Made by a program: the position numbers and the translations under genes. A stretch of DNA of 64,000 bases. Origin: Escherichia phage naam. Numbering within the stretch: the first letter of the stretch is position 1; each line of letters starts with the position of its first letter. The stretch lies in the sequence record MN850630.1. One strand, 5' to 3'. The notes below the pieces were generated by a model. It did no database searches. It saw nothing but the letters and a program-made list of their open reading frames with translations, and was not told the origin of the DNA. This document shows, piece by piece, positions 1 to 64,000 of this stretch.

Positions 1-2473
1 CGGTGTCCTTGAGCATGGATATAGGATCTACTCTGAGGTAAGAAACGACAATAAGGCTTGGTTGACAATCCACCTCCACAAAGGTGCAAAAGGATCTGAA
101 ACTCATAGATATTTGGGTTTCCGCGAAGACGGTGTATTAGACTGCCCTAAATACATGCAGGTTGGGGATCTTACTGGTCAGCTGACAAACTGGGGACTTG
201 GAGAGTGGATACGTAGTTCAGGAGCAGAAAGAGGCTTCTGGGGATCTAAGAAAGCCGCCAAGATGGTTATCTGGGATGGCGGGATGGACGAATCCGGTAA
301 CGGCGCTCTGGAATGGGGTGTTTATAACAACCGGAAGGCCAAGTGGGAACCTCTACCTCAAGCCGCAGGTGGCACCGGGGCTACAACTCTAGCAGATGCT
401 CAGAATCTGTTCAAAGTTCCTATAGCAGCAGGTGTGAAAGACTTCTTAACACTGCCAAGAACCGCAGGGATGGAAGATGGGAAATACTACCCGATCATCG
501 TTAGAACAGATCCGTACTATGCTCCAGCAACTGGTACTGATATTACCATAGTTACCAGATCGTCATCTGGAAATTACCCTATGAACTGTGCTACCTTACA
601 GTGTCACTATAGAACTGGTGGTTGGACAGACAGAGGAGACTCTTTCTACGGGGTAGTAAATTTCTACCAGAATGAAAAAGCACTTCTTGGGATGGTTGCT
701 CCAACAAGGGGTAAACAAGAATATGTTGCTTTCTATGCAGAGGCGCGTGCTTTCCCTGTCAGCATATACGCAAGTAGAAATGTTGTCGAGGTGTTTACCA
801 GGGAGCAAGATTACCAGGTTGGCTCTGTAACAGACAATCAGGACGGTGTTAAGTTCGTTGCACCTCTCCAGTCAGCAGATTTAAATCTGGCTGTTCTCGG
901 AGATAACAATACCAACACCAGACCTATTGTTGACTTCAAAGGTACCTCTGGGTTCTACACTGGCGGCGGCACACAGTGGCACTATATAGGCACTGCTGAA
1001 CGCTATGCGATAATGAGCAAAATGAACATGCCTAAAGTAGAGCTATGGGCTGACGGTTTTGACTATTTGTGCTACAGTGGTCCTAGAAAGGCGCTATTCT
1101 CTAACGCAGGATTCCAGTGTGCATCAGATGGAACAGAGGATCTAACTAACGGCACGTTTACCTCTAAATGCGGTAATGGTGCTGGCCTTAAAGGTCAAGC
1201 AGAGTTCAGGTCTACTCCAGAGGCTGGTCAAGTTATTGTTCGAGATGTTGTGGGCACAGCTCATAGATTCTACAACTTCAATAAGGATGGTACTTTTTCA
1301 GCCCCAGGTGGTTTTGTATGTCATACTGGTGGAGACTGGAACAACCAGTTCGGGCCTAATAACCCGTCAAAAATAATGGCTGGTAATGTTAACGGTCCAC
1401 AAGACACCATGGTTGTAGGAGGTTTATCTGTAGGATTCTCGGGAAACTACGCTTTCCAGATTGCTGGCAGACAAAGTAACTTATACACCAGGTCTATAGA
1501 AGGCGGTAATCACCACCCCTGGAATAAGGCTATGCAGCACAGGGGTCAGGGTCTCGGTACCTCAGACCTTGACACCTATAATGGGTTGTGGGAAGGCATT
1601 TACCATCAATCGGCAAATAATGATGCAACATATGATCGTCATTATCCGGTAAATGAAGCTGGAACACTTATTGTGTTGCAGAATAACGCCAATAACGGTA
1701 ATGGGTGTGTTCAAGAGTATATTACCTATCACGGCGATAGATTTATACGTTATGGTAATATGGTGAGACAAACCTTCACTTGGGGCCCGTGGACCCAAAC
1801 AGGTGGCAATGGTGTTAGCTTCAGATATGGAGGAACAACTCCCGAAGGGGAAATACCGACCTCAGAGTTAAAGGTATATATTTCTGGAAGCCATGTTACT
1901 AATAACGGTGGCAACATGCCTGCGAATAGCGCTCATATGCACTATTGGGGCAACGGCAGCACAGGGGATCGCCCAAACGTGTTAGAGTTTAAGGTTCTTG
2001 ACGAGTCTCAAGCAAATTGGGTATGGAATTGCGGTACCTTGCCGGATAAATCAAGATATCTTTCTGTAAACGGTGCTGTGAATTGCACATCTGTCAATCA
2101 GAGTTCTGACAGAGACCTGAAAGACAACATATCTGTTATTCCTGATGCGTTAGAAGCTATCCGGAAGATGAAGGGTTATACCTACACTTTAAAAGAGAAT
2201 GGTATGCCTTATGCAGGTGTTATAGCACAAGAAGTGCTTGAAGCACTGCCGGAAGCAGTTAGCTCTTTCGTGCAAAGAAAGGAAATCCCAAACCCTGATC
2301 AAGATGGAACTCCTTTGATAACAGAGGAAAGATTCTACAGCGTGGATTACGCAGCCGTAACAGGCTTGCTTGTCCAGGTTTGTAGAGAACAGGACGATAA
2401 AATAACCGCCCTTGAGGAGCAGGTTAAAAAATTGACAGAGGTTGTTACTGGGTTGCAAGAGAAACTGAAGTAA
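1..2473 (+). CDS. Tail fibre protein (L-shaped fibre-like), 5' partial, with C-terminal intramolecular chaperone / S74-type autoproteolytic domain
   Basis: Frame is open from nt 2 to the window edge, so the TTG at 62 is not the true start. C-terminus has SDRDLKDNI, then GVIAQEV and a terminal coiled coil, as in endosialidase / T5 pb1-type chaperone domains. Terminator follows. Confidence 0.8.
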   Translation, partial: GVLEHGYRIYSEVRNDNKAWLTIHLHKGAKGSETHRYLGFREDGVLDCPKYMQVGDLTGQLTNWGLGEWIRSSGAERGFWGSKKAAKMVIWDGGMDESGNGALEWGVYNNRKAKWEPLPQAAGGTGATTLADAQNLFKVPIAAGVKDFLTLPRTAGMEDGKYYPIIVRTDPYYAPATGTDITIVTRSSSGNYPMNCATLQCHYRTGGWTDRGDSFYGVVNFYQNEKALLGMVAPTRGKQEYVAFYAEARAFPVSIYASRNVVEVFTREQDYQVGSVTDNQDGVKFVAPLQSADLNLAVLGDNNTNTRPIVDFKGTSGFYTGGGTQWHYIGTAERYAIMSKMNMPKVELWADGFDYLCYSGPRKALFSNAGFQCASDGTEDLTNGTFTSKCGNGAGLKGQAEFRSTPEAGQVIVRDVVGTAHRFYNFNKDGTFSAPGGFVCHTGGDWNNQFGPNNPSKIMAGNVNGPQDTMVVGGLSVGFSGNYAFQIAGRQSNLYTRSIEGGNHHPWNKAMQHRGQGLGTSDLDTYNGLWEGIYHQSANNDATYDRHYPVNEAGTLIVLQNNANNGNGCVQEYITYHGDRFIRYGNMVRQTFTWGPWTQTGGNGVSFRYGGTTPEGEIPTSELKVYISGSHVTNNGGNMPANSAHMHYWGNGSTGDRPNVLEFKVLDESQANWVWNCGTLPDKSRYLSVNGAVNCTSVNQSSDRDLKDNISVIPDALEAIRKMKGYTYTLKENGMPYAGVIAQEVLEALPEAVSSFVQRKEIPNPDQDGTPLITEERFYSVDYAAVTGLLVQVCREQDDKITALEEQVKKLTEVVTGLQEKLK

Positions 2474-2480
2474 CTGTTTT

Positions 2481-2510
2481 GCCCTCGCTTCGGCGGGGGC
2501 TTTTTGTTTG
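2481..2510 (+). terminator. Rho-independent terminator, UUCG-tetraloop hairpin plus U-tract
   Basis: gccctcgc-ttcg-gcgggggc followed by tttttgtttg, directly after the fibre stop codon. Confidence 0.8.
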
Positions 2511-2512
2511 TA

Positions 2513-2541
2513 TTGCGTATTAACTCAAAATCTGGTAAAAT
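2513..2541 (+). promoter_or_regulatory. Sigma70-like promoter (TTGCGT-17-TAAAAT)
   Basis: -35 at 2513-2518, -10 at 2536-2541; spacer shares the motif aaaatctggtaaaata with the promoter at 8024. Confidence 0.5.
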
Positions 2542-2572
2542 AACTATCATGATTGTTTAACCTGGAGGCACA

Positions 2573-3163
2573 ATGTTTTTATGGGAAAGGCCTAGATACC
2601 TTCCAGATATTAGATTGGAGCTGCTGGCAGATATTGTTACGTTTAAAAGTCCGTTTACAGGTAAAACGCAAAAAGTAACCTATGCCACACCTAACTGGAA
2701 AGGCACTTTGACGGTTTCCAATATCAGCGAGTCACAGTTGCTAGAGCTTAAGAGCTTTGTTGATCAGGTGTATAAAGATGGAAACATCTTTCTTATTAAA
2801 ACTTACGGTCACTCAGTTACAGCTAATGAGCCAATCGCCCTTGGGCCTACTGGTAACGACGATTTTTTGAAGACGGTTGGGTGGGAGCCAAACAGAGACA
2901 TAGCCAGAGCTGGGGATAAAATATCTGTCAATGATGAATTGAAAGTGGTAACAGCTCCAGTGCGTAGCGATGGTGTTGGGTCTGCTGTTATAAGCATATC
3001 TCCAAGACTTAGAAAACCTATTGCCGCAGGGGACACTATGAAGATAATAACTCAATCCCCGAAGGGTAGGTTTCATATCAGAGATATTTATAAAATTAAG
3101 CAAAAAGTCGATGCTATGCAAAAAGGGGATAATATAGTTATCAACTTCTTTGAGGATTTCTAA
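2573..3163 (+). CDS. Minor tail / tail-tip protein (position as lambda gpM/gpL), function tentative
   Basis: ORF with RBS ggagg; first of three small genes immediately upstream of the J-like gene; TLTVSN motif. Confidence 0.5.
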   Translation: MFLWERPRYLPDIRLELLADIVTFKSPFTGKTQKVTYATPNWKGTLTVSNISESQLLELKSFVDQVYKDGNIFLIKTYGHSVTANEPIALGPTGNDDFLKTVGWEPNRDIARAGDKISVNDELKVVTAPVRSDGVGSAVISISPRLRKPIAAGDTMKIITQSPKGRFHIRDIYKIKQKVDAMQKGDNIVINFFEDF

Positions 3164-3164
3164 G

Positions 3165-3716
3165 ATGATCAGAGCGCCATTAGATAATTTATTTCTTGAA
3201 AAGCTGGAGCTTGATGGTGTTGAGATCTTAATTGCTGCAAAGCTGGAGCTACCGACAGGAACTGTCAGGGTGTGCTCAGGCACTGGTGTTGTAGTAATTG
3301 AGGGGCAACATTTTATAGGGATAGGGGGATCAGCAACATTAACTGCTGTGTCTGAGAAAGATGCCACCAACTTCGGATCTGTGGTAGCAACATTGAACGG
3401 GTTTGATCCTAAGTATGTGGGTGATCTGCTGAAGACGGAGTATTCTGGTTGTCGTGCCACGTTGTACATTACCGCTATGGAGAATGGTCTACCTGTCACA
3501 ACTAATGGCTTGTTTGACGGCCTTATAACAGATATGGCTATTCAGACAGGTGAGAATAGTGCTTTGTCCATATCCATCTCTTCCATCTTCAACAGTTGGT
3601 TAAGAGGTTTTCCTTATCGGTACACGGAGGAAAGCCACAGCTCAAGAAACGATAATGACAGATTTTTTAAATATGTGGATCAGGTGGCGAGCCGCCCGAT
3701 CATTTGGGAGGTTTAA
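3165..3716 (+). CDS. Minor tail protein (tentative)
   Basis: ORF track starts at TTG 3150; the ATG at 3165 has an RBS (gagga) 8 nt upstream and TAATG-type coupling to the next gene. Confidence 0.5.
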   Translation: MIRAPLDNLFLEKLELDGVEILIAAKLELPTGTVRVCSGTGVVVIEGQHFIGIGGSATLTAVSEKDATNFGSVVATLNGFDPKYVGDLLKTEYSGCRATLYITAMENGLPVTTNGLFDGLITDMAIQTGENSALSISISSIFNSWLRGFPYRYTEESHSSRNDNDRFFKYVDQVASRPIIWEV

Positions 3717-4141
3717 TGAGCACACACCCTCGTTTAGTGGATTGGCAAGAAAGATTGTGGAAAGTGTTTGACGAAGAGGCCACCATACCTTTTGAATGGG
3801 GATTCCACGATTGTTGCACCTTTGCGGCTAAGTGTGTTGATGCCCAATACGGAACAGATTTTCTTTCCAACTTCGAAGGAACGTATAAAACAGAGTTGGA
3901 AAGCAAAAGATGGTGCATGCTTCGTTTCAAAACTACACACCTGCCTACTATTTTTGATCTCTTTATGACTCGACTGGATACTCCTAAACAGGTTCAGCGT
4001 GGCGATATTGTTATTTTCGAAGGTCTGAACGGGCTCACCGCTGGTGTGTTCTGGAACAACCAGATTTGCGCGAAAGGTGATAAAGGGGTCTTTATGTTCG
4101 ACATGAAAGATTCTATCGTTGTTGATGTCTGGAGGTATTAA
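3716..4141 (+). CDS. Tail-tip assembly protein with NlpC/P60-like Cys motif (gpK-like, tentative)
   Basis: ATG at 3716 overlaps the upstream stop (TAATG); motif GFHDCCTF...RGDIVIF; sits directly upstream of the J-like gene. Confidence 0.5.
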   Translation: MSTHPRLVDWQERLWKVFDEEATIPFEWGFHDCCTFAAKCVDAQYGTDFLSNFEGTYKTELESKRWCMLRFKTTHLPTIFDLFMTRLDTPKQVQRGDIVIFEGLNGLTAGVFWNNQICAKGDKGVFMFDMKDSIVVDVWRY

Positions 4142-7100
4142 TGCCAATTGCAATGATTGATAACATCGTTGCTTCTGCAAGATCTTCAAGTTATGACTGG
4201 AACGCATCCAAGGCAGCTCTGGCTGACAGCCTGAACACTGTGACCACCAGAACTTTGGATAAGATTTTTGAGGGCAACAAATCTTACAGAAGTCAGCAAG
4301 ATAGACAAAAGCTTCTCAGATCTTCTGCTGCACCTTGCTCTGTAGTGTATGGAAAGACACGCACATCTGGATTGCTTGCGTTTTTGGAGCAGGATAGCGA
4401 CAGAACCCTCCATTGTGCTATTGTTCTTGCCAATCACCCTCTGGAAGGTATAGAAGATATACTTATCGACGGTAATCCTATTTCCTCGTATGGAGATCTG
4501 GTATCGTGGGAGCTACATAACGACAGAAAAACATCTGATCCTTTCATGGGTACACACTGCCCATCATGGTCACCTGACATGATAGGTAGAGGGATCAGTT
4601 GGCTACGTGCCAGCTTCAGGTTTGACCCTAACAAGTTTCCTTTTGGGTTGCCAAACGTTACACTCGTCAAGATTGGTAAAAAATGCTATGATCCTCGTAT
4701 CAGTAAAGAGGTGTACACCAATAACGCTGCCTTGGTGATCCTAGACTATTTAAGAACGTACCTTAAATGTCCTGACGAAACCATCAACTGGGAGTCCTTC
4801 AAGGAGGCTGCCAACATATGCGACGAGGCGGTAAAAAACGCAGACGGAACCAGTGAGCGCCGTTACACCATTAACGGTGAGTTTGACATGGATGAGGCCC
4901 CAGCAAGTATTATGGCAGAAATGCTGAAAGCTTGCGGTGCAGATCTTAGTTATGTTGCTGGTAAGTATGGTTTGCTGGTTGGTGCATACTATGGCCCAGC
5001 AACAATGACACTTAGTGAGGACTGTGTCTGTGGTGAGGTTAAGATCTATCCGGAAGCCTCATTTGACAAAAGATCCAACACAATAACTGGCAGATTCACT
5101 AGCCCGACCAAAGGGTATTCTGAAACAGATTTTCCATCAGTGTTTGTCCCAGAGTGGATAGAGAAGGATGGAGAAAGAAAGATAATCGATATAGATTATC
5201 GCTTTGTTACCAGTCCTTACCAAGCTCAGCGTGTTTCTGCAATCTTCCTAAGACGTGCTAGAGCTGGCAGGATTATTGAAGTCACCTGCAATATGCGAGG
5301 TTTTAAATTTAAGCCTGGCCGTTATGTTACAATGGACCTCCCAAGTATTGGTATTGTGGGCCAAGAAATGAGGGTTCTTGAATGGGAGTTCACCAAAAAG
5401 GGCGGTGTCAAGGTAAAACTTCGTCAAGATGCTAAAGAGTGGAATGATGCCACAGGGCAACTTCCGGATTCCGGCGATGTAGATATTCCGATATCCCCGT
5501 CCGGTGTAGCTCAGCCGCAAAACTTCAGATACTCCGTTCTCCAAGCTGGGGAAGTAACTCACGGTGTTTTGGCCTGGGACAACGTTGGGACTTACGCTCA
5601 AAATATTGTGCAGGTAAGAAAGAACGGAGAGATTGTTTGGACAGCACAGACAGTTGAGCAGTTTGTCCGTGTTGAAGGTCTGACTAAAGGTTCCTACACA
5701 GCCACTGTTGTTGCAACATCTTATAAAGGTGGTGTATCTCCAGAAGCGTATTGTGAGTTTAACATTCAGGCACCTGAAGCTCCGGTTTCTGTAGAGGTTA
5801 AGCAAGGATACTTTGCTATCACCTTGATTCCGCATAGTAGGGATTTAGCAAGTGTTAGCACCCAGTATGACTTTTGGACATCCGGTATGACAAGGTTGCC
5901 CGACACCAGTGATGCAACCGTTACTTCAAACGCCACCCGTATGGGTGTTGGTTCAACTTGGACATCTGAAGGTCTGCAGAACGATAAGGTTTATTATTGG
6001 TATATTCGAACCACAAACGCTTTTGGTAGTTCTCAGTTTGTAGAATGCGCTGCACGCTGCTACACCTCTATTGAGGATTTGATGCCTCAGATAGATGCTG
6101 AATTCAAAAAGACAGAAACTTATAAAGAGTTGATGAGCACTTTGGATTCCTCTATTGAAGAGGTTGAAAATCGTGTCACAGAACTTAACAGGTACATGGA
6201 TGGTAGGGTAGATGAGGCATTCCAGCAACTTGGAGACAGAATAGGTGCGGTAGTTACAGAGACAACTCAGAAGTTTGAGGATGTCAATGGCAATATCACA
6301 GCGCTGGATAGGAAACTTGTTGCTGCACAGAACAAGTTCACCAACGATCTGAACACTGAAAGTGGAAGATTGGCATCCCTGATTGAGACAACCAATAAAG
6401 CAACTACTGATCTTCTGAACAAAAAGACAGAGGCTTTAGATGAGAAATTGGTTGCCGCCAAAGGTGAGCTGGTAGAGCAGATAGAGGGAGTTGAGAGCGG
6501 GTATTTAGCCGGAGATAAAACTCTGGATGGTAAGATCAATACTCAGAGAACAGAACTTGACGCAAGCATCTTGAGCACTAACCAGGCCACTGTGGATCTT
6601 TTGAACAGGACATCTGAAACTCTGGATCAAAAGATTAGTCAGACAAACGCGACGGTATCTAAAAACTATACCACCCTTGACGGCAAGATAACTACCGCAA
6701 AAACTGACCTCAACACCTTGATTGCCAATACCAACAAGGCCACCACTGACTTGTTGAATCAGAAAACATCTGCACTGTCAGAGCAGATAACTTCTGCACG
6801 TGGGGAGATTTCTACCAACAAGCAAGCGATTGATGCTTTGGATGGAAAACTGACCTCCACAAAAACAGCGCTGGATGCTACAATTTCCGATACCAATAAA
6901 GCCACTGTGGACCTTATCAACGGCACAGCGTCAGCTATTCGTCAAGAACTTGCTGTTGCTAAGCAGGAGATCATTGATGATGTTGGGGATGTGTCTGAGA
7001 TCAGGGCTGCAGTAGCTACAACATCTAAGGCTGTAACCGACTTAGAGGGTAAAGTAAATGCTCAATGGGGCACAAAAATACAGGTAGACTCCGCAGGGAA

Positions 7101-7980
7101 TAAATATGTTGCAGGTATTCAGTTGGGGATGGAAGGGTCTGGAGGCCAAGTTCAATCCTACTTCATGGTTAGCGCAAACAATTTTGCGGTATACAACCCT
7201 GGCAATGGAACAGCAACCCTTGCTTTCGCAATCAAGAACAACCAAGCGTTCTTGAAAGACGCTTTTATAGAGAATGGCACGATCTCCTCTGCCAAGATTG
7301 CACAAGAAATTTCGTCAAACAACTACGATGGCAACGGGTACCATAAATACGGTTGGTATATTAACAAGAACGGGCACGCCCAATTTATGGATGTGTGGGT
7401 GAAAGGCAACATCAACGCCAGTTCTGGTAACTTCACAGGGGCAGTTAACGCCACTAGTGGTACCTTCCGTGGGGATGTTTATGCCAATAATGGTAGCTTT
7501 AGAGGCACCATAGATGCAACCGGAGGTACCTTCCGTGGTCGTGTAGAAGCTTCTGTTATCCGCGCTAACCAGTTCGAAGGTGCAATTGTTGCACACAGGA
7601 CTTACGGAGATTGTGCTCCAGTATATAACTCCCGGCAAAGGGTTTGCCGTTGGAGGTGGAGATACGTAGATAACGTTTCAGGTCAGGGTAAGAACGTAAC
7701 ATTCTTCTTTAAACTGAATGGTACTCTTGCCAGCTCCCAGCTTAACGTTTGGATAGCCAGACATCAAATCCTTGCAGGTAAGAAGTACGGAAACGACAAC
7801 AACGGCATGTGTGCGGTAGGGATAACGGGTCTTGGTGAACAAACCATAGATATTGTTGTTGAAATCTACACACCATGGTCAACGTCTTCTGTAACAGGGG
7901 TCGCAATATCCTGTCCTACTGTTGTGGTAAGCCGTTCTAACTCTAGTTTCCAAGGACCTTGGAACGAGTCTCACGACTAA
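4141..7980 (+). CDS. Tip attachment / central tail fibre protein, lambda J-like, with internal coiled-coil repeat insertion
   Basis: Segments APEAPVSVEVKQGYFAITLIPHS, YDFWTS and YYWYIRTTNAFGSSQFVE match my recollection of the lambda J FN3-like region; about 300 aa of TNKATTDLLN-type repeats in the middle. Confidence 0.8.
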   Translation: MPIAMIDNIVASARSSSYDWNASKAALADSLNTVTTRTLDKIFEGNKSYRSQQDRQKLLRSSAAPCSVVYGKTRTSGLLAFLEQDSDRTLHCAIVLANHPLEGIEDILIDGNPISSYGDLVSWELHNDRKTSDPFMGTHCPSWSPDMIGRGISWLRASFRFDPNKFPFGLPNVTLVKIGKKCYDPRISKEVYTNNAALVILDYLRTYLKCPDETINWESFKEAANICDEAVKNADGTSERRYTINGEFDMDEAPASIMAEMLKACGADLSYVAGKYGLLVGAYYGPATMTLSEDCVCGEVKIYPEASFDKRSNTITGRFTSPTKGYSETDFPSVFVPEWIEKDGERKIIDIDYRFVTSPYQAQRVSAIFLRRARAGRIIEVTCNMRGFKFKPGRYVTMDLPSIGIVGQEMRVLEWEFTKKGGVKVKLRQDAKEWNDATGQLPDSGDVDIPISPSGVAQPQNFRYSVLQAGEVTHGVLAWDNVGTYAQNIVQVRKNGEIVWTAQTVEQFVRVEGLTKGSYTATVVATSYKGGVSPEAYCEFNIQAPEAPVSVEVKQGYFAITLIPHSRDLASVSTQYDFWTSGMTRLPDTSDATVTSNATRMGVGSTWTSEGLQNDKVYYWYIRTTNAFGSSQFVECAARCYTSIEDLMPQIDAEFKKTETYKELMSTLDSSIEEVENRVTELNRYMDGRVDEAFQQLGDRIGAVVTETTQKFEDVNGNITALDRKLVAAQNKFTNDLNTESGRLASLIETTNKATTDLLNKKTEALDEKLVAAKGELVEQIEGVESGYLAGDKTLDGKINTQRTELDASILSTNQATVDLLNRTSETLDQKISQTNATVSKNYTTLDGKITTAKTDLNTLIANTNKATTDLLNQKTSALSEQITSARGEISTNKQAIDALDGKLTSTKTALDATISDTNKATVDLINGTASAIRQELAVAKQEIIDDVGDVSEIRAAVATTSKAVTDLEGKVNAQWGTKIQVDSAGNKYVAGIQLGMEGSGGQVQSYFMVSANNFAVYNPGNGTATLAFAIKNNQAFLKDAFIENGTISSAKIAQEISSNNYDGNGYHKYGWYINKNGHAQFMDVWVKGNINASSGNFTGAVNATSGTFRGDVYANNGSFRGTIDATGGTFRGRVEASVIRANQFEGAIVAHRTYGDCAPVYNSRQRVCRWRWRYVDNVSGQGKNVTFFFKLNGTLASSQLNVWIARHQILAGKKYGNDNNGMCAVGITGLGEQTIDIVVEIYTPWSTSSVTGVAISCPTVVVSRSNSSFQGPWNESHD

Positions 7981-7988
7981 CCTTTAAA

Positions 7989-8015
7989 GCCCCGCTTCGG
8001 CGGGGTTTATTTTTA
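7989..8015 (+). terminator. Rho-independent terminator, UUCG-tetraloop hairpin plus U-tract
   Basis: gccccgc-ttcg-gcgggg followed by tttatttttat; same hairpin family as 2481 and 34148. Confidence 0.8.
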
Positions 8016-8023
8016 TGCTCAGA

Positions 8024-8052
8024 TTGACTATTGTTACAAAATTTGGTAAAAT
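8024..8052 (+). promoter_or_regulatory. Sigma70-like promoter (TTGACT-17-TAAAAT)
   Basis: -35 at 8024-8029, -10 at 8047-8052; shares aaaatttggtaaaata with the promoter at 2513. Confidence 0.55.
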
Positions 8053-8085
8053 ACCTTGTAGAGATTTTCATACCGGAGGAGTGAC

Positions 8086-9576
8086 GTGGCTAAGTATGGA
8101 TTGACAGAGGCTGGTTTCGTTATACCAACCCTAAATGACCTAATCGTTGAAACTAAGCAAAGCCTGATCCGTGCTTTTGGCGAAAACTTCAACGTACAGA
8201 GTAACTCCGTTGCAGATAAGCTGACCACTATCTTCAACGAGCGAGAGTATCAACTTATTCTTATGGCAGCATCTGTATACGCATCACAGACGCTGTATGG
8301 GGCAGAAGGTATTTACCTGGATGAGCTTCTTGGAAGACAGGGTATTTACCGAAGAGGCCGTTCTAAATCATCAGGTACCTGCCAGTTGACAATCAACACA
8401 ACTGTGCCGTACAATATGATTTATGATTCCAAAACTTATACGCTGGACAGTGGCAACTTTGTTCTTAGCAACGATGTGCAAGTAGCAGGGAATCTTATTG
8501 CTCACAGAATAAATGCTCCAGACCTAAGGATTGGTAAATACAACTTTCAAATTACCAACCAGACAGATGGAAGTATCAAAACAAAAAGTCTGGTTTTAAC
8601 AGATAAGTCTCTGGACTCTTCTGATTTGCCAAGCTTTTACGGAGAGATTAAGCAATTCATTGTCGATAATACAACCCTGTTGAACGACGATTTGATTCAG
8701 GTCGATATGTTGACAGGAACGTTGTGGATAGGGTACAATTCGAATCTTGATCAAGTTGGACTTAATAGTAGAGTAGATTTCAGAGTATCCCCGATTGTAG
8801 GGGAAAGAACTATCACCCTGGATGTTATCGCTAACGAGGCTGGTGAGCTGTCAAGAGAGGCAGAAACCGTGACAACAATGTCACCTACTCCCAGTGGATT
8901 TATCAAGCTTACCAACCGAGAAAGATTCAATGAGGGCAGGGATGTTGAGAAAGACTCAGAGTATCGCTTAAGAGCTTCCAGCACAAAACAGTTAACATCT
9001 AAGGCTACCCGTCCTGCAATCCTTAGCGCTGTAAGCGAGGTGAAAGGTGTTGAGAAAGTGAGGGTGTTCTCCAACAACACCGATAAAACTGATGCTAAAG
9101 GTATACCTCCTTACAAGTTCCAAGTGGTTGTGTTTGGTGGTGCAACGGAGGACATTTGCCAAGCACTTTACCAAACTATAGCCTGTACTAACAGGACTTA
9201 TGGTAATATTTTCTACGATGTCACTACATCTGATGGTCAAACTGAAAGAATTTATTACTCCAAGGCAAATACCTACCGCCTAGATGTAAGAATTACCTAC
9301 TCCGGTGCCGCACTTTCCACAACCGAAAAAGATGCCATTGTAGAGGCTCTTTTGCAGGTTGTTAACGGACTGGATGTTGCAGATACGTTGTATAATATCC
9401 AATTGGTCGGCGCTGCATCTGCTGCTGTATCAATAGGCAGATTTAATAGACTGGTAATTCAAGTTAAACCAGTAGGAGCTTCTGATGAAGCTTACACTAC
9501 AAACGATATTGTTGCGAACATGACCGAGGTGTTTGACCTCGACGAAAGTAATATAACTTTCCAACAAACTATTTAA
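8086..9576 (+). CDS. Hypothetical virion structural protein (tail/baseplate region)
   Basis: GTG start with RBS ggagg; 496 aa; located in the tail module. Confidence 0.55.
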   Translation: MAKYGLTEAGFVIPTLNDLIVETKQSLIRAFGENFNVQSNSVADKLTTIFNEREYQLILMAASVYASQTLYGAEGIYLDELLGRQGIYRRGRSKSSGTCQLTINTTVPYNMIYDSKTYTLDSGNFVLSNDVQVAGNLIAHRINAPDLRIGKYNFQITNQTDGSIKTKSLVLTDKSLDSSDLPSFYGEIKQFIVDNTTLLNDDLIQVDMLTGTLWIGYNSNLDQVGLNSRVDFRVSPIVGERTITLDVIANEAGELSREAETVTTMSPTPSGFIKLTNRERFNEGRDVEKDSEYRLRASSTKQLTSKATRPAILSAVSEVKGVEKVRVFSNNTDKTDAKGIPPYKFQVVVFGGATEDICQALYQTIACTNRTYGNIFYDVTTSDGQTERIYYSKANTYRLDVRITYSGAALSTTEKDAIVEALLQVVNGLDVADTLYNIQLVGAASAAVSIGRFNRLVIQVKPVGASDEAYTTNDIVANMTEVFDLDESNITFQQTI

Positions 9577-9587
9577 GGCGGCGAGAT

Positions 9588-10274
9588 ATGGCAGAGATTA
9601 AGTCGGATGTTAACCACATCCACACTCTGCCAGATTTTGTTCAGGGAGGTCTTGACTACCTGCCTGGAGATTTTCTGGCTGAGAAGGTTAATTTGGTCAC
9701 ATTCTTAACCGTGTACCTTAAAAGGTTGGAGGATGTTGATAAGATGCTGGTAGGTTTGGCTGAAGGAAGATTGCTTAACAATGCCAGCGGAAGATACCTT
9801 GACGAAGTTGGTAATCAACTTGGTATTCTTAGGAATGGACTTTCAGATGCTGATTTTCGTGCCACACTAATTATTCAGCAGGCCGCAGCATCAAGGGGCG
9901 GGACTCGCGAAGATGTCATCTCCACCTTGCGACAATTGTTCGGAAGAAACAATTTCGATACGTGGAAAGGAGACAACTTCAGGTTTGACATAAATATTAG
10001 AAAAACTTGCTTTGACATATTGCAGTCTATCGATCAGATCTTAGATATGCTACCATTGCCTTGTCATTTGCGTCTTACAGAATCGCAAGGGCAAGCTTTT
10101 GGTTTTGAAGGGGACCATACAGCTCTTGGCTTCGGATCAGTGTGGGAAGAAAACCAATTCGGAGTTGGTGGGCTGGCTACTTTGCTGTATGTTCCTGACG
10201 TAAGACCTGATTGGGACACCACAACCATTTATTGTGAAAGTATTACAGTAAACGCAACTAGACAGGAGGGTTAA
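9588..10274 (+). CDS. Hypothetical structural protein
   Basis: ATG with RBS; 228 aa; translationally coupled to the next gene (ATG overlaps stop). Confidence 0.55.
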   Translation: MAEIKSDVNHIHTLPDFVQGGLDYLPGDFLAEKVNLVTFLTVYLKRLEDVDKMLVGLAEGRLLNNASGRYLDEVGNQLGILRNGLSDADFRATLIIQQAAASRGGTREDVISTLRQLFGRNNFDTWKGDNFRFDINIRKTCFDILQSIDQILDMLPLPCHLRLTESQGQAFGFEGDHTALGFGSVWEENQFGVGGLATLLYVPDVRPDWDTTTIYCESITVNATRQEG

Positions 10275-12346
10275 TGGCAACAGCTATTTTTAAACCTTAC
10301 CGTGATTACTCTACAATGGCTGCACGGTTTCATTACCGCACAGTTCAGGATACTGCCGTTCCTGGTAGGGATTATAATCATGTTGAGGGTGATGTAACTA
10401 TCCCAATTGGGGCAACCAGTATTGAGATCCCAGTGGAAATTGTTGACAAATTACCCAACAGGTTGCCAAGAAGCTTCTTTATGGAGTTTTCATCAAAATC
10501 TCAAGGGGTGATGATTGGAACACAAAGGGCGAAATGTACAATAGTTTCAGATGAGAATCTTGACAGGATATCTTGGGATACTGTCGAGGAGAGAATGTTT
10601 CACCCAAGATATTGGGTTACAACTACCCAGCAGACTGAAAGCACCTGTATTGTTGCAGATAATAACTGTTGTATTAACCGTTTAGTGTCAAGAACATATG
10701 GAGGTATGGCTGGGTGCATTTGGGAAACAGTTGACAAGTATGACCATTTCGGTATTGGGTTTGATGATCATTATGAGATGAGAAATACCAAGCTTTGGTT
10801 CAGAATGTCAATAACCAACGCCAGCAACTTCTCCACTCCTGAAAAGATGATTATGACTGTAGACCTTGTTGATGGCACAATCATCTATGTTCCTTTAGCT
10901 CAATATGCTGTCAGCATCTCAGAGGATAAGAATGTTGCAGAAATTCATATTGATTTCGAGGACTGCGTCGGGATGGACCAGAACAACAATATGATGGGTG
11001 TTGATCCTCGACAGGTGAGAAGGATTTTAATACCGCTTATGCCTAAAGATTGGGTAAGCAATAGCACAAACCCAAGAACGGAAAATGTAGAGTGTGAGTT
11101 GCGCCTAGATCTGCTTCAGCCAGACACAGGCTGGAAAATGATGCAACTTAACAATATTCAGGTGAAAGAACACGACGTTGGGATCTGCACAGCATATGAC
11201 GATATGTGGAACGTGTCTCCTTTAAGGGTGTTGAACAATATCAAGCGTCTGGGCTATACCGGAACCATAAACCATTATGTTGGTATGAGTCATTATTATG
11301 ACTACACATGGTCAGGAACTCAATGGTCTATAAACAGAACAGGAGCGCTAAACGCTGCAGCTTATAAATGGCATGATGATTTTATGTACAATGCCAAACG
11401 ACATAACTTCGACGTTATGCAATCTGTAAGTTTTGAGCTTTTCAGCGATGCCTGCCCGTTGGAATGGACCCAAAGAGACTGGAACGATAACTACGCTAAA
11501 ACAGGGTATACACCTTGTAGCTACCTCCTGTCTCCAACCATTGAAGAGGGTATGAATTTCCTTACTGCAGTATTTAAGAATTTTGCATCAGCCGCTATGA
11601 GAAACAACCTGCCAGTGATTATGCAGGTTGGTGAACCGTGGTGGTGGTACAATACCGATACTCGTAGACCTTGTATTTATGATTACCCTACAAAGCAGGC
11701 GTTTTATGATGAGACAGGTGAGTATGCATTAGATATTGGGACTATTGACGATCCTAAAACTGGCGGTGTTTACGACAAGTATGTAGCATTTTGTCGTGGT
11801 AAGCTTGGCGCTCGTATTGCGGCTATTTCAAAGGCAGTAAAGGCACACGCTGCATCAGCTCAGATGACAGCTTTGCTGTTTTTCCCAACCATTATGGAAA
11901 CCGAGCTTACGCAAAAGCTGAACCTTGCTGACCAATATAAAAAGGAAGCAGGTGCTCTTGATTTCTTCTGCACTGAGTGCTACGATTGGGTGATGCAGGG
12001 AGGTATTGAAAAGGCAAAAGAGTCTGTAAACATACCTATCGTTAAGTTAGGTTGGCAACCGTCTGAAATACAATACCTTGCAGGGTTCGTTCCTAGTAAA
12101 GAGCTTGCTCCGGTATATGGCTACGACCCAACTAGGAATTACCAAGAATTTTTATGGAGATGTATTTGCGGAAACATGGCAACTATAGAGTATAGATACC
12201 CTGAGGTAAAACAGTATGTATGGGCATATCCGCAAGTAATGTCTGACAGCATCACTGTTACCGCTAGAGATTCTACCGTGCTTCATATGGGGCAGGTTGC
12301 TCTGAAAGGGTATGTAGAAGATGTTGTCCCGCCAGACTTCTCATAA
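10274..12346 (+). CDS. Hypothetical large tail-associated protein (possible proximal fibre or tailspike component)
   Basis: 690 aa ORF with RBS aggagg; directly upstream of the side-fibre/Tfa cassette. Confidence 0.55.
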   Translation: MATAIFKPYRDYSTMAARFHYRTVQDTAVPGRDYNHVEGDVTIPIGATSIEIPVEIVDKLPNRLPRSFFMEFSSKSQGVMIGTQRAKCTIVSDENLDRISWDTVEERMFHPRYWVTTTQQTESTCIVADNNCCINRLVSRTYGGMAGCIWETVDKYDHFGIGFDDHYEMRNTKLWFRMSITNASNFSTPEKMIMTVDLVDGTIIYVPLAQYAVSISEDKNVAEIHIDFEDCVGMDQNNNMMGVDPRQVRRILIPLMPKDWVSNSTNPRTENVECELRLDLLQPDTGWKMMQLNNIQVKEHDVGICTAYDDMWNVSPLRVLNNIKRLGYTGTINHYVGMSHYYDYTWSGTQWSINRTGALNAAAYKWHDDFMYNAKRHNFDVMQSVSFELFSDACPLEWTQRDWNDNYAKTGYTPCSYLLSPTIEEGMNFLTAVFKNFASAAMRNNLPVIMQVGEPWWWYNTDTRRPCIYDYPTKQAFYDETGEYALDIGTIDDPKTGGVYDKYVAFCRGKLGARIAAISKAVKAHAASAQMTALLFFPTIMETELTQKLNLADQYKKEAGALDFFCTECYDWVMQGGIEKAKESVNIPIVKLGWQPSEIQYLAGFVPSKELAPVYGYDPTRNYQEFLWRCICGNMATIEYRYPEVKQYVWAYPQVMSDSITVTARDSTVLHMGQVALKGYVEDVVPPDFS

Positions 12347-12358
12347 TCAGGAGATAAA

Positions 12359-13399
12359 ATGTCAAAACCTAGTTTTCCATTAGAGATTTGGGCAGAGGAG
12401 GATCAGGTTCTGCCTAACACCCACAGACAGAACAGGCTACGCCCGATTGATGATTTGTGGAGAAAAGGTTGGGATCTTGGTCAAAAGCCCTCATGTGAAG
12501 AACTTAACTATATTTTCAATATGCTCGGAACTTGGGCAAAATACATTGCTGACGAGCAGATCCCCGCTCAAGAAGGCCGTTATCTGGTACGTGATAATAA
12601 CTTGAGTGATCTTTTGAACATTCCTGTTGCCCGTAGAAACCTTGGGATTATTACTAGGGAAGAGGCAGACGCCAGGTATGTAAAAGTTACAGGTGATACA
12701 ATGACAGGCCCATTGGGTTTGCAACGTATCAACTTTAAAGCTGCCGAGACAGATAAGGCTTGGATAGAGACAACTATTGGCCCAGATAAGACAACTCTCG
12801 ACTTTGGGTTAAGTGATAATACTGGGGCGTTTGATGATGGTGGCACATCTACAATAGATGCGTTTCGTTGGAGATTCCAGCCAACTCAGCCGGATATTAA
12901 TCCGGAGTTCACTTTGATGTACCTTAACGCGATCACGGCTAACCGTGCGCTGTTGAAAGTGGTAGGCAATGTTGAAGTTGTCGATAACATGAGGTGCAAT
13001 AACCTTACTATCAGCAATACCGCAACATTCACCAACTGTAATGTGGCCAGTCAGTTGACGGCTGGGTCAGTATATGTTAATGGTGGTGCAAGTTGTGACA
13101 GTATGGTTGTAAGAAGCCAGCACTGTGTTGTAGGTAACAGAAATGTGGTTCGCTCCGTGAATGGAGTGACGGCTAACGGTAACGGTGATGTAACGATCAC
13201 TATCCCGCAGACAGGTGTGCAAGACATCAGAATCGGTGCAAGACTTGTGGACGGCGTTTCTGAATCTCCAATCCGCAACGGATACGTTGTCACAGGCTGG
13301 CATTTCGGTGACAAAAAAGAGATGCGTGGTTCAACCTACTGGGCAGGACCTTTACAAAAACTTGTAAATGGTCAATGGATCACTGTTAATTATGCATAG
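12359..13399 (+). CDS. Side tail fibre protein (distal, receptor-binding part), copy 1
   Basis: Followed by a Tfa-family gene; paralog of 14414-15457 with conserved N-terminus and C-terminal YWAGPLQKLVNGQWITVNYA. Confidence 0.7.
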   Translation: MSKPSFPLEIWAEEDQVLPNTHRQNRLRPIDDLWRKGWDLGQKPSCEELNYIFNMLGTWAKYIADEQIPAQEGRYLVRDNNLSDLLNIPVARRNLGIITREEADARYVKVTGDTMTGPLGLQRINFKAAETDKAWIETTIGPDKTTLDFGLSDNTGAFDDGGTSTIDAFRWRFQPTQPDINPEFTLMYLNAITANRALLKVVGNVEVVDNMRCNNLTISNTATFTNCNVASQLTAGSVYVNGGASCDSMVVRSQHCVVGNRNVVRSVNGVTANGNGDVTITIPQTGVQDIRIGARLVDGVSESPIRNGYVVTGWHFGDKKEMRGSTYWAGPLQKLVNGQWITVNYA

Positions 13400-13413
13400 A
13401 TCGGAGGACTAGC

Positions 13414-13998
13414 ATGAAAATACTTCAAGAGTTTAAACTTTACCAACCGGGATCTGGCGAATACCACTCCAACAAGGAAACCAAGGAGCTGACCCCTCAA
13501 GAGGTCGAGGATTACACCGCATACACTGGGTATTTTTTACGTAATGATGATGGTGATTGGTATGTGCAGTCACGAACATTACGACAAGAAAATCCAGGGT
13601 GTATTTTCCTACTTGTTGACGAGAAGGGAATTCTTAAGACATCTACAGAAGAACCTGATGCCTTATGGCCTGCTCCAGGTCTTCGTGTGGTTATCGCCAA
13701 AAAAGAAGAGGTACCAGAAAACATTATGCTTCACCACGACGCTTTGCGTTTAGTTGGTGATAAATTTGTCACAGACAATGAATTCTTTGTTCAACAGGCA
13801 GAGGGTGTCATAGAGACAGAACTTGCTTGGGCTACTGCTAGAATTGGTGCCTATCAAGACATGATTGACCTTGAATATGATCTTACTGATGACCAGAAAC
13901 GTAACATCAGAGATTTGAAAATGTACAGGGTAAAACTTCTTGAAATAGATACATCTAAAGCCCCTGACATTTTCTTCCCGGAGCGACCTACCCTCTAA
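13414..13998 (+). CDS. Tail fibre assembly protein (lambda Tfa family)
   Basis: 194 aa; C-terminal YRVKLLEIDTSKAPDIFFP matches the conserved lambda Tfa C-terminus (YRVLLNRVDTSTAPDIEWP) as I recall it. Confidence 0.75.
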   Translation: MKILQEFKLYQPGSGEYHSNKETKELTPQEVEDYTAYTGYFLRNDDGDWYVQSRTLRQENPGCIFLLVDEKGILKTSTEEPDALWPAPGLRVVIAKKEEVPENIMLHHDALRLVGDKFVTDNEFFVQQAEGVIETELAWATARIGAYQDMIDLEYDLTDDQKRNIRDLKMYRVKLLEIDTSKAPDIFFPERPTL

Positions 13999-14009
13999 GA
14001 GGAGGTGTT

Positions 14010-14324
14010 GTGGAGTTGGATTTGGCGGCATTGTACGGTATCTGCATGGGTACCGTTGTCCCGATCTGTGTATGGGCTTTCAACCAGTGGCACACCAAAT
14101 GGAAAGGCATTTCCAAGAGGTTGGATGAGCTGGAGAAAGACCTCATCTTAGTGAAAAACAGTATGGTTACAAAAGATAAACTTGATTCCGTTATAGAGAC
14201 CCGGTTAAGCAAGCTAGAGGCCGATATTAACGACCTTAAGCAGGATGTCAGGACAGATGTCTCCGGCATCAGAGCCGATGTACAAAAGATTTTGCACATG
14301 CTCGTAGAGCATAGTAAAAGGTAA
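14010..14324 (+). CDS. Hypothetical membrane / coiled-coil protein
   Basis: GTG start with RBS aagaggagg; N-terminal hydrophobic segment then coiled coil. Confidence 0.5.
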   Translation: MELDLAALYGICMGTVVPICVWAFNQWHTKWKGISKRLDELEKDLILVKNSMVTKDKLDSVIETRLSKLEADINDLKQDVRTDVSGIRADVQKILHMLVEHSKR

Positions 14325-14333
14325 ACAAAGGTC

Positions 14334-14366
14334 AGAACGGAAAGGACTCCGTTCTTGCATTTTGTT
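14334..14366 (+). terminator. Candidate intrinsic terminator
   Basis: agaacgg-aaaggact-ccgttct hairpin followed by tgcattttgtt. Confidence 0.5.
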
Positions 14367-14413
14367 CCCTAAAGTGTTAAAATAGTCCTAAGGAATTTTC
14401 TCAGGAGAACGTG

Positions 14414-15457
14414 ATGACTAAACCAGTTATCCCTCTTGATATTTGGGCCAATCAGGATGTTGTGCTTGAAAATACGGGAGAGTTGAATAAGTCTCAACCA
14501 AAAAAGGAAGAGAGATTGAAAGGTTGGGATATGACACAAAGAGTGGCATGTGAAGTTGTTAACTTTGAACTTCACATGCTTTCTGCGTGGTTAAAGCATT
14601 TAACAGAAGATGTTGTCCCAGGATGGGATAATAGATTCTTAAGGGTCACTAATAATCTAGCAGACGTTCCAGACAAAGCTGCTGCACGTCAAGTTCTCAA
14701 TGTATACTCGCCTGAAGAAATGGACGATCTGTATGTTGACAAGTCTGGAGACATAATGACTCAGACTCAAACTTTAGGCCTTCAAAGAATCGAGTTTGCA
14801 TCTGCGTCAACAGACAATGCGGCAATATATACCACCATAACTCCAGACAAGACGACGATGGACTTCTGGATTATGGACAACATCGGTGGTGCTGACGGCA
14901 CAGACCTTGATGATCCTTCTCACCAAATAGACGGGTTCCGTTGGAGATTTCAACCTTCTGGTGGGCAGCCTGTGTTTTCGGCTATGAAGCTCAATGCTAT
15001 AACTGCCAACCGTGCAAGACTGGCTATCCAAGGAAATCTTGAATGCAACGATGCAAAAAGTTCCTCTGCAAATGCCAATGCGGTCACGATACCAAGAGCC
15101 ACTGTTAACGGACAACAATCCTGCGGAAGCGCTCAAATAGGTGGAAGAGTTGATTGTAACGATGAAACCGTTAGAGGCCAATATGCAACCGTTGGTGGAA
15201 GAAACGTGGTCCGCAGGGTAAACGGTAACAGCGCAGACGGTAGTGGTAACCTTACTGTCCCTATGCCCAGTAGAGGGGTTGACGATGTAAGGATAGCGAA
15301 CCGTTTCAAAACCACCTACAGAGAGTCAAGAGTCTACCCTGGACATGTGATGTGCTCTGGTAACTACGCTTATAAACACCCTTATCAAGGTGATTACTGG
15401 ACAGGTGCTATCCAAAAACTTGTAAACGGTCAATGGATCACTATATCTTATGCTTAA
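14414..15457 (+). CDS. Side tail fibre protein, copy 2 (paralog, no cognate Tfa immediately downstream)
   Basis: ATG at 14414 with RBS aggaga (track start GTG 14411); paralog of 12359-13399 with diverged central region. Confidence 0.7.
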   Translation: MTKPVIPLDIWANQDVVLENTGELNKSQPKKEERLKGWDMTQRVACEVVNFELHMLSAWLKHLTEDVVPGWDNRFLRVTNNLADVPDKAAARQVLNVYSPEEMDDLYVDKSGDIMTQTQTLGLQRIEFASASTDNAAIYTTITPDKTTMDFWIMDNIGGADGTDLDDPSHQIDGFRWRFQPSGGQPVFSAMKLNAITANRARLAIQGNLECNDAKSSSANANAVTIPRATVNGQQSCGSAQIGGRVDCNDETVRGQYATVGGRNVVRRVNGNSADGSGNLTVPMPSRGVDDVRIANRFKTTYRESRVYPGHVMCSGNYAYKHPYQGDYWTGAIQKLVNGQWITISYA

Positions 15458-15468
15458 AAAGAGGGTAA

Positions 15469-15735
15469 ATGAAACTAACTCAGTTTTTATGGGGACTGGT
15501 TGCGGCATCTGATGACCCTACGAAAGTATCCCAATCTAAGCTATGGTCGAACATAGGCATGGCGGTGATGACTGGGGTGTTTATTCATATGGGGTATAAT
15601 GATACGCTTCCTGAATGGTATGCGTGGATATACGCGCCTTCAGTAGCTTGCCCCCAGCTTATTAGCAAATTCATCTCGCTCCGGTGGGGTTGCCAGCACC
15701 CTGACCACGTTAAAAACGAAGAGCAAAAAGCTTAA
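15469..15735 (+). CDS. Hypothetical small membrane protein
   Basis: 88 aa with one hydrophobic segment; RBS agaggg. Confidence 0.45.
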   Translation: MKLTQFLWGLVAASDDPTKVSQSKLWSNIGMAVMTGVFIHMGYNDTLPEWYAWIYAPSVACPQLISKFISLRWGCQHPDHVKNEEQKA

Positions 15736-15744
15736 GGAGAAATC

Positions 15745-17490
15745 ATGGCGCAAGACATGACAAGCTTTGAGCAGGCGGTAGATCAAGTAATTGTTGATTC
15801 TGAACGTTTGCACCTGATTGTCAACGGTAACGCTGTGGATGAAGTTGTCGTAGAGGATGGGACCACCATCCCTACGGTACGAAAAGCCATGCTTGACACC
15901 CTTTATTTTAAAACGCCACCGATCCCTTGGGCGTATGGTGCATCCACAACAGTTTTTAACCAGCTGTACGAGTTTAAGGGGGACACAGGCCCTCAGTGGT
16001 GGTACGCTCCCGCAGCATCAAAATCTAACCCGGTTAGAATGCCAGCAGATCCTTCACAATCTCCAAACTGGAGATTATATACCGATTCTGCAGTAATGGC
16101 AAAATACTACGCAAAACTTAACAGTCCGAGGTTCGAAGGTGACCCGCGAGTACCTACGCCTCCAATGGACGACAAATCCGAGTCTATAGCAAACACAGAG
16201 TTTGTTGTTGACTATGTGGATAGCATATTTGAAGCCATGGAGGGAATGAAAGTTACTGTAGGGTCTTTGGTGGTAAAAGGTCTTACAGAACTTGCTAACA
16301 CTATAGTTGGTGGCACACTCACCTTACATGGGCCTGTTAATGGAGCAGATTCTACTGCACGCTTCAGGAACCTAATCCTCACGGCAAATACTTCTACACT
16401 TACTTTTGCGTGGAGCGATCCTAAGCATGCAGACTGGAGAAGTACAGAGCTGCAACCTCATGAAGTGTCCACCCACAGGGTTATAGCTGACACTATAACT
16501 TCTGGGAAACCAGTGGCTAATAATAACGATGTGCATTTTGATGGTCTAGGTAATAACTTTTTTGACTACGTGTACATTCGTGGTAATGCCATGAAGGCAG
16601 CAACCGAACCGACATTGCAGGTCGATGGGACCGCCAGGGTTAAGAACCTTGAGGTGACAGGCACCGTTACAGGGATAACCTACTCTGTCGATGGCACCAT
16701 GATCTACCCTAGCTATATTGAAAGCACTGGTGATGCATTAATAAATGGCGATTTAGAGGTTGGTGGGTCTGTAGTTATTCGAGGTACAGCCTCTATCCAA
16801 AACATAGCTCTGAATACCCTGAGAGTCAATGAGCGTGCAACTTTTGAAGGGGAAGGGCTTACAGCCAACAAAGGCATAATTACCGAGCTGACAACAACCA
16901 CTTTAACCGCAACAACTGCAAACTCTGAAAACTGCAACGTTACCAGAAACTTGCAGGTAAATGGGGATGTTAGTTTAAACGCAGCAGGGACTGGCACCAC
17001 CTACCTTCACAACCTTGAAATATCCGGCACAGTGACTGGGTGGCTGCCAGACTTCTCTAATGTCAACTTTGTTTGTAATGGCATTAACTCCAGTGGTAAG
17101 ATAACCACCTCTCAAGAAATTGAGGCGGGTAAAACCATTACTGCCCCTACTTTCCACGCAGGAAAGGTAGATTTTGATTTAGAGGAGGTTGACGCGTCCA
17201 GTGGGACATGGACACCTAACGGGCAGGCCAGCATGTATGTTGTCCACGCGAAAGGGGATTTTACAATAGGGCAATGGCCTGGTACATCAGCGGAAGATAA
17301 ACCTTATCCATTCACTGCAGTTATCTATGTCATTCAGGATGCTGTAGGTCACAACGTGACTTTGCACGATAAGTATGCTATCCTGTCGGCAACACCTGTT
17401 ATTAACAACAAGGCTAACAGTGTTACCTTGCTGCAATTAACGTATTGTGGTGTTGGTGATATTGTAGACGTAGTAATTGCACAACGTTAA
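15745..17490 (+). CDS. Tail fibre / tailspike-like protein
   Basis: 581 aa, Thr/Ser/Gly/Asn-rich repetitive beta-type composition typical of fibres; RBS aaggag. Confidence 0.6.
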   Translation: MAQDMTSFEQAVDQVIVDSERLHLIVNGNAVDEVVVEDGTTIPTVRKAMLDTLYFKTPPIPWAYGASTTVFNQLYEFKGDTGPQWWYAPAASKSNPVRMPADPSQSPNWRLYTDSAVMAKYYAKLNSPRFEGDPRVPTPPMDDKSESIANTEFVVDYVDSIFEAMEGMKVTVGSLVVKGLTELANTIVGGTLTLHGPVNGADSTARFRNLILTANTSTLTFAWSDPKHADWRSTELQPHEVSTHRVIADTITSGKPVANNNDVHFDGLGNNFFDYVYIRGNAMKAATEPTLQVDGTARVKNLEVTGTVTGITYSVDGTMIYPSYIESTGDALINGDLEVGGSVVIRGTASIQNIALNTLRVNERATFEGEGLTANKGIITELTTTTLTATTANSENCNVTRNLQVNGDVSLNAAGTGTTYLHNLEISGTVTGWLPDFSNVNFVCNGINSSGKITTSQEIEAGKTITAPTFHAGKVDFDLEEVDASSGTWTPNGQASMYVVHAKGDFTIGQWPGTSAEDKPYPFTAVIYVIQDAVGHNVTLHDKYAILSATPVINNKANSVTLLQLTYCGVGDIVDVVIAQR

Positions 17491-17499
17491 TATATCTAA

Positions 17500-17526
17500 C
17501 CGCTCCTGACGGGGCGGTTTTCTTAT
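17500..17526 (+). terminator. Rho-independent terminator
   Basis: ccgctcc-tgac-ggggcgg hairpin (one G-U pair) followed by ttttcttat. Confidence 0.65.
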
Positions 17527-17538
17527 CTGGAGAACACA

Positions 17539-20500
17539 ATGCTTCCAATCCCTTTGCTAAAACTTGGTCGTCATTTCCTCGATAAGAGGGGTGGAATTAA
17601 GGAACTTGCTGTTCTGTCATACCCAATAGACAACAGTGATGGTACAAGCAACACAGTATCCTATGTAAATAGCTTAGCTATACTTTTTGATGATGGTCAG
17701 CTTAATATTACTGGCTATAATAGGTTCGGAGAGTGTCGGACTGGAGATCTTGATACAATAAACTATCCTAATGAGGCAGCTTGGAACGTAGACCATGTTT
17801 GGAGAGCTGACCGTGCATTTGTAATCCGCACATTCGATAATAAATTTTTCTATATTGGTTGCACAGCTGGTCTTATCGGATCGGAGGCAGCAGGTGGAAA
17901 CGATGTTTGTGTCAGAGAGTGGACACCTTTGCCGGAACAGATCGTAACAGGGTTGCATTTGGACACCCATCCTGAGAGACTTGTTGAAGTAATGGGTGGC
18001 GTAAACAATACAGTGTGGGTAATTGCTGCACCAGAGGCTGATGGTATGCTTCACCTGTACGGCTCTGGCAATAATACTTACGGCTCTCTTCATGTTGACA
18101 AAAGTCAACACGCTACTCCAGTTAAGATCGGTGAAACATCTGAAAGTCCAGAGACAGGTCCTTGGAAAAATCCAAGAATTAATTGTGAAGTTCATGACAA
18201 CTCGGTTATTTTTGGTGGTCCTAACGGATTCTGGATTGCAGGTTACGATTTCTTAAGAAATAACAGCAAAAACACACTAGTTTATCCAGCCGAGCATGTG
18301 ACTCTTGACCAGTTTAAAGGCATCCCGGTGGGCGAGACATGGAAAGGGTTCATGTGTGGACCTAATGGTGCAATTATAGCCACAGAAAGGATGCACAAAC
18401 CTGATGACCAACAGCTTGTTAATGTGTTTTATGGTCAGGATGTTTGGGGTGACGACACGTGGAGAAGCCTTAACATCACCTATACCCATGAAGTAATTAT
18501 GGCTCGTGGATACGGCACAAGTGGCATTTTCTTCAATAATGGCACCAAACAGTATCGTGGCTTCTCTCGCAATCTGTGCAATGATATTGGTGCACAATCT
18601 GCAAACAACAGTCCTAGGGCTAATTTTATTCACTATCAGGCTCTGGCTACGGCTAAATACGTCGAGCAACGGATGCCAGTAAGCTGGACAGAAAGTGTTT
18701 ATTTCCAGGGTATCCACAGGGAAGGTTTCTTAGGCACATTCTGTGTGGTAAATGGAAAGCTTTGGTGGTCAGGAATACCACGTGGTAGTTTTTCAGGATC
18801 TAATAACCTCTTTGGCGGCAGACTTAACAGCCAAGGGTTCACAGAGATTCCGGAGAATTGGTATAAAAATGTCCCGGTAGATAGCTGGGGTATCGAAGAC
18901 ATCTTTGATGTCAATGGTGTGAGCAATGTTAGCAACATTTACATCGGAGATACTGTCAAGATGAAATTGAAACCTCAGCCGGAGGGTGCTACGTTCATTA
19001 TTGACAAGATTGAGTTGGTAAATGCTGCAGGCACTGTTGTTACAGATGCAAACTATCAGTTCTCCACTAACTGGAACCATGGTGGTGCTAACGAAGTTGT
19101 GGTCACCCAGTATAACCGTAACATCAACAGACGTGGTTTGTATTCTATCAAGATCACCTACCATGACAAGCATGGCACTGGAAGAACCTATACGACAAGG
19201 ACTTTGAACTGGAACACTATAGTTCCTGCGTATCCGTCCAACGGCAAGTGGCATACCGTTGGTAGAAACAAGCAGTTCCATGTTAACGATACTGTATACT
19301 TTGGGCTGAATGGGACCCAGCCTGCAGTAGAAGGGGATACATCGTATATGGTCAGACTCCACAGAATGGATGCTGGATCAGTCACTTATGATGTGACCCA
19401 AGAGATCTACGATCAAAGACGCGCCACGTATGACAATATTGTGAAAACACAAGCCTTGTGGGAGTTCAATCCTAATGGCAAGGGTGGTAAAATGTTGCAG
19501 GTTAATGAGCAGAACGGAACGTCGTTGACTGTTCACGAACACCCAGACCCTTGGCCTGATCCTGGAAAACCTCACCCGGGAGCTCGTACACTGAAAATTG
19601 TCAGCCATGATGCAGGATATTTCGGAATACGCTGGGAAGCTACAGTAAGATATGTCGACGGGACAACAAACAACATAGGGATTACACTTGGCGGCACTAG
19701 TGAAGATAACTCGCTGAAAATTGCCTACACGCCCAGAGGTATCTCTATTGATAATATGGATGTTGTTCGCAATGGTTACGGCGATGTGAATGTCAAAGTT
19801 ACTCTTGGCGAACATCTTGGTGGGGAAAGGATCATCATGTATGCCTTTGATCATGATCCACGCACCAATGGAACTTATGCAAATCAGGCATGGAGTTACC
19901 TGATAAATGCACCTGAGCCGAATACTAAAGAGTTCTACTATGGTATGAAGCGAGATGTGTGCAAGAAAACAGGAACACATGACTGGATTGCTATCTGCGT
20001 TAAAGATGAGCGCACAGCTTGGGATGAACCTGTTAACAGATGGTTCATAGGTATTCCTACCAGAAGTGATAAGTATGTCGCAGAATATATTGTATGCATG
20101 GGTGGTACCAACCTGAACATGTGTTGGAACGAGGATGCAAACAAATACTCTGATTATGACTATATGAGGGATTACTCTTGTAATTTGTGGTTTAACCAAA
20201 CTACAGGTTACCCTCCAAGACAGGCGAGAGTAAACCCTGCAATCTTCACAGACACGCAGGTTTTCTTGACAAAACAGGCCAACGAGGTTCAGACCTTCAA
20301 GAATAAATACGATCCTAACAAGTGGTTCTACAACTGTTACGGCGCATTTTTCTGGGGACCTGGTGAGTTACCTGGTGGGGGATCTTGCTTGAATGAGGCA
20401 ACTTACGCAAGTGACTACATCATGGGGCAGGTCAAGAAGTATAAGATAATCCCCGGTCCTGAGACTTTGGGCAATGCCGTTGACCCTTATATCATCATGA

Positions 20501-23175
20501 CTGCACTGAGATCAAACATGGATGGGACATCCATGTCCATGCAAATTCCGGTAACAAACGGATACAAACGTGTTGTGATGATCATTAAGTGCGACCTGAT
20601 AGGTAAACAAGTTCTTGCAGAAAACGGGACATCCACACATCCTTTTGAGATCGCTCTGCACTATCAGTTTGCTGACTCACCTTTTGCAGGGGATAAGAGA
20701 ATATCTGATACAGACGCACAGCGTTGTAAGAAAGTCTTGTTGGGTGCAGGTTGGTGGTGGTATGAGTTTGATTTAACAGACAAATTCACCGACACGTCTA
20801 AAGTTGTAACAGGACTTCGTCTAGACCTTGGCGAGAACATGCACAAAGCTGTTTGTGATGGCACCTATGGTGACCCTACAATATACCTAAAATATGTTTC
20901 TTTTGAGCATCCGGAAGATGTTGTCTACGGTCCAAAACTGAGATTGTTTGGCAGCTGGATTGCAAAAGATAGGGTAGGCATGGGTAAGAAGGTAAGAGGG
21001 TTCTTGGTTGATGCAGGAACAGAAGACATGCTGGTTAATGCAGTATGGCCTGAATTACCTGGGACTCAGTGGGACAACTCAGCCAAATCTATAAACTGGT
21101 TTAACATTCATAGGGCCATGTGGACCACTAACTGCTACTTGTGGAGAGAGCTTAACGATCAGGCCTTTGGATTCAGCGATGGTAGAAGGATGGCGATCAT
21201 TTGCTGGACAACACTGCAAAGATGTTATGACCATGACTATGAGATTGGGGGCAGGGCATGGAAAAATATCAGGGATAGAATCATAACCAATTTTGCAGAC
21301 GACAACGGTGGTGGAGCACATAACTTTGGCACAAGCCGACTCATCCATTTGAACGGATCCTCAGCCTACAAGAAAGAAGGTTACTCTGGGTCTATGATCG
21401 AGTGGGGTCTGGTGAAAGATGCTCGCGTATTGATGGGCCAGCAACTTGCTGCCGCAATAGGTCCCAGCGCAGTGCAGTCGGTTAAACCAGCGTGGTTCGA
21501 TATTCCATTGTGGTCACCCGGAACACCGGGAACTGCTGCAATCAACCCTACCACTGGGGATCTAGAAATCTCCTGGGAGGACTTGAAGCAGGTCGGCGGT
21601 TGGGACAAAACAGGGTACCAGGTTCAGTGGTGGAGAGCTGATGGATCTTTAGCTGCTGATGAGTTTGTTAAGGACAATTTCTACACTATGTCCTCTGCAA
21701 AAGCACAGCAATTATTTGGTCAGGCAACTCCGTCAACGATCACCATGTCTATGTGCTGTAAAGACAACAGGACTGGAGCTTTGGGGCCAAGGGTTGCTAA
21801 AGTTTTCTCAGGTATTAAATGGAATCTACCTGTCCAAAGTATTTCATGGAAGCAAATAGGTGATAACAAGCTGCTGGTTACCCCTGCCTGTCAGTTCAAC
21901 GCAACTCTTAACGTTGATCCTGCTGTTGCGGCAAACTCAGCTAAAGCTTCTGACTTCTCTGTGTCTAACACTGCTATGGCAGATGTGAGGAAGATTGACA
22001 CGCTGAACGCCAGAATTACCTGTAAAAACACTTATGGCACATTCCAGATCATCAACAACTTCACAGATGCTGATTCTAAGGTAGTGAGGACAGCAAGCCA
22101 GACTTTGAGTTTAGGAACTCTGGCCTATGCGGCCCTGATCACTGAACAGTCGGCAACACTCCAAGGAGGTGGTGTAGGCAAGTCCATTACAACACCTGTG
22201 TGGAAGCCAAATGAGTGGGTTGTGTTTGATTTGACTGTGGACTTCTCCAGCGATAATAACTGGACATGGGTAAGGAATTGTTTGTCACAGTTGATGGGCG
22301 GTCCAAGCTCCGTTAGTGATAGTCACGACTCTACTGACCCGAGTGTGTTCCAGGTAGGTAAAACTCACCCAGAGACTGGAGAAACGTTGCCTGACAGGAA
22401 GTATGCTTTGGTTTGCATCTCTTACGGGAAGGCAGATGTCACCTTCTCAGGGACACACACTTATAACGGAACCTACAACTTCTCAAGGAAGTATAGTCTC
22501 AAAGCAGGGAACATTATAGACGAGGTTGGTGTGCTGTATAATCCGGGCAACGGCATAGGGATTGTGGGTGGTAAACTGCAGATGCAGGAACCTTCTATTA
22601 CCCCTTCCAACGTATCCGGGATTAGAAAGACTTGGGAAAGTAGTAATACCAACATTGCAACAGTGGATGCCACCACAGGACTGGTAACATTTAAAGCTAT
22701 TGGGAATGTCACCATAAAGTTTGTAGTTACAGATGATGCAGGGCGCAAAACGTCTTCAACATCTTTTACTGTCAAACAGATGGCACCACAGTGGAGAATG
22801 TGGATAGGTACAGCAACAAACGGGGCATACCCTAATCCGGCAGGTACTTCTGGTATGAAGACTTTCTCTACAAGCAAACCGATGGAGTACGGCAGCGGTC
22901 CTAAGGTAGGGCAGATGGTGTACTTTGGTGCGTATATTCCTGAAATTATAGGGCTTCCTAGAAGTCAGCTTCAGTTGCTGTTTGGGGCTGGTGTTGACGA
23001 TCTTGCCACTTTCGGGTATAGCGACAACATCGAGGCTGCAAGGAGTTCAGGATGGGTAGGGTTCAGAATGGAGTCTGGAAAGGAAGGCAGGATTCTAGGG
23101 ACAGCCTCTATAGGTGTTATGTTCCCTGGTGACCAGCAGTATCGTCTAGAAGCCTACGCAACCTTTTCTCGTTAA
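17539..23175 (+). CDS. Giant (1878 aa) putative virion host-recognition protein with Big_2-like Ig domain near the C-terminus
   Basis: Single uninterrupted ORF; segment ITPSNVSGIRKTWESSNTNIATVDATTGLVTFKAIGNVTIKFVVTDDAGRKT resembles bacterial Ig-like group 2 domains; ends at a bidirectional terminator. Confidence 0.65.
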   Translation: MLPIPLLKLGRHFLDKRGGIKELAVLSYPIDNSDGTSNTVSYVNSLAILFDDGQLNITGYNRFGECRTGDLDTINYPNEAAWNVDHVWRADRAFVIRTFDNKFFYIGCTAGLIGSEAAGGNDVCVREWTPLPEQIVTGLHLDTHPERLVEVMGGVNNTVWVIAAPEADGMLHLYGSGNNTYGSLHVDKSQHATPVKIGETSESPETGPWKNPRINCEVHDNSVIFGGPNGFWIAGYDFLRNNSKNTLVYPAEHVTLDQFKGIPVGETWKGFMCGPNGAIIATERMHKPDDQQLVNVFYGQDVWGDDTWRSLNITYTHEVIMARGYGTSGIFFNNGTKQYRGFSRNLCNDIGAQSANNSPRANFIHYQALATAKYVEQRMPVSWTESVYFQGIHREGFLGTFCVVNGKLWWSGIPRGSFSGSNNLFGGRLNSQGFTEIPENWYKNVPVDSWGIEDIFDVNGVSNVSNIYIGDTVKMKLKPQPEGATFIIDKIELVNAAGTVVTDANYQFSTNWNHGGANEVVVTQYNRNINRRGLYSIKITYHDKHGTGRTYTTRTLNWNTIVPAYPSNGKWHTVGRNKQFHVNDTVYFGLNGTQPAVEGDTSYMVRLHRMDAGSVTYDVTQEIYDQRRATYDNIVKTQALWEFNPNGKGGKMLQVNEQNGTSLTVHEHPDPWPDPGKPHPGARTLKIVSHDAGYFGIRWEATVRYVDGTTNNIGITLGGTSEDNSLKIAYTPRGISIDNMDVVRNGYGDVNVKVTLGEHLGGERIIMYAFDHDPRTNGTYANQAWSYLINAPEPNTKEFYYGMKRDVCKKTGTHDWIAICVKDERTAWDEPVNRWFIGIPTRSDKYVAEYIVCMGGTNLNMCWNEDANKYSDYDYMRDYSCNLWFNQTTGYPPRQARVNPAIFTDTQVFLTKQANEVQTFKNKYDPNKWFYNCYGAFFWGPGELPGGGSCLNEATYASDYIMGQVKKYKIIPGPETLGNAVDPYIIMTALRSNMDGTSMSMQIPVTNGYKRVVMIIKCDLIGKQVLAENGTSTHPFEIALHYQFADSPFAGDKRISDTDAQRCKKVLLGAGWWWYEFDLTDKFTDTSKVVTGLRLDLGENMHKAVCDGTYGDPTIYLKYVSFEHPEDVVYGPKLRLFGSWIAKDRVGMGKKVRGFLVDAGTEDMLVNAVWPELPGTQWDNSAKSINWFNIHRAMWTTNCYLWRELNDQAFGFSDGRRMAIICWTTLQRCYDHDYEIGGRAWKNIRDRIITNFADDNGGGAHNFGTSRLIHLNGSSAYKKEGYSGSMIEWGLVKDARVLMGQQLAAAIGPSAVQSVKPAWFDIPLWSPGTPGTAAINPTTGDLEISWEDLKQVGGWDKTGYQVQWWRADGSLAADEFVKDNFYTMSSAKAQQLFGQATPSTITMSMCCKDNRTGALGPRVAKVFSGIKWNLPVQSISWKQIGDNKLLVTPACQFNATLNVDPAVAANSAKASDFSVSNTAMADVRKIDTLNARITCKNTYGTFQIINNFTDADSKVVRTASQTLSLGTLAYAALITEQSATLQGGGVGKSITTPVWKPNEWVVFDLTVDFSSDNNWTWVRNCLSQLMGGPSSVSDSHDSTDPSVFQVGKTHPETGETLPDRKYALVCISYGKADVTFSGTHTYNGTYNFSRKYSLKAGNIIDEVGVLYNPGNGIGIVGGKLQMQEPSITPSNVSGIRKTWESSNTNIATVDATTGLVTFKAIGNVTIKFVVTDDAGRKTSSTSFTVKQMAPQWRMWIGTATNGAYPNPAGTSGMKTFSTSKPMEYGSGPKVGQMVYFGAYIPEIIGLPRSQLQLLFGAGVDDLATFGYSDNIEAARSSGWVGFRMESGKEGRILGTASIGVMFPGDQQYRLEAYATFSR

Positions 23176-23184
23176 CAAGGGGGT

Positions 23185-23219
23185 AAATAAAAAAGGGGCC
23201 GTTTGGCCCCTTTCTTTTT
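23185..23219. terminator. Bidirectional intrinsic terminator between convergent gene blocks
   Basis: A-tract, ggggcc-gttt-ggcccc hairpin, T-tract; sits between the + strand giant gene and the first - strand gene. Confidence 0.85.
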
Positions 23220-23223
23220 ATAG

Positions 23224-23424
23224 TTAGTAATACTCCCAACATGCCCCATCTTCAGACGGCTTGACGCGCTTACCTTTATGGTCAACATAGGTATAGCCAC
23301 AACCTTCACAAATAACAGGTGCTGCATAGCCTTCCTTCCACTGATCCTCAGTGATCAGACCTTCCAAATCTTTGCAGTCAAAGCCAAACAACTCTTCAGA
23401 GCAATCTTTACAAAAATCAGCCAT
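23224..23424 (-). CDS. Small zinc-ribbon protein
   Basis: 66 aa with CxxC...CxGC cysteine pairs. Confidence 0.55.
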   Translation of the reverse strand: MADFCKDCSEELFGFDCKDLEGLITEDQWKEGYAAPVICEGCGYTYVDHKGKRVKPSEDGACWEYY

Positions 23425-23427
23425 TTC

Positions 23428-23835
23428 TCAGTCCTCGCATTTAACAAATTTTTCTACAGATCCACCAAGCACAGCTTGTTGTTTGATGGCACTTTCTTCA
23501 TCATAGTGGATAGACTTATGTTCCGTACCTCCAAACTTACCTGTGTGGAAGGTGTGCACCCAAATCTCTTTAGGAAGGGATTTATTCTCTTCTTCCACCA
23601 ACTCCCACATTCCCCATAAGTGATCTGTGATATCTCTGATGAAATATCCCTCGCCGAGGTTTGTATTCACACTATAAGCTGATTCGTGATCTCCACAAAT
23701 ATAACGGAAGGCGGTGTACTCTTTCCCTGGCGTGAAGTGGGTATCCATTAGTATGGCTGTTAAAGAATTAGGGTCTCGAAAGCCCAAGAACTTTAGTTTA
23801 ACAATTTCGACATTTACATCTGCAAGATTATCCAT
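23428..23835 (-). CDS. Hypothetical protein with weak metallophosphoesterase-like motifs (D-x-H, GDHE)
   Basis: Track start TTG 23892 lies inside the promoter; internal ATG at 23835 has RBS agaggag and is 20-30 nt downstream of the -10. Confidence 0.5.
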   Translation of the reverse strand: MDNLADVNVEIVKLKFLGFRDPNSLTAILMDTHFTPGKEYTAFRYICGDHESAYSVNTNLGEGYFIRDITDHLWGMWELVEEENKSLPKEIWVHTFHTGKFGGTEHKSIHYDEESAIKQQAVLGGSVEKFVKCED

Positions 23836-23863
23836 GACGATCTCCTCTGTTTGGTTGGTGAGA

Positions 23864-23892
23864 ATTATATATAGATCTGGTGGTGGTGTCAA
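23864..23892 (-). promoter_or_regulatory. Consensus sigma70 promoter on the minus strand (TTGACA-17-TATAAT)
   Basis: Minus-strand reading aagcTTGACAccaccaccagatctataTATAATtctc. Confidence 0.7.
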
Positions 23893-23996
23893 GCTTAATT
23901 TTAAGAGATCTGAGAGGGTATTTTATTCAGGAAGGCAATCGCACAGGGTGGAGAAATTTATGAAGGCACAGGCCTCGTTTGAGGCCTTAAATTCTA

Positions 23997-24377
23997 TTAT
24001 GACACTTTGACATAGCGCTCTGACAAAGCTGGGAAGCCAAAAGTAGTGCCTATACTACCATAGGCTATCCACCATTGGAGTTCATCGTGACACCATTTTC
24101 CGATCAGGAAGGTGCTGGGATAGCGGGTCAGTATTTTGGCATAAGCTTTAGGATCTGCATCTTCTGGGATAATGATGCTTGGAATATCTTTGTTATGACC
24201 ACAGCAGCAGTTTAGCGTTTTCAAACCTGCTGCCCACAAACTCATGATAGGCTTAGCCATACACTTATCAAGGCACACACGTTTTTTGCCGTCACGAAGA
24301 TTTTTAGGCACATCAACGATAACATTTGGATGCTTGGCACCTTTCACTTTCCAATTATAGGATTTACACTTGCACAT
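23997..24377 (-). CDS. Hypothetical Cys-rich protein
   Basis: 126 aa with CKCK, CLDKC, NCCCGHN and WCHDE clusters; putative metal binding. Confidence 0.5.
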   Translation of the reverse strand: MCKCKSYNWKVKGAKHPNVIVDVPKNLRDGKKRVCLDKCMAKPIMSLWAAGLKTLNCCCGHNKDIPSIIIPEDADPKAYAKILTRYPSTFLIGKWCHDELQWWIAYGSIGTTFGFPALSERYVKVS

Positions 24378-24427
24378 TTAATCAGTCTCCGTCTAGAAAG
24401 CCGCACTATACGTTTTTGAGGTATACT

Positions 24428-24598
24428 TTACTTAAAGTCTTTATCACCTGCCACGATTGCATGAATCCACTCATTGTGATGCTCAATAGCGGTGAGATGT
24501 AACATGATGTAGTGATCGTCATTGCCAAACATGATATGATAGGCTTTGGCAGCATTTTGATATAACTTCCACATCAGGTAATGATATCTTCGCCTCAT
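24428..24598 (-). CDS. Hypothetical small protein (56 aa)
   Basis: Not in the ORF track (under 60 aa); ATG with RBS ggag inside the end of the upstream gene; fills an otherwise empty gap. Confidence 0.3.
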   Translation of the reverse strand: MRRRYHYLMWKLYQNAAKAYHIMFGNDDHYIMLHLTAIEHHNEWIHAIVAGDKDFK

Positions 24599-24603
24599 GG
24601 CTC

Positions 24604-25074
24604 TTACTCCGGTTCAGGATCTGGGTAATCTTCAATAATAAAGGGCCATCCGTTCCGCTTAGCCTCAGACTTATACTCAATCTCCTTCATTGCAAACTCT
24701 AACTGATTCTTAGCCGGAATACATGCCGGAGAATCATCAATCCAGATATCTGGGTAGATATCAAACTGCGCCAGGTAGGCTGCCTTCTGAACACCACCTG
24801 TGTAGAACACACCAACATCGAGCTCCTTGCGCCAATACTCAATGTCTACATTGTCTTGAGTAATGAATCGGAAAGTCACAAGGTAGACTGTCCACCCCTC
24901 CTTCTTCAGATCCCTGATCAGGCTGGAGAAGATGAAAGGGCTCGCATTAAACGTTCCATCAAAGTCGATGGCAATGATGTGCGTGCCGTGGCGAGTCTCA
25001 TATGGATTGCTCGTGGTAAGATTGCTGTAATTAAAAGGGACTTCTTCCCCGCAGTAGCTGTAGTCCATATTCAC
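24604..25074 (-). CDS. HAD-superfamily phosphatase-like protein (possible nucleotidase)
   Basis: HAD motif I IAIDFDGTF near the N-terminus and a later WIDDSP motif. Confidence 0.6.
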   Translation of the reverse strand: MNMDYSYCGEEVPFNYSNLTTSNPYETRHGTHIIAIDFDGTFNASPFIFSSLIRDLKKEGWTVYLVTFRFITQDNVDIEYWRKELDVGVFYTGGVQKAAYLAQFDIYPDIWIDDSPACIPAKNQLEFAMKEIEYKSEAKRNGWPFIIEDYPDPEPE

Positions 25075-25346
25075 ACCTTCTCGTTGATAAATTTACGGGC
25101 GGTTTGGTGAGTTGTTTCTGCTGTCTTCAGAATGATATTAATTTTATCGTCAAGATCATTCATCTCGGCAGTTAATTCAGGAATCTCTCCGGCATGCATG
25201 GTGAAATCATACATAGACATGCCCAAGATCTCATTGATGCGGCGGTTGCATTCTGCAGCACGCTGGTTCATTTTCCAAGCTAACACCAAAGCCTCCTGCG
25301 TAGCCTCTAGTGCAAAATCTAATACGTCGGCCTCTTCTTTCGTCAT
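25071..25346 (-). CDS. Hypothetical protein
   Basis: 91 aa ORF, start overlaps the downstream gene (ATGA coupling). Confidence 0.5.
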   Translation of the reverse strand: MTKEEADVLDFALEATQEALVLAWKMNQRAAECNRRINEILGMSMYDFTMHAGEIPELTAEMNDLDDKINIILKTAETTHQTARKFINEKV

Positions 25347-25403
25347 CTCAGTCTCTCCTGTTGTATTGTTGGTAGGTGTATGAACACCTTATAACTCACC
25401 TTT

Positions 25404-25970
25404 TTATTCAAACTGCAACAGTAAGTCCACCACCGCGCTAGGTCTGTCAACAAATTCCCCAGGTCCACATGCCCACAGAGGGTATCCGTCTACATACCGC
25501 CAAATCCAACCTGCAGTGTGGAGTTCGAGCAGGGCAGTACCGTCCTTGCTGTCAACCACTCTTTCCCACAGTGTTGGGCAGCGAAGCTTGAGAATCGGAT
25601 CACCTCCCTTATACCCGTCCATGTAGATACCCATTGCAAAGTTCAGCATCATCTTTTTGTGCACTGATCTCTTACTGAGGGTGCTCATCACTTCCTCTTT
25701 GTGAATGTTTGTAAGCTTCTCTTTGGCTACCCGCAGATCGTTGCAACCATTGTTCAGCAGATCTTCCAAACACTTAATCCGAAGGTCGTGAATGTCTTTG
25801 TCGTGTACCGTTGGCACAGGGTCGTAGCGGTATAGCACTGTTGATACAAGGTTGCTCGGGTGCGGGTCTGACAGCAACCCATAGCCCCAATACTCTTCTG
25901 TATCTGAAAGGACAAGACACCCAATGTCTCTGTCAAGCTTTCCTGTGTTGTAAGCCACATTGACCGCCAT
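25404..25970 (-). CDS. Hypothetical protein
   Basis: 188 aa ORF in the minus-strand cassette. Confidence 0.55.
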   Translation of the reverse strand: MAVNVAYNTGKLDRDIGCLVLSDTEEYWGYGLLSDPHPSNLVSTVLYRYDPVPTVHDKDIHDLRIKCLEDLLNNGCNDLRVAKEKLTNIHKEEVMSTLSKRSVHKKMMLNFAMGIYMDGYKGGDPILKLRCPTLWERVVDSKDGTALLELHTAGWIWRYVDGYPLWACGPGEFVDRPSAVVDLLLQFE

Positions 25971-25972
25971 GA

Positions 25973-26218
25973 CTATAGCTCCACTAGCAAAGTGCTTTCA
26001 AAGTGCCGTTCATGCAGACCGTTGTAAGTGACCACCTCCACAACGCCATCACGGACATATGGAGCCATCATAGTGGTATAATCCCCAAACGGGTTGGTAT
26101 TGTCACTAACCACAACCACCTTCTGCCCTTCCTTGGCAGAGTGCCAAATAGATCTGCACTTCATCAGGTGTTCGAGGGCTCCAGGTAAAATTTTGTTACG
26201 TTCTTTACGGGTCTTCAT
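25973..26218 (-). CDS. Hypothetical protein
   Basis: 81 aa ORF, tightly packed. Confidence 0.5.
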   Translation of the reverse strand: MKTRKERNKILPGALEHLMKCRSIWHSAKEGQKVVVVSDNTNPFGDYTTMMAPYVRDGVVEVVTYNGLHERHFESTLLVEL

Positions 26219-26664
26219 AACAGGTATAGCTCCTTATGAAAGTGATCTTTTAATTTCTCACTGAGAAACTTCTTGATACCTTCCTCTAAAGTGTTTTCGA
26301 TGTAGTCCAGCTTAACTGCTTCGATGGACATATCATAGATCGCCAGCTCTAAGCTGTCAAGTCCCATCATAGCATGAACCATAAGATTTTCATCTTCAGA
26401 TACATTCAGGGGACTTCCTATAACATCTGGAGGCAGAATAGTTTCCCAATTATTCTGGGTGGTAGTTCTCCCTCCCTCTACTTTACGGCGCAGTTCGAAT
26501 GTGTTCTTAGTGTAGAACACTTCATAAGAAACGATACGACTGTCACTCTCGTAATAAACGAAGTTCAGGTAGGAGCCTAGCCGCAGTCGGCAAACTTCTA
26601 CCCCAAACCATTGTTTCTTATAAGAATTCAGGCTAATGCTGTCGCATTCACGTTTGCTCAACAC
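26215..26664 (-). CDS. Hypothetical protein
   Basis: 149 aa ORF, ATGA-type overlap with the downstream gene. Confidence 0.55.
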   Translation of the reverse strand: MLSKRECDSISLNSYKKQWFGVEVCRLRLGSYLNFVYYESDSRIVSYEVFYTKNTFELRRKVEGGRTTTQNNWETILPPDVIGSPLNVSEDENLMVHAMMGLDSLELAIYDMSIEAVKLDYIENTLEEGIKKFLSEKLKDHFHKELYLL

Positions 26665-26680
26665 GGCTCTCTCCTTTTTG

Positions 26681-26917
26681 TTAATCTTCGTAAATCAGGA
26701 TTTCTGCTTTAGGTTTTCGTGCTTTCATGTCCAGCTCTATCCAGTGCACCATAGCTGTTTCAAGAAAAACAGCCTGGATGCATCCGTCCTCAGCAGCGTG
26801 CCCTAGCAGCATGACAAGATCTTCTCCTTCGTCATCTGCATCACGAACATACAGAATCTCTCCAGGTTCAAAATCTTTCACAATCTGATTGTTGGATAAT
26901 TTACGAATTTTTGCCAT
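26681..26917 (-). CDS. Hypothetical protein
   Basis: 78 aa ORF. Confidence 0.5.
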   Translation of the reverse strand: MAKIRKLSNNQIVKDFEPGEILYVRDADDEGEDLVMLLGHAAEDGCIQAVFLETAMVHWIELDMKARKPKAEILIYED

Positions 26918-26918
26918 A

Positions 26919-27182
26919 TCAGAAACCCTCTAAAAAGCTCTTGTAGAAAACAATCTCAGTATCAACACCAGTCACAATCTTGTCGTTCCTGATTTCATCG
27001 GTAAGATAGGTATCAAAACGCAGAACCTGGGTCGTGTTGTCACACATCCACTCAGCTGTGACCATTGCGAAAATCTTAGCATCTTCATTATCTGGTGTGA
27101 ATGTTACCACCTCACCGCATTTAAACTTTTCAATAGGTTGCGTATTAGCTTTCGGTTCTGCAATAGTAATTTTCGTGGTCAT
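26919..27182 (-). CDS. Hypothetical protein
   Basis: 87 aa ORF. Confidence 0.5.
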   Translation of the reverse strand: MTTKITIAEPKANTQPIEKFKCGEVVTFTPDNEDAKIFAMVTAEWMCDNTTQVLRFDTYLTDEIRNDKIVTGVDTEIVFYKSFLEGF

Positions 27183-27448
27183 TACTCTTCCTCCATAGTT
27201 TCACCAAATACTTCGATACAGGCATCGAGCTCGGTTGCTTTCAGCTCCCCAACAAAATCTTTCAGTTCTTTCTCGTCCAGATCGTAAGCCCACACACAAG
27301 AAGAACATGCAGATTTCACAATCAGCAGCGTAGATACACGACCTGACTCTGTGATCATGCTCACAATGGTTCCTACAGGGAACGTGTTGATAGCTTTTTT
27401 AACTGGGCGTTCAGCTTTGATTACTACCTCTGTTGCCATAAATAACAT
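27182..27448 (-). CDS. Hypothetical protein
   Basis: 88 aa ORF, start overlaps the downstream stop. Confidence 0.5.
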   Translation of the reverse strand: MLFMATEVVIKAERPVKKAINTFPVGTIVSMITESGRVSTLLIVKSACSSCVWAYDLDEKELKDFVGELKATELDACIEVFGETMEEE

Positions 27449-27454
27449 CCTCTC

Positions 27455-28936
27455 TCACTTGGCGTACTCGATTAATTCTACAGTTTTCCCAAAGCTCGGG
27501 ATATAATTTTTATTATACCCCTCGGTGAGAACCCATAAAGTATCGTACTTTTTCCACTTGTTGTCAACAGCCTTTTGTTCAAAGTTATGCTCAAAGTATA
27601 GGTCGGTCAGGACGATGACATCTTTTGCATTCGGTATGTTGGCATCCAGATACTCAAACACACAAGCAGCTGTTGTGCCCCATGTTGAGTGGACCTCATA
27701 GTTGATCATCTCGTCTATGTTGCCGCGAGTGTATACTTTAACCTCTCCAACCTCAGTTGACCAACAGAACATTGTAACCTTAAACTCTTTATACAGATTG
27801 CACAATCCGGTGATTTCATTGAACATTTTCTTTAAAGTTCTTTGAGAGATCGAGCCAGAAACGTCTAAAGCCACCACAATATCTATGGTGTTTTCCGGAT
27901 TACGACCAGGAACAATAACGTGCTGGTTCTTGTTTATAGCCCCAACTTTTCGCATTGTGCTGGTCAAAGAACCAGATCGGCGACCAGGTTTTCTGTAGGT
28001 CAGTTCAGCCTTTCGTTTAGACAACATGCGTTGCTTAATAATGTCTATATAGTTGATTACAGGCTTGCCTCTGTTCTTGACGAACTCACGCACCGCCTCA
28101 GGGCAACGACCTCCGGAAGCTTGCATTGCTGCCTCCAGCATGTCACCAGAGTCCTGCATGGCCTGATCTTTATCAGATTGGCTGATTACAGGTTGTGGCT
28201 GATCATACCCCATAGCCTTTCCAAGATCATCACTGGTGCCACCGTTCCCACTCATGTGATCATCGGTTTGTCGCTTATCCCCTTGAGAGTTCTCACCTTT
28301 ACCGCTCTTACTTTTACCGTTATTCTGATCTCTTTGCTTATCAAGAACTGCATAGACGTTCTCAGCAATCCATCCATGAAACTTCATGTCGCAGTAGCAG
28401 CTGGCTAAGAAGCCAAAAGGCTTACCTTTTACGAACGTAGTGCTTTTCCCCTTCGGGAAGAAAACACAAGGGGGCTTACTAAAGTCAACCACAAGACCTG
28501 TGTTGATAACGTGATCACAAGCAATATTGAACAGTTCTGGCTCAAAACTTTTACCACGGACCAGGTGATCACAGATAATATGCCCCACCTCATGTGACAG
28601 AAGAAAGGCCACCTCCTTCACAGATTTGGGGGAATAGAAAACCTCAGCCATCCCAAACTGTTCGTCAGTTAGAGAAGCCTTAAGAATAGCCCTGCGTTCA
28701 TCAGCCAATCCCATAATGAACTCAGGACTGTAATAGATGCGTTTATGGTCGGTTGCCATGGTAGAGCACCATGTGTGGTTTTCTACGAACTGCAACCCTG
28801 ACAGTAGCGTGCCATAAAACGGCAGCTTTTCAAGGAGATACATACGTGCAGCCTGCAACATTCTCAGGGCATCATCTTTCTGTGAGGCAATGATTTCTGA
28901 ACTTCTGCTATCCATTAAAACTCCAGAAGGGGCCAT
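27455..28936 (-). CDS. vWA-domain protein with N-terminal HExxH metallopeptidase-like domain (partner type of MoxR-class AAA+ ATPases)
   Basis: HEVGHIICDH zinc-peptidase-like motif in the N-terminal third; MIDAS-like VVALDVSGSIS in the C-terminal third. Confidence 0.7.
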   Translation of the reverse strand: MAPSGVLMDSRSSEIIASQKDDALRMLQAARMYLLEKLPFYGTLLSGLQFVENHTWCSTMATDHKRIYYSPEFIMGLADERRAILKASLTDEQFGMAEVFYSPKSVKEVAFLLSHEVGHIICDHLVRGKSFEPELFNIACDHVINTGLVVDFSKPPCVFFPKGKSTTFVKGKPFGFLASCYCDMKFHGWIAENVYAVLDKQRDQNNGKSKSGKGENSQGDKRQTDDHMSGNGGTSDDLGKAMGYDQPQPVISQSDKDQAMQDSGDMLEAAMQASGGRCPEAVREFVKNRGKPVINYIDIIKQRMLSKRKAELTYRKPGRRSGSLTSTMRKVGAINKNQHVIVPGRNPENTIDIVVALDVSGSISQRTLKKMFNEITGLCNLYKEFKVTMFCWSTEVGEVKVYTRGNIDEMINYEVHSTWGTTAACVFEYLDANIPNAKDVIVLTDLYFEHNFEQKAVDNKWKKYDTLWVLTEGYNKNYIPSFGKTVELIEYAK

Positions 28937-28948
28937 TGGCCCCTGTCA

Positions 28949-29992
28949 TTATTTAACGTGTTTGAAAATACCTGCCAACTCGGTCATTGTCATGCGGGTG
29001 GTCTTCATAAGATCTGTCATAGCTTTCTCCATAATTGGAGATACTACCATAAAATTTCCTTTAGTGAAACCTTTATTCCAGTCGGTCACCAACAGTGGTT
29101 TAAGTCCAGCCCCGAGACGTTCACCTGTTAAAGCACAGCATTTGCGAATATACGAACTCTTAAATTGGCTGAACGACAGATCAACTTTCATACCTGCATC
29201 GTAGAACGTTTGACAATAGAAAGTATAAGCCTTAGCAATCTCAACATCATCAGGCAGTGCAGGAACCTCTTCTGCAATCTCCTCTTCGACCTTCTGAGGC
29301 TCTTTTTCCTCTTCAGGAGTCTGTTCTTCAATTTCTTCTGTCACAGTCTCGTTCACGATGTCTGAAATATGTTTGTTGGCTGCACGATCAGCCATGAAAT
29401 TTTTAAAATCCTGCATTGGTGACATATCTTCTTCCTCTTCGTCAAATAGTGCTAGTTTATCTTCTTCTGTCCCGTATTGCAAGATGAAATCTTCAAAAGT
29501 ATAATCACCTTTCAATTTCTCCATACGCTCTTCGCTCAGGTGGAGCATCATCTGCTGGACAATTTTTCGATCGGTTTTGTCTTTAATCAGGATTGCAGTC
29601 TTTTTATCTACCAGACAGTCTTTCAGAGCGTTGCACCTCAACCCTACCACACAACAATTGTCAATTGCGTAAGGACCTTCATCATCTATACGCTCTAAAG
29701 ATGGGTAGAAAGGATTTCCCAGTCCGTTTTCATCTGTGTGCATGTCGAAAGGTATAAGAGTGTAGTCGCATACCCCTTCTCCTAAAAGTTTTTTACCAAA
29801 TAGGAGGTATTCTTCCCACGACAGGTCGAACTCTATATCTCGTTTCCGTGCATTATTCTGTTTGCGTCTATATTTTTTGAGCAGGCGCTCTAACTCTTCT
29901 GGTGTATAATATTTTTCAAGATTCATGAGTTGTCTCTCGTGCTCTGTAAGTGAAGAAATCGTATCAATTGTCTCAACAGATGTCAACATCAA
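28949..29992 (-). CDS. Hypothetical protein with very acidic central linker and possible degenerate HNH-like motif
   Basis: 347 aa; TTG/ATG start at the divergent promoter hub; LERIDDEGPYAIDNCCVVGLRCN; long D/E-rich stretch. Confidence 0.55.
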   Translation of the reverse strand: MMLTSVETIDTISSLTEHERQLMNLEKYYTPEELERLLKKYRRKQNNARKRDIEFDLSWEEYLLFGKKLLGEGVCDYTLIPFDMHTDENGLGNPFYPSLERIDDEGPYAIDNCCVVGLRCNALKDCLVDKKTAILIKDKTDRKIVQQMMLHLSEERMEKLKGDYTFEDFILQYGTEEDKLALFDEEEEDMSPMQDFKNFMADRAANKHISDIVNETVTEEIEEQTPEEEKEPQKVEEEIAEEVPALPDDVEIAKAYTFYCQTFYDAGMKVDLSFSQFKSSYIRKCCALTGERLGAGLKPLLVTDWNKGFTKGNFMVVSPIMEKAMTDLMKTTRMTMTELAGIFKHVK

Positions 29993-29999
29993 AAACGTG

Positions 30000-30028
30000 T
30001 TGACTTTACTCTAAATCTCCGATATAGT
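30000..30028 (+). promoter_or_regulatory. Sigma70-like promoter (TTGACT-17-TATAGT) in the divergent hub
   Basis: -35 at 30000-30005, -10 at 30023-30028; drives the 30069 gene. Confidence 0.6.
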
Positions 30029-30068
30029 GCACCCATTCGAAAGAAAACTAACATAGGAGCACTTACTC

Positions 30069-30968
30069 ATGGCAAATCTTAACAGTTTTAGCACCAGGTG
30101 GCAACAGGATATAACAACCAATCTTTCAGCTGGGGATATCCTTTCTGCAATTTACGAGGCTTTGGATGATAAAGCTACTTCAAGATCGGTTTGTACTAAT
30201 CCGCTAATTCCTATGGTGATGAAGGTAATTGAGCGGAGGTTGGTATCCGGGTCTGATAAGTGGACATACCTTGATAATGGAGGGCATACTTACTCCAACG
30301 GATATGTTGATATAAAAGTAGAATACGCAGTATCATACCGCCGGAGCGGTTCTGTAACTTTCAACTTCTCTGGAGGTTTTCGATCTCTGGCTACTTCACC
30401 TTTTGTTTCCTCAGAGGAGAAGTATGAGCTGCCATTTCTTTGGATGATGGCTAACGCGACAGGAAAAACCCCCGTTAGCATCCGAGTAAAATACAACTAC
30501 AACGGATCTAGTAAGATCTATGCCGAAAGTGTTTCAGCAAGTTTTTATTTTGTGATGGGGGATGGAATCCTCAAACATATAAAGATGTGCGATATGCATG
30601 ATGTTATAAATGAAGTGACTGATAAGAATGTTCTAGTGAAAGACCTCAATAATTTTTATACACCTGGAGACTATTACGTCAACCGTCCACTGTGCATCTT
30701 TAATGCCGCACACCCTTTGGGTGAGTATTTGATCGCTAATAGCGATATTGCCAATAACCGCTTCGAGGTGGCAAGAGTACAGAATGGGGTATTGACATCT
30801 TGCAAGAGCGGTGATAAGTTTACCGAAGAAGAGATGGGTGTTTTAGAGATGATGGGATATAAGTGTAGCCTTTGGGTAGATGAGGTGTTTAATGACGGCA
30901 TCTATGGACAGGATATTTACCCACTAAAGAAGTATACTGATTCCAGTTTAATTTACGCGGAGATTTGA
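30069..30968 (+). CDS. Hypothetical protein
   Basis: 299 aa ORF with RBS aggag; first gene of the long + strand block. Confidence 0.6.
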   Translation: MANLNSFSTRWQQDITTNLSAGDILSAIYEALDDKATSRSVCTNPLIPMVMKVIERRLVSGSDKWTYLDNGGHTYSNGYVDIKVEYAVSYRRSGSVTFNFSGGFRSLATSPFVSSEEKYELPFLWMMANATGKTPVSIRVKYNYNGSSKIYAESVSASFYFVMGDGILKHIKMCDMHDVINEVTDKNVLVKDLNNFYTPGDYYVNRPLCIFNAAHPLGEYLIANSDIANNRFEVARVQNGVLTSCKSGDKFTEEEMGVLEMMGYKCSLWVDEVFNDGIYGQDIYPLKKYTDSSLIYAEI

Positions 30969-31243
30969 CTATGATGAAGGCATGTGGTAGTGTATATTAT
31001 GTGGGTGAAAATATACAGGCAGACAGTGTGTGGAAATCCATTAAATCCACCACCGACGATGCCTTCTTGAGTGGGCTATGTTTCCCCAGTCCAGGTGACA
31101 TTCTCCCTTACCCTGGAGATTTTGTTGTCAATAAGATGGACGGTTACACCGTGTGCCTGATGGTTGAAAAAATCTTTTTAGACACTAGACACAATCACCG
31201 TCTTGTGCTAAAATTCAAAGAATGTAAAATGACAGTTGCCTAA
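30965..31243 (+). CDS. Hypothetical protein
   Basis: 92 aa ORF, start overlaps the upstream stop. Confidence 0.5.
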   Translation: MTMMKACGSVYYVGENIQADSVWKSIKSTTDDAFLSGLCFPSPGDILPYPGDFVVNKMDGYTVCLMVEKIFLDTRHNHRLVLKFKECKMTVA

Positions 31244-31255
31244 GGAGGCCTATCA

Positions 31256-31612
31256 ATGTCTAAAGTTACTTATCGTGCAGCTATTTACTGCAATGAGCAC
31301 CCAATCAATAATGATGGTCACTGCTTTTTTAAAGAAAATCAGTTGGGCTGTATTGCCCTCCCTGATGAAGGGGAAGGTTATATGATTGCATTGACAGGGT
31401 TTGAGCCTGAAGCCTTGGAAGCCAATCTGGACTACCTGGTAGAGAAGGGTGCTGCAGACTTGGTTGCCAATGGCCTCTCCATAAGCCTTGAAGAAGTGGA
31501 GCGCTTCATGGGCAATTACCGTGTAGTGCGTGAGTTTACTATCGAGGTGGAAACTCCAGAGTGGGGTAGCACTGAAACTAATGCTGAAGAAAAAGAAGAG
31601 GGGGTAGAATAA
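31256..31612 (+). CDS. Hypothetical protein
   Basis: 118 aa ORF with RBS aaggagg. Confidence 0.5.
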   Translation: MSKVTYRAAIYCNEHPINNDGHCFFKENQLGCIALPDEGEGYMIALTGFEPEALEANLDYLVEKGAADLVANGLSISLEEVERFMGNYRVVREFTIEVETPEWGSTETNAEEKEEGVE

Positions 31613-31869
31613 TGAAAGTGCAGATCTTGACTAATGCCGAAAAGATGTTTATTGAAGATACACCTTTTGAAGCTGGTGAACTACAGTTCGTTTATTTTGT
31701 TGACTTAGATAAGGTGTTTCCTGCACTGAATATGGGGCTGGATGAAGTTCCTCATAAAGTTTTGCGCCAAGTTGTTCGCGCCTTGGCTGCTGACGGGGAG
31801 TTTCACACCCTTGAAGATATCCAGACCTATGGGTATCTTGAGCTGCAACGGGAAGAAGAGGTAGACTGA
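31612..31869 (+). CDS. Hypothetical protein
   Basis: 85 aa ORF, translationally coupled. Confidence 0.5.
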   Translation: MKVQILTNAEKMFIEDTPFEAGELQFVYFVDLDKVFPALNMGLDEVPHKVLRQVVRALAADGEFHTLEDIQTYGYLELQREEEVD

Positions 31870-31871
31870 TA

Positions 31872-32252
31872 ATGGCACAGTGGAAGACAACAGTTGATCT
31901 CCATGAACAGTGGCTAGGACGCATCGATGAAGACGGGAAACTGGTAGATTGGGACAACAAGCATGTTAGCGAGCTGGCAAGTATCGTAGCTGACAAGTTA
32001 CGTGCCAAGTTTTCTGAGCGGCTGGATCCTGATAATTTAAAGTTCGACCCTGAATTGGAGGATGTTGTATACTACTTCGACACTGTGGATGACTACGATT
32101 CGTGGTTTGCAGCAATGAATCATTTCCCTCAAGGTTCTGGTATGCGCCGAATGGAAGAAGATTATCCTCCGTGTGAGCAATTCAATAGCGCAATGACTTG
32201 CCTCTATGATTGGGCAGATAAGAACCTTGTCTGGATTCGAACTGCATTCTAG
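31872..32252 (+). CDS. Hypothetical protein
   Basis: 126 aa ORF. Confidence 0.5.
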   Translation: MAQWKTTVDLHEQWLGRIDEDGKLVDWDNKHVSELASIVADKLRAKFSERLDPDNLKFDPELEDVVYYFDTVDDYDSWFAAMNHFPQGSGMRRMEEDYPPCEQFNSAMTCLYDWADKNLVWIRTAF

Positions 32253-32255
32253 CAG

Positions 32256-32561
32256 GTGGGGGCAGGGATGCCGCTTAGAAGAGTAATAAACATGTTATAC
32301 CAGAAACACGAACTTTGTGCAGAAAAAGAGTTAAATTTTGACAAAGTTATCCACAAATATTGTTACGGGAAAACCGGAAGATACCTAAAAAGGTGCACTC
32401 CAGCATTCTTTCACCCCAGCAGGCGACTAAGCCCTGAAGAAGCAACAGCAGAAAGGGTTGCATACAACTGGGAAGTTGTGTACGATATTGACAGATCCGA
32501 TGTGACATCTGTTTTGGAAAACTTTGAAAACACTTACACACAAGTAGAGGACTTTTACTAA
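32256..32561 (+). CDS. Hypothetical protein
   Basis: 101 aa ORF. Confidence 0.5.
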   Translation: MGAGMPLRRVINMLYQKHELCAEKELNFDKVIHKYCYGKTGRYLKRCTPAFFHPSRRLSPEEATAERVAYNWEVVYDIDRSDVTSVLENFENTYTQVEDFY

Positions 32562-33745
32562 TGTCAAGAAACGTATTTGAAAGTGGTCAAATCACTGTCC
32601 GTGAGTTGCCAGCCATCATTCAGTTTGCCCAGCGTCATAACCGATCTGTCCTGATTTTAGGACCAATGGGCGTGGGGAAGAGCCAGGTGATGAAGCAGAT
32701 CGCTAATAATATGTTCGGTGAGCGAGATGACAACCTGGTTGACGTGCGGCTGTCAGATAAAGATCCTGCCGACTTATCTGGGCTACCTATCCCTGTAGAA
32801 GCGGATGGAACTACACGTACAGTGTTTGCAATTCCAGAATTTTGGCCTGCAGATCCGGACTGGAGCGGAATTATCTTTCTGGATGAGCTCACTCATGCAG
32901 ATAATTACCTGCAAAAGGTTGCAATGCAAATTATGCTCGACCACAAGTGCGGCACCTATGCATTCCCCAAGGGCTCTGTTTTTGTAGCTGCAGGTAACCG
33001 TTCTACAGATGGTGCGGTTCTCTCGGCGCTCGAAGCTCCTCTGGCTAACCGCTTTATCATTGTAGAGGTTACAAGCAATGCAGAGGTGTTTATTGAGGAC
33101 TACGCATTCCTCAACGGGGTGCACTCATCTGTAATTGGGTATCTGAAAAGAGTTCCATCAGCTATCGATAATTATGAGGCTATGGCTGAGATTAATTGTC
33201 CATCTTTTGCCACACCGCGATCTTGGGTTGCTGCATCTGACATCTTGCACGATTTTGACAGCGGTATTATTTCTGACGCTATGGCCCGTGTTCTTCTGCA
33301 AGGTGCTATTGGTCACACTGCAGCGGTAGAGATCTGGACTTACCACACTAAGAAACGCAACTTACCGGAAATCGGTCGGATTATGGCAGGGGGTTGCAAA
33401 GAATACGTAGGTCCTAAACAGCCAGACATCTTGTGGATTCTTGGGTCTGAAGGTTGTATCGCTATTCGTAATATGATGGAAAATGCAAGTATCTCTGACG
33501 AAGATCTTGTTAGCTGTGTGGCAAACTTCCTCGATTTCCTTTGGGAAAATTTCAAGGACGAGAACCGAGATTTTGTATTCTCAGTCTTTATGGCAATGAT
33601 GAAGCCTAATGCCTTAGGAAATGCCTTACTTATCGGTAAAGGGCGTGACAAGATTGTTGCTCAGCTGATCAAAGCATACCCAAACCTGATGAAGATTGTA
33701 AAAGAGTTTGGTGAAGAGTTTAGCGCCATTTTAGCTAAAGCTTGA
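32561..33745 (+). CDS. AAA+ ATPase, MoxR/CobS-like (AAA_5 type)
   Basis: Walker A GPMGVGKS, Walker B IIFLDEL, sensor-1-like AAGNR. Confidence 0.7.
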   Translation: MSRNVFESGQITVRELPAIIQFAQRHNRSVLILGPMGVGKSQVMKQIANNMFGERDDNLVDVRLSDKDPADLSGLPIPVEADGTTRTVFAIPEFWPADPDWSGIIFLDELTHADNYLQKVAMQIMLDHKCGTYAFPKGSVFVAAGNRSTDGAVLSALEAPLANRFIIVEVTSNAEVFIEDYAFLNGVHSSVIGYLKRVPSAIDNYEAMAEINCPSFATPRSWVAASDILHDFDSGIISDAMARVLLQGAIGHTAAVEIWTYHTKKRNLPEIGRIMAGGCKEYVGPKQPDILWILGSEGCIAIRNMMENASISDEDLVSCVANFLDFLWENFKDENRDFVFSVFMAMMKPNALGNALLIGKGRDKIVAQLIKAYPNLMKIVKEFGEEFSAILAKA

Positions 33746-33754
33746 GGAGGTTGT

Positions 33755-34135
33755 ATGGCTAAAGTAGGTAAGCGGGGAAACTACCTAGTGGTATTGACCG
33801 AGGAGCCGGAGAAGGAGTACGAATGCAGCTCCACTTGCGTGATCGATATCCGAGAAAAAGATGTAGATGAAATCTGGTTTGAAATACTAGACGCTTGCGA
33901 CAGCAGTGATTATTTCTTCATCTATGTCAACGATAAGGCTGGGTTCTTCCATGACGACGGAGAGTTGCCGTATGAAATCTATGAACTTGTAGAGGCTTGC
34001 CATCGTGGAGATGCGGAGTTGTTTGGCCTACGGCTGAAAAGCGGTAAATTCTTCTATCAAGATGAGTGCATGAATCTTCATAACTTTGTAGAGGGAACTT
34101 GCAACGATGGAGAGATTTTGGCACACTACGATTAA
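33755..34135 (+). CDS. Hypothetical protein
   Basis: 126 aa ORF with RBS gaggagg, followed by a terminator. Confidence 0.5.
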   Translation: MAKVGKRGNYLVVLTEEPEKEYECSSTCVIDIREKDVDEIWFEILDACDSSDYFFIYVNDKAGFFHDDGELPYEIYELVEACHRGDAELFGLRLKSGKFFYQDECMNLHNFVEGTCNDGEILAHYD

Positions 34136-34147
34136 TTTCTAAGACCT

Positions 34148-34175
34148 CCCCCGCTTCGGCGGGGATTTTCTATTT
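34148..34175 (+). terminator. Rho-independent terminator, UUCG-tetraloop family
   Basis: cccccgc-ttcg-gcgggg followed by attttctattt. Confidence 0.75.
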
Positions 34176-34184
34176 GGAGTCATT

Positions 34185-34685
34185 GTGAAAATTAAGATCT
34201 TTGCTATTATTTTGAGCGCACTTTTATCGCTGCCTGTTGTTGCAGCACCAAAACAAAAAGTATATCATACTTGCAAGCCATCAGATACTAAGGAAAACAT
34301 TCTGGCATGCAATATCTACAGGGAAGCTAGAGGAGATGGCACGATGGGTATGCTGGCATCTGGGTTTGCCACACTAAACAGGAAATCCCACCCTAAATAC
34401 CCAGACACTATAAGAAAGATTGTCTACCAACCTAACCAGTTTTCGTGGACAAACCACGGCAAAACTTTTAAGGTGACAGAAAAAGATTCATGGGATCACG
34501 CTAAAAGTCTTGCAAAGATGCTTCTAAAGGTCTATAATAACAACCATGTTGCATACATGGCTATGGACATAACAGGTGGAGCAACACACTACCATACAAC
34601 CAAAGTACGACCGAAATGGGCAAAAAAGATGCAGAGGACAGCTCAATTCGGGAGCCATATCTACTACAAGGAGCGCAATAAATGA
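34185..34685 (+). CDS. Secreted cell-wall hydrolase, SleB/CwlJ-like (candidate endolysin)
   Basis: GTG start; N-terminal signal-peptide-like segment KIKIFAIILSALLSLPVVAAP; motifs NIYREARGDG, LNRKSHPKYPDTI and QPNQFSW typical of the SleB family. Confidence 0.65.
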   Translation: MKIKIFAIILSALLSLPVVAAPKQKVYHTCKPSDTKENILACNIYREARGDGTMGMLASGFATLNRKSHPKYPDTIRKIVYQPNQFSWTNHGKTFKVTEKDSWDHAKSLAKMLLKVYNNNHVAYMAMDITGGATHYHTTKVRPKWAKKMQRTAQFGSHIYYKERNK

Positions 34686-36664
34686 TCGTAAACAGTAATG
34701 AAACTAAAGCGGTACTAACCGGTAATATGGAGGTCACCAGGGGCTCAATTTCTCTGAACAAAGAGACTTTTGGGCTAATCATTAAAGGGATTTACGAAGA
34801 TAAGGTGCTGGCAAGCTGCCGTGAACCAATCTTCAATGCCGTGGACTCCCATGTTGAGTCTGGACGGGGTGATGTACCGATCATTATTCACTCTCCTACA
34901 GACCTTGAACCATACTTCTTTGTGCAGGACGTCGGATTGGGCATGTCAGAAGAGATGGTCCGCAACACTTTCATGAACCTCGGGGAGTCAACCAAGCGCA
35001 ACAGCAACGCTCTGGTAGGTAATAAAGGTGTTGGTTCAAAGGCTCCGTTCAGCATGGTGGACACTTTCGATGTTATCAGTGTGCACAATGGTGTTGAAAG
35101 CACATATCTATTGTTCTTGGATCAGGGTATCCCAAACGTTACCAAGATCCGTGAGCGGAAGACTGAAGAGCACAACGGGGTAAAAGTTCAGTTCCATGTT
35201 AAGAAAGAGCATGTCCTGAAATATCGCACTGCTATTGCATCGTGCTTACGCTATGCGAAGTTTCCGTTCATCGTCACCGATCCTATGACCAGTAAGATGT
35301 TAGAAGGTGACAAGGTTGAGGCACAGTATCATTACGAGAAGGATGGCTGGAAAATGACCATCCTGAAAGGTTATACCAGTTCTGATGAGAGCCGTGTTGT
35401 GATGGGTCACCAACCTTACCGCTCTAAGTTTCTGGAAACATTGACAGACTACCCTGCAATCTGCGTGGAAATTCCTATTGGGGATTGCAATATTAACCCT
35501 GGGCGTGAATGGACCATAGAGGGCCATGACGACGGTGGATTCCAGGATCGCCTGGAGGCATTTGTTAAAGAAGGTATACGTCTTCGCGGGGCAGAAGTTG
35601 TTGCAGAACTGGAGACGGCAAAAACCTCCGCAGAAGCACGTGAAATGATGAAGAATAGTGGAGTGTTCGGACACATCTTCGGCAAGAACTTTATGTGGAA
35701 CCGTTGGGAAGAAACAGGGCTTGGCGACTTAGGCGATTGTGAAATTTTCGCTGGCGGCTTAAATAAAGGCCGCATAGGCTATGCTCGTTACGGAAAGTCG
35801 GAGTTCTTACGAGGTGTATACCTTGTATTTAACGACGGAGACGGCAAATATAACCGGAATAAGTGTAACTACTTAAGCGAGATCACCGGACGCAACGTTT
35901 TCTATTGCCGGAACACGGATCTGGTGAAAGAGTTTAAAGAGGCGGCACACCATCCGTTCTTTGCAGATACGGTCAAATTGTTATCGGAGCTTCCACGCCG
36001 ACCTGCGAAGAAAGGTGAAACCAAAACTCGTTACGAGCCAGGCTACTGGGTTAAGAAGCTTAGAGAGGATGGCTACTTCCATCGTGAGCGCCTCACGAAG
36101 GCAGAGTTCAAGAAGATTAAGCATTGCATCCCTTATGAGGGGGATATCCAACGGGGAAGCTGCTGGCTGGGCCAGATGAGTAACATCTACCAGCAAAATT
36201 ATGACCGTGTGCGTGCTGCACTCCAGATTCCTGAAGGTGAAGATCTGTACCTGGTATCAGAATCTCGTCTGCTTTGGACTGATCCTGATTGCCAGTATGT
36301 TACAGAGAAGAATGTGGAACATTTGTTGAAAGAGGATGCTTGGAAATTCTTACTGACTCGCGCAGCAAATGAAACTTCATATGACAGCCTATATAGACAA
36401 TTAGGGAAAATTATCCCCATGCAGGATTTTGGAAATTATCGGCCACATTTCCACAAGTGGGAAGGTAACACCGCGTGGAAGCACAGTGAGCTAAATCATC
36501 GTGCCAAAATCTTAATCGCCAACCGGGTTAAGTGCGGGAAGGCCTATATTGCAAGATTGGAAAAGAAATATCCACTTTTGAAGCATGTGGGCTTGAAATA
36601 TTGGGACACTCCTGCTATGATTGAATACCGTGAACTGATCGATACAAAGAATAACATCAAATAA
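34682..36664 (+). CDS. GHKL/HATPase_c-type ATPase domain protein (rIIA-like, tentative)
   Basis: Bergerat-fold-like motifs VQDVGLGM and GNKGVGSKAPF in the N-terminal region; 660 aa. Confidence 0.45.
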   Translation: MIVNSNETKAVLTGNMEVTRGSISLNKETFGLIIKGIYEDKVLASCREPIFNAVDSHVESGRGDVPIIIHSPTDLEPYFFVQDVGLGMSEEMVRNTFMNLGESTKRNSNALVGNKGVGSKAPFSMVDTFDVISVHNGVESTYLLFLDQGIPNVTKIRERKTEEHNGVKVQFHVKKEHVLKYRTAIASCLRYAKFPFIVTDPMTSKMLEGDKVEAQYHYEKDGWKMTILKGYTSSDESRVVMGHQPYRSKFLETLTDYPAICVEIPIGDCNINPGREWTIEGHDDGGFQDRLEAFVKEGIRLRGAEVVAELETAKTSAEAREMMKNSGVFGHIFGKNFMWNRWEETGLGDLGDCEIFAGGLNKGRIGYARYGKSEFLRGVYLVFNDGDGKYNRNKCNYLSEITGRNVFYCRNTDLVKEFKEAAHHPFFADTVKLLSELPRRPAKKGETKTRYEPGYWVKKLREDGYFHRERLTKAEFKKIKHCIPYEGDIQRGSCWLGQMSNIYQQNYDRVRAALQIPEGEDLYLVSESRLLWTDPDCQYVTEKNVEHLLKEDAWKFLLTRAANETSYDSLYRQLGKIIPMQDFGNYRPHFHKWEGNTAWKHSELNHRAKILIANRVKCGKAYIARLEKKYPLLKHVGLKYWDTPAMIEYRELIDTKNNIK

Positions 36665-36674
36665 GGAGACCAAG

Positions 36675-37880
36675 ATGATTTTCATCTACGAACATTTCAA
36701 AACCCGTAAAGAAGCACGAGACCGCCGTGCAGAACTTGAGAAGAAGGGTTTCACATGTGCCATTGAGAAAGGCGACACAACCTGGACACTGGCAGTTGGT
36801 GCCCCAGAGTTGTTCGATCCTGACCGTGACAGCGTCTGCTACACCCGTGAGGATTTTGAAACCCGCGAAGAGGCCCGTTTATTTCGATACGGTCTGGAAG
36901 ATAACGGTAAGTACGCTATGATCTTAGATTTAGGCGAAGGTTCCGTTAAACGTTGGGGCGTGGTATACCCACTGTGTGTTGTTCACGGTGTGGGGTTCAC
37001 TGGGGTAGCAATCAAGTCAGAAGAACCTTTAGTAGAAGTCAAAGATCCGGTGCTGGAGGTGGTGAGCAGTGTGTCTCAGCAACAGACTCGAAGCATCGAG
37101 CCTTTGGTAGTTATTTGTGGGGAACTCCTCCAGATCACCTGCAACGAAGGCATTTTTGAAATTCGCCGCAGCGAAAGTGAGGAAGTTTACCAGAAAGTCT
37201 TCGACCATATCTCTGTTCAGGAATATGATGAGGCAATTGGTGAAATCCTTGTCTGGCTGGAACGCAAGAATGAGTTCACCACACTTGCAGACAACCTGAT
37301 CATGAAAGATGGTAAGCTCTACTACTACGGTGTAGAGATGCGATCCACCATTGCAAAGAAAATTGAGAAAGATTATGCAGACGGAACGCTGGATGACCGC
37401 TATGTGAAATTCCTCGTTCGCCTGCTACGCAATCCTTCTGCAAAATCTGTAAACATGCTCTACGATTTTATGCAGGCCAACGATATCCAGATTGCCGAAG
37501 ATGGTCGAATCATTTGCTACAAAGGGGTTCAGTTTAACGGCAGCAAGTGGGTGGATTGGCACAGTGGTAAAGTTCCACAATACCAGGGTGCTTTTGTATC
37601 CATGCCTCGTAACTTTGTAGAGGATGATCCGGAAGCTGCGTGCTCCTATGGCTTACACTGCGCCAGCAAAGAGTATGCAAAGAGCTACGGCACTGTAATG
37701 ACTGTTATGGTTGATCCTGCAGATGTGGTTAGTGTGCCATACCAACACAATAGCGCTAAGTGCCGTGCATGCCGCTATGAGATTGTGGTAGCTCCGGAAG
37801 CACGCAAAGATGGAGACCCTATTGAATATGTAGTTGATCGTGACGGTAACACTATCGACATTCTTTACGAGGAGGCGTAA
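36675..37880 (+). CDS. Hypothetical protein with tandem N-terminal repeat (possible rIIB-like partner)
   Basis: 401 aa; segments HFKTRKEARDRRAELEKKGFTCAI and DFETREEARLFRYGLEDNGKYAMI form an internal duplication. Confidence 0.45.
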   Translation: MIFIYEHFKTRKEARDRRAELEKKGFTCAIEKGDTTWTLAVGAPELFDPDRDSVCYTREDFETREEARLFRYGLEDNGKYAMILDLGEGSVKRWGVVYPLCVVHGVGFTGVAIKSEEPLVEVKDPVLEVVSSVSQQQTRSIEPLVVICGELLQITCNEGIFEIRRSESEEVYQKVFDHISVQEYDEAIGEILVWLERKNEFTTLADNLIMKDGKLYYYGVEMRSTIAKKIEKDYADGTLDDRYVKFLVRLLRNPSAKSVNMLYDFMQANDIQIAEDGRIICYKGVQFNGSKWVDWHSGKVPQYQGAFVSMPRNFVEDDPEAACSYGLHCASKEYAKSYGTVMTVMVDPADVVSVPYQHNSAKCRACRYEIVVAPEARKDGDPIEYVVDRDGNTIDILYEEA

Positions 37881-39250
37881 TGGAAAAAGGGCAGTATGAT
37901 GTAGGCACAGATGCTGCCCTCGTTGCAATCATGAGCGGTGAGAATGTCTTCGTTTCAGGACCCGCAGGTTGTGGGAAGACGTACCTCATCAACATGATCC
38001 AGTCAATGTATGGAGACTCTTGCATAACGGTTGCCCCGACAGGGGTAGCCGCTTTAAACGTTAATGGAGCAACAGCACACCGAACCTTCGATCTTGCAGC
38101 AGGTGTGAGCATGGAGTCGGACTGGACCGCAATAAGGGCAAAAACAGCAAAGCCTTTGAAAAGCAAGGCATTTACCATCCTAATTATCGATGAAATCTCT
38201 ATGATCCGTGCTGATAAGTTTATAGAGATGGATAGGAAACTCCGCTTCCTTCGAAAAAATGACAAACCTTTCGGGGGCATACAGGTCATATTGTTTGGCG
38301 ATTTTTACCAGGCACCTCCTGTTGTCTCTTCTATGGAGAAGGAAGCCTACTTCAACTTCTACCATACGGACCTGTGTTGCTATACCGAATCTTGGAAAGA
38401 GCTTGACCTCCACAACATAGCCCTAATAGATCAGTTCCGACAGGAGTCTATTCGATTTGCTACAATGCTCAACTGTGTTCGTGAGGGTCGTCGCATAAAA
38501 GAGGTTGTAGCAGAACTTAATGCTCGCTGTTACAAAGGAGGTGTACCAACAGACGCTCTCACAATTTGCGCCACCAACAAACAAGCAGAGGAAGTGAACA
38601 GAAGGTTCTATGATGCCATCAACGCCCCAGAGAAGGTATACACTGGTGAAATGAAGGGTAAGTTTCCCTCCACCCTGCCAGTTGAGCAGGAGATGAAGTT
38701 GAAAATTGGCATGAAAGTTATGATAACCGCCAACGATGTTGACCCGACGCACAAAGTACCTTATTATGTTAACGGAACACGTGCCACAATTGTTAAATTT
38801 AAGAACAAGGCGGTGGTGGTAGAGCTTGAAGATGGAACACAGGTTGACATAGAGCAGAGGTTGTGGGAGAATAACGAGTATAAGCCATCTCAGAGATACA
38901 ACATTGCAGAAAGGAAGATGGAGAAGTTTATAGAGAGGGTAGTGATTGGGTCATACAAGCAACTTCCTCTGAAATCTGGGTACGCCGTAACATCTCATAA
39001 AAGTCAAGGACTTACACTAGATTGTTACAACCTAGACCTTGGAAAGAACGGAGCTTTCTCTCCTGGGATGACGTATGTCGCTTTGAGTAGAGTTAAGACA
39101 ATACAAGGGATAAACTTGTTGCGTCCACTAAGAGAAGTTGACATTATTGTTGACCCGCGAGTCGTAGAGTTTTACAATACAACATTCCCTGACTTAGACA
39201 AAATTGTCAGGAAAGATTTTGAAACCAGAGCCGAAGAGGGGGACGTATGA
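37880..39250 (+). CDS. SF1 DNA helicase (Pif1/RecD/Dda-like)
   Basis: Walker A GPAGCGKT followed by VAPTGVAALNVNGATAH; Walker B-like ILIIDEISM; start overlaps the upstream stop. Confidence 0.8.
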   Translation: MEKGQYDVGTDAALVAIMSGENVFVSGPAGCGKTYLINMIQSMYGDSCITVAPTGVAALNVNGATAHRTFDLAAGVSMESDWTAIRAKTAKPLKSKAFTILIIDEISMIRADKFIEMDRKLRFLRKNDKPFGGIQVILFGDFYQAPPVVSSMEKEAYFNFYHTDLCCYTESWKELDLHNIALIDQFRQESIRFATMLNCVREGRRIKEVVAELNARCYKGGVPTDALTICATNKQAEEVNRRFYDAINAPEKVYTGEMKGKFPSTLPVEQEMKLKIGMKVMITANDVDPTHKVPYYVNGTRATIVKFKNKAVVVELEDGTQVDIEQRLWENNEYKPSQRYNIAERKMEKFIERVVIGSYKQLPLKSGYAVTSHKSQGLTLDCYNLDLGKNGAFSPGMTYVALSRVKTIQGINLLRPLREVDIIVDPRVVEFYNTTFPDLDKIVRKDFETRAEEGDV

Positions 39251-39588
39251 GTTTGTGGAGAAATATAGTTAACTACGTGTGTGGCAATCCAACTCCTGAA
39301 GAGAAGGATGTTTTGATTCACGATTTTACTAAAAGATCCCGTGAAAAAGATCTACTGTTAACAAAGGTGACTGATAAAGACCCTGCAGTAGGGGACTGGG
39401 CAGGTTTTGCGTTTACATCGGACAAATACACCTTTAACAAAGGTGACTACCTTGTTGTGGATTTTAACGAAGACATCGAGGGTGCTGAACCTTACTATCA
39501 GACCCTTATTGTTGCAGGGTGTGTTAATCTATCTTCAGGCATGCACAGTTTGATTCTTTTTGAGCTTGACTCTGAAGACCTTGAGTAG
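39247..39588 (+). CDS. Hypothetical protein
   Basis: 113 aa ORF overlapping the helicase stop. Confidence 0.5.
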   Translation: MSLWRNIVNYVCGNPTPEEKDVLIHDFTKRSREKDLLLTKVTDKDPAVGDWAGFAFTSDKYTFNKGDYLVVDFNEDIEGAEPYYQTLIVAGCVNLSSGMHSLILFELDSEDLE

Positions 39589-39649
39589 TAAGATGTGAGT
39601 ATAAAGGGGAGGCCTCCTCCCCACAAAAAACTAAGGAGAGCACCAAACG

Positions 39650-40975
39650 ATGAGCAAAACCAAATTAGAACTTACCTGGATAGGTAAAAACGAGCGCAAA
39701 AAGTTAGAGCCGCACATTTTATTAGAAGATTCTAGCAAGTCTTACCGCAGCCAGAAAGTGACCGAAAACGATATTTTTGATAATAAACTGATTTTTGGAG
39801 ATAACTTATTAGCATTGAAGGCGCTAGAGCAAGAGTATGCAGGCAAAGTGAAGTGTGTTTACATAGACCCGCCATTCAATACCGGGAGGGCTTTTGAGCA
39901 CTACGATGATAGCCTGGAGCATTCCATTTGGCTGGGCTTAATGAGGGATAGGTTAGAAATAATTCGTAATCTTCTAAGTGATGATGGGGTAATATTCGTT
40001 CACTTAGATGATTGCGAAATGGCGTATTTAAAAGTTTTGATGGACGAGATTTTTGGTCGTGCAAATCAGTTAAATACCATATCGATGACCACAAATTCCC
40101 CTTCGGGATTTAAGGCAACAGGAGCCACAGTTTTCTCCACAGCAAACTTTTTGCTTGTATATGCAAAAGATCGCACCCAGAAACCGCTTAACAAAATCTA
40201 TATACCTAAAGGGTACGATACAGGATATAACAAATACCTATTAAACCCGGATGACCATTATAAAAATTGGACGTGGTGCAGTATTGCCGATGCGTTTGCA
40301 AAGGCCAATGGCTATAAGGATGCAAAAGAAGCCAAGAAAAAACTACCTGACACATTCGATGATGAATTAGCACAATTCGCAATTGATAATGCAGAACGTG
40401 TATTTCAATCTGTTGCAATTGGTGGTGGTGCTAAAATAAAGAGAAAAGAAACTATCGAGAAGTCAAAGAAAGATAGGGATAAGGTTTATGTACATCCAAA
40501 TGAGGATGTTGAAGGATTTTATATCGCAAATGGTAGGCAAATGGTCTTTTACTCCAATAGACTTTTGGAAATTGACGGTGAGATGCAACCTGCGGAACTA
40601 ATAACTGATGTTTGGACTGATATTAGTTGGAATGGAATAGCAAATGAAGGCGGCGTCAGTTTCAAAAATGGGAAAAAACCAGAAGCGCTTTTGAAGCGGA
40701 TTTTAGAAATGTGTACGCGAGAAGGCGATTTGGTATTGGATTCATTCGGTGGTTCGGGAACTACTGCTGCTGTAGCTCACAAGATGAAAAGACGTTGGAT
40801 CTCAATCGAGCTAGGTGATCATTGTCATACCCATATTATTCCGCGCTTGGAAAAAGTGATCGATGGCGAAGATCAAGGCGGTATTTCTAAGTCTGTAAAC
40901 TGGAAAGGTGGTGGTGGCTTCCGTTATTACAAACTTACCCCGACCTTAATTGCGAAAGATAAGTCTGATCAATAA
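39650..40975 (+). CDS. DNA methyltransferase (N6-adenine or N4-cytosine, beta-class)
   Basis: Catalytic motif IV VYIDPPFNTG precedes SAM-binding motif I SFGGSGTT, the order of beta-class amino-MTases. Confidence 0.8.
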   Translation: MSKTKLELTWIGKNERKKLEPHILLEDSSKSYRSQKVTENDIFDNKLIFGDNLLALKALEQEYAGKVKCVYIDPPFNTGRAFEHYDDSLEHSIWLGLMRDRLEIIRNLLSDDGVIFVHLDDCEMAYLKVLMDEIFGRANQLNTISMTTNSPSGFKATGATVFSTANFLLVYAKDRTQKPLNKIYIPKGYDTGYNKYLLNPDDHYKNWTWCSIADAFAKANGYKDAKEAKKKLPDTFDDELAQFAIDNAERVFQSVAIGGGAKIKRKETIEKSKKDRDKVYVHPNEDVEGFYIANGRQMVFYSNRLLEIDGEMQPAELITDVWTDISWNGIANEGGVSFKNGKKPEALLKRILEMCTREGDLVLDSFGGSGTTAAVAHKMKRRWISIELGDHCHTHIIPRLEKVIDGEDQGGISKSVNWKGGGGFRYYKLTPTLIAKDKSDQ

Positions 40976-40988
40976 AGAGTACAATCAA

Positions 40989-41294
40989 ATGATGAAACGT
41001 TATAAACCATACACTTTTGAAATCGATTTCGAACTTGACGATATGTTCACTGTGGAAGCTCAGGCAGTTGTCCAGTTGCCAGACCCAGCGTGCCGTGATT
41101 CTGATGTTGACTATTATGGATTTAGACAAATTACCGATGTGCATGTTTACCACAACGGTGAAGAGGTGGACTTCCACAAACTGCCAAACGATATGCGCCA
41201 CTCAATTTACAAACGTGCAGCCCGTGAACTAGAGTCCTATCTTGATGCAGCGACGACAGCAGCTGCATTTGCCGAAGAAGTGGGAGGTTTCTGA
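40989..41294 (+). CDS. Hypothetical protein
   Basis: Track start 40950 lies inside the MTase gene; first ATG after the MTase stop is 40989. Confidence 0.45.
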   Translation: MMKRYKPYTFEIDFELDDMFTVEAQAVVQLPDPACRDSDVDYYGFRQITDVHVYHNGEEVDFHKLPNDMRHSIYKRAARELESYLDAATTAAAFAEEVGGF

Positions 41295-41689
41295 TGATTA
41301 CAGGTGTGAAGATTATCCAATACCACTTAACCAAGTTGGAAGATGCTGAGAAAGAGCTTGCAGAAGTTCTGAACAGTGGATATACTTTGCTATCATGCGC
41401 CTGTTCAGACACCTACGCTGTGTGGACACTTATCCGGAAGGAAGAGCCTGCAGGGATCTTGGTGCCAAACCCTAAGATTATTAGTGAGGTGGATGACTAC
41501 CCCCAAGACGGCCTGCCAGAAGGCTGGGAAGTATGGGAAGGTGGTGAAAACCCTGCACCAGGTAAGTGGGTAAAATACAAACTACGTAGTGGTGCACAGT
41601 ACGCTGACTACTCTGATGACCTAGACTGGAGTCATTCTTCACCAGGATCGTCTGCAAGTTCATATGATATCGTTGCTTTTCAGGAATAA
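41294..41689 (+). CDS. Hypothetical protein
   Basis: 131 aa ORF with RBS ggagg. Confidence 0.5.
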   Translation: MITGVKIIQYHLTKLEDAEKELAEVLNSGYTLLSCACSDTYAVWTLIRKEEPAGILVPNPKIISEVDDYPQDGLPEGWEVWEGGENPAPGKWVKYKLRSGAQYADYSDDLDWSHSSPGSSASSYDIVAFQE

Positions 41690-41701
41690 GGAGAGAGTAC
41701 T

Positions 41702-42184
41702 ATGTCAGATTTTATGTGGAAAGTAGGCTATGCCACTCCTGAAATGTGCGAGGCTTGCTTTGTGAAAATAGGCCGCGAGGATATCGACAAAGTGATCCTT
41801 AAGTTTCGTGATGTGGCTGTGATCGGCAACCGGGTGCTTAAGCACTTAAAGAATCTGAAGCTCACTAAAAAGAAGTTCTTCGGACTTTTCGAAGAGAAAG
41901 TTGATGCTTGGACCCATTGCATTCAGGAAGCTAAATCTCACTACAGTGCTATCGTTACTCCAGAACGGGTAGCTAAGATGGAAGGATTCATCAACAGCAC
42001 AGAATTTGAGTGTCTGAAAGCTGCACTTGATAGTTATCCGAAATGCCTCAAGCACTTGGACAAGTATGCAGAAAAGGATGGGGAAATGTATCTAACCCTG
42101 GACGCATATTATGAGATGCAAGAAATTTTAAATTTAGATTTGACATTGGTATCCACCGAGTACACAATAGGTATCCGGGTTTAA
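41702..42184 (+). CDS. Hypothetical protein
   Basis: 160 aa ORF with RBS ggagag, followed by a terminator. Confidence 0.5.
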   Translation: MSDFMWKVGYATPEMCEACFVKIGREDIDKVILKFRDVAVIGNRVLKHLKNLKLTKKKFFGLFEEKVDAWTHCIQEAKSHYSAIVTPERVAKMEGFINSTEFECLKAALDSYPKCLKHLDKYAEKDGEMYLTLDAYYEMQEILNLDLTLVSTEYTIGIRV

Positions 42185-42190
42185 CACTAG

Positions 42191-42218
42191 GCCCTGCCCG
42201 AAAGGGTGGGGCTTTTTG
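42191..42218 (+). terminator. Rho-independent terminator, GAAA-tetraloop hairpin
   Basis: gccctgccc-gaaa-gggtggggc followed by tttttg; identical hairpin recurs at 52325. Confidence 0.8.
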
Positions 42219-42235
42219 CATTAGGAGACAGCAAA

Positions 42236-43000
42236 TTGAAATTTATCTACAAAGAACACTACCATAAAGGTGTTGTGTGGAGTCTATTTGACGGGTCTGG
42301 TGGTGCAGTCATTGACTGGGCAAAAGCTGGGTACCTGTGCCTGTGCTTTAATGCAGAAGGCGCTGATCACGGCAGTTATGCAGAGGTGATCACCGATCAT
42401 CCCAACATTCACTATGTGGACTATTGGATTGACCCGTGGTTCCCTCAGGAAACTTTTTGCATGTATCCGGCTCCAGACTTTATTCTTGCATTTCCTCCGT
42501 GCACGCATTTAGCGGTATCAGGTGCTGCACATTTTAAGAAAAAGCTGGCTAAGGACCCCATGATCCAAATTAATGCTGTAAAGGATGCTCGGGTTGCGGA
42601 AGAGCTGGGAGAGATTTACGATTGCCCGTGGCATGTAGAGAATCCTGTGGGTGTTATGTCCACACTGTGGCGCAAACCTGATTACCGTTTTCACCCTTCG
42701 GATTATGGCGGGTATTTACCGGAAGATGATGTAAACCCATGGTTTCCTGAATTTATAGCTCCACGTGATGCCTATCCAAAAATAACTTGCGGCTGGATAG
42801 GTAATGGATTTATAATCCCAGCCACAAAACCTGTCCCGCAAATAGTTGACGCGGTTAGCGGGTATTCCATGCAACACGCCAAGCTGGGTGGAAAGAGTGC
42901 AAGAACGAAGATGATTCGAAGCCTCACACCACGTGGCTGGGCAAAAGCCGTATTCCTAGCAAACGAGCCTGTAGTAAGGAGCAGAATTAATGGGAAGTAA
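42236..43000 (+). CDS. C5-cytosine methyltransferase-like protein with non-canonical motifs and no obvious target-recognition domain
   Basis: Track GTG start 42206 is inside the terminator stem; TTG at 42236 has RBS aggaga. Motif I-like SLFDGSGG, PC-like FPPCTH, ENV-like VENPVG. Confidence 0.45.
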   Translation: MKFIYKEHYHKGVVWSLFDGSGGAVIDWAKAGYLCLCFNAEGADHGSYAEVITDHPNIHYVDYWIDPWFPQETFCMYPAPDFILAFPPCTHLAVSGAAHFKKKLAKDPMIQINAVKDARVAEELGEIYDCPWHVENPVGVMSTLWRKPDYRFHPSDYGGYLPEDDVNPWFPEFIAPRDAYPKITCGWIGNGFIIPATKPVPQIVDAVSGYSMQHAKLGGKSARTKMIRSLTPRGWAKAVFLANEPVVRSRINGK

Positions 43001-45068
43001 ATTTATGGCATCTGCATACAACCGTTTCGGTGAGCCAAACCCGAAAGCAACTAAGTATAAAAGTGGGGGAAGTGTGAAACGAGACTATCGTGATGAAAAA
43101 GAAGTTGAAACTGTAGAGACTGTTTTAGAAAATACTAAAATTGTCCCTGTCCCACAACAAAATATCGGTCTGATGGCTGCACAATATTTTGGTGTGCGAT
43201 CAGCATTGTCACAAGAAGACGGTGTGACAGTCACTGCAACATATTTCCCATATTACGACCGCTACGGAAATCTGTCCGGTTTCAAAAAGCGTGACTGGAC
43301 TATTCCTAAAGAACAAAGGGGCCACTTCTCCGTTGTTGGCATCGTAAAGGCCAACTCCCAGATGTTTGGTCAAAAGCTGTGTGCATCTTCCAACAACCGT
43401 AAGCAGATTAACGTTTGTGAGGGAGAAGGTGATGTTATTGCAGCATGGCAGGCTGCATATCAGATACAAGTAAAAGGGATTCTCACCAACGCTAAAGCCC
43501 CGGCAAAGGTGAAGCAGTGGGCTAAAGAGGTCCAGGACGGGATCGACGCAGTTATCAACGGTGGTGATCTGGCAGGAAAACCCTGCCTGCCTTTTGTTGG
43601 AATTAACTGTGGATGTGCAAACGCAGTAGATACTTTTGCAAACAATGAGAAGTTTATCCGTAGCTATGGAACAGTTGTGCTGGCAATGGATAACGATGCA
43701 GCTAACGAGGTAGAGAAGCAAAAACACGTCATTAAAGGTGTCGAGGCCACGCACAATATCGCAGCATTTTTGATGGCTGATAACGTTTACCACGTAGAAT
43801 ACCCTGGTGAAGTAAACGACCCTGACGGTGTAAAAGATATCCGAGACATGCTGAAGGCTAAAAAGCTGGAAGATATTGTCAACATGTTCCGGCATCCTGT
43901 TAAATATGTGCCTGATGCTGTGTCGGATTTAGAAGACTTCTCTATCGAGTCTTTGCGGAAAAAGACTTCCAACGGGGTAGATATCAGCGCAGAGTTCCCA
44001 AAACTGCAAAAAATGCTAAAAGGCTTGCACAAAGGTACACTCGTAATGCTTACAGGCCCATCAGGTGGCGGTAAAACAACCGTAGCTAAAAAACTGGAAC
44101 ACTGTATTGCAAGATACCTAATGGACCCGACATGCCCGAAGGCTGATGACTATGAAGAGGATGATCGTCTATGTATGATCCATCTTGAGGAGGACCCAGA
44201 GGAAGCAATTAACTCCTTGTATGCAAACCAGTTAGGGTTTGATGTTAAAGAGTTTGTTGAAGATCCTAGCCAGTTTTTAACTGATCAAGAACACGCAGAG
44301 ATTCATCAGTCATGGGCAAAAGCTGGAAAAATCAAAGTGTTCAAACATTTCGGGTCTATTCCGGTGGATGAGTTGATTACCAAGCTTAAGCAAATGGTTT
44401 GCCTGTACCATTGCCGTTATATTGTGCTGGATCACCTGTCCATGGTAATTTCAGGGCTTAATGTTAAGGATGAGCGAAAAGAACTGGACATGGCTATGAC
44501 CCAACTGGCTGCGTTTTGTAAGCAGTTTAATGTGTTTATCTTGGTGATCGCTCACCTCAAACGTACAGAGATTGTGCCTCCTAAGGACAAGGATGGTAAC
44601 CCGTTACCTTTCTGGTATCCTGTGCGAAAAGAGAATTTGCGAGGATCGGCGGGGCTTGAACAGTTGAGTTGGGTAGTCATAGGTGTCGAGGCCGAAGAAA
44701 TGGTGGATCGTTCTCGTGGGCGTGTCCGTCTGGTAGGTCTTAAAAACCGTCCAGCAAAAACTTTAGGTATTGCTGACACTTTAGTTATGGACCCGCACAC
44801 AGGTAAGTTCCATGATGCCAGTAACTGGTACTGGGACAAAGAAATGCAAATGTTTACAGACGGAGAAGGTGGGGAGGTTGTTTGGAGACCTCAGGCTATG
44901 TTTGAGGATCAGGAGCATGCAGTTGTAGAAACACCTATGGGCAAGGTTGTGGCTGATAAGGTTGTAACTCCTACTGTTAAGCCTGTTGACACGCAGGAAG
45001 ACCTCCAGTACGATGATCCGTCCTCTGACCATGTTCCTGGTTTTGAGGATGATGAAACACCTTTTTAA
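42990..45068 (+). CDS. Replicative helicase with N-terminal TOPRIM (primase-like) domain, T7 gp4-like architecture
   Basis: TOPRIM-like CEGEGDV and VVLAMDNDAANE; Walker A LTGPSGGGKTT; DnaB-type FILVIAHLKR; acidic C-terminus ending FEDDETPF. Confidence 0.75.
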   Translation: MGSKFMASAYNRFGEPNPKATKYKSGGSVKRDYRDEKEVETVETVLENTKIVPVPQQNIGLMAAQYFGVRSALSQEDGVTVTATYFPYYDRYGNLSGFKKRDWTIPKEQRGHFSVVGIVKANSQMFGQKLCASSNNRKQINVCEGEGDVIAAWQAAYQIQVKGILTNAKAPAKVKQWAKEVQDGIDAVINGGDLAGKPCLPFVGINCGCANAVDTFANNEKFIRSYGTVVLAMDNDAANEVEKQKHVIKGVEATHNIAAFLMADNVYHVEYPGEVNDPDGVKDIRDMLKAKKLEDIVNMFRHPVKYVPDAVSDLEDFSIESLRKKTSNGVDISAEFPKLQKMLKGLHKGTLVMLTGPSGGGKTTVAKKLEHCIARYLMDPTCPKADDYEEDDRLCMIHLEEDPEEAINSLYANQLGFDVKEFVEDPSQFLTDQEHAEIHQSWAKAGKIKVFKHFGSIPVDELITKLKQMVCLYHCRYIVLDHLSMVISGLNVKDERKELDMAMTQLAAFCKQFNVFILVIAHLKRTEIVPPKDKDGNPLPFWYPVRKENLRGSAGLEQLSWVVIGVEAEEMVDRSRGRVRLVGLKNRPAKTLGIADTLVMDPHTGKFHDASNWYWDKEMQMFTDGEGGEVVWRPQAMFEDQEHAVVETPMGKVVADKVVTPTVKPVDTQEDLQYDDPSSDHVPGFEDDETPF

Positions 45069-45126
45069 TGTTTAACAAAGAGTGGGAGGGGTAGTACAAC
45101 CGCCTCCCCTTTAAGGAGAACTGTAT

Positions 45127-47904
45127 ATGAGCATGTGGTCGTTCGATTTTGAGTCATCCGGTTTGCTGGAAGACCCAGATCTTTATTATCACTGCGGCCT
45201 GTTTAAAGAGCTGAATAAGAACCGTTTTATGCTGTTCCTTCCTCTGAATGACCGCACACACTACTCCGAGGAGGATATAGAGAAGGCCAAGAACTTTATT
45301 CTGGCAAAGAAAACTCTTTATAAGGATTTTGAAGTTCGCATAGCAGATTTTTCGGAGTTGGAAGGTTGGCTTACAGGAAATTCCGACTGGTCACCAACAG
45401 CTTTGAACTGCCATAACTGCTACAGTTATGACTTTATGCTGATGGAGAGATTATCCGGTATTCATTTTGATATGTTCCGTGATCCTAAATGTATGGGGAC
45501 TATCAACGACCACCAGGTTAACCTGTTTGATACGTTGGCGATGAGCCGAATCTTGTGGCCTGATCGCCCTTTACCAAAAGGTTGTCCGGACTCCGTATTC
45601 AACCCGGTTACTAAGAAAATGCAGCCTGTTGGTCCTCACGGCCTTATGGCATGGGGCTACGCCCTTGGTAACCAGAAAGTTCAAATTGATGACTGGCGCG
45701 ATCTTCCGTTGTGGAAGTATGTGGATCGTGTATTCGAGGACGTTATCATCCAGGAGCTACTCTGGAAAGAGCTGGTAGCGGAATCAAAAGGTGTATTCTA
45801 CGGCAAATCTGACATGCAGAACTTTATGTACGATCCTGCCAAAGAGAAGCCGAAAGGGTTCAAGAAGATCACCTGGAAGAACGCATTGCGCCGGGGTATG
45901 CTGCAACACTTCCTGATGGAGCTGCAGGCCCGTCAGGGTGTGTATTTTGACATAGATGGGGCTATTGCTTTACGTGACCGTTGCGATGCTTGGATGAAAG
46001 AAATCGCTGATCGTGTTGAACCACAACTACCTTTAAAAGAGCTGTCAATGTCTCAGCGGCCCAAGTTCCCTGAAAAGCCGTTTAACCAAGATGGGACAAT
46101 CTCCAATAATGGTTGGAAATGGTTAAAAGATAAGCTTGGCTATCCTGTGGACATGAGTGCTTTAGAGTTCAAGGCCCCGCCTAAGCGAGCATTTACCTCT
46201 ACAGGAGATGTCAGTAAGATGGGGATAAAATGGTGTGAAGAGATGGGCTGCAAAGACCCAGATAAGATGGCTGATTTCTTGAGAGGCTATATTAAGGGCA
46301 CCTCCACACCACAACCTTTGCCTAAAGAGCTAATGGATCAGGCAATAAGTGATCTACAGCAGAAGCGAATGCCGGACTGCAAGATACCTATGAAAATCAG
46401 CAACCAGGACGACATTAAGCGATACCTGATCAGTGCTGGTTGGCTTCCGACAATGTGGAGAACTAAGGATGTAACTAAAGACAGCAAGAAGAAAGCTCTA
46501 CCTGATGCAGATGTTGATGCACGAGTATATGCATATATGGACGAGCTTTTAGAGTCAGAGTATTGTGACCTGATTATCAACTTCTGGAACAAAACTGATG
46601 CTAAGTTCCAGACAACCGTGCACAAGTTCCGAAGCTTTCCTAACTCCGAAAGGATTAAAAAGGAAGTATTCGGGAAAATACGTAGAAAAGCTAGGGCACT
46701 TATTACTTCTCCGCAACTGAAAGATACTTTTGGACACCTATGTCCAAATCTTGAAAAATTGAACGGAGAGATGGCTAAAGATATCGTCTTGTGGTTATCA
46801 TTGCGAAACCGCAGATCGGTCCTTGATCCAATCAAGGAGGATAAGGTTGATACTGGTCTTCTTAATCACCCACGTTTGAAGATTGACCATAAGCTTCCTG
46901 CTAAAAGCTCTGGATTAACAAACACTTCCCGACAGAAACACAGTATTTGTGCAAACATGCCTAAACCATCTCCTAAAGTGGTTATGGGTAAAGAGATGCG
47001 TAGTCTGTGGGGTGTTCCTCCAGGATACTTTGAGATCGGTATTGACGGGTCCAACTTAGAGCAGCTTATCGGGGCTTGGGGTGCCTTTGAGTTCGACAAC
47101 GGCTTGTATTATGATGTTGTAAGTAACGGAGACGCACACCAAAACAACGCCGAGGCATATACAAAAGTAGCAGGCAGAGAGGTATCTCGTAACGACGGTA
47201 AACCTATCACGTATGGGGTTATGTACGGGGCACAAAAAGACAAAGTTGCAGACATGCTGGATATCTCCCCAGAGTTGGGACAAAGGGTAATTGATGCACT
47301 TTGGGATGCCAACCCTGGTCTTAAGGGGCGTAAAGAAGATCTGGAGAAATTCTGGGAAGCAACGGGTAAGAAGTTTATCTACTCTTTTGATGGTCATGCT
47401 ATCTGGACCCGATCTAAACACTCTTTACTTAATGCATACCAACAGAATGGTGGTGCATCGTTGTGTGACTTAGTTGGGATACTCATGCACCACCAAATGG
47501 TGAAGCGTGGGTGGTACGATGAAGGTGTTCGTCGTATTATTTATTACCATGACGAATATCAGCTTCAAGTCCCTGACACACCTAAGTATAAGACTGTGTA
47601 CACCTTCGACACAATTGAAGAACTGGAAGCATTTAAGGCAGAGCAGGAGTCCAAACTTCATGTGTTCGACGGTCATAAGTACAAAAAGGCACGCAAGGAT
47701 GAGGACGGAAACGAAGTGGTTGACAGAGACGGAAACACGGTGTACGATCCTATCCTGAACGATGACGGAAAGCTTGAACTTATCTGGAGCCCTGTGGGTG
47801 AAATGGTGGTGCATTGCTTCTGGCAAGCTTCTAAAATGATGGGCGTCCCGTTTCAGATCACAGGTGAATACCTGTGTGGTCGTAATTGGGGTGATTGTCA
47901 CTAA
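45127..47904 (+). CDS. DNA polymerase, family A (Pol I-like) with N-terminal exonuclease region
   Basis: Motif B-like RNDGKPITYGVMYGAQ, motif C YYHDEYQLQV, N-terminal FDFESSGL exo-like motif; 925 aa. Confidence 0.85.
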   Translation: MSMWSFDFESSGLLEDPDLYYHCGLFKELNKNRFMLFLPLNDRTHYSEEDIEKAKNFILAKKTLYKDFEVRIADFSELEGWLTGNSDWSPTALNCHNCYSYDFMLMERLSGIHFDMFRDPKCMGTINDHQVNLFDTLAMSRILWPDRPLPKGCPDSVFNPVTKKMQPVGPHGLMAWGYALGNQKVQIDDWRDLPLWKYVDRVFEDVIIQELLWKELVAESKGVFYGKSDMQNFMYDPAKEKPKGFKKITWKNALRRGMLQHFLMELQARQGVYFDIDGAIALRDRCDAWMKEIADRVEPQLPLKELSMSQRPKFPEKPFNQDGTISNNGWKWLKDKLGYPVDMSALEFKAPPKRAFTSTGDVSKMGIKWCEEMGCKDPDKMADFLRGYIKGTSTPQPLPKELMDQAISDLQQKRMPDCKIPMKISNQDDIKRYLISAGWLPTMWRTKDVTKDSKKKALPDADVDARVYAYMDELLESEYCDLIINFWNKTDAKFQTTVHKFRSFPNSERIKKEVFGKIRRKARALITSPQLKDTFGHLCPNLEKLNGEMAKDIVLWLSLRNRRSVLDPIKEDKVDTGLLNHPRLKIDHKLPAKSSGLTNTSRQKHSICANMPKPSPKVVMGKEMRSLWGVPPGYFEIGIDGSNLEQLIGAWGAFEFDNGLYYDVVSNGDAHQNNAEAYTKVAGREVSRNDGKPITYGVMYGAQKDKVADMLDISPELGQRVIDALWDANPGLKGRKEDLEKFWEATGKKFIYSFDGHAIWTRSKHSLLNAYQQNGGASLCDLVGILMHHQMVKRGWYDEGVRRIIYYHDEYQLQVPDTPKYKTVYTFDTIEELEAFKAEQESKLHVFDGHKYKKARKDEDGNEVVDRDGNTVYDPILNDDGKLELIWSPVGEMVVHCFWQASKMMGVPFQITGEYLCGRNWGDCH

Positions 47905-47953
47905 TGTAAACTATCAACACATGGAAGTGTTGTTGAGCAAAGAGGAGACTTTT

Positions 47954-48238
47954 ATGGTAGTAGAACCAACAAAAACATTTACATCCATGACTATCCCTGT
48001 TATTATGCAGGTGGAGTGTGTTCAGGTATCTCAAGTGTGGCCAGGCACTAAAATCCCAACAGGGCCTGATTTCTTTCAGGTTGGGAAAGTGTACAATGTC
48101 TGGAAGGCACCAGATTGTCACCCTTTCATCAAAGATGACCGTGGAATGCTGTGGTATCTTGGAAATGATTTGACACTGCACCTTGGGAATGCTATTATTG
48201 CAGTATTCAGACTTAACAAGAAGGAGACTGATCAATGA
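47954..48238 (+). CDS. Small hypothetical protein, member of a tandem paralog family
   Basis: Track start 47864 overlaps the polymerase; ATG at 47954 has RBS agaggag; motif KVYNVWKA...IKDDRGMLWYL. Confidence 0.45.
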   Translation: MVVEPTKTFTSMTIPVIMQVECVQVSQVWPGTKIPTGPDFFQVGKVYNVWKAPDCHPFIKDDRGMLWYLGNDLTLHLGNAIIAVFRLNKKETDQ

Positions 48239-48462
48239 CGACTTTGGTTAAAGCTACCTTTGTAGAAGAAAAGATGACAGACCTGTCATTCTTTAAAGAA
48301 GGAAAGACCTACGAGGTTTATTACGATAAAGCTCGTGCAAACAAGATGATTAAAGACGAGGAAGGGATTGCCTGGTTTATCTCCCATCTGGCAAACGGTG
48401 AGTATCATATCTACGGAACCACCCTGCTTGCCAAGTTTGTAGCTGTTGAAGAGGACCTATGA
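48235..48462 (+). CDS. Small hypothetical protein, tandem paralog
   Basis: Motif GKTYEVYYD...IKDEEGIAWFI. Confidence 0.5.
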   Translation: MTTLVKATFVEEKMTDLSFFKEGKTYEVYYDKARANKMIKDEEGIAWFISHLANGEYHIYGTTLLAKFVAVEEDL

Positions 48463-48653
48463 AAGTAAAGTATCTGGCTGAGGGTATGAGTAGGTATTTC
48501 ACCCTTGGTGAAGAATATTGGCCCTTTACAAGCAACGGCGATGTCTACGTGAAAGATAATTTCGGCACGCCGTGGTTTCTGCACCCTAATGGGCTGGGAT
48601 ACTCCATTTACTGCGGTGCAGTGAACAACACAACACTTGCAGAGTTTGTATAG
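48459..48653 (+). CDS. Small hypothetical protein, tandem paralog
   Basis: Motif GEEYWPF...VKDNFGTPWFL. Confidence 0.5.
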   Translation: MKVKYLAEGMSRYFTLGEEYWPFTSNGDVYVKDNFGTPWFLHPNGLGYSIYCGAVNNTTLAEFV

Positions 48654-48663
48654 AGGAGGTAGA

Positions 48664-49035
48664 ATGTTAGTAAAAGGTACCCACACAGTCAAACAACGTA
48701 TTGAAGTTGAGATTGATGACTGCGAGCTGAAGCATATTTTACGGTCATGCTCCAACGTTTTGCTCCTTAGCATTCTTCAGGAGCGAGCAGAGAACGAGTT
48801 CTTAAATGCACTGGCAGGCCGTCCTGGTGACTTCTGTGTGCGTAAGCGTGGTGACAACAAGTCATGGCTGTGGGAGATAGACGCAGAATGGGATTACCAC
48901 AAAAATGAGGGTATAGATGAGCCTATTCGTGAATTGACAGACAAAGAGGTTCAGATGTACAATGAAGTTTGTCATTGGGCAACACGCCAACAAATTTACC
49001 TCGACCCCGTGTGGCTGATTGAAAATAGTCATTGA
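48664..49035 (+). CDS. Hypothetical protein
   Basis: ATG at 48664 with RBS agaggagg (track start 48637). Confidence 0.5.
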   Translation: MLVKGTHTVKQRIEVEIDDCELKHILRSCSNVLLLSILQERAENEFLNALAGRPGDFCVRKRGDNKSWLWEIDAEWDYHKNEGIDEPIRELTDKEVQMYNEVCHWATRQQIYLDPVWLIENSH

Positions 49036-49060
49036 CAAGAAGTAAGATTAGATATAAGAT
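49032..49060 (+). promoter_or_regulatory. Sigma70-like promoter (TTGACA-17-TAAGAT)
   Basis: -35 at 49032-49037 overlaps the upstream stop codon; drives the 49112 gene. Confidence 0.55.
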
Positions 49061-49111
49061 GCTTCACACAAACAGAGCGTTGATTTTTAAATAACTAAGG
49101 AGACTGCTAAG

Positions 49112-49366
49112 ATGAAAATTACTTTGAAGTCAGAATGCGTTGCAAATGACCGAGCTTTTAAAGATTGCACAGTCGGTGCAATTTATGAAGCAGAGTTTTG
49201 TGAGAACCCTCTGGTAAAAGCCCTCCTGGAAGAAGGGGCCCCTTTATCACAAGAAGAGATCGATGAGCTGGAAAACTCAGCACAGTGCCTTACCTTTAAA
49301 GATGATGAAGGAGACTCTGTCTGGTGCACTGTTAATGAAGTAGTTTTTGTAAAACCTGAACATTAA
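49112..49366 (+). CDS. Small hypothetical protein, paralog of 49430-49690
   Basis: Shared motifs AFKDCTVGAIY and DEGDSVWCTVNEV; RBS aaggag. Confidence 0.5.
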   Translation: MKITLKSECVANDRAFKDCTVGAIYEAEFCENPLVKALLEEGAPLSQEEIDELENSAQCLTFKDDEGDSVWCTVNEVVFVKPEH

Positions 49367-49369
49367 TAC

Positions 49370-49398
49370 TTGACAACAGTGATGGGGCCTAATATAAT
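49370..49398 (+). promoter_or_regulatory. Consensus sigma70 promoter (TTGACA-17-TATAAT) with gggcc/ggccc inverted repeat around the -10
   Basis: -35 at 49370-49375, -10 at 49393-49398. Confidence 0.7.
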
Positions 49399-49429
49399 GG
49401 CCCTATCAAAACGAAAGGGGACCACAGCA

Positions 49430-49690
49430 ATGACCAAACAATATCAACGAATTAAAGCCAAGGTTAAGCCAGACTATCTGGAGAAAGACTCTGCTTTTCG
49501 GGACTGCACAGCCGACAAAGTTTACACAGGGGCTGTCCTGTTGAACGATAAGCTTGAAGTAGATGTGCTGGGTAAAGAGGCCGTTATCGAGGATGACAAC
49601 GGTGACTGTGTTTTCTGCACCACACGGGAGCTAGAAGTCTTAGAATACTTCGGTGAAATCTTCAACTCCTTAGACGACGAGGAAGCGTGA
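49430..49690 (+). CDS. Small hypothetical protein, paralog of 49112-49366
   Basis: Track start TTG 49370 is the promoter -35; ATG at 49430 is the first start downstream of the -10; motifs AFRDCTADKVY and DNGDCVFCTTREL. Confidence 0.5.
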   Translation: MTKQYQRIKAKVKPDYLEKDSAFRDCTADKVYTGAVLLNDKLEVDVLGKEAVIEDDNGDCVFCTTRELEVLEYFGEIFNSLDDEEA

Positions 49691-50079
49691 TGAAAAATAT
49701 TTGGGATATTGATATCTTTGAAGCCTCTAAGCTTGACGGTGCTGATGGAGTTATTATGGTGTCTGATGGCAAGGCAACACTAACTTCCGGAGATATCATC
49801 TATGCCTTGGACGAGCTGGCGCTTCTGAAATCTACCGGTAACACTTTAGAGGAGCGTCTTCAAGGCTTCGCCTTCAAAGAAGGCACAAATACCGCCATGA
49901 TGTGCACCACACGGACAGTTCAGGTTGGTAACGGTGTCTATATGATCATTGCTGTGTGTCCTAAATTCAGCAACGTCAACAAAGATGATGCTGACGCTGT
50001 CAACGATGTGGTTGTTCTCTTCGTGGGTGACGCTATGGCAGACCTGATGAATGCAGGAGAAGCGGCAAATGAAGACTGA
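49687..50079 (+). CDS. Hypothetical protein
   Basis: 130 aa ORF, ATGA coupling. Confidence 0.5.
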   Translation: MMKNIWDIDIFEASKLDGADGVIMVSDGKATLTSGDIIYALDELALLKSTGNTLEERLQGFAFKEGTNTAMMCTTRTVQVGNGVYMIIAVCPKFSNVNKDDADAVNDVVVLFVGDAMADLMNAGEAANED

Positions 50080-50371
50080 AAACATTACCCCAGCAGGGTT
50101 CTTAAAAGTATACCGTGAACTGCTATATACTACAGAGGACAGTGTTCTAGAGTATCCAGAATATCTTTTGCTGTATAAGTATCTACAGGAAGCTGGTGAA
50201 AATCTGCCAGTTAGTGCAGAAGGCGGTCCGAACTGGGTATACAGCGCATGGAGAAAGGTTGACATTCTCCCAGATCCAGGTAAAGATATGGTAGTTTGGC
50301 AGCTTATCAACAACATCGGGATTCCAATCTTTGATGAAGCTGTTAAAATCTATTTTGAACTTGACGATTAA
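50069..50371 (+). CDS. Hypothetical protein
   Basis: ATG at 50069 with RBS aggaga (track start 50051). Confidence 0.5.
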   Translation: MKTENITPAGFLKVYRELLYTTEDSVLEYPEYLLLYKYLQEAGENLPVSAEGGPNWVYSAWRKVDILPDPGKDMVVWQLINNIGIPIFDEAVKIYFELDD

Positions 50372-50388
50372 TATCAGGAGACCTTAAG

Positions 50389-50634
50389 ATGACTGAAGTA
50401 GTTGCTCGCGCAGGACAGAAAGTACGTTGTGTTGAAGTAGGTTTTGGTGGCAAAGGGTGTCAAAACTTGACTCAAGGTAAGGAATACGCTGTTATTTCTG
50501 GTGGTGGCGACGAAAGTATTGTGTTCGAGGGCCACATCCTGGATGCTGAAAACTTTGAAATCTTTGACGACGATGGGGATCCGATCACCTGCCTGCTGGA
50601 CGGGAATTGGGGAACTTTTGAAGTGATTGGCTAA
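50389..50634 (+). CDS. Hypothetical small acidic protein
   Basis: 81 aa ORF with RBS aggaga. Confidence 0.5.
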   Translation: MTEVVARAGQKVRCVEVGFGGKGCQNLTQGKEYAVISGGGDESIVFEGHILDAENFEIFDDDGDPITCLLDGNWGTFEVIG

Positions 50635-50644
50635 CAAATATCTA

Positions 50645-50673
50645 TTGTAATTTACAGAAGGGGATGCTAAAAT
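50645..50673 (+). promoter_or_regulatory. Sigma70-like promoter (TTGTAA-17-TAAAAT)
   Basis: Upstream of the 50718 gene; followed by a near-palindrome agaagggga...tctccttct. Confidence 0.5.
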
Positions 50674-50717
50674 AGTGTCTCCTTCTATGTTGTTCAAATA
50701 AAATCGGAGATTCCATA

Positions 50718-51083
50718 ATGGAACAAATGAACGATCAAGCGTCGGTTGCGATGAACGAGCAAGAACAACCTCAAGAATTTTTCTTAGGGTTAAGTAAAGA
50801 TCAAGTGTCTCTTCTGCTAGTGCTTTCTTCTTTCATGGGAAGACTTCAGGAGCTTACACAACAGCCAGAGGCTGAACAATTATTCCAGGCTCTGCGTGAA
50901 GAAGAAAAATATCGTCGTTTGGACTATGCCTTAGGTTGGGTAGCTCAACAACGGGATATGCTGATGGCCCTCTCTGGGACCACAAGTTTTGCAATGGGCC
51001 TGCTGGCTCAAGTTCAGGACAAATTAATTCAAGCAGGGTTTGCACACACGGCAAACACTAACGAAGAACAAGGAGACAAATAA
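50718..51083 (+). CDS. Hypothetical protein
   Basis: 121 aa ORF with RBS ggag; coupled to the SSB-like gene. Confidence 0.5.
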   Translation: MEQMNDQASVAMNEQEQPQEFFLGLSKDQVSLLLVLSSFMGRLQELTQQPEAEQLFQALREEEKYRRLDYALGWVAQQRDMLMALSGTTSFAMGLLAQVQDKLIQAGFAHTANTNEEQGDK

Positions 51084-52309
51084 TGAGCGTTATCCAACAA
51101 TTCGCTAACCCGATGAATCCGCGTGAAACTGTTTTACTGGCTCACGGCATGATTAAACGTGTCAGCATCAAGCCTATCAAAGGTGCTGATCCTACAACAG
51201 GTATTAAAACCACTGTGTGGCAAGGTAAGAAAATTGAATCCAGCCACACCATCTCTTTACTGATTTCTGAACTGGATTCCTCTGATAACCTGCTTCAAGG
51301 TGGTGAAGAAGTCTGGATCAGCATGGGTGATAAACTGCTTAAACCGGGTCATCAAGACTCTGTCTCTGTTAAGATTGATGACAAGTGGGAAACCGTAACG
51401 CCAGGATGGATCGTAAATATCCCTTTGAAGGCAAACGAGCATAACGGTAAGACCTATTACAAAGGCTCACTGGCTAAGATGGTTAAGCTGGGTGCAGGAG
51501 AGGCTCCAGCAGCGGCTCAGCAGCAAAAACAGCAACAAGGTGCACAATCACAAGGCCAGAAGCAGAAACCTCAGCAGAATGCCAATCAGGACGTTTTACG
51601 CATCTATGGTGATGTGACTCAGATTGTTGGCAACGTGGTTACTGTTAATGACCACAAGATTGGCGAAGGTGCTATGGTTGTCACTGATGAGCAGCTTAAA
51701 GACCTGGTGGTAGGTGGTCGTGTTGCAGCCATTGTTGACAAAGACACCGGAAACATTATCAGTGGTTTCAAGGCCTATCCTCCTAAGGCAGAGAACGGCA
51801 CTCAAGGCTCTGGTGGCAAGCGTAAATCCTCTTACGACCCTATCGGTGTGGAGACGGGACATAGCATCAATGCGTTGCAGATCATCCTGGATCGCGGGTT
51901 TAAGGTGGACGACCCACTAGGCGTGGCTAAAACACTGCACGTAGTCACCATTGAGCTTAAGAAAGAGTATGCTCAAGCCACCAACCGAACTGAAGATGAA
52001 GTAGGTGCCAGTGTCGGCAATGCGGTGTTGAACGCTTGTCGCCGTATTGACAAGAAAACGAAAGTTGATGATTTTGCAGCGGCAATTACTGCAGAAGCAA
52101 AAGATGTCTTGACTAATCTGGCTGAGCCGTTGTACGATTGGATCAAGAACGGTGCTGGGTCCACTGACCATCAAGAACCTCAAGCTGCCAAACAGGAAGC
52201 AGCTCCACAGCAAAACACTGTAGACGCTCCTCCTGTAAATGACGAGGAAGATGACCCGATGGATCAGAATCCAGCACAGTACGCCTTTGATGATGACATC
52301 CCATTCTAA
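51083..52309 (+). CDS. ssDNA-binding protein-like, with Q-rich linker and E. coli SSB-type acidic tip
   Basis: Ends PMDQNPAQYAFDDDIPF; E. coli SSB ends MDFDDDIPF; internal QQQKQQQGAQSQGQKQKPQQ low-complexity linker. Confidence 0.55.
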   Translation: MSVIQQFANPMNPRETVLLAHGMIKRVSIKPIKGADPTTGIKTTVWQGKKIESSHTISLLISELDSSDNLLQGGEEVWISMGDKLLKPGHQDSVSVKIDDKWETVTPGWIVNIPLKANEHNGKTYYKGSLAKMVKLGAGEAPAAAQQQKQQQGAQSQGQKQKPQQNANQDVLRIYGDVTQIVGNVVTVNDHKIGEGAMVVTDEQLKDLVVGGRVAAIVDKDTGNIISGFKAYPPKAENGTQGSGGKRKSSYDPIGVETGHSINALQIILDRGFKVDDPLGVAKTLHVVTIELKKEYAQATNRTEDEVGASVGNAVLNACRRIDKKTKVDDFAAAITAEAKDVLTNLAEPLYDWIKNGAGSTDHQEPQAAKQEAAPQQNTVDAPPVNDEEDDPMDQNPAQYAFDDDIPF

Positions 52310-52324
52310 CATCTAGTTAACATA

Positions 52325-52353
52325 GCCCTGCCCGAAAGGGTGGGGCATTTTTG
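52325..52353 (+). terminator. Rho-independent terminator, GAAA-tetraloop hairpin (same 22-nt hairpin as at 42191)
   Basis: gccctgcccgaaagggtggggc followed by atttttg. Confidence 0.8.
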
Positions 52354-52371
52354 TATAAGGAGATCTGAAAA

Positions 52372-52788
52372 ATGACATTAGAAGATATCATTGTTAAACC
52401 TGAGAACTATGACCAATACAACCTGTCAACTCAATCTGTAGACCTTGGATGCGCCACGGTCAGTGCGTGGATGGTTAACGGAAAAGAGCTGGATAAATGC
52501 TTAGAAGCTCACATGTCTATTAACAAGTTTCTGGATGAAAATACTCACTGGCTTGAGGGTGCAGGTGTGTATGCTTCATGGTTGGAGAGTATGGGATTCG
52601 ACTACCAATCTGAAGAGGGGTGGTGGAGCTATTTAGCTATCTGCCCAGAGACGCTGCAATGCTTCATGAAATATTCTGAAGATTTGGAGTACCGGGCGGT
52701 GGTTGATAGTGCTATTGCCCGTTATAGCCGTAAACCTTTTTCCCACGACATTAAAACTGTGGAAGAATTTGTTGAAGTTTTCTGTTGA
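52372..52788 (+). CDS. Hypothetical protein
   Basis: 138 aa ORF with RBS aaggaga. Confidence 0.5.
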   Translation: MTLEDIIVKPENYDQYNLSTQSVDLGCATVSAWMVNGKELDKCLEAHMSINKFLDENTHWLEGAGVYASWLESMGFDYQSEEGWWSYLAICPETLQCFMKYSEDLEYRAVVDSAIARYSRKPFSHDIKTVEEFVEVFC

Positions 52789-52813
52789 CACAAGTTGAAA
52801 GGTGTGCAATTAT
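52785..52813 (+). promoter_or_regulatory. Candidate sigma70-like promoter (TTGACA-17-AATTAT)
   Basis: -35 overlaps the stop codon of the 52372 gene; -10 is weaker. Confidence 0.4.
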
Positions 52814-52884
52814 AACTTCATAGAACGGGAGGACGTGATGAACGAAGAAAACTGGGATGTATAACTAACAGGAGGCCACTGCCC

Positions 52885-53082
52885 ATGATTTATCGAATCC
52901 GTGTAAGAGAAGATGCACCAGGCTGTTACTTTGACTGGCGTGGGTGGTGGTTTCTCCACCCGATGGATGGACTCACAGATAGAATGCTGGATGCTGCCCT
53001 TTATACAGATACCGATATAGAATATAATCTCTATCTGAAGGATGGTATAGATAACGGTCTATTTGAAGCAATTCCTGTGTAA
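52885..53082 (+). CDS. Hypothetical small protein
   Basis: 65 aa ORF with RBS aggagg. Confidence 0.45.
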   Translation: MIYRIRVREDAPGCYFDWRGWWFLHPMDGLTDRMLDAALYTDTDIEYNLYLKDGIDNGLFEAIPV

Positions 53083-53150
53083 GAAACTGTGATAGCCATG
53101 TTTTATGATCTTCCTGTAGCACCACCACCTGTTGAACCCGGAGAACTAAG

Positions 53151-53576
53151 ATGATCTATGAAATGCCAAAACTGATTCGTGACGATGCCCAAAACGCTCA
53201 CACCATTATTATGGGCAAACGAATGGATATTATTTGTCATAAAGATTTCTGGGAAGGAAGTTACTTCACAGAGTATTTTGGTAAACTGGACAATGGTCTG
53301 CTGATCCAGTTCTACACCGATGCGGAAAACAACATTCACTGGGAGTTCGAAACTGAAGATATCCATAAACTTTTCACCTTCCTCGATATTAAGGTTGAGG
53401 CCAAGTTTGAAGAAGGTGAGTGCGACGATTGTGGATTCTATGAGGTAACAGATTTCTATCTCCCGAGTGGTGAGAACCTTTACTATGAAAGCCACTTCGG
53501 TAACTCCAATATGCCACAGTGCTGGACTGAGTTTTTTGAAATTGCGGAAGAGGAGCTGGCATACCGTGATTATTGA
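53151..53576 (+). CDS. Hypothetical protein
   Basis: 141 aa ORF. Confidence 0.5.
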   Translation: MIYEMPKLIRDDAQNAHTIIMGKRMDIICHKDFWEGSYFTEYFGKLDNGLLIQFYTDAENNIHWEFETEDIHKLFTFLDIKVEAKFEEGECDDCGFYEVTDFYLPSGENLYYESHFGNSNMPQCWTEFFEIAEEELAYRDY

Positions 53577-54024
53577 TACTGTAGAGGGAGATCTAATCTC
53601 CATTTTCAAGAAAGGGTCAGGCCACATGATCCACGGTTGTAACTGCTTTCACACAATGGGTGCAGGTATAGCGAAAGATATTGCCCGTGAGTTCCCTCAA
53701 GCACTGGCAGCCGACAAAGAGACTGCTTATGGTAATCTAGACAAGTTGGGTATGTTTTCTTGTTGGGAGCATTTTGCCAAGAACAGGGTCGTATATGGAA
53801 TCAACCTGTATACCCAGTTCTACCCAGGGCCCAATGCTGAATACTTCTCAATCATGAAAGGTTTTGAGCGAGTCAACGAGGTATTCAAAGGTGTGTCATT
53901 GCCGTTCTACATTCCTAAAATCGGATGCGGTATTGGCGGTCTAAAGTGGGAACATGTAGAAGATGTAATTAATCTTGCAACCACAGATATTGATGTGGTT
54001 GTGGTAGAGTACAAAAAGTGTTGA
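53566..54024 (+). CDS. Macro-domain protein (ADP-ribose binding / de-ADP-ribosylating), candidate anti-defence factor
   Basis: Track start 53467 overlaps the upstream gene by 110 nt; GTG at 53566 is just before the fold begins. EGDLISIF...HMIHGCNCFHTMGAGIAKDI resembles the GDIT...NAAN...GGGV macro motif. Confidence 0.5.
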   Translation: MIIDTVEGDLISIFKKGSGHMIHGCNCFHTMGAGIAKDIAREFPQALAADKETAYGNLDKLGMFSCWEHFAKNRVVYGINLYTQFYPGPNAEYFSIMKGFERVNEVFKGVSLPFYIPKIGCGIGGLKWEHVEDVINLATTDIDVVVVEYKKC

Positions 54025-54049
54025 CGACCATCTTCTGAGGTGATATAGT
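54021..54049 (+). promoter_or_regulatory. Sigma70-like promoter (TTGACG-17-TATAGT)
   Basis: -35 overlaps the macro-domain gene stop codon. Confidence 0.55.
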
Positions 54050-54078
54050 TCCCACAACAGCTAAGAGAGGAGAGCACT

Positions 54079-54249
54079 GTGGAGACTAAAATCTTAATTC
54101 TTGCTGTGGTAGATACAACCGAAGGAGCTATATTCGAATCTGCAGGAGGGTATTTCTACCTACCATACGGAAAAAGAACTTCCGAGCCAAGTAAAGATTC
54201 AATCCTCAAAGTGTTCCCGTGTGCTTTCTGGCTGGAGATTTTGGTATAA
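54079..54249 (+). CDS. Hypothetical small protein (56 aa)
   Basis: Not in the ORF track; GTG start after RBS agagaggagag, just downstream of the 54021 promoter. Confidence 0.3.
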   Translation: METKILILAVVDTTEGAIFESAGGYFYLPYGKRTSEPSKDSILKVFPCAFWLEILV

Positions 54250-54275
54250 GATTGCAGAGGATTTGGGAGAGAATT

Positions 54276-54470
54276 ATGAGAAACAAGAAAGAGCTTTACT
54301 CTGGTGAGTGGATCAACGATCAACAGGTGGGAGAGGTAACCTGCTTCAGATGTTTTACCAGGTACAATCTTAAAACTGCACCAAAAAGTGTTCCAAAGAC
54401 TGATGGTTATTACATAAAAGAACCTCATTGCCCAAAATGTAAATGCCGATTGTGCTGGAGCAATCTGTAA
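54276..54470 (+). CDS. Small zinc-ribbon protein
   Basis: ATG at 54276 with RBS gggagag (track start 54219); CFRC...CPKCKC cysteine pairs. Confidence 0.5.
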   Translation: MRNKKELYSGEWINDQQVGEVTCFRCFTRYNLKTAPKSVPKTDGYYIKEPHCPKCKCRLCWSNL

Positions 54471-54474
54471 GAGG

Positions 54475-54502
54475 TTGACATCTGAAAACTGCAGTGTATA
54501 AT
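54475..54502 (+). promoter_or_regulatory. Consensus sigma70 promoter (TTGACA-16-TATAAT)
   Basis: -35 at 54475-54480, -10 at 54497-54502. Confidence 0.7.
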
Positions 54503-54533
54503 ATACGCATAAACTAACAGAGAGCGATGCATT

Positions 54534-54725
54534 ATGGTAATTTTTAACCGGGATGGTATCATAGTTAGACAGCACCCGTTCCTTGAATACTATCAAATTG
54601 AGCAATGGTGCTACGGGGATTGCAGTCACTCCTATGGGCAAAGTTGGGGATATCGTACAGTTTTTGAATCAACAGATCTTGACAAAGTAAGACAGAAAGT
54701 TTTAGAACTTATTAACAACAAGTGA
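54534..54725 (+). CDS. Hypothetical small protein
   Basis: 63 aa ORF. Confidence 0.45.
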   Translation: MVIFNRDGIIVRQHPFLEYYQIEQWCYGDCSHSYGQSWGYRTVFESTDLDKVRQKVLELINNK

Positions 54726-54732
54726 GTATGAT

Positions 54733-55068
54733 ATGGTAACATTAGAAAGACGTAAAGCTATCGCCGCCACACTGGCAGACATCTTTTGGGAGTGCAATTT
54801 AAAAGATACCCGATATTGTGGCGCATCTGTAGATGCATTATTCCCACGGCCCACTATTGTTGCAATGGGAAACCTGTCAAACGTGGTGTATGGAGCATGG
54901 GACAAAGAAGGTGGATTTTATATCTGGCAACCTGACTACGGGACCTGGAAAGAGGTAAGGGGTGCGGATGACTTTGGGCCTGCAGTTGCCAAAACGATGG
55001 ATGGCTGGCAAATTTATGTTGGAAATGACATGAAGCTGAAAGGCGAGATTGTTTACTGGTTACCTTAA
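54733..55068 (+). CDS. Hypothetical protein
   Basis: 111 aa ORF. Confidence 0.5.
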   Translation: MVTLERRKAIAATLADIFWECNLKDTRYCGASVDALFPRPTIVAMGNLSNVVYGAWDKEGGFYIWQPDYGTWKEVRGADDFGPAVAKTMDGWQIYVGNDMKLKGEIVYWLP

Positions 55069-55088
55069 GAAAGTGCAGGAGATAAAGT

Positions 55089-55334
55089 ATGAACAAAGGG
55101 TGGACATTTGTAGACGGCGTTGAAAACATGCCTCTAGGAAAGTATATTGTAGCCATGGCAGATGAGAATGGCAAGGTTGATTTCGGAGCTTGCGAGATTG
55201 TTCTTGCAGGATCTGGTGACCATGTGCACAAAACTGGGATAATTAACGGTCATTTCTACTTTGATTACAACCCTGTTGTGGCGTATATGGCTATGCCAGA
55301 GTTAGAGCTCCCAAAGGAGGGTGCAGATGTTTAA
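55089..55334 (+). CDS. Hypothetical protein
   Basis: 81 aa ORF with RBS aggaga. Confidence 0.5.
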   Translation: MNKGWTFVDGVENMPLGKYIVAMADENGKVDFGACEIVLAGSGDHVHKTGIINGHFYFDYNPVVAYMAMPELELPKEGADV

Positions 55335-55524
55335 GCTTAAATCTGCATGGAACATCGCTGTGGGGGACGAGATCCGCATCCCAGGTGGAAAGACCATTAT
55401 GAAGATATCACGTATCGAGTATGAAGGTGATCGTGTATTTCATATCTTTGCAGAAGATGGTCGAGAAATTTATATACAGGCAGGCTCTCATATCTATATC
55501 CATAAGAAAGGGGACGACAAATGA
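55327..55524 (+). CDS. Hypothetical small protein
   Basis: ATG at 55327 with RBS aaaggagg (track GTG start 55321). Confidence 0.45.
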   Translation: MFKLKSAWNIAVGDEIRIPGGKTIMKISRIEYEGDRVFHIFAEDGREIYIQAGSHIYIHKKGDDK

Positions 55525-55853
55525 CAGAGATCATCGTTTCAACTGCAGGGTATGTATTCCTGACAATCATTGCGTTGGCTATTCTGGTGGCGGTGTATGG
55601 ATTTGTTATCCTGCCTATTCTTGAGACATTTAGCTTGTGTCGGTGTTGGAGAAAAGCTTACGGACCACAACCGTGGAAAGACTGGTTTCATTTGGTGCGT
55701 ATAGCGTTCTCTTATGCCTATGATCACTCCAGCAGTGCATGCGTAACCGGGTACCATGCCTACAACTGGAACTGGGAAGGGCTGGGGAGATGGACTGTTA
55801 CAAAAACTATACCCTTACGGTTGTATAAAGGAAAGAACACACTGGGAGCCTGA
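55521..55853 (+). CDS. Hypothetical membrane protein
   Basis: 110 aa with N-terminal hydrophobic helix IVSTAGYVFLTIIALAILVAVYGFVILPIL; last gene before the repeat region. Confidence 0.5.
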   Translation: MTEIIVSTAGYVFLTIIALAILVAVYGFVILPILETFSLCRCWRKAYGPQPWKDWFHLVRIAFSYAYDHSSSACVTGYHAYNWNWEGLGRWTVTKTIPLRLYKGKNTLGA

Positions 55854-56159
55854 TATTTTAAGTTATCAGGTTGCCAGAGATCAGGAGGATTTCTAAAATG
55901 GATTTCCTCCTTTTGATATTTTACCTACCAGGATATTTTAAAATCCTTAGAAAATCAGAAAATGGATCGAAAACTAAAATGGATTTTTCAGAGCAGGCAC
56001 GACGAGATGAACCACTCATCCTATCGTCTGCACCATATTCCAGACCACCATTACAGATTTCCCGCACATGCTCACACCCTTCTACTAGAACTTCCCCCAC
56101 TTACCCTTGACCTTTTATAGTAATAATCCAACCACTACCTTGAAGTTGTGGCGCAGCTT

Positions 56160-56345
56160 TCCAAGTACTCGATCTGTTTTTCGTTTCAAAGATTGAATTT
56201 TCTGAAAATTTTTCTCGATAAATTTCTCAGTACTCGATCTGTTTTTCGTTTTCTGAATCGGATTTTCTGGAAATCGTTCCGGCTCTCGACCTGAAATTTT
56301 TGGGGACGAAATCGATTTTTCGTTTTCAGAAATGGATTTTTAAAA
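56160..56345. repeat. Tandem direct repeats (about 65-bp period; two near-identical copies plus one degenerate), iteron-like
   Basis: agtactcgatctgtttttcgttt at 56164 and 56229; third diverged copy around 56307-56340; AT-rich, with recurring aaaatggat words nearby. Confidence 0.7.
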
Positions 56346-56401
56346 TTTCTATATGGGAATATTTTAGTGGATACTATTTTATAGGAAATTGTTACGGAGG
56401 G

Positions 56402-56419
56402 TAATTAGCGTGCTAATTA
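56402..56419. repeat. Palindrome taattag-cgtg-ctaatta (candidate protein-binding site)
   Basis: 7-bp inverted arms around a 4-bp centre in an AT-rich stretch. Confidence 0.5.
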
Positions 56420-56457
56420 AATTTATTAAATGCGAGGAGTTCTCATTTAGAATTTTG

Positions 56458-56700
56458 AATGATAATCATTCTCGTTTGCAGAATAACGGGCAGGCCCGGT
56501 GATTGTCTCCCGGCCCCTGTTGCCCCGGCTTGTTATTATAGTATCACACAGGACAAAGAAGGCAAGGATTTTTTGCATAAATTTTTAAATGATAATGATA
56601 ACCGTTCTCATTTTATGCAGCGCCCATCCCCGGTGGTTGTCTCCCCCGTCACCGGTGCCTGCCGTCCTTTCGATAGGTATATTGTGCCACCTGGCGGGGC
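56458..56700. repeat. Two diverged copies of a roughly 100-bp element (aatgataat...ccggtg.ttgtctccc...)
   Basis: Copy A about 56458-56545, copy B about 56588-56700; the ORF-track 95-aa ORF here is probably not coding. Confidence 0.55.
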
Positions 56701-56866
56701 CGCTGTCAACACCTTTTCAAAAAATTTTTCTAACCTGATGCGCTAACCGTTGCAACCTGGCGGGGCCAGCCTGGCAGGACCTAACTGACCAGGTGGGAGA
56801 GGGTGAAATCTTGCAAACCTGGTAGGCCCATGCTGTAGGGTAAACAATTGAAGAGGAGGTACAAAA

Positions 56867-57109
56867 ATGAAAGGTAATGCTACTCACCTGGGAAATGTAG
56901 CGATTAATGACGCTGAGGCTATCACCCTGGTTGAAAAGGCTATGGCGGGAGCGTTGGAACATAAAGAAGAGTACGAAAAAATGATGGTTAACCTGGCAGG
57001 GGCGGCGGCTGGAGAATTCTGCCCAAAAAATAATTCTAACCAATGGTTGACAGCTCGGATAGTTCTGTTATTCTTATCCTCGCAAGGTGAACAACACCAC
57101 ACTAATTAA
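56867..57109 (+). CDS. Early small protein, hypothetical
   Basis: 80 aa ORF with strong RBS gaagaggagg; first gene after the repeat region. Confidence 0.55.
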   Translation: MKGNATHLGNVAINDAEAITLVEKAMAGALEHKEEYEKMMVNLAGAAAGEFCPKNNSNQWLTARIVLLFLSSQGEQHHTN

Positions 57110-57126
57110 CAGAGAGGATAAAAATC

Positions 57127-57324
57127 ATGAACGCCTACGGAATTAAAGTACGTCGCAACACTCGCCAGGCCGTCACCGATCAAATGGTTTGCCAGGTGGA
57201 CGTAACCATCAACAACGGGCAAGGCCTTTATAAATTCCGTCGCGGTCAGAGCTATACCCGGCAACAGCTTAATCGTTGCGCCCTGACAAAAGGCCAGATC
57301 AACCACTGGTTTAATAAAAAATAA
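57127..57324 (+). CDS. Early small basic protein, hypothetical
   Basis: 65 aa; RBS context agaggataaaaatcATG recurs at other early genes. Confidence 0.5.
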   Translation: MNAYGIKVRRNTRQAVTDQMVCQVDVTINNGQGLYKFRRGQSYTRQQLNRCALTKGQINHWFNKK

Positions 57325-57327
57325 GTA

Positions 57328-57356
57328 TTGACATATAGTCCGACACCAAATACACT
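57328..57356 (+). promoter_or_regulatory. Sigma70-like promoter (TTGACA-17-TACACT)
   Basis: Begins 4 nt after the upstream stop codon; A-rich upstream. Confidence 0.6.
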
Positions 57357-57388
57357 AAAAGCACAAAAGACACTAAGAGGATAAAATC

Positions 57389-57787
57389 ATGAAAACCACT
57401 ACCTTTAATTTTGATAATGCGGACTTTTCTTTTTCTGATGTCAAGAACTGCCGCCGTGATCGTGGATTCTACAAGGCTTATAATCTGGTTGGCCTGGACG
57501 ATGACAATAATTTGCACGAAGTAGCTGAGATCCGGTATTATGCCGCCGCCAGCGGGAACACTCACTACTGCGTGTTTTGGATTCACGACAACAAGAACAA
57601 TAAGTACGGTTATACTGGCGGCAAGGCGAGCGGTCACGGTTACGATAAAGCTAACGCAGCACTTGAGAGCGCATTAAATGCTATGGGGATCACTGCCGAC
57701 GGCTGGATCTACGAAGAAGAGTTTTTGTCGGCACTTGCTGACCACCTGGGCTATAAAAAACACATTGTAACATGCGCCCACGAATAA
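57389..57787 (+). CDS. Early protein, hypothetical
   Basis: 132 aa ORF with RBS aagagga. Confidence 0.55.
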   Translation: MKTTTFNFDNADFSFSDVKNCRRDRGFYKAYNLVGLDDDNNLHEVAEIRYYAAASGNTHYCVFWIHDNKNNKYGYTGGKASGHGYDKANAALESALNAMGITADGWIYEEEFLSALADHLGYKKHIVTCAHE

Positions 57788-57793
57788 AAATCA

Positions 57794-57821
57794 TTGACAC
57801 GCTGCAAAATTTAAGTAAACT
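57794..57821 (+). promoter_or_regulatory. Sigma70-like promoter (TTGACA-16-TAAACT) followed by 5'-UTR hairpin
   Basis: Hairpin ggcggga-atgtt-tcccgcc at 57832-57850 between the -10 and the RBS. Confidence 0.6.
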
Positions 57822-57869
57822 AGACACAAAAGGCGGGAATGTTTCCCGCCAGCACAAAGGAAAAAGATC

Positions 57870-58265
57870 ATGAATAAGAACGTACGCCGCATCATGAACG
57901 AACTGGCAAACGATGAAAAAATTATTGATATGCATTTGGTCAACATTTGCCGCCGTTGTGTAACATATAACAACCGCGCCGCAAAAGCGCGTGAGATGAA
58001 CGCAAAAGGCACCTTAAAGCCCTTTCAGGTGGTTGTAAAATCTATAACTAGCGCAGCAGGCCAGGCGCAGGACCACAACAACGAGAGCGCTAATATTGAT
58101 CCGTCTTACGTAATGAAACGGATCCGGACTTGCAAGAATAAAGAGCAGGTATATAACGTCATAGATTGGCTGGACTCCCTGGGCGATGTGGTTTACAATA
58201 GGTTTTCTGCAGCTATCGAGATCCAGCTTGACAGATTGGACGGGAAAGTACTAAAAACTTATTGA
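57870..58265 (+). CDS. Early protein, hypothetical
   Basis: 131 aa ORF with RBS aaggaaaaag. Confidence 0.55.
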   Translation: MNKNVRRIMNELANDEKIIDMHLVNICRRCVTYNNRAAKAREMNAKGTLKPFQVVVKSITSAAGQAQDHNNESANIDPSYVMKRIRTCKNKEQVYNVIDWLDSLGDVVYNRFSAAIEIQLDRLDGKVLKTY

Positions 58266-58313
58266 GTTTATTTTTAGATGGCCTTGACACCAGGGCCATC
58301 AATAAAGTAAACT
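58266..58313 (+). promoter_or_regulatory. Repeated 47-bp element, copy 1: palindrome GATGGCC-N10-GGCCATC around TTGACA, then TAAACT
   Basis: Starts right after the upstream stop; palindrome arms at 58277-58283 and 58294-58300; -35 at 58284-58289; -10-like at 58308-58313. Confidence 0.6.
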
Positions 58314-58345
58314 AACCACAGTTGAGCGGAAAAGGAGGCTTAAAG

Positions 58346-58465
58346 ATGAGCACTACACGCCAGCACACAAAGGTAACCATCATCGTTTGCATCATTGGGT
58401 ACATCCTGGCGCAAATGTTGATGGGTAGCGCCAACGGTGTCGCAAAATTTTTCTTAAACTTTTAA
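58346..58465 (+). CDS. Small hydrophobic peptide (39 aa), hypothetical
   Basis: Not in the ORF track; ATG after RBS aaaaggagg; product MSTTRQHTKVTIIVCIIGYILAQMLMGSANGVAKFFLNF has one predicted TM helix. Confidence 0.4.
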   Translation: MSTTRQHTKVTIIVCIIGYILAQMLMGSANGVAKFFLNF

Positions 58466-58493
58466 TTGACAAGCTAACTTAAATCGATATAAT
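58466..58493 (+). promoter_or_regulatory. Consensus sigma70 promoter (TTGACA-16-TATAAT)
   Basis: Followed by a small 5'-UTR hairpin (gggaa...ttccc) and the strong RBS of the acidic protein gene. Confidence 0.75.
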
Positions 58494-58544
58494 AAGCACA
58501 TAAACGGGAAAACTTCCCAGAACACACAAAAGGAGAAAAACACC

Positions 58545-58886
58545 ATGACTACTATGACCGCCTCAGAAAAAGCTATGCAGATCGCTGAACTGAAAAAACA
58601 GATCGCAGACCTTGAGAATAAGATCGATAACTTTGAAATCGACGAGGACAAGTACGACGAAAACTATGATGAATGGTTAGACGAGATCTACGGCGAAATT
58701 ATGATCGGAAACATTTCTTTTCTTCCGTCGCGTATCCTCAAGGAGCTAGATCCTATCGCTTACCGCTGCGGATTTAGCGACTACATCGACAGCCTGGATA
58801 TTGAGGACGATGAAGAATACCAGGAATTACAGACAGAGTTAGAAGAAGCAAAAGAAGAGCTTGCGGAGCTGGAAGAAAACGAGTAA
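58545..58886 (+). CDS. Highly acidic 113-aa protein, candidate DNA mimic / anti-restriction (Ocr-like in concept)
   Basis: About one third D+E by hand count, very few K/R, coiled-coil-like segments; behind a perfect consensus promoter. Confidence 0.5.
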   Translation: MTTMTASEKAMQIAELKKQIADLENKIDNFEIDEDKYDENYDEWLDEIYGEIMIGNISFLPSRILKELDPIAYRCGFSDYIDSLDIEDDEEYQELQTELEEAKEELAELEENE

Positions 58887-58934
58887 GCTTATTTTTAGAT
58901 GGCCTTGACACCAGGGCCATCAATAAAGTAAACT
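58887..58934 (+). promoter_or_regulatory. Repeated 47-bp element, copy 2
   Basis: Identical core ttatttttagatggccttgacaccagggccatcaataaagtaaac immediately after the stop codon. Confidence 0.6.
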
Positions 58935-58975
58935 TTATACTGTTAACACTGAACTAATGCATAGGAGTTAAAACC

Positions 58976-59221
58976 ATGGCAGCACTAATCACCAAATATT
59001 ATGCCCCTACCAACACCAAAAGCGCCCGTATCATGGTAAAAGGCTTCGGACGTAAAAAGGTGTACACCTGGGATTATGCCTTAGACACGGAAGACAACTA
59101 CACCAACGCGATGACCGATTTTATTAATGATCTGAACACGCGGATCTTGACAAATTATAAAATTACCGATATTGCCTATATAGGGGAAGGCGGGATCTGT
59201 TTTGTCGGTATCGTCAAATAA
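58976..59221 (+). CDS. Early protein, hypothetical
   Basis: 81 aa ORF with RBS aggag. Confidence 0.55.
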   Translation: MAALITKYYAPTNTKSARIMVKGFGRKKVYTWDYALDTEDNYTNAMTDFINDLNTRILTNYKITDIAYIGEGGICFVGIVK

Positions 59222-59296
59222 GCTGTTTTTTCGGTGGTCCTGGTAGCAGGGCCATCTATAAAGATAGTTTATCAATACAATGAAAGGAGAAAGTAC

Positions 59297-59650
59297 ATGA
59301 TCAGCGGGGCAAGTTTTATTATTGGCGCTATTGCTACGGCTTTAATTGTAAACAAGATCCAATCTAAAAACGAAAAAGATAGCAACGCCCTTACAGAATA
59401 CCCGTTTTGGGTATTCAACGACAATGAAGACTATATTATCAAGTACAAGAATGAGAAGGGCGACCAGGTAACACCGCGACCGATCCCGGCTTACAAGATG
59501 CAAGAAACACTATACCGCCTAAAGGCTGGAGGCGCAAAAATCGTAGACTTTTGGGGATACGATCACACAGATCAGGAAGTTATAAAGCGCCGTATCCGGG
59601 CTATTCAGGCCAATATTGAAGTTAGCAAGGGGGGAATATATGAAGATTAA
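59297..59650 (+). CDS. Early protein with N-terminal transmembrane helix, hypothetical
   Basis: ATG at 59297 with RBS aaaggagaaag (track start 59234 lies in the degenerate repeat copy); MISGASFIIGAIATALIV. Confidence 0.5.
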   Translation: MISGASFIIGAIATALIVNKIQSKNEKDSNALTEYPFWVFNDNEDYIIKYKNEKGDQVTPRPIPAYKMQETLYRLKAGGAKIVDFWGYDHTDQEVIKRRIRAIQANIEVSKGGIYED

Positions 59651-59837
59651 TTTTGAGAAGATTGTAAAGCGATCTCATGATTCCGAAGAGCTGCCGGAAC
59701 GCCGCCAGCGCAACAATAAACTGAATAAGCCAAAAAGATTTGGGAAGATCTGGCGGAATCATTATGATCGCAAATTACCGGGCCTGCTTTTGGAACGTGA
59801 ACGACAGGCGGAACGATACCGCCACAAAGGCAAATAA
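59640..59837 (+). CDS. Small highly basic protein, hypothetical
   Basis: ATG at 59640 with RBS aagggggga (track start 59616); Arg/Lys-rich. Confidence 0.45.
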   Translation: MKINFEKIVKRSHDSEELPERRQRNNKLNKPKRFGKIWRNHYDRKLPGLLLERERQAERYRHKGK

Positions 59838-59845
59838 CAACCAAC

Positions 59846-59874
59846 GCCCCGCCATTGTGCGGGGCTTTTTATTT
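59846..59874 (+). terminator. Rho-independent terminator
   Basis: gccccgc-cattgt-gcggggc followed by tttttattt. Confidence 0.8.
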
Positions 59875-60018
59875 CTATCCTACGAATAGCGCCCCTGGTT
59901 GGCCCTGTAAGCGCCAAAAAGGCCCCACCTATACAATCGCCCCCCTTTAACCTGAAAACATCGCTTAGGGCCGTTTTATGGCGTTAAAAATATCATTGAC
60001 AGTGATTTTATTTAAAGC

Positions 60019-60046
60019 TTGACATCTTAAACAGGTTAGCTATACT
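60019..60046 (+). promoter_or_regulatory. Sigma70-like promoter (TTGACA-16-TATACT)
   Basis: A second TTGACA lies 23 nt upstream (59996). Confidence 0.65.
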
Positions 60047-60078
60047 AACCACATCAAAGAGAGAAAGGAGTAAACGCC

Positions 60079-60339
60079 ATGCGTAAATTAAAAAATTTTG
60101 ATAAAGTTGATGTTGTCCTGAATAATTTTTACTACTGCAACAACAAGGCCATTTGGTGGCGTGATAGTTCCACCGATAAAGTTAAAGCTCGCTTTCTCCA
60201 AGGGCACTGGCAAGGCCGTCCAGTGATTAAAATACTGGGGCAACTGGTAGCGTTTAAAAATTGCCGCCGTGTTGATGACGTTGAAGAGATCTTGAACATT
60301 TTACGCCACAATAATTTAAAAAATAGTGTTGACAAGTAA
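60079..60339 (+). CDS. Early protein, hypothetical
   Basis: 86 aa ORF with RBS aaaggag. Confidence 0.55.
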   Translation: MRKLKNFDKVDVVLNNFYYCNNKAIWWRDSSTDKVKARFLQGHWQGRPVIKILGQLVAFKNCRRVDDVEEILNILRHNNLKNSVDK

Positions 60340-60356
60340 ATCTCGATAAGTATACT
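60329..60356 (+). promoter_or_regulatory. Sigma70-like promoter (TTGACA-16-TATACT) followed by 5'-UTR hairpin
   Basis: -35 overlaps the upstream gene's 3' end; hairpin ggcgggaaaacttcccgcc at 60367-60385. Confidence 0.65.
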
Positions 60357-60413
60357 TAAACACACAGGCGGGAAAACTTCCCGCCACTAACAAAGAAAAT
60401 AGGAGAAAATATC

Positions 60414-61037
60414 ATGACCACCGTTAACATTACCACAGGTTACAATTTATCTTTCGACGTGCTGACCGACGAACAAAAAGAAAAAGCTATTGAAATGGTC
60501 CGCGAAAGAGAAGAACACAGCGGGGATAATTTTTTTGCAGAAAGTGTAATTGAACACTATAAAGAATATGTCTTTCCAGAGTACGGCCTTGAAGATACCG
60601 AAGTACGTTGGTCCGGCTTTTGGTGTCAAGGCGATGGCGCGTCAATCAGTGCTGAAAACGTGGATTTAGAAAAATTCTTGCGTAAAGTAAAGGCCCTGAC
60701 CAAGTTCCGATCAATTCGTCACTTGTTCGGCACAATGCACGATGGCGAGTTATCAGCCAGTGTTGAACGTATCCCGTTTAGCCATTATCATCACGAAAAC
60801 ACAATAGGAGGGTGCATCGATACTAATTGGCTAGACCTGACCACCAAGCAAGAGGACAAAGTTGAAGAGCTGGAAGAGCTGATCACCGAGACGGTACGGG
60901 AGCTATCACGCAAGGTTTACGTAGACCTGGAGGAGGCCTATCTTGAACAGTTTACTACCGAAAACCTGATCGGCCTTATTGAAGCCAATGATTGGCGGTT
61001 TGATGTGGATGAATATGGGGAGATGAGTTTTTCATAA
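60414..61037 (+). CDS. Acidic early protein (207 aa), hypothetical
   Basis: ORF with RBS aggagaaaa; D/E-rich. Confidence 0.55.
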   Translation: MTTVNITTGYNLSFDVLTDEQKEKAIEMVREREEHSGDNFFAESVIEHYKEYVFPEYGLEDTEVRWSGFWCQGDGASISAENVDLEKFLRKVKALTKFRSIRHLFGTMHDGELSASVERIPFSHYHHENTIGGCIDTNWLDLTTKQEDKVEELEELITETVRELSRKVYVDLEEAYLEQFTTENLIGLIEANDWRFDVDEYGEMSFS

Positions 61038-61045
61038 ATAAAGTG

Positions 61046-61073
61046 TTGCAATAATCTAAAAACCTGCTATATT
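61046..61073 (+). promoter_or_regulatory. Sigma70-like promoter (TTGCAA-16-TATATT) followed by 5'-UTR hairpin
   Basis: Hairpin at 61084-61103 whose loop contains the ATG wrongly used by the ORF track. Confidence 0.6.
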
Positions 61074-61127
61074 AAAAACTCAAGGGGCGAGATGACTTGC
61101 CCCCCACAAAACAAAGAGGAAAACATC

Positions 61128-61508
61128 ATGAAAAACACTACTAAAGCTATTGACACCGTTATGTTTAACCTGGTTACATTCCGTGAAGATATGAAAGATC
61201 TTCCACGTGAAACAGTGTGCGACCATATCGAAAACTATCGCAAACTAATCAAAGAGTTGCCTTTAAAACGTGACCAGTACGCGGCTAACGCTATGCTTAA
61301 CGCCATGATCAAAAAGATGATCCAGTGTGATTTAACTCTGGCCTATGATTATGCAGGCGGTCGTTTTGCAGTATACAATCAGCCCGTGCCCGGTATGAGC
61401 ACCACCGAAGAATTGCACGCGTTAAATCTGAAACAAGATGTATGGGATAACATGCCCCGCGTGGTGGTGTGGGCAGAAAGCGGAAAGATTTACGGCGATA
61501 ATTTTTAA
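61128..61508 (+). CDS. Early protein, hypothetical
   Basis: ATG at 61128 with RBS aagagga (track start 61092 is in the UTR hairpin loop). Confidence 0.5.
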   Translation: MKNTTKAIDTVMFNLVTFREDMKDLPRETVCDHIENYRKLIKELPLKRDQYAANAMLNAMIKKMIQCDLTLAYDYAGGRFAVYNQPVPGMSTTEELHALNLKQDVWDNMPRVVVWAESGKIYGDNF

Positions 61509-61572
61509 TCAGGTAACAGGCGGCATATTTGCCGCCTTATTGTTAAACAGAACTGCAAAAGAGGTACATAGA

Positions 61573-61944
61573 ATGGAATTTATTATTTTGGCTGTAGTAG
61601 TTGCCTTGTTCAACGCCTGGATCGCTGGCAAGATGGGTAGATCCGCCTTTTTATGGTTTATTATATCTATTTTCCTGGGGGTGGTTGCAACTATTGTACT
61701 TGTTATCCTTGCAATTGTTGACAAGGGGAATAATAGAAAGGGTAAAGTATTTTCAGACCTGTACGACGCTCAAACATTTGTCAACGCCTACTACAGCGAT
61801 CTTCCAGTCTCCCTACGTTGCAGCCTTGCACAACAGGTTTTCGATGAAGCTAAAACCAGAGATCACGCCCATGAGATTTGTTTAACTGAGGCGGATCGCC
61901 TATTTGAGAGGAATAGAAAATATGTGGACCAGCCGTTTAAATAA
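61573..61944 (+). CDS. Small membrane protein (two predicted TM helices), hypothetical
   Basis: ATG at 61573 with RBS aaaagagg (track start 61438 overlaps the upstream gene); MEFIILAVVVALFNAWIAG and LWFIISIFLGVVATIVLVILAIV. Confidence 0.5.
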   Translation: MEFIILAVVVALFNAWIAGKMGRSAFLWFIISIFLGVVATIVLVILAIVDKGNNRKGKVFSDLYDAQTFVNAYYSDLPVSLRCSLAQQVFDEAKTRDHAHEICLTEADRLFERNRKYVDQPFK

Positions 61945-62143
61945 TGCCACGTTAATTAACCCCTTTAGTGAAGATTTGAAGCCAGCCGCCTGGCGGGATG
62001 GATTCAATAACGAAAGCTTTATTTTCAGGCCTGATCTTAAGGAATTTTATAACAATGGATCGAACAACGACAGAGATAATTTTTCTTGTAATGTGCGTGG
62101 TGATAATACTCCTGGGGGCCATTGCAAACCACGTCACTGCTAA
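61922..62143 (+). CDS. Hypothetical small protein (frame uncertain)
   Basis: ATG at 61922 after gagagg; an alternative overlapping frame (61998-62180) encodes a TM peptide, so the assignment is ambiguous. Confidence 0.3.
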   Translation: MWTSRLNNATLINPFSEDLKPAAWRDGFNNESFIFRPDLKEFYNNGSNNDRDNFSCNVRGDNTPGGHCKPRHC

Positions 62144-62163
62144 CAGGAGGAAAGGGGGAGACG

Positions 62164-62283
62164 ATGACACCCAAGGATAAGCCCCGCACCGATAAGGCGC
62201 GCCGTGTTATGGTATGGCTTGAGATCATCGCCCTTGAAATATTGTTAGGCGTAGGGATGTATTTTATCGCTGTAAGTAACTGA
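62164..62283 (+). CDS. Small membrane peptide (39 aa), hypothetical
   Basis: Not in the ORF track; ATG after strong RBS aggaggaaagggggag; hydrophobic WLEIIALEILLGVGMYFIAV; terminator follows. Confidence 0.4.
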   Translation: MTPKDKPRTDKARRVMVWLEIIALEILLGVGMYFIAVSN

Positions 62284-62287
62284 TAAC

Positions 62288-62325
62288 GGCCCCGATCCCT
62301 GGGGCCTAACTTTTCAAATTTTTTT
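62288..62325 (+). terminator. Rho-independent terminator
   Basis: ggcccc-gatccct-ggggcc followed by taacttttcaaattttttt. Confidence 0.75.
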
Positions 62326-62336
62326 CTCCCTGAGTG

Positions 62337-62365
62337 TTGCAATCCGATCCAGAATATGGATAATA
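62337..62365 (+). promoter_or_regulatory. Sigma70-like promoter (TTGCAA-17-ATAATA) followed by 5'-UTR hairpin
   Basis: Shares aatatggataata with the promoter at 63155; hairpin gggga-gacac-tcccc at 62375-62389. Confidence 0.55.
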
Positions 62366-62423
62366 ACAATCAACGGGGAGACACTCCCCACCGCATAGAC
62401 AAAGTTCCAAAAGGAGAAACAAA

Positions 62424-62624
62424 ATGAGCAACAATATCCGCGTTATTAACTTCAAAAAAGAAGAAAAAATTGCCGTGCTGATTGACGGTCAAGAAATCTT
62501 TAAAGGTGATTATGAAGATCATCAAACGGCGATTAGTATCACTCGCGTGATTGGTTACCATAATTTTTACCCTCAAGGCGCTGAGGCAGCAGTAAAACGA
62601 ATTAAAGAGATTGTAGGCCTGTAA
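62424..62624 (+). CDS. Early small protein, hypothetical
   Basis: 66 aa ORF with RBS aaaggagaaa. Confidence 0.5.
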   Translation: MSNNIRVINFKKEEKIAVLIDGQEIFKGDYEDHQTAISITRVIGYHNFYPQGAEAAVKRIKEIVGL

Positions 62625-62673
62625 AATTTATTTTTAGATGGCCTTGACTCCAGGGCCATCAATAAAGTAAATT
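62625..62673 (+). promoter_or_regulatory. Repeated 47-bp element, copy 3 (TTGACT variant)
   Basis: Palindrome arms at 62637-62643 and 62654-62660; immediately after the upstream stop. Confidence 0.6.
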
Positions 62674-62715
62674 TAAACCCTGTTAAAATAATCAGTGCAA
62701 AAAGGAGTAATGATC

Positions 62716-63015
62716 ATGTTTATCCAGGCTAATAATCTTTATTTCTTTGATGGTCAGATCGTAGACGGCGTGGAGGTGGAAATAACCGGGTGCCCTGGCG
62801 GTCAGGTTATGACTTTTCGGAATAATGCCTTTGATGATTCTCATATCGTTATGAGAATGGAAGTTAGTAAGCTGGATGACAAGAAAACACTTATCGACTA
62901 TTCCGTCAAAGATCATCCAGACTACCACATGATCTATGGTGATTTGTGCATTGTTGACCGTGACAAGGTGAACGGCATTGTTATAGCCATTGTGAACGAT
63001 GTTTTCTCTGAATAA
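62716..63015 (+). CDS. Early protein, hypothetical
   Basis: ATG at 62716 is 8 nt after RBS aaaggag (track GTG start 62695). Confidence 0.5.
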   Translation: MFIQANNLYFFDGQIVDGVEVEITGCPGGQVMTFRNNAFDDSHIVMRMEVSKLDDKKTLIDYSVKDHPDYHMIYGDLCIVDRDKVNGIVIAIVNDVFSE

Positions 63016-63154
63016 TTCCGGCAAATGATGCAAAATAAGGCCCCTAGCAGGGCCTGCAGCGATATAATCACATAAAGGCTATGCGGTTGCATGGCCTTTA
63101 TTATTTTAGCGTTACAGCGGCCCCAAGGCGCTTAAAAAATTTTTAAAGAAGTAC

Positions 63155-63183
63155 TTGCATCAAGTCCTACAATATGGATAATA
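63155..63183 (+). promoter_or_regulatory. Sigma70-like promoter (TTGCAT-17-ATAATA) followed by 5'-UTR hairpin
   Basis: Hairpin ggggg-cgg-ccccc at 63195-63207. Confidence 0.55.
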
Positions 63184-63239
63184 GGACGTGTCAGGGGGGC
63201 GGCCCCCAATCATTAACCGGATAGATAGGAGTTAAAATC

Positions 63240-63524
63240 ATGGCTATTGTCACCGTTGGCGATGTAGTGGAAATGGAAGCAAAATACTTAAAAGCGGGTA
63301 TGCATATCCTACGGAATGATCAAGAATTGTTATTAACGATGGTAGACTATAATCCCGGCCAGGATTATCCAAGCATCGACTACTTTTTTGAGTATGTTGA
63401 TGAAGAATTGAAAGAGGATGAGACTTATCAGGGTGAATTCTGCAATTTCTTTTGCCCTGATGAGGTTGTAAAAGTTATCTATCAACCTGGCGTACCTTTC
63501 CCGCTGCACGCTATCAATAAATAA
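63240..63524 (+). CDS. Early protein, hypothetical
   Basis: 94 aa ORF with RBS aggag. Confidence 0.55.
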   Translation: MAIVTVGDVVEMEAKYLKAGMHILRNDQELLLTMVDYNPGQDYPSIDYFFEYVDEELKEDETYQGEFCNFFCPDEVVKVIYQPGVPFPLHAINK

Positions 63525-63555
63525 ACCTGGCGGGGCCGAAAAGGCCCCCGCCTGA
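63525..63555 (+). other. Strong GC hairpin without U-tract (ggcggggcc-gaaaa-ggcccccgcc), contains third copy of 13-mer ACCTGGCGGGGCC
   Basis: Immediately after the stop of the 63240 gene; possible RNA stability or processing element or weak terminator. Confidence 0.45.
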
Positions 63556-63586
63556 AATTATGAAAAATAAAAAGAGGCAAACTATC

Positions 63587-63817
63587 ATGATGGAACAAAT
63601 TAAACGCGCTGAGGCTATTAATGGCAATGTGATCTATTTTGTCAGCAATAACGAAAAAGGCGTACCATATGCGGCGGTAATAGTACAGCCTGACGGCAAT
63701 TATTGGTTTACTGTATACGGATCTTATTCTTTCGGGCGTCCGGTGCATGATAGAATTTTAAAAGTAGCGAACCCAACCGGGAAGAATATCACAGCAGAAA
63801 AATTTTTTGAAAAATAG
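63587..63817 (+). CDS. Early protein, hypothetical
   Basis: ATG at 63587 with RBS aagagg (track start 63560). Confidence 0.5.
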   Translation: MMEQIKRAEAINGNVIYFVSNNEKGVPYAAVIVQPDGNYWFTVYGSYSFGRPVHDRILKVANPTGKNITAEKFFEK

Positions 63818-63845
63818 TTGACATGGCCTTATAAGACTGTAGAAT
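63818..63845 (+). promoter_or_regulatory. Sigma70-like promoter (TTGACA-16-TAGAAT) followed by 5'-UTR hairpin
   Basis: Starts right after the upstream stop; hairpin ggggc-aa-gcccc at 63856-63867. Confidence 0.6.
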
Positions 63846-63892
63846 ATAAATCAAAGGGGCAAGCCCCATCAACGGCAAAGAGGATAAAAATC

Positions 63893-64000
63893 ATGGCTAT
63901 TATTGCAAAGACTGAGATCGTAGGCTTAGATTCTATTCTCCTCGCATATGAGGAAGCTATAGAAATGTATGTGGTTTCCTATGGTGAGTATATCCGTGAA
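63893..64000 (+). CDS. Early protein, 3' partial (runs off the window)
   Basis: ATG with RBS agaggataaaaatc; no stop before the window end. Confidence 0.45.
   Translation, partial: MAIIAKTEIVGLDSILLAYEEAIEMYVVSYGEYIRE

Follow-up and report, generated by a model that had tools for sequence, protein, structure and literature searches.

Two DNA methyltransferase genes are found in one region of the Escherichia phage naam genome (MN850630.1), and the question arises where each of them came from and what each of them does for the phage. The window, that is, the whole stretch of 64,000 nucleotides that was analyzed, belongs to an rV5-like Vequintavirus with 98.7% identity to known phages, and both genes already carry a GenBank annotation. 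A preliminary description of the window had recognized a beta-class amino-methyltransferase (ORF1, 39650..40975) and a compact C5-methyltransferase-like protein (ORF2, 42236..43000). Coordinates, a motif scan and hairpin folding reproduced both open reading frames, all of the quoted motifs and a terminator as described, and both genes are real, with counterparts in many phage records. ORF1, ORF2 and all of the features within and around them described below lie on the plus strand, and their neighbors are a Dda/PIF1-like helicase gene, small phage ORFs and a primase/helicase gene. We consider it probable that the region holds two independent orphan DNA methyltransferases of different origins.

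ORF1 encodes 441 aa and is predicted, on the basis of profile, structure and sequence matches, to be an orphan type III Mod-like beta-class N6-adenine DNA methyltransferase. The product matched PF01555 (N6_N4_Mtase) with E=4.8e-43 and 148.1 bits (gathering cut-off 26.7) and the PADLOC profile MTase_III (PDLC03636) with 2.4e-204. Its best matches among solved structures were type III Mods, namely 6k0w and EcoP15I (4zcf), and it aligned to residues 52-522 of EcoP15I Mod. The catalytic motif IV, DPPF (residues 73-76, codons at 39866..39877), takes the place of DPPY in alignments with the Mods of EcoP15I and H. pylori. This motif precedes the SAM-binding motif I, FGGSGTT (residues 366-372, codons at 40745..40765), with the recognition domain between them, which is the same order as in EcoP15I Mod. 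By sequence and fold, ORF1 belongs to the type III Mod clade.

The preliminary description had allowed either N6-adenine or N4-cytosine as the target base. Since the closest relatives by profile, sequence and fold are type III Mods, of which the solved ones are adenine enzymes, N6-adenine is much more likely. There are, of course, points that could be read in favor of an N4-cytosine methyltransferase: PF01555 includes enzymes of both kinds, some records auto-annotate ORF1 as 'BamHI methylase' or bamHIM, and GGATCC is scarce in the window (4 observed, 13 expected). However, DPPF has Asp first as in adenine enzymes, the type III Mods, which are adenine methylators, are by far the best matches, and N4-cytosine enzymes (PvuII, rotifer N4CMT) match the motif I region only, with E values of 1e-6 or weaker. 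An N4-cytosine activity of ORF1 is thus extremely improbable.

The closest relative of ORF1 is a chromosomal Mod of E. coli, P0273 (567 aa), with identities of 96% in protein and 94.8% in DNA over 436 codons. The gene downstream of P0273 in E. coli contigs encodes a 910-aa protein with matches to REase_III (8.8e-191) and to EcoP15I Res. Full-length homologues in Acinetobacter and Aeribacillus likewise precede a ResIII protein. This mod gene occurs in 29 of the 5426 complete E. coli genomes, at no more than 94.8% nucleotide identity to ORF1. Whereas P0273 is chromosomal and has a Res partner, ORF1 resides in a lytic phage behind a phage ribosome-binding site. Among its neighbors in the window there is no res gene, nor a DrmD-like SNF2 gene. 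An 84%-identical form of 444 aa was found in a different phage-like contig.

The boundaries of the acquired DNA could be located on both sides. Homology to E. coli mod starts about 13 nt before the ATG and, with an 11-bp deletion, continues to about 40990; the captured piece is a 1342-bp fragment of the type III mod gene. The fragment is flanked by a 10-bp direct repeat (microhomology), the left copy of which is CAAACGATGA (39644..39653) and the right copy CAAATGATGA (40986..40995), which marks the end of the homology to E. coli mod. The distance between the copies is 1342 bp. In about 30 phages that are nearly identical otherwise, among them phage A6-1, exactly the mod segment is missing, and these represent the empty site; A6-1 has a single repeat copy, CTAAACGATGAAACG, which resembles CAAACGATGA. 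In the ORF1-less phages, the gene corresponding to 39247-39588 lies directly 5' of a small phage gene of unknown function (now 40992..41294; phrog_4240). The sequence AAGGAG (39633..39638) is the phage's own ribosome-binding site and serves the small gene in those phages; in phage naam it precedes ORF1, as seen from the sequence and from the comparison with the empty site of A6-1. Microhomology-mediated recombination would have inserted the mod fragment precisely at the small gene's start codon, so that ORF1 would be expressed from the ribosome-binding site of that gene.

The 3' side of the fragment was altered further. DNA alignment with E. coli mod placed the 11-bp deletion at 40965..40975 (at about 40965). 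The deletion shifts the frame and brings TAA at 40973-40975 into frame, and a remnant of Mod, 'INKEYN', is legible in the next frame. The truncation point corresponds to the linker ahead of the C-terminal alpha/beta domain of P0273: in the AF2 model of P0273, a low-confidence linker (435-445) is followed by a separate alpha/beta domain (446-537). Since the deletion ends ORF1 in this linker after the core, the N-terminal, methyltransferase and target-recognition domains are kept and the C-terminal domain is lost. In agreement with this, ORF1 covers positions 2-444 only of the 575 positions of the MTase_III profile, whereas P0273 spans positions 2-572. Compared with P0273 and EcoP15I Mod (4zcf), ORF1 therefore has the same three domains and the same beta-class motif order but is without about 125 C-terminal residues of P0273, which correspond in position to the Res-contacting C-terminal domain of EcoP15I. 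The small gene at 40992..41294 was rejected as a candidate for the missing C-terminal domain.

ORF1 is an accessory gene: 87 phage records contain it, and of about 117 close relatives about 87 have it. The truncation by a frameshifting deletion, the loss of the C-terminal residues and the fact that about 30 close relatives manage without the gene might be taken to mean that ORF1 is a decaying fragment carried as a functionless passenger. Against this reading, the comparison with E. coli Mod over 436 codons gave dS 0.197, dN 0.019 and dN/dS 0.094, that is, purifying selection. In addition, the intact 441-aa form with all of its motifs is kept in at least 85 phage genomes diverging by 93-99.8%, the protein is cut in an interdomain linker and not within a domain, and Mod forms of about 440 aa are also present in further contexts, phage or degenerate. 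We regard the passenger reading as very unlikely. The dN/dS value of 0.09 argues that ORF1 is functional.

The analysis demonstrates homology and folds, conserved motifs, purifying selection, the empty site and the junctions of the capture; enzymatic activity, target sequence and protective effect in phage naam we infer as follows. ORF1 is most likely an N6-adenine methylase guarding phage DNA against one donor system. It would be a SAM-dependent enzyme acting on an asymmetric target shared with the donor system; of the 18 amino-acid differences, no more than 3 fall in the recognition region. Phage DNA would be methylated as it replicates, and the progeny would be protected on E. coli strains carrying the donor Mod-Res. 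The assignment to beta-class amino-methyltransferases with a probable role in self-protection was thus correct but under-described, the protein being a type III Mod that stems from a host and has lost its C-terminal domain. In the BASEL study, the Vequintavirinae were 'exceptionally susceptible' to the restriction systems in its panel, in which neither the type III donor system of ORF1 nor EcoRII was included. Any protection by a methylase must therefore be narrow. No methylome data for any Vequintavirus were found in the literature.

It is worth noting that a different, protein-level role can be considered for the truncated Mod. In EcoP15I, Mod dimerizes via its N-terminal and methyltransferase domains, and the C-terminal domain of ModA (539-644) contacts Res extensively (PMC4490356). 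The dimer interfaces are kept in ORF1, and the Res-contacting domain is exactly what ORF1 has lost; with 96% identity between ORF1 and the host Mod, the interfaces are expected to fit each other. ORF1 might therefore act, mainly or additionally, as an anti-restriction decoy that heterodimerizes with the host Mod, blocks docking of Res and poisons the host type III enzyme. On the other hand, the methyltransferase domain of EcoP15I ModA also touches Res (PMC4490356), the preserved catalytic motifs and the low dN/dS over the whole of ORF1 suit a working methylase, and the loss of the C-terminal domain could be a mere accident of the recombination end-point. We consider the decoy role unlikely. 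The decoy and methylase roles are compatible with each other. A stronger proposal, which we hold to be quite doubtful, is that ORF1 is a dual anti-restriction factor whose C-terminal domain was lost for a functional reason, methylating the donor site and also forming heterodimers unable to hold Res. If this were true, the phage would have made a subunit of a restriction system into a dominant-negative inhibitor of that very system.

Both genes are ordinary in kind. T4 Dam is a classic example of a phage orphan methyltransferase. Orphan methyltransferases of phages and mobile elements stand alone with no adjacent nuclease and are presumed to protect exported DNA (PMC12707154), and ORF1 and ORF2 are likewise stand-alone, phage-borne and without an adjacent nuclease. 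Phages are known to counter restriction with orphan methylases, so neither gene alters this picture. ORF1 differs from the reviewed orphan enzymes in that its donor, both junctions and the empty site can be identified and that the nuclease-docking domain has been stripped. What is unusually clear is the capture event, a clean natural case: one can see which type III system was the donor, where the two microhomology junctions lie, how the empty site looks in sister phages and what selection regime applies. Pairs of phages with and without ORF1 that share about 96% identity elsewhere, combined with the E. coli Mod-Res, would provide a ready test of the host range gained from one stolen methylase. 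The same materials would also suit the question of whether a Mod truncated in this way works as a methylase only or as a decoy too.

Between the two methyltransferase genes, the small gene at 40992 is followed by two conserved phage ORFs of unknown function at 41294-41689 (phrog_11995) and 41702-42184 (phrog_12900). Then comes an intrinsic-terminator-like hairpin (42189..42214) with an 11-bp stem, a GAAA loop and a T-run (-22.8 kcal/mol, z=-2.96). The GTG that would give the longest ORF (42206-42208) sits in the 3' arm of this hairpin, as had been pointed out. The TTG at 42236, preceded at a distance of 7 nt by a ribosome-binding site, AGGAGA (42223..42228), also holds as the start of ORF2: the TTG ORF of 765 nt is annotated in each of five related GenBank/RefSeq records that were inspected. 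The GTG is used in none of the five, so that its description as the annotated start finds no confirmation in these records. ORF2 counts among the core genes of the replication module, and its last 11 nt are shared with the primase/helicase gene, the start of which is at 42990.

ORF2 is predicted to be a compact phage Dcm-like C5-cytosine DNA methyltransferase of 254 aa. It matched phrog_757 with 5.3e-87, residues 2-251 aligning to profile positions 5-226 of 247, and it occurs in about 117 close relatives and in 1505 phage records overall. The family has 3555 homologues and 2041 representative clusters, nearly all of them 210-260 aa in length (typically about 230 aa). No match to PF00145 was obtained for ORF2 at the gathering score or even at E<=10, and weak matches were obtained for 20 of 30 family members, with a best value of 1.3e-6. 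The predicted fold is that of C5-methyltransferases, and the best structural matches are the DNA enzymes DNMT3A and DNMT3B. The homology searches placed ORF2 in no non-methyltransferase family. The family of ORF2 is a large one, made up of compact Dcm-like C5-methyltransferases of phages in which the fold is DNMT3-like and the recognition region minimal.

The motifs FDGSGG (18-23), FPPCTH (86-91) and ENPVG (135-139) are present as quoted in the preliminary description, and what had been taken as alterations of the catalytic motifs is in fact the norm for the compact family. Cys89 of FPPCTH (codon at 42500..42502), the predicted catalytic nucleophile, corresponds in alignments to Cys177 of E. 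coli Dcm and to the PPC of HaeIII, and Glu135 of ENPVG (codons at 42638..42652) is the motif VI glutamate. These two residues are invariant in 96 family sequences down to 31% identity, and Asn136, Pro137 and Lys182 reach at least 90% conservation among the members, which the position after Lys182 does not. An inactive fold, which had been proposed as one possibility, is disfavored by the invariance of Cys89 and Glu135 in these divergent members. A pattern scan of ORF2 found no Q.R.R, PCQ or GN.VP. ORF2 thus differs from the canonical C5 enzymes (E. coli Dcm, M.HhaI, M.HaeIII; PF00145) in having neither QxRxR (motif VIII) nor GNxVP (motif X), in being 254 aa instead of 327-472 aa long and in having none of their target-recognition domain of about 80-100 aa. 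The C-terminal helices follow the last core strand (184-189) after only about 35 residues. A conserved basic C-terminal segment, KLGGKSARTKMIRSLTPRG (residues 216-234, 42881..42937), is likely to be a motif IX/X-like region that would contact DNA. The likeness to the catalytic domains of DNMT3A and DNMT3B (6u8p, 4u7t) is limited to 12-15% identity over about 190 aligned residues; ORF2, a phage enzyme, has ENPV in place of ENV and, as far as can be judged from the sequence, is without the TRD loop and RD interface motifs of DNMT3.

The most informative relative is the Dcm of the Drexlerviridae phages K42 and KarlJaspers (Bas06), which belongs to the same compact family, phrog_757, and is 54% identical to ORF2 over 235 residues (E=2e-86). 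The 711-bp genes of KarlJaspers and egaa, whose products are 54% identical to ORF2, have C82, E128, K175 and K176 in agreement with the K42 Dcm numbering. C82, E128 and K175 correspond to Cys89, Glu135 and Lys182 of ORF2. K176, one of the four residues in the published inactive mutant (C82, E128, K175, K176), is replaced by Ile183. The models predict the same DNMT3A-like fold for both proteins. The two proteins differ in the N- and C-terminal periphery, which is 18 aa longer in ORF2, in the TTG start and in the loop 196-213, which is of the 'GYSMQH' type in ORF2 and of the 'DNPGW' type in K42 Dcm. Unlike the K42 gene, ORF2 lies in a 136-kb myovirus beside a primase/helicase gene. K42 Dcm raised the 5mC of msDNA as determined by LC-MS against a 5mC standard, whereas the catalytic mutant did not (bioRxiv 10.1101/2023.08.16.553469). 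The proposal of a minimal or orphan C5-methyltransferase is borne out by the fold matches and by this 54%-identical member with published 5mC activity. A hypermodification enzyme, another of the earlier proposals, is disfavored because the Vequintavirinae are restriction-sensitive and the product of the homologue was 5mC.

By the mechanism expected for such an enzyme, Cys89 would attack C6 of a flipped cytosine, Glu135 would protonate N3, and the methyl group would be transferred from SAM to give 5mC. The modified cytosine would shield the phage from 5mC-sensitive nucleases. It would also expose the phage to sensors of the retron Ec86/Eco1 type. K42 Dcm triggers retron Ec86 (bioRxiv 10.1101/2023.08.16.553469). 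By analogy, ORF2 would extend the retron-Ec86-triggering Dcm family to the Vequintaviruses.

There is a lesser but appreciable possibility that ORF2 is a C5-pyrimidine transferase with another substrate or cofactor, such as a DNMT2-like tRNA m5C enzyme or a carboxymethyl transferase using CxSAM, or that it is a DNA 5mC enzyme acting at a site other than CCWGG. The variants with a non-DNA substrate or a non-methyl group are unlikely: the product of the K42 homologue on DNA was 5mC by LC-MS, mutation of the CC of CCTGG in msDNA abolished the defence (bioRxiv 10.1101/2023.08.16.553469), and the best structural matches of ORF2 are DNA enzymes. A site other than CCWGG is quite possible. The target of ORF2 may be CCWGG, as assumed for the K42 homologue, the specificity of which was taken over by analogy with E. 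coli Dcm and not mapped (bioRxiv 10.1101/2023.08.16.553469). In a dcm+ host without the phage enzyme, the 5mC of msDNA was low (bioRxiv 10.1101/2023.08.16.553469), which fits poorly with an identical specificity of K42 Dcm and E. coli Dcm. ORF2 draws attention to the real sequence specificity of the compact Dcm family and to the way in which so small an enzyme recognizes its site. In the window, 124 CCWGG sites were observed and 159 were expected, which represents no notable avoidance or enrichment.

The product of 39650-40975 (ORF1, 441 aa), which a preliminary description had taken for a standard beta-class amino-methyltransferase, has the motifs ascribed to it, with DPPF at residues 73-76 and FGGSGTT at residues 366-372, and matches PF01555 with an E-value of 4.8e-43. 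The solved structures closest to it are type III Mod subunits, those of H. pylori (6k0w), EcoP15I (4zcf) and Mbo45V, and the span of EcoP15I Mod aligned by ORF1 is residues 52-522. In the homology search, nearly all cellular relatives were 570-600 aa long; they are 60-77% identical to ORF1 and occur in several phyla. P0273, a chromosomal type III Mod of E. coli (567 aa), shows 96% protein identity to ORF1. While P0273 covers positions 2-572 of the PADLOC model MTase_III (575 positions), ORF1 covers just 2-444. The earlier interpretation of ORF1 was right in outline but incomplete: judged from its sequence, ORF1 is a type III Mod that has been captured and truncated.

The presumed donor locus is a Mod-Res system. 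Downstream of P0273 in E. coli contigs, after a gap of 21-27 nt, comes a gene for a 910-912-aa protein, which matches the PADLOC REase_III model (8.8e-191) and has EcoP15I Res as its best solved relative. The Mod-Res pairing was likewise seen for ORF1 homologues in Acinetobacter and Aeribacillus. The mod gene was found in 29 of 5426 complete E. coli genomes, on the chromosome every time, with nucleotide identity of up to 94.8%. Strains 2014C-3011 and SMN152SH1 are examples of E. coli with P0273 and Res.

A gene for an SNF2 helicase of about 955 aa always lies upstream of Mod-Res (E. coli L006:4106-14464, Acinetobacter L016:366-9571 and Aeribacillus L017:2143-9433). The helicase matches the DISARM protein DrmD (9e-209 in PADLOC; 698 bits for NCBIfam DrmD_b, under the cut-off of 950), and this neighbour raised the possibility that the E. 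coli donor is a DISARM system. The Mod and Res, however, match type III models strongly, and we rejected this possibility; no DrmB/DUF1998 was called in the donor-locus flanks that were read. Between the SNF2 gene and mod, E. coli carries AbiD and an AbiU/AIPR protein, Acinetobacter carries AAA_21 and DUF4276, and Aeribacillus carries no insert. SNF2-Mod-Res looks like a conserved triad that doubles as an insertion hotspot for defence genes. Its Mod shows 60-75% identity between phyla, a sign that it has probably often moved horizontally.

Homology between the phage and E. coli mod DNA extends from about 13 nt before the ATG to near 40990. Relative to the E. coli gene, the phage copy has lost 11 bp at about 40965; this shifts the frame and thereby brings the TAA at 40973-40975 in frame, ending ORF1. 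Eight Mod codons past this stop ('INKEYN...') are still readable in another frame. ORF1 was present in 87 phage records, compared with about 117 that have the surrounding region; WalterGehring (Bas51) is one phage with ORF1. In the Vequintaviruses A6-1, A12a, phiWec193 and YP-6, about 1.34 kb is missing, and the region was matched in two pieces. In A6-1, a Vequintavirus showing the empty site, the gene at 39247-39588 is directly followed by a small gene equivalent to 40992-41294 of the window, and the junction reads ...CTAAGGAAGCACTAAACGATGAAACG... The 1342-bp insert is flanked by CAAACGATGA on the left (39644-39653) and by CAAATGATGA on the right (40986-40995), and the E. coli mod gene carries CAGAAATG twice, just before the start codon and at codons 450-452. 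In the simplest reading, the 5' 1.35 kb of the host mod gene would have been captured by microhomology, landing exactly on the start codon of the phage gene. Transfer went from host to phage, since the form found most widely is full-length and paired with Res, the phage has just a fragment of it, and the site is empty in sister phages.

The ORF at 40950-41294 was considered as the missing Mod C-terminal domain and rejected, because its likeness to Mod stops at the 8-codon remnant; beyond this, the sequence belongs to an unrelated phage gene that also occurs at the empty site. This small gene (phrog_4240, unknown function) probably starts at 40989 or 40992, and its longest-ORF form opens with the frameshifted remnant. 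It weakly matches (1.7e-5) phrog_1573, which is labelled 'DNA methyltransferase'. Since the capture, it has been translated from behind the ORF1 stop codon and no longer from its own ribosome-binding site. On the other side of ORF1, just 5' of its ribosome-binding site, there is a perfect GC-rich hairpin at 39606-39622 (GGGGAGG-CCT-CCTCCCC), with an A-run after it on the + strand and a T-rich stretch on the - strand. The hairpin is also found, with a small change, at the A6-1 empty site.

Comparison of ORF1 with the E. coli mod gene over 436 codons gave a dS of 0.197, a dN of 0.019 and a dN/dS of 0.094. Purifying selection has therefore acted on ORF1 since its divergence from the E. coli copy. 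Of the 18 amino-acid differences, just 3 fall in residues 180-335, the presumed recognition domain, and ORF1 has probably kept the target specificity of the E. coli Mod. In EcoP15I Mod, the N-terminal domain (residues 14-60), the methyltransferase domain (62-262 and 390-516), the target-recognition domain (263-384) and the C-terminal domain (539-644) have been defined; the dimer is held by contacts of the N-terminal and methyltransferase domains, and the C-terminal domain of ModA touches Res extensively (PMC4490356). On this domain map, the extent of ORF1 suggests a Mod that would retain the parts for dimerisation, site recognition and catalysis and lack, by position, the module that docks the nuclease. 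The C-terminal domains of P0273 and EcoP15I Mod were matched by position only, their equivalence not being found by sequence or fold comparison.

A 444-aa Mod that also lacks the C-terminal domain and is 84% identical to ORF1 is encoded at 6001-7335 of a 38.7-kb phage-like contig (L010; Logan SRR16894903), which carries genes for NrdD, a radical-SAM activase, PhoH, ClpP and a Dam-type methylase. Since this contig is of a different phage-like kind, the short form is not limited to one phage group; either it moved between phages or it arose more than once. ORF1 is an accessory gene; its most plausible role is to make the phage immune to a single E. coli type III system.

The second gene, ORF2, was proposed to start at TTG 42236, and the product from this codon (254 aa, to 43000) contains FDGSGG, FPPCTH and ENPVG as described; no QxRxR, PCQ or GNxVP pattern was found in it. 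The TTG has AGGAGA 7 nt upstream, a 765-nt TTG ORF is annotated in five of five related records, and an 80%-identical homologue has the same start position. The upstream GTG at 42206 does lie within the 3' arm of a hairpin (11 bp, GAAA loop, followed by a T-run; -22.8 kcal/mol, z=-2.96). At its other end, ORF2 overlaps the primase/helicase start by 11 nt. The best sigma-70-like match of the region (42140-42168, TTGACA, 17-nt spacer, CACAAT, 10/12) is located near the end of the 41702-42184 ORF, within its 3' part, and shortly before the terminator hairpin that precedes ORF2; promoter-like sites are no more numerous in the region than in shuffled sequence.

ORF2 had no match in Pfam, NCBIfam or PADLOC, and of the curated libraries PHROGs alone recognised it (phrog_757, 'DNA methyltransferase', 5e-87). 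Clustering leaves 3555 homologues of this family at 90% and 2041 representative clusters at 50%, and lengths outside 210-260 aa are rare. The family was found in 1505 phage records (Drexlerviridae, Dhillonvirus, Klebsiella weberviruses, RB49-like phages and others). Among 96 members, down to 31% identity, C89, E135, P154, Y180, W187 and P195 are invariant, and F86, P87, T90, N136, P137 and K182 are at least 90% conserved. Because they are conserved through the family, 'FPPCT' and 'ENPV' are a family signature and not degeneration. Searches of solved structures, run with ORF2 alone and with two profiles of its family, yielded only sub-threshold matches to DNMT3B, HaeIII and DNMT2, over motifs I-IV. 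With hhalign, motif IV alone was aligned between the family and E. coli Dcm, at a probability of 0.3%, which is usable just for residue equivalence. The target-recognition domain, of which nothing obvious had been noticed, is indeed absent in its canonical form, just about 35 residues being available between the last core strand and the C-terminal helices. The obvious candidates for DNA contact, on sequence grounds, are a strongly conserved insert (153-183) and a basic segment (216-234). When ten N-terminally extended homologues were scanned for fusions, a domain, an HNH nuclease, was found in only one.

Phage K42, which is close to KarlJaspers (Bas06), escapes retron Ec86 through mutations disrupting a 711-bp 'dcm' gene, whose product has a DNMT3A-like AlphaFold model (bioRxiv 10.1101/2023.08.16.553469). 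In that study, K42 Dcm expression raised 5mC on msDNA by LC-MS, a C82A/E128A/K175A/K176A mutant gave no rise, a dcm+ host by itself gave little msDNA 5mC, and changing the CC of CCTGG in the msDNA stem abolished defence; the specificity of K42 Dcm for CCWGG was presumed on the model of E. coli Dcm and not mapped. The four residues are exactly present in the 711-bp genes of KarlJaspers and phage egaa. ORF2 is 54% identical to the products of these genes (E about 1e-86); its C89, E135 and K182 line up with three of the four residues, but Ile183 stands where K42 Dcm has K176. The BASEL authors already annotate the ORF2 orthologue of the Vequintavirus WalterGehring (Bas51) as 'Dcm-like C5 cytosine methyltransferase'. 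Given this identity and annotation, ORF2 belongs to a known family with demonstrated activity, which ORF2 itself would share by analogy. Of the options first offered (minimal or orphan C5-methyltransferase, hypermodification enzyme, inactive fold), the choice falls on a minimal orphan C5-methyltransferase. ORF2 is a core gene; most plausibly it confers 5mC protection and, by analogy with K42, it is a potential liability in hosts with retron Ec86/Eco1.

ORF1 and ORF2 are both orphan methyltransferases. Vequintavirinae proved 'exceptionally susceptible' to the panel of restriction systems used in the BASEL study (PMC8594841); any protection by the two genes must therefore be narrow. In the 64-kb window, CCWGG gave no clear signal of avoidance (ratio 0.78), and counts of GATC, AGACC and CAGCAG, the last two being type III sites, were near expectation, with no clear avoidance. 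GGATCC was rare (4 observed, 13 expected under a Markov model), and GTAC (125 against 196) and ACGT (144 against 192) were under-represented. Our search of the literature on Vequintavirus methylation turned up just HHpred-based genome-annotation statements and no methylome data. Both kinds of methyltransferase are already known; what goes beyond the ordinary is only that ORF1 was so cleanly captured and that it lacks the C-terminal domain.

Over the 3.5-kb region, identity is 98.7% with Escherichia phage vb_EcoM_bov10K2 and 96-99% with roughly 100 further rV5-like phages (genus Vequintavirus), among them rV5 and WalterGehring. The gene order, all on the + strand, is rIIB, a Dda/PIF1-like helicase, a small ORF, ORF1, three small ORFs of unknown function, ORF2, primase/helicase and DNA polymerase. 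The records MG0656xx ('Campylobacter phage A12a, A13b, A141, A142, C9...') name Campylobacter jejuni as the host; over this region, their identity with E. coli rV5-like phages is 96-99%, and probably the host labels are wrong or the isolates are E. coli phages carried along. In WalterGehring (L001:12260-15502), the DNA polymerase gene is annotated as two joined pieces, with a homing-endonuclease gene within and another just upstream, whereas the polymerase ORF in the window is 925 aa long with its start at 45127 (45127-47904). These phages may therefore vary in their homing-endonuclease content near the polymerase gene.

What the first reader, a model, noticed from the sequence alone, without database searches (positions are those of the whole stretch)
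47954..49690. Two tandem families of small paralogous genes downstream of the DNA polymerase
Three adjacent genes (47954-48238, 48235-48462, 48459-48653) share a G-K/E-x-Y-x-V ... [IV]KD[DEN]xGxxW[FY][IL] signature. Two further neighbours (49112-49366, 49430-49690) share AF[KR]DCT...Y and D[EN]GD.V.CT motifs, each with its own sigma70-type promoter. Tandemly amplified small genes in phages are often fast-evolving host-interaction factors.
Basis: seen in the sequence. Interest (0 to 1): 0.45.

Follow-up and report, generated by a model that had tools for sequence, protein, structure and literature searches.

The report
Tandem small beta-barrel genes in rV5-like phage
Downstream of the DNA polymerase of an rV5-like E. 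coli phage lie two real families of duplicated small genes; one is predicted to have the rare fold of Gp54 of phage Bas11, a protein that a bacterial immune sensor recognises, but what these genes do is still untested.

Summary
The window is a Vequintavirus (rV5-like) genome. A/B/C (47954-48653) are paralogs (shuffle z 10.9, 6.2, 3.1), and so are E/F (49112-49690; z 10.6). Both sigma70-type promoters are present. The two families are not detectably related to each other by sequence.

New here:
- The same module occurs elsewhere as 2-5 repeats inside one polypeptide, or fused to other domains.
- In a sister lineage the family-1 array has 3, 4, 5 or 7 copies. One copy is a chimera made by recombination at a 16-nt identity between two paralogs.
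- Family 2 (model of F, pLDDT 84) is a generic SH3-like barrel and stays at two copies.

All five proteins are neutral to acidic and under purifying selection (dN/dS 0.01-0.22). B and F are in about 115 of 116 genus genomes. A role in binding host or defence proteins is plausible but inferred only. Moderate interest.

The parts
45127..47904 (+). Family A DNA polymerase (925 aa). Context gene; the A-B-C-D cluster follows 50 nt downstream with no promoter or terminator predicted in the gap.
   Evidence: PHROG 17/8888 DNA polymerase; ORF list; promoter and terminator scan.
47954..48238 (+). Gene A, family 1 member (94 aa, pI 6.7). It has a longer N-terminal part; its stop overlaps the start of B (ATGA).
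   Evidence: phrog_12922, unknown function; A-B z=10.9; family-1 HMM hit 74 bits; dN/dS 0.01-0.06.
48235..48462 (+). Gene B, central family 1 member (75 aa, pI 5.1). Predicted six-stranded beta-barrel with a long beta1-beta2 loop; its stop overlaps the start of C (ATGA).
48459..48653 (+). Gene C, family 1 member (64 aa, pI 5.0).
   Evidence: phrog_12802; B-C z=6.2; independent repeat HMM 1.1e-7.
48664..49035 (+). Gene D (123 aa). It belongs to neither family and separates the two arrays.
   Evidence: phrog_6273, unknown function; no hit to either family HMM.
49032..49060 (+). Sigma70-type promoter-like site upstream of E (TTGACA-17-TAAGAT).
   Evidence: Consensus scan 10/12; PhagePromoter annotation at the same place in Gotham.
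49112..49366 (+). Gene E, family 2 member (84 aa, pI 4.2).
   Evidence: phrog_12544, with a cross-hit to F's phrog_11936 at 9.6e-5; E-F z=10.6.
49370..49398 (+). Perfect sigma70 consensus promoter-like site upstream of F (TTGACA-17-TATAAT).
   Evidence: 12/12; annotated promoter in Gotham. It favours the ATG at 49430 over the upstream ATG that some records use for a 97-aa product (P0053).
49430..49690 (+). Gene F, family 2 member (86 aa, pI 4.3). Predicted five-stranded SH3-like barrel with a short helix in the first loop and an acidic C-terminal tail; its stop overlaps the ATG of the next gene (TGATG).
50389..50634 (+). Gene I (81 aa, pI 4.1). Possible third small barrel carrying the same GKEY.V ... 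DDDGD pattern; the relationship is borderline only.
   Evidence: Repeat HMM E=0.009 in the window; its L010 orthologue 3.8e-5 among 23 proteins; hhalign to family 2 E=7.7e-4 over 16 columns; phrog_4927 is hit by a repeat of P0081 at 0.0048.

Best explanation
Shown: these are two old, tandemly arranged multigene families of real protein-coding genes in the replication-gene region of a Vequintavirus. Each gene encodes a single-domain, neutral to acidic, 7-11 kDa small beta-barrel. A, B and C are translationally coupled (ATGA overlaps) behind the DNA polymerase. E and F each have a host-type sigma70 promoter-like site. Family 1 is predicted to adopt the six-stranded barrel with a long beta1-beta2 loop that has so far been solved only for Gp54 of phage Bas11. 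It belongs to a rare, unannotated sequence module that phages carry as separate tandem genes (3-7 copies), as 2-5 repeats within one polypeptide, or as an N-terminal domain joined to varied C-terminal parts. The array changes by unequal recombination between paralogs and by mosaic exchange. Inferred: each copy is a stoichiometric protein-binding module made early or mid infection, which binds a host or defence protein (takeover or counter-defence). Paralogs would differ in target. Like Gp54 of Bas11, such proteins could also be what host sensors detect.
Against: No functional data exist for any member. The link to Gp54 is structural only: profile and HMM comparisons are not significant, and both structures here are predictions. 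[quoted passage not shown] Near-universal presence and purifying selection within the genus fit a housekeeping role as well as an arms-race role. The position inside the replication module would also suit a replisome accessory role. No positive selection was detected at whole-gene level.
Confidence: 0.45

Rival explanations
1. The small barrels are accessory or adaptor subunits of the phage replisome, for example binding the polymerase, the primase-helicase or the downstream 408-aa protein with an SSB-like tail. Paralogs would serve different partners.
For: They sit between the primase-helicase and polymerase genes and a conserved 408-aa protein ending in DDDIPF. A-C are probably co-transcribed and translationally coupled behind the polymerase. 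B and F are near-universal in the genus, and all five genes are under purifying selection.
Against: Other Vequintavirinae genera with an orthologous polymerase (Certrevirus CR9, a Mydovirus) have no detectable family member next to it. Copy number varies from 3 to 7 between close relatives, which is unusual for replisome parts. The module also occurs in unrelated phages with other replication systems.
Confidence: 0.2
2. They are nucleic-acid-binding SH3/KOW/Tudor-like proteins, such as RNA chaperones or transcription or translation regulators of the early-to-middle switch.
For: Family 2's fold neighbours include KOW, Tudor, the Ski2 insertion domain and MazF/Kid barrels. The genes lie among early or middle genes with host-type promoters.
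Confidence: 0.08
3. The similarity is compositional or due to chance, or the ORFs are not genes.
For: The proteins are short, the A-C pair alone is weak (z=3.1), and there is no Pfam family.
Confidence: 0.01
4. They are virion-associated or morphogenetic small proteins, as suggested by stray database names such as 'putative minor capsid protein' on fold neighbours.
For: One BFVD fold neighbour in a Vequintavirus (phage isim, 78 aa) is named 'putative minor capsid protein', and weak hits exist to phrog_14592, 'virion structural protein'.
Against: Those hits have E of 0.02-0.06 and the names are unverified. The genes lie in the replication or early region behind sigma70-type promoters, far from the structural modules.
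Confidence: 0.04

Closest known systems
Gp54 of Escherichia phage Bas11 (JohannLBurckhardt), PDB 9AXB; alternative trigger of the CapRelSJ46 fused toxin-antitoxin defence (Zhang et al., Nature 2024, PMC11578894)
   Different: No significant sequence similarity (hhalign E 0.3-0.5; different PHROGs, 7421 against 12623/12922/12802). Gp54 is a single gene in a T1-like siphovirus, not a tandem array. Whether A, B or C bind any CapRel-type sensor is unknown, and even close Gp54 homologues do not.
SH3-like small beta-barrels (SH3, KOW, Tudor, Ski2 insertion domain)
   Different: Scores are at the generic level. No sequence signature of any of these families was found. Family 2 has its own conserved AF[KR]DCT and DDxGDxVxCT motifs with two conserved cysteines.
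Unannotated phage repeat proteins and fusions carrying the same module (P0078 with 4 repeats, P0079 with 5, P0081 with 2 repeats plus DUF3310, P0083/P0084, Enterococcus and Lactobacillus phage proteins P0086-P0100, phrog_3523, C-terminal half of Bas11 gp48)
   Same: Shared sequence module: G..h.C ... aromatic-aromatic-T.GK.Y.V ... h.DD.G..W ... F.h. HMM E-values are 1e-6 to 1e-9 in both directions.
   Different: There the modules are covalently linked or fused to other domains. Here they are separate, translationally coupled genes. None has a known function.
Tandem multigene families of small accessory genes in large lytic phages (general phenomenon; own knowledge)
   Same: Head-to-tail small paralogs, variable copy number between relatives, and recombination between copies.
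   Different: Here the paralogs are old (45% identity or less) and B and F are near-universal in the genus with purifying selection, rather than being strain-specific cargo.

Membership tests
Gp54(Bas11)-like six-stranded beta-barrel proteins (PDB 9AXB / phrog_7421) | Six-stranded small barrel with a prominent beta1-beta2 loop | tested here: met
Gp54(Bas11)-like six-stranded beta-barrel proteins (PDB 9AXB / phrog_7421) | Detectable sequence homology to Gp54 / phrog_7421 | tested here: not met
   The profile search against PDB sequences does not find 9AXB at E<=10. hhalign E 0.49 and 0.32. Family HMMs do not hit gp54 in the Bas11 genome. Gp54 maps to phrog_7421 only.
Gp54(Bas11)-like six-stranded beta-barrel proteins (PDB 9AXB / phrog_7421) | Direct binding to and activation of CapRelSJ46 (pseudo-zinc-finger antitoxin domain) | not testable with these tools
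   Needs co-expression toxicity, ITC or pull-down. The paper shows that even close Gp54 homologues fail to activate.
Gp54(Bas11)-like six-stranded beta-barrel proteins (PDB 9AXB / phrog_7421) | Small, acidic, non-essential accessory protein | tested here: inconclusive
   Size 64-94 aa and pI 5.0-6.7 fit. Essentiality was not tested. Near-universal presence of B in the genus neither proves nor excludes dispensability.
Tandem paralogous multigene family (duplication and divergence) | Pairwise or profile similarity beyond composition between adjacent genes | tested here: met
   Shuffle z 10.9, 6.2 and 10.6; paralog network z up to 28; independent HMM.
Tandem paralogous multigene family (duplication and divergence) | Copy-number change between relatives, with recombination between copies | tested here: met
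   Family 1 has 3, 4, 5 or 7 copies. Family 2 has 2 copies in the loci that span the whole array, with F truncated in L015. A b/f chimera has its junction at a 16-nt identity, and L013 is a mosaic.
SH3-like fold (family 2) | Five-stranded barrel superimposable on SH3/KOW/Tudor domains | tested here: inconclusive
Any curated Pfam family | Score above the gathering threshold | tested here: not met
   No Pfam hit for A, B or C; only sub-threshold hits for E and F.
Single superfamily uniting family 1, family 2 and gene I | Significant profile-profile similarity | tested here: not met
   A3 against A4 hhalign E 0.027 over 12 columns, probability 1.8%. The repeat HMM gives F 0.42 and E 2.8. Gene I is borderline.
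Known anti-defence proteins | Homology to a characterised anti-defence protein, or a counter-defence phenotype | not tested
   No anti-defence library is among the tools, and the phenotype needs experiments.

The most novel reading that the evidence does not exclude
The family-1 module is an evolvable binder scaffold that phages deploy as a repertoire, either as arrays of separate genes (3-7 copies) or as multi-repeat polypeptides. Each copy would neutralise or decoy a different host immune sensor or host factor. Unequal recombination between copies would generate new chimeric specificities. Gp54 of Bas11, caught by CapRelSJ46, would be the first glimpse of this class.
Probability: 0.12. Interest if true: 0.75.

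Novelty: new member of a known kind. Interest (0 to 1): 0.42.

Why it matters
Gp54 of Bas11 is one of the few phage proteins known to be read directly by a bacterial immune sensor, yet its own role and its relatives are unknown, and its fold was described as very rare. This locus suggests that the fold is common among small enterobacterial phage proteins. It also shows the fold in a well-studied, easily handled phage group (BASEL Vequintavirinae) as a multi-copy, recombining gene family. That gives a concrete set of proteins to test for defence triggering or inhibition, and a natural series of arrays with 3 to 7 copies in which to ask what copy number buys the phage. If no host-interaction phenotype appears, the finding remains a tidy annotation: two new small-barrel families in about 115 genomes that are currently labelled 'hypothetical protein'.

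Tried and rejected
- Pfam scan of ten neighbouring proteins: nothing for A-F, only DUF7238 for H.
- Word-indexed homologue searches with both family profiles returned only Vequintavirus orthologues.
- tblastn of B and F against 50,697 phage records hit only the genus.
- IMG/VR scans with both profiles returned the same two near-identical contigs.
- Uniting families 1 and 2 and gene I by hhalign or HMM was not significant, so they stay separate.
- A sequence link from family 1 to Gp54 of Bas11 was not significant by four routes, so the link is treated as structural only.
- No family member was found next to the polymerase of other Vequintavirinae genera, CR9 and a Mydovirus.
- The extra copies of the 5- and 7-copy arrays are absent from the phage records.
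- The literature search for rV5 or Vequintavirus transcription timing was mostly irrelevant; searches for functions of these genes found nothing specific.
- The DUF3310 literature gives no function.
- P0080 and P0082, large Ig/FN3/beta-helix proteins in the index-free search, were judged spurious sums of weak repeat hits.

Full report
**Identity of the window.** Region 47900-49700 is 97-99% identical to more than 100 Vequintavirus (rV5-like, about 136 kb) E. coli myoviruses such as ECO111 5-P, JeffSchatz, Gotham and Murica. In all of them the genes are 'hypothetical protein'. Upstream lie a primase-helicase (42990-45068) and a family A DNA polymerase (45127-47904).

**Checking the observation.**
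- A: 47954-48238, 94 aa
- B: 48235-48462, 75 aa
- C: 48459-48653, 64 aa
- E: 49112-49366, 84 aa
- F: 49430-49690, 86 aa

Gene D (48664-49035) lies between the two groups and belongs to neither.

Local alignment scores against 500 shuffles give the following:

| Pair | z | Shuffles reaching the score |
|---|---|---|
| A-B | 10.9 | 0/500 |
| B-C | 6.2 | 0/500 |
| E-F | 10.6 | 0/500 |
| A-C | 3.1 | 7/500 |

- The motifs are visible in the alignments. C departs from the G-K/E-x-Y-x-V motif, with GEEYWP.
- PHROGs places each gene in its own family of unknown function, with weak cross-hits within each group.
- Pfam has nothing.
- HMMs of both families find no other member among the window's 1057 ORFs.
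- The two promoter-like sites exist: 49032-49060 (10/12) and 49370-49398 (12/12, the perfect consensus). PhagePromoter annotations sit at the same positions in Gotham.
- A/B and B/C overlap by ATGA, and F's stop overlaps the next gene's ATG. These genes are therefore probably translationally coupled.

**Are the two families related to each other?** Profile-profile comparison of orthologue alignments (A3 against A4) aligns only the DD.G turn (E 0.027, probability 1.8%). They remain two families. Gene I (50389-50634) carries a similar GKEY.V ... DDDGD pattern, but the evidence is borderline.

**Family 1 beyond the genus.** Word-indexed searches and tblastn found only genus orthologues.
- An index-free HMM search of 1.84 billion representatives found only 12 proteins at E<1e-3. 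Besides orthologues, these include proteins with the module repeated inside one chain: P0078 has 4 repeats, P0079 has 5, P0081 has 2 plus DUF3310, and P0083 has 2.
- An HMM built only from those 13 repeats, with no window sequence, hits B at 6.8e-9, C at 1.1e-7 and A at 8e-7 in the window. This independently confirms the family.
- A third search added Enterococcus and Lactobacillus phage proteins, in which one module is joined to different C-terminal helical parts.
- The C-terminal half of Bas11 gp48 also matches (3.7e-5).
- The module is not in Pfam.

**Structures.** The AF2 model of B (alignment A6) has pLDDT 87.6 and pTM 0.76. It shows six strands and a long loop between strands 1 and 2.
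- Gp54 of Bas11 is 66 aa, of unknown function and not essential in the laboratory. It binds the antitoxin domain of CapRelSJ46 (Kd 800 nM) and activates it. The authors speculate that it may inhibit another defence.
- I retrieved Gp54 from MZ501085.1 and found no significant sequence link to family 1. The relationship is structural only.
- Foldseek against BFVD shows the same fold (query-normalised TM-scores of 0.65-0.79) in many uncharacterised small proteins of T1-like and rV5-related phages. In phages the fold is therefore common rather than rare.
- The AF2 model of F (family 2) has pLDDT 84.3. It is a five-stranded barrel with a short helix in the first loop.

**Evolution.** Against three relatives (Gotham and two IMG/VR contigs), dN/dS is 0.01-0.22 for A-F, with dS up to 0.7. 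These are genes under purifying selection.
- B is the fastest of the family-1 genes, with dN of 0.08-0.10 against 0.002-0.004 for the polymerase.
- A is nearly as conserved as the polymerase.
- B and F each occur in 115 of about 116 genus records.
- All proteins from A to J have pI 4.1-5.1, except A at 6.7.

**Copy number.** Metagenome-derived contigs of a sister lineage (downstream genes H and K 84-99% identical to the window's) carry different arrays:

| Locus | Family-1 copies |
|---|---|
| Window, L001-L003, L015 | 3 |
| L013 | 4 |
| L010, L011 | 5 |
| L012, L014 | 7 |
| L006 (contig cut upstream) | at least 6 |

- Family 2 stays at two copies in the loci that span the whole array. In L015, F is reduced to a fragment.
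- No two paralogs exceed about 45% identity. The family is therefore old, and the differences between relatives reflect loss and exchange rather than fresh amplification.
- The mechanism is visible in L015. Its second copy is the N-terminus of copy b joined to the rest of copy f.
- The junction lies at a 16-nt stretch (GTTGGAACTTTACAGA) that is identical in both copies, within the WNFTE codons. The event removed copies c, d and e.
- L013 is a mosaic. Its left part is of the sister type, and from gene C onward it is of the window type (13_3 is 98% identical to the window's C, against 69% for the sister copy).
- A copy of this expanded type (the L6e-like gene of L010/L011) has no tblastn match in any of the 50,697 deposited phage records.

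**Interpretation.** Shown: two real paralog families of small neutral to acidic beta-barrels. Family 1 has the Gp54 fold (predicted), belongs to a wider repeat or fusion module, and forms a recombining array with variable copy number.

Inferred: they act as protein-binding modules aimed at host or defence proteins. Four observations support this.
- The one solved fold relative is bound by a host sensor.
- The proteins are small and neutral to acidic.
- The module is used in a modular way across unrelated phages.
- The array has birth-and-death dynamics.

Four observations count against it.
- There are no functional data.
- Gp54's own function is unknown, and its CapRel recognition is not conserved even among close homologues.
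- The genes are conserved within the genus and under purifying selection.
- They sit inside the replication module, which keeps a replisome-accessory role alive as the main rival.

Nucleic-acid binding is disfavoured by charge. Chance similarity is excluded.

**Verdict.** This is a correct observation of moderate interest. The genes are known only as hypothetical proteins. The new points are the paralogy, the structural tie to Gp54 of Bas11, the wider module, and the copy-number and chimera evidence. It is a new member of a known kind (small accessory phage proteins in tandem families), not a new kind of system.

Noticed in passing
window 51083-52309 (+) and 42990-45068 (+): The 408-aa protein downstream (phrog_4477, unknown function) ends in ...FDDDIPF, the same C-terminal tip as E. 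coli SSB (own knowledge). The primase-helicase ends in ...EDDETPF. This may be mimicry of the SSB tail that recruits host SSB-interacting proteins, or the 408-aa protein may be the phage's own SSB.
   Followed up: partly
window 50389-50634 (+): Gene I (81 aa, pI 4.1, phrog_4927) carries GKEYAV ... DDDGDPI, resembling both families, with borderline HMM and hhalign scores. It may be a third small barrel in the same 2.7-kb stretch.
   Followed up: partly
L015 7353-7577; L012 7352-7579 and 8197-8424: A chimeric family-1 gene formed by recombination between paralogs b and f at a 16-nt identical stretch (GTTGGAACTTTACAGA), deleting three genes.
   Followed up: yes
L011 609-1271; L012-L015 6274-6876: In the sister lineage an Ead/Ea22-like gene (200-220 aa, PF13935) plus a 63-aa gene are inserted between A and the rest of the family-1 array.
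   Followed up: no
L012-L015 about 2300-5934; phage records FFH2, Mangalyan, CR9: In several relatives the DNA polymerase gene is split (809 aa plus 118 aa). In L012 and L014 there are intervening ORFs of 168 aa, or 72 and 96 aa; in L013 and L015 none is called. Deposited relatives carry an HNH homing endonuclease there. In the window the polymerase is intact at 925 aa.
   Followed up: no
protein P0064 (131 aa), aligned in A4: One metagenomic contig encodes an F-G fusion protein: the N-terminus of F is joined in frame to the C-terminus of the next gene. This contaminated the family-2 HMM and explains its weak hit to 49657-50076.
   Followed up: partly
window 48170-48198 and 48934-48963 (+): Strong sigma70-like sites (11/12 each) lie inside coding sequence, just upstream of B (inside A) and inside D. 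They may be internal promoters.
   Followed up: no
window 23428-23892 (-): The N-terminal part of a 154-aa ORF (...HFTPGKEYTAFRYI...GEGYFIRDI...) gives weak hits to the family-1 and repeat HMMs (E 0.02-0.36). It may be a distant module fused to another domain.
   Followed up: no
L007 (Bas11, MZ501085.1) 37578-37943 (-): The C-terminal half of Bas11 gp48 (121 aa, phrog_2684) matches the family-1 HMM at 3.7e-5. Bas11 therefore carries both the Gp54 fold and, separately, the family-1 sequence module. The top BFVD fold hit (127 aa, phage NBD2) may be its orthologue, judged on size alone.
   Followed up: partly
search result: Sixteen GenBank records named 'Campylobacter phage' (host C. jejuni) are 96-97% identical to this E. 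coli Vequintavirus region. The host labels are probably wrong.
   Followed up: no
window 50051-50371 (+): Gene H is the only neighbour with a Pfam family (DUF7238, 30.6 bits). It is 99% identical at protein level even in the divergent L006 lineage, where flanking small genes are 48-71% identical.
   Followed up: no

Follow-up and report, generated by a model that had tools for sequence, protein, structure and literature searches.

Here, we identify a 408-residue protein of Escherichia phage naam as the likely replicative single-stranded DNA (ssDNA)-binding protein (SSB) of a T7-type replisome in an rV5-like phage, carrying a docking tip of the host type. We favor this reading because the tip is host-type and conserved, the gene sits in a replisome gene order, no other SSB was found in the window (the whole 64,000-nucleotide stretch of record MN850630.1 analyzed here) or in the rest of the Bas52 genome, and an independent preprint reads the protein in the same way. 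Over a dozen bacterial proteins of replication and repair locate ssDNA through the hub formed by the C-terminal tip of SSB, and a phage SSB that presents the host tip on another scaffold can recruit these proteins or divert them.

The central finding, an SSB-like fold combined with an E. coli-type C-terminal tip, is already known, as a preprint on Bas52_0087 as a trigger of the defense system DRT10 reports it for this 99.3%-identical protein (Sanchez-Nieto et al., bioRxiv 10.64898/2026.04.29.721553, 30 April 2026). Beyond that account we add a separate, best-conserved helical bundle that lacks a solved relative, the size of the family and the conservation of its tip, as well as synteny, the lack of another SSB, a sister tip on the helicase, and an optional extension following the tip.

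The gene and its family

Judged by its sequence, the window phage is an rV5-like Vequintavirus, and the region shares 97–98% identity with E. coli phages of this group, among them JeffSchatz, RudolfGeigy, and Murica. The longest ORF at the site begins with ATG and runs for 408 codons plus a stop, bearing out the original prediction of a protein more than twice the size of bacterial SSB. Its start overlaps the stop of an upstream ORF in the sequence TAATG, and the two appear to be translationally coupled. The gene and its immediate surroundings comprise the following features:

51083..52309 (+), SSB-like protein of PHROG 4477, ortholog of Bas52_0087 and rV5 ORF214 (from its translation, its phrog_4477 match, and its position, which is that of bas52_0087)
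51070..51075 (+), AAGGAG ribosome-binding site, 7 nt 5' of the ATG of the SSB-like ORF (seen in the sequence 51041–51090)
50718..51083 (+), upstream 121-aa ORF, PHROG 7310 (unknown function)
52325..52356 (+), hairpin of 9 bp (7 GC) with a T-run behind it, resembling an intrinsic terminator, 16 nt past the SSB-like stop codon

According to its locus tag, bas52_0087 is an ORF of 1227 nt and occupies the site that corresponds to the window ORF. Its product (QXV84166.1, Escherichia phage RudolfGeigy) also has 408 residues and differs from the window protein at A145T, A369T, and A401S, while D252, Y351, and the FDDDIPF tip are present in both. We thus regard the two as the same gene at the same genomic position with no material difference in protein, and assign the window protein to the Bas52_0087/PHROG 4477 family. 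The phrog_4477 match (E 1.1e-173) spans residues 1–408 against profile positions 1–393. PHROG 4477 is annotated as "unknown function", and nearly all matched rV5-like records call the gene a "hypothetical protein".

A word-indexed search returned 59 clusters of this family, and an exhaustive profile search raised this to 263 clusters (50% identity), of which 181 lie below E 1e-10. Most members are about 270–300 aa long and consist of an N-terminal domain, a helical bundle, and a tail. Several GenBank records (JLBYU08, Mt1B1_P17, KP2025, ESCO5, and phAPEC8_ev052) carry "SSB" labels, which we discounted as independent evidence because SSB profiles match only the tail of Mt1B1_P17; in this protein, the one scanned labelled protein that matches an SSB PHROG, the profiles cover the last 43–48 residues only. 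The JLBYU08 record applies the label "putative ssDNA-binding protein" to both the SSB-like ORF and the upstream 121-aa ORF, and for the latter it is without support. We also rejected the idea that the 121-aa ORF encodes a second subunit of the SSB or a conserved partner: Pfam and PHROG searches returned nothing informative for it, Phapecoctavirus-like phages have unrelated genes in the upstream position, and it is not conserved as a partner beyond rV5-like phages.

Domain architecture and the C-terminal tip

An AlphaFold2 model built with a 29-sequence alignment has three confident domains (residues 1–139, 170–236, and 251–358) separated by disordered linkers, and a disordered C-terminal segment (359–408):

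51083..51499 (+), N-terminal all-beta domain, residues 1–139, about ten strands in an elaborated OB-like fold (AlphaFold2)
51500..51589 (+), disordered Q-rich linker between the first and second beta domains, residues 140–169 (pLDDT 26–36, low conservation)
51590..51790 (+), small five-stranded barrel, residues 170–236, in the OB order b1-b2-b3-short helix-b4-b5 (pLDDT 82–87)
51833..52156 (+), four-helix bundle, residues 251–358, holding D252 and Y351 (AlphaFold2)
52157..52285 (+), disordered acidic linker rich in Q, P, A, and E, residues 359–401 (pLDDT below 50)
52286..52306 (+), FDDDIPF tip, residues 402–408, the same seven residues that end E. coli SSB (SSB-Ct)

The earlier proposal of a phage SSB with an extra domain agrees with the model, in which OB-type beta domains are joined by additional domains, one a small second barrel and the other a four-helix bundle. 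The N-terminal domain is presumed to be the main ssDNA-binding domain, and its conserved positions (T/S54-H55, W78, K97, G108, K123, and Y126) include aromatic and basic residues of the kind that an ssDNA-binding OB surface would need. Foldseek searches gave weak global E-values (at least 0.015) together with local matches over 65–77 columns, at probability 0.98–1.00, to the OB domains of IF1, RPA, and proteasome Rpt; their length suggests that they belong to the residue 170–236 barrel. Also listed were phage DUF2815 (gp2.5-like) proteins, D. radiodurans SSB, and the SSB of lactococcal phage p2. The middle barrel is optional in the family: it is an insertion of the rV5/PVP-SE1-like subset (column occupancy 0.37) and is absent from the 270–300-aa majority.

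The four-helix bundle is by contrast the best conserved part of the family (occupancy 0.92), and its conserved residues include D252, G255, G259, H260, N263, H286, T289, G308, and G312. D252 is present in 135 of 160 family representatives and Y351 in 22 of the 29 sequences of our first alignment. We found no convincing solved structural relative of the bundle. Whereas bacterial SSB tetramerizes through its OB domain, the phage protein probably self-associates through this separate helical domain. The combination of OB and helical domains, as in RecO, raises the alternative of a recombination mediator or single-strand-annealing protein rather than a general ssDNA coat. We consider this very improbable: the gene adjoins replication genes instead of recombination genes, the protein lacks a zinc or RecO signature as well as any Pfam match, and the helical domain searched alone returned no RecO-like match. 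Moreover, RecO-type mediators bind the SSB tip and do not carry one.

At the sequence level, no Pfam match to the protein was found at E up to 1, a sequence search of the PDB gave no match, and the matches of PHROG SSB profiles and of a PDB profile search were confined to the last 27–48 residues. That no SSB family shows sequence homology beyond the tail weakens the replicative SSB reading. As homology of the OB domain to PF00436 was likewise not found by Pfam, phmmer, or PDB profile search, we place the protein outside the Pfam SSB family (PF00436). It resembles E. coli SSB and other bacterial-type members of that family in having an OB-type part, a low-complexity linker that is disordered, and the same (F)DDDIPF tip. 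The differences are that the DNA-binding part is similar at the level of the fold only, and that a protein more than twice as long adds a second barrel and a four-helix bundle. Multi-OB binders of the eukaryotic and archaeal RPA type are more distant still: no homology was shown, the phage protein is a single polypeptide and not a heterotrimer, its bundle is not a winged helix, and its tip is of the bacterial acidic type. The most economical reading is a replicative SSB of a T7-type replisome, built on a non-canonical scaffold, that would work like an SSB with a host-type tip.

The original prediction of an exact E. coli SSB tip on a 408-aa protein stood up both in translation and in alignment. 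The protein ends in PMDQNPAQYAFDDDIPF (in longer form DDPMDQNPAQYAFDDDIPF, that is, ...AQYAFDDDIPF before the stop), with the tip peptide PAQYAFDDDIPF. The best match of the family profile among all PDB sequences is E. coli SSB (1EQQ), solely through the last 27 residues (...SNEPPMDFDDDIPF), and the E. coli SSB end NEPPMDFDDDIPF is seen directly in this alignment. P407 and F408 do not vary among 29 homologs, the most divergent of which is 28% identical. Across 160 aligned representatives, 127 have an xPF end (IPF in 84, LPF in 23, and VPF in 16, together 123), 14 further members end in another aromatic residue, and in 9 the tip is followed by an extension. The last ten residues contain on average four acidic residues, and a longer (E/Q/D)PPMDFDDDIPF is common to many members and E. 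coli SSB. Among isolates with a known host, none proved closely related to the LPF-tipped members. The chance of an exact six-residue C-terminal match is about 20^-6 (roughly 1.6e-8) per protein; given this figure, the invariant P407 and F408, and the xPF ends across the family, the sequences indicate that the host-type tip cannot be a product of chance.

Residues 359–401 followed by FDDDIPF reproduce the bacterial-type arrangement of a disordered linker leading into an acidic tip of D-D-D-[IL]-P-F consensus. The net charge of residues 359–408 is −12, and in the model residues 359–401 would be the segment analogous to the intrinsically disordered linker of SSB. A different stretch had originally been proposed for this role, the Q-rich QQQKQQQGAQSQGQKQKPQQ (residues 146–165). 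It is indeed present and disordered, but it lies between the beta domains and not next to the tip, and its length varies between close relatives, as in a 13-residue deletion in one of them.

In several family members, a conserved extension, AP[IV]GLQY-x3-4-[IL][HY][AVC][LIM], adds about 15 residues after ...IPF. The same extension occurs on several canonical phage SSBs (those of lambdoid mEp235 and of Vibrio and Proteus phages) and on the KpS8 helicase. rV5 itself and several relatives have this 15-aa extension after the tip. There it accompanies an "endonuclease VII" cassette of about 650 bp inserted directly after the IPF codon, with the cassette ORF beginning inside the extension. The window phage has neither extension nor cassette; in close relatives, the nuclease cassette stands just upstream of the hairpin site in place of window 52307–52319. 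We rejected stop-codon readthrough into an "APIGLQY" extension in the window, where the sequence downstream is the terminator hairpin and the extension is not encoded. A mere by-product of the rV5 cassette was also rejected as the sole explanation of the extension, which occurs without an adjacent nuclease in the mEp235 SSB, the Mt1B1_P17 protein, and the KpS8 helicase. Host partners of SSB-Ct read the free carboxylate of the last Phe. Because the extension follows the tip in rV5 and relatives, strictly host-type docking may not be essential.

The replication module and the partners of the tip

The SSB-like gene lies downstream of the genes for a primase-helicase, a family-A polymerase, and small ORFs, in that order:

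42990..45068 (+), T7 gp4-type primase-helicase, 692 aa (phrog_239 DNA primase/helicase, E 7e-160)
45042–45065 (+), FEDDETPF, the last eight residues of the primase-helicase, a second acidic ...PF tip
45127..47904 (+), family-A (T7-like) DNA polymerase, 925 aa, ending in His

An order of Toprim/DnaB helicase, PolA, a few small ORFs, and the SSB-like gene recurs in three distant metagenomic relatives (L007–L009), so that a gp4-type primase-helicase and a family-A polymerase are encoded alongside the SSB-like gene in the window and in all three of these loci. In Phapecoctavirus-like KP2025 the SSB-like gene is likewise downstream of an annotated DNA polymerase. The analogy to the T7 gp4/gp2.5 system, drawn before this analysis, is thus upheld by the T7-type module and its recurrent order, and translation agreed with the FEDDETPF end proposed for the helicase, which closes in ...SSDHVPGFEDDETPF (GFEDDETPF and stop).

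The search for another SSB was negative throughout. No SSB annotation is present in the Bas52 genome outside the part equivalent to the window, and phmmer searches with canonical SSB OB domains (E. coli and mEp235) against 932 ORFs from the window and the rest of the Bas52 genome returned noise (E above 0.6). The genome paper of rV5 lists a ligase, a polymerase, and two helicases, and no SSB. Within the same 932 ORFs, an acidic ...PF tip occurs on two proteins only, the SSB-like protein and the primase-helicase.

The likeness to T7 is one of system more than of protein. As in T7, a non-canonical phage SSB (here predicted) stands alongside a gp4-type primase-helicase and a family-A polymerase, and SSB and helicase both have acidic tails ending in Phe; an acidic C-terminal tail that ends in an aromatic residue, a gp2.5-type feature, is present in the SSB-like protein. 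Foldseek against gp2.5-like DUF2815 structures gave a weak match (E about 0.06). T7 gp2.5 differs in that it has no sequence match to the phage protein and another domain architecture and size, and its tip ends ...DF, whereas the SSB-like protein has the bacterial DDDIPF pattern.

In T7, the acidic tails of gp2.5 and gp4 bind the T7 polymerase. The tip could correspondingly serve the phage replisome only, with the SSB-like and helicase tails docking on basic patches of the family-A polymerase, and with its identity to the host tip arising from convergence or from a borrowed peptide. The T7-type replisome genes with acidic ...PF ends on both the SSB-like protein and the helicase are in keeping with such an arrangement, as are the helicase tails, which end in Phe in three of the four loci examined (resemblance to the SSB tip is found only in the window helicase). 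So too are the tip-plus-extension module on the helicase or SSB-like proteins of related phages and the extension variants themselves, which mask the free Phe carboxylate needed by host partners. Yet the D-D-[IVL]-P-F consensus and PPMDFDDDIPF follow the bacterial SSB-Ct pattern and not the T7-type ...DF, canonical host-like SSBs of unrelated temperate phages bear the same tip and the same extension, and the preprint's genetics, which tie the protein to ExoI, suggest an effect on the host side. On balance we regard a role confined to the phage replisome as rather unlikely.

The helicase of phage KpS8 ends in ...GPDDDTPF followed by APIGLQYAKHAIYVI, the same extension as on SSB-like proteins, and its sequence argues for a docking logic shared with them. 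The family-A polymerase is a candidate for the phage partner of both acidic tips, and the polymerases at two of the metagenomic loci (L007 and L008) also have a C-terminal His. A single phage partner for both tips, with the polymerase as the simplest candidate, is favored by the helicase sister tip and by the variants in which the extension masks the tip. Host partners are favored by a tip identical to that of the host and by the ExoI genetics in the preprint; both may apply together.

DRT10 and the host SSB hub

In the preprint (10.64898/2026.04.29.721553), Bas52 (RudolfGeigy) escapes the DRT10 (UG17) reverse-transcriptase defense through D252V or Y351C in Bas52_0087, which AF2/Phold portrays as SSB-like, with two OB folds, a disordered C-terminus, and an E. 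coli-like FDDDIPF C-tip. Expression of wild-type Bas52_0087 strengthens DRT10 restriction during infection; expressed alone, it is non-toxic to E. coli and insufficient for DRT10 triggering, and ExoI/SbcB overexpression weakens the defense (10.64898/2026.04.29.721553). The literature on retron Eco2, Retron-Eco7, BME3, and CF01 does not deal with the SSB-like protein. Both escape positions, D252 and Y351, lie in the helical bundle, outside the tip and the OB domains, which weakens the replicative SSB reading.

These results bear on an alternative in which the protein is a decoy for the host SSB interactome. Its host-identical tip would sequester or redirect ExoI, RecQ, PriA, RecG, and Ung, making it an anti-host or anti-defense factor for which coating of ssDNA is secondary or absent. 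A tip that is the host's, with a match extending up to PPMDFDDDIPF in many members, and the setting of DRT10 activity by the dosage of ExoI and by Bas52_0087 would both suit a decoy. Against it stand the conserved place of the gene in the replication module of distant phages, the two OB-type domains in the model, and the lack of any other SSB available to the phage; the similar tip on the helicase also fits replisome assembly better. A protein that strongly titrated SSB partners should be harmful, whereas Bas52_0087 alone is non-toxic. That Bas52_0087 by itself is harmless and does not trigger DRT10 argues against its competing strongly with the host SSB hub when no phage DNA is present. We consider a decoy improbable. 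Pure decoy, annealing-mediator, and non-DNA-binding readings are all less likely than a replicative SSB.

As a replicative SSB, the protein would act at the phage fork, where its beta domains would coat ssDNA and the four-helix bundle would give cooperativity or oligomerization. The flexible tail would present its docking peptide to the pockets that normally read the host SSB tip (those of ExoI/SbcB, the chi subunit, PriA, and RecQ), and, in addition or as an alternative, may dock on the polymerase of the phage itself in the manner of the T7 tails, with the helicase contributing its sister tip FEDDETPF. Phage ssDNA loaded with host-type tips would then compete with host SSB and change host ssDNA processing, a change that DRT10 appears to sense. 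We infer ssDNA binding, oligomerization, and the identity of the tip partners in this scheme.

The near-identical ortholog Bas52_0087 has been shown genetically to be a DRT10 trigger, in balance with ExoI, and the helical domain, the helicase sister tip, and the post-tip extension offer handles for experiments. A broader proposal, which we put forward tentatively, is that the ...PF tip, with or without the 15-aa extension, is a portable docking module exchanged between canonical SSBs, the SSB-like family, and primase-helicases of gammaproteobacterial phages, by which a T7-type replisome plugs into or perturbs the host SSB hub, and that the bundle, not described before, is an oligomerization element whose state DRT10 reads. 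If true, this would provide a tractable system for phage hijack of the SSB interactome and for how a reverse-transcriptase defense senses that hijack. PHROG 4477, a "hypothetical protein" in most of 358 matching phage records, can be labelled a predicted non-canonical SSB, a label that fills the place of the missing SSB in rV5-, phi92-, and phAPEC8-like phages.

A conserved extension behind the SSB-like tip

In part of the PHROG 4477 proteins, the DDDIPF tip is directly followed by a conserved extension of about 15 residues, with the pattern AP[IV]GLQY-x3-4-[IL][HY][AVC][LIM]. Unrelated phages (lambdoid mEp235, Vibrio and Proteus) have the same extension on canonical SSBs, and Klebsiella phage KpS8 has it on its primase-helicase, which ends in DDDTPF followed by APIGLQYAKHAIYVI. 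The window protein lacks it at the expected site, after 52306. Where present, the extension would cover the tip phenylalanine's free carboxylate. It might provide another docking motif or act as a degron, both being guesses.

Carriers of the extension
Loci: L005 (rV5 ORF214); L003, 2596-3528; L006, 1578-2084; L014 (helicase end at 1581)
Homolog proteins: P0006, P0019, P0044, P0048, P0050, P0051, P0055

A nuclease cassette at the 3' end of the gene

rV5, like other relatives (bov10K2, slur16 and PMBT16), has a cassette of roughly 650 bp right behind the IPF codon; it encodes an 'endonuclease VII'-type nuclease, whose ATG sits within the extension-coding DNA. The cassette replaces 13 nt of window sequence at the insertion point, and is missing from the window phage. 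It looks like a free-standing homing-nuclease gene placed at the SSB-like gene's conserved 3' end.

Cassette features
52307-52319, window: insertion point
121386-122009, DQ832317 (L005): rV5 cassette, ORF213, 207 aa

Neighboring genes and related records

GenBank record OK272482 (JLBYU08) labels the upstream 121-aa ORF (window 50718-51083, PHROG 7310) a 'putative single-stranded DNA-binding protein'. No SSB-like match was found for this ORF, and other phage groups do not keep it beside the SSB-like gene. The label appears unsupported. A few genes downstream, at about 53567-54025, related records (JLBYU08_122, rV5_ev147) annotate a macro-domain protein (ADP-ribose-binding, Poa1p-like). Separately, some 20 records (MG0656xx) that are named 'Campylobacter phage' and give C. 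jejuni as host share 97-99% identity with rV5-like and phi92-like phages of E. coli, which probably reflects wrong host labels or coliphage contamination of those isolates.

Domain mosaicism in the family

Comparing P0040, P0041 and P0043 with P0007 and P0010 in the 29-sequence alignment of SSB-like homologs (A1) reveals domain mosaicism. Because the N-domain in this alignment is strongly diverged in some relatives, yet their Q-rich linker and middle barrel are near-identical to those of other lineages, the sequences suggest that domain-coding segments have been exchanged by recombination.

Follow-up and report, generated by a model that had tools for sequence, protein, structure and literature searches.

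Host DarTG2 systems ADP-ribosylate DNA and in this way block phage replication, and T4 escapes from them by means of its protein Tk.4 (bioRxiv 10.1101/2025.11.20.689424). In this HIDEN-SEQ preprint, tk.4 was the sole significant hit obtained with a T4 transposon library on a DarTG2 host, and its clean deletion sensitised T4 specifically to DarTG2, the gene being named adfM (10.1101/2025.11.20.689424). The evidence on T4 Tk.4 is genetic and not biochemical, and it comes from a preprint (10.1101/2025.11.20.689424). The resistance of T4 to DarTG2 persists without adfA and adfN, and the NADAR-type AdfN proteins are active on DarT1 (guanosine) products only (PMC11825919); AdfB from ICP1 is a direct binder of DarT and has no macro domain (PMC11481870).

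Biochemical data are available for PhiKZ gp104, the AdfM of a chimallivirus, which removes DarT2-made ADP-ribose from DNA and protects against DarTG2 (PMC13309987), and which is imported into the phage nucleus (Cell Rep 2026, PMC13309987). Among cellular proteins, the Gln-type macro domain SCO6735 efficiently releases ADP-ribose from the thymidines of DNA modified by DarT, against which it also protects (PMC9411070). Its variants Q85A and Q85E are inactive and N27S is nearly inactive, and a water-mediated, lysine-independent mechanism has been proposed by the authors of that study (PMC9411070).

Here we describe a gene encoding a macro-domain protein in the genome of Escherichia phage naam (MN850630.1), of which a stretch of 64,000 nucleotides (the window) was analysed. 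On homology the gene is assigned to the Tk.4-type AdfM family as the Vequintavirus counterpart of T4 Tk.4. Public annotation already records the macro domain of its product, and a counter-defence role has been described for the T4 homologue; the new elements are the assignment in Vequintavirus, the Gln-type active site of the Tk.4 family and, with modest weight, the pattern of alleles and exchange. The result extends a counter-defence mechanism already described and opens no new question. It proposes a function for a gene that most records still list as 'hypothetical' or 'phosphatase'. rV5-like phages have a broad host range on E. coli and are considered for biocontrol and therapy, and the presence in them of a probable anti-DarTG2 enzyme helps to predict which hosts they overcome.

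The macro-domain gene and its surroundings

The coding sequence extends over positions 53566..54024 (+), from a GTG start to a TGA stop at 54022-54024, and its 152-aa product has the N-terminus (M)IIDTVEGDLISIF. A mechanical search for open reading frames gives a longer frame, 53467-54024 (+), of 185 aa, which overlaps the upstream gene (ending at 53576) by 110 nt. The earlier note had remarked on this overlap of about 110 nt and had preferred the GTG at 53566, and the comparison with relatives leads to the same start. It is the annotated one in A51.2, slur16, O157 typing phage 14, HMD-6, rV5 and Bas52-55, and the homologue from RB49 has an ATG at the equivalent codon. The 185-aa reading from GTG 53467 was rejected because all homologues are of about 150 aa and start at the position of 53566, their lengths clustering at 147-160 aa. 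A Shine-Dalgarno sequence, GAGGAG, can be read at 53550..53555 (+), 10 nt 5' of the GTG, where it would serve in translation. Since this element lies within the 3' end of the upstream gene and the overlap from GTG 53566 is only 11 nt, the macro gene is likely to be translationally coupled to that gene, as far as can be judged from the sequence. The dN/dS values against allelic orthologues are 0.10-0.15, with dS around 1, and the macro gene is a real protein-coding gene under purifying selection.

The 1.6 kb around the gene are 97-98% identical to many Vequintavirus (rV5-like) phages of E. coli, including slur16, slur12, A51.2 and, from the BASEL collection, Bas52-55 and Bas59. Its orthologues are ORF209 ('Tk.4') of rV5, bas54_0092 and A512_65. 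The records name this gene in different ways: it appears as 'macro domain protein' in A51.2, slur12, typing phage 14 and HMD-6, and elsewhere as 'phosphatase' (RefSeq slur16), 'Poa1p-like family protein', 'Tk.4 conserved hypothetical protein' (rV5 ORF209) or 'hypothetical protein'. Sixteen records of 'Campylobacter phage' (e.g. C15 and A12a; 135.4 kb) are also about 98% identical to positions 53000-54600 of the window, which points either to deposits with a wrong label or a contaminating phage, or to a host range wider than expected.

Downstream of the gene for DNA polymerase runs a long series of small genes, all pointing the same way and annotated without function, and the macro gene lies among them. 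Its neighbours have no Pfam match or are recognised only as zinc ribbons, and they fall in PHROGs of unknown function. The upstream gene (53151..53576, +), which encodes 141 aa, is also annotated without function; in some distant relatives it accompanies the macro gene, and searches for its homologues and fold gave nothing informative. Further downstream, positions 54276-54470 (+) encode a 64-aa zinc-ribbon protein (Pfam PF23903, Phage_zn_bind_2, 9e-22), whose homologue in RB49 (75% identical; 3446-3640 of L005) comes immediately after the macro gene and overlaps with it. This zinc-ribbon gene was considered as the counterpart of T4 tk.3 and rejected, the two proteins giving no alignment and belonging to different PHROGs. 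No gene for NADAR (AdfN), an ADP-ribosyltransferase or another ADP-ribose protein was detected by Pfam in ten mid-size ORFs of the window, nor does the rV5 annotation list a NADAR or other ADP-ribose-related gene in the equivalent regions.

Regarding expression, a hairpin followed by a T-run (52325-52346) precedes the local gene group, and matches to the sigma-70 consensus are found at 52785-52813 and 53000-53028. A perfect sigma-70 consensus, TTGACA-16 nt-TATAAT, lies beyond the group at 54475-54502 (+), just 5' of the gene at 54534, and is probably the promoter annotated as P205 in rV5; sigma-70-type promoters are annotated throughout the corresponding arm of that phage. The position of the gene, together with these consensus matches, makes it plausible that the macro gene is expressed before or during replication.

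Two other features of this region deserve mention. A gene of about 580-620 bp annotated as 'endonuclease VII' or 'putative homing endonuclease' is found in rV5, slur16 and Bas54 at the place of window positions 52309-52372, and it is absent from the window, A51.2, typing phage 14 and HMD-6, the window keeping the hairpin and T-run at 52325-52346; this looks like a presence/absence polymorphism of a mobile endonuclease. Besides, positions 51083-52309 (+) encode a 408-aa protein, 'hypothetical' in all records, with a low-complexity linker rich in Gln and an acidic C-terminus (...AFDDDIPF), whose last six residues are those of the C-terminal tip of E. coli SSB. This protein had no match in Pfam or among PDB sequences and belongs to PHROG 4477, of unknown function; it may serve the phage as its single-stranded-DNA-binding protein or may mimic the tail of SSB. 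Its orthologue in Bas54, bas54_0087, is classed as essential, insertions having been obtained at 8 of its 57 TA sites (10.1101/2025.11.20.689424).

Fold and class of the protein

The macro-domain identity, proposed in the earlier note from motifs, is confirmed both by profile searches (Pfam and PHROG) and by structure prediction. Pfam Macro (PF01661) is matched with 25.9 bits against a gathering cut-off of 22 (E 1e-5), and the same domain is found in most of the homologues listed for the protein. PHROG 335, which also contains T4 Tk.4 and PhiKZ gp104, is matched at 1.7e-59. The best match in both NCBIfam and PADLOC is DarG, through its macro part only, with no other notable matches, and the sequence and profile searches of the PDB led to SCO6735, BT1257, DarG (M. 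tuberculosis and T. aquaticus), TARG1 and Poa1p. The AlphaFold model, built on 60 homologues (pLDDT 94.9, pTM 0.90), has the three-layer alpha/beta/alpha macro fold, and the top ranks in Foldseek are occupied by TARG1, Poa1p and DarG. Given these structural and PDB neighbours, the gene product is a stand-alone macro domain of the ALC1-like (TARG1/DarG/Poa1p/SCO6735) class, and its nearest relatives by structure and by sequence belong to this class and not to MacroD, PARG or viral nsP3. The segment from which the domain had been recognised, HMIHGCNCFHTMGAGIAKDI, is present in the protein. The motif given for it, GDIT...NAAN...GGGV, pointed to the right domain but is of the MacroD type; the signature of the protein is HGCNC..MGAGIA / NLYTQ / PKIGCGIGG.W, which corresponds to the TARG1/DarG-like branch.

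Within phages the family is widespread, 2,831 phage records being matched by tblastn. The alignment with T4 Tk.4 runs end to end over 150 aa with 39% identity (E 1e-43). The genetic data on the two proteins can also be compared. In T4, 45 of the 46 TA sites of tk.4 were disrupted on K-12, the gene being non-essential (HIDEN-SEQ preprint, 10.1101/2025.11.20.689424), and in Bas54 (MaxBurger) the Vequintavirus orthologue bas54_0092 received insertions at all 31 of its TA sites on E. coli K-12 (10.1101/2025.11.20.689424, supplementary tables), so that it is non-essential on this host as well. The K-12 host of the Bas54 screen carried no DarTG plasmid, and bas54_0092 was not depleted in one comparison with a clinical isolate (10.1101/2025.11.20.689424). 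These literature data give the orthologue the dispensability without DarTG2 that is characteristic of AdfM.

Active site and proposed function

The pocket was examined in an alignment of 117 family members with T4 Tk.4, SCO6735, BT1257, DarG and TARG1, the latter four taken from the PDB searches. The first ADP-ribose-binding loop comprises residues 23-36, HGCNCFHTMGAGIA (53632..53673, +). Its His23 and Asn26 correspond to His24 and Asn27 of SCO6735, and Asn26 also to Asn22 of DarG; Gly24, Asn26, Cys27, Gly34 and Ala36 are invariant in the family and His23 is present in 116 of the 117 members. The motif NLYTQ follows at residues 80-84 (53803..53817, +), with Asn80, Tyr82 and Thr83 invariant or nearly so. 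Its last residue, Gln84, occupies the position of the catalytic lysine, where it aligns with Lys80 of DarG from M. tuberculosis, Lys84 of TARG1 and Gln85 of SCO6735, and Gln is found there in all 117 relatives. The second, diphosphate-binding loop is formed by residues 117-128, PKIGCGIGGLKW (53914..53949, +), in which Pro117, Gly120 and Gly122 are invariant across the family; the two glycines are equivalent to Gly126/Gly128 of SCO6735 and Gly121/Gly123 of TARG1, and Gly124 stands at the position of the catalytic Asp125 of TARG1. His23, Asn26, Asn80, Gln84, Gly120 and Gly122 thus match both SCO6735 and BT1257. The exchange of Lys for Gln is common to the family and to T4 Tk.4, and at the level of the alignment this implies a SCO6735-like mechanism rather than that of DarG.

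The most probable function, judged from homology and from these residues, is the removal of DarT2-made ADP-ribose from the thymidines of single-stranded DNA, by which replication would be restored and DarTG2 defeated. The gene would be expressed early, as part of the non-structural block of small genes that follows the gene for DNA polymerase. Its product would bind the ADP-ribose placed by host DarT2 on the thymidines of phage ssDNA. It would then hydrolyse the ribose-thymine bond, giving free ADP-ribose and a template that can be replicated, and the DarTG2-type abortive defence would fail. Catalysis would be independent of lysine: Asn26 would hold Gln84, Gln84 would position the distal ribose and water would act, as proposed for SCO6735. 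We infer from the comparison with T4 Tk.4 and SCO6735 that dT-ADP-ribose in DNA is the substrate, that DarTG2 is the target system and that expression has the timing given above. Of the two roles put forward in the earlier note, the counter to host ADP-ribosyltransferases is strengthened by the homology to T4 Tk.4 and by the SCO6735-type site, and the reading as an interference with ADP-ribose-based signalling gained no support.

Enzymes of the ALC1-like class are often promiscuous, as judged from SCO6735 and TARG1, both of which also remove glutamate-linked ADP-ribose from proteins (PMC9411070). It follows from this promiscuity that DNA need not be the sole or the main substrate of the phage protein, and a de-ADP-ribosylase acting on protein or RNA, where it would remove what other host ADP-ribosyltransferase toxins or defence effectors produce, or modifications introduced by enzymes of the phage, has to be weighed. 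The model is structurally as similar to TARG1 as it is to DarG, which suits such a substrate. On the other hand, the Lys/Asp dyad of TARG1 is missing, with Gln84 and Gly124 in its place, the only known phenotype in the Tk.4 family (that of T4 Tk.4) is specific to DarTG2, and no ADP-ribosyltransferase gene was found in the examined parts of the window and of the rV5 annotation. A main activity on protein or RNA is accordingly considered unlikely, and de-ADP-ribosylation of phage DNA is the reading retained in what follows.

Alleles and horizontal exchange

The divergence of the macro gene does not follow that of its surroundings. Against two close Vequintaviruses (L004 and L006) its coding sequence is 78-79% identical at the nucleotide level, whereas the flanking genes are 87-99% identical, and the mismatches are confined to about 53600-54020. 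Between near-identical Vequintaviruses the corresponding values are 79% for the gene and 94-99% for its flanks. The opposite is observed in distant relatives (L014-L016), in which the macro protein is 75-85% identical and its neighbours are around 40-50% identical or undetectable. The nearest relative of the protein outside the subfamily is found in the T4-like Krischvirus RB49 (67.5%). As the gene diverges more than its flanks in close relatives and less in distant ones, the pattern indicates horizontal exchange of the gene as an accessory cassette, independently of the phage backbone. Backbone-independent exchange is common for anti-defence genes.

This mobility bears on a further candidate function, that of a Poa1p-type enzyme (ADP-ribose-1''-phosphate phosphatase or O-acetyl-ADP-ribose deacetylase) that would dispose of side products from NAD metabolism or RNA repair, because backbone-independent exchange suits a gene engaged in an arms race more than a housekeeping gene. 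His23 and Thr30 do align with His23 and Ser30 of Poa1p, residues that are mutated in deposited structures, and the family carries the label 'phosphatase' in T4, RefSeq and PHROG. However, the label goes back to a remark in the T4 record ('contains A1pp phosphatase motif') and to no assay, the phenotype of the T4 homologue is specific to defence, and no gene of a partner in such a pathway lies nearby. For these reasons a Poa1p-type role is regarded as improbable.

Between the two Vequintavirus alleles the pocket is unchanged, and differences are seen in the hairpin of residues 70-75 and at position 33, which is Ala in the window and Lys in the other allele and corresponds to Lys34 of SCO6735. 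The loop reads FAKNRV in the window allele and LSPIGI in the Lys33 allele of typing phage 14. These differences might tune the protein to variants of DarT2 or aid its escape from recognition by the host. Surface residues and the 70-75 hairpin that differ sharply between alleles around an invariant pocket would also be expected of a protein that is mainly non-catalytic and either blocks DarT directly (like the C-terminal domain of DarG, AdfA and AdfB) or sequesters molecules derived from ADP-ribose. Related to this, SCO6735 Q85A, though catalytically dead, interacts with DarT and inhibits it, more strongly than DarG and TARG1 mutants do (PMC9411070). Nevertheless, all the pocket residues that SCO6735 needs for hydrolysis are invariant in the 117 relatives, which would be needless for pure binding, and the protein has no counterpart of the DarT-binding C-terminal domain of DarG. 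A mainly non-catalytic role is the least probable of the functions considered, with very little expectation attached to it, and hydrolysis of DarT2-made ADP-ribose on DNA is the function with which the described systems are compared below.

Comparison with described systems

T4 Tk.4 and the protein studied here are both stand-alone macro domains of about 150 aa which can be aligned over their full length and belong to PHROG 335. They have in common the motifs HGCNCFHTMG.G.A, NLYTQ and P(K/R)IG.GIG..W, with Gln at the catalytic position, and both genes are non-essential on K-12, as seen in T4 and Bas54 alike. The two genes differ in the phages that carry them (Straboviridae for T4 and Vequintavirinae for the gene in the window), and the neighbours vs and tk.3 of T4 are without counterparts near the macro gene of the window. 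Activity against DarTG2 in the Tk.4-type family has been demonstrated for the T4 member only.

PhiKZ gp104 is likewise a stand-alone phage macrodomain of PHROG 335. However, it is of the Lys type (FPTK, Lys78) and DarG-like, whereas the protein described here is of the Gln type, and the identity between them is 22% (pairwise E 9e-5). PhiKZ appears to have recruited this fold class on a separate occasion. A more general proposal, in which the Tk.4-type AdfM proteins, the present one among them, form a Lys-independent, Gln-type lineage of DNA de-ADP-ribosylases recruited by phages apart from the Lys-type AdfM of PhiKZ and DarG2, and in which the gene acts as an allele-diversifying mobile cassette, is put forward as speculative and with low confidence.

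The DarG2 macrodomains compared were those of M. tuberculosis (5M3I), T. aquaticus (5M31/5M3E) and the Thermosipho DarTG (7OMU). The catalytic Lys80 of DarG is Gln84 in the phage protein, and the C-terminal DarT-binding domain of DarG is absent from its 152 aa. The DarG model NF048014 of NCBIfam is matched with 45.2 bits against a cut-off of 250, over positions 3-144 of the 338 in the profile. Finally, darG adjoins darT, whereas the neighbours of the macro gene are small phage ORFs and no darT is found among them. Identification as a DarG antitoxin was rejected on all these counts, i.e. the missing C-terminal domain, darT neighbour and catalytic Lys and the score below the cut-off. Human TARG1/C6orf130 (4J5S) has a Lys84/Asp125 dyad at the positions of Gln84 and Gly124, and identification as TARG1 was rejected because this catalytic dyad is missing. 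The known substrates of TARG1 and of yeast Poa1p (6LFQ) are protein-linked ADP-ribose, O-acetyl-ADP-ribose and ADP-ribose-1''-phosphate.

SCO6735 from Streptomyces coelicolor (PDB 5E3B) and BT1257 from Bacteroides (2AFC/2FG1) have Gln in place of Lys, as in the phage protein, and have in common with it the conserved His, the Asn and the Gly-x-Gly. In contrast, the identity with them is only about 22%, the DNA-contacting Lys34 of SCO6735 is Ala33 in the phage protein and the mobile-loop insertion of SCO6735 (at least 5 residues, carrying Lys89) is absent. Both of these basic residues assist the action of SCO6735 on DNA, and their lack in the window allele counts against the proposed function, as does the modest identity of 39% to T4 Tk.4. 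SCO6735 is also a cellular protein and not a phage one. With these differences taken into account, the system that the Vequintavirus protein is predicted to resemble most in its way of working is SCO6735.
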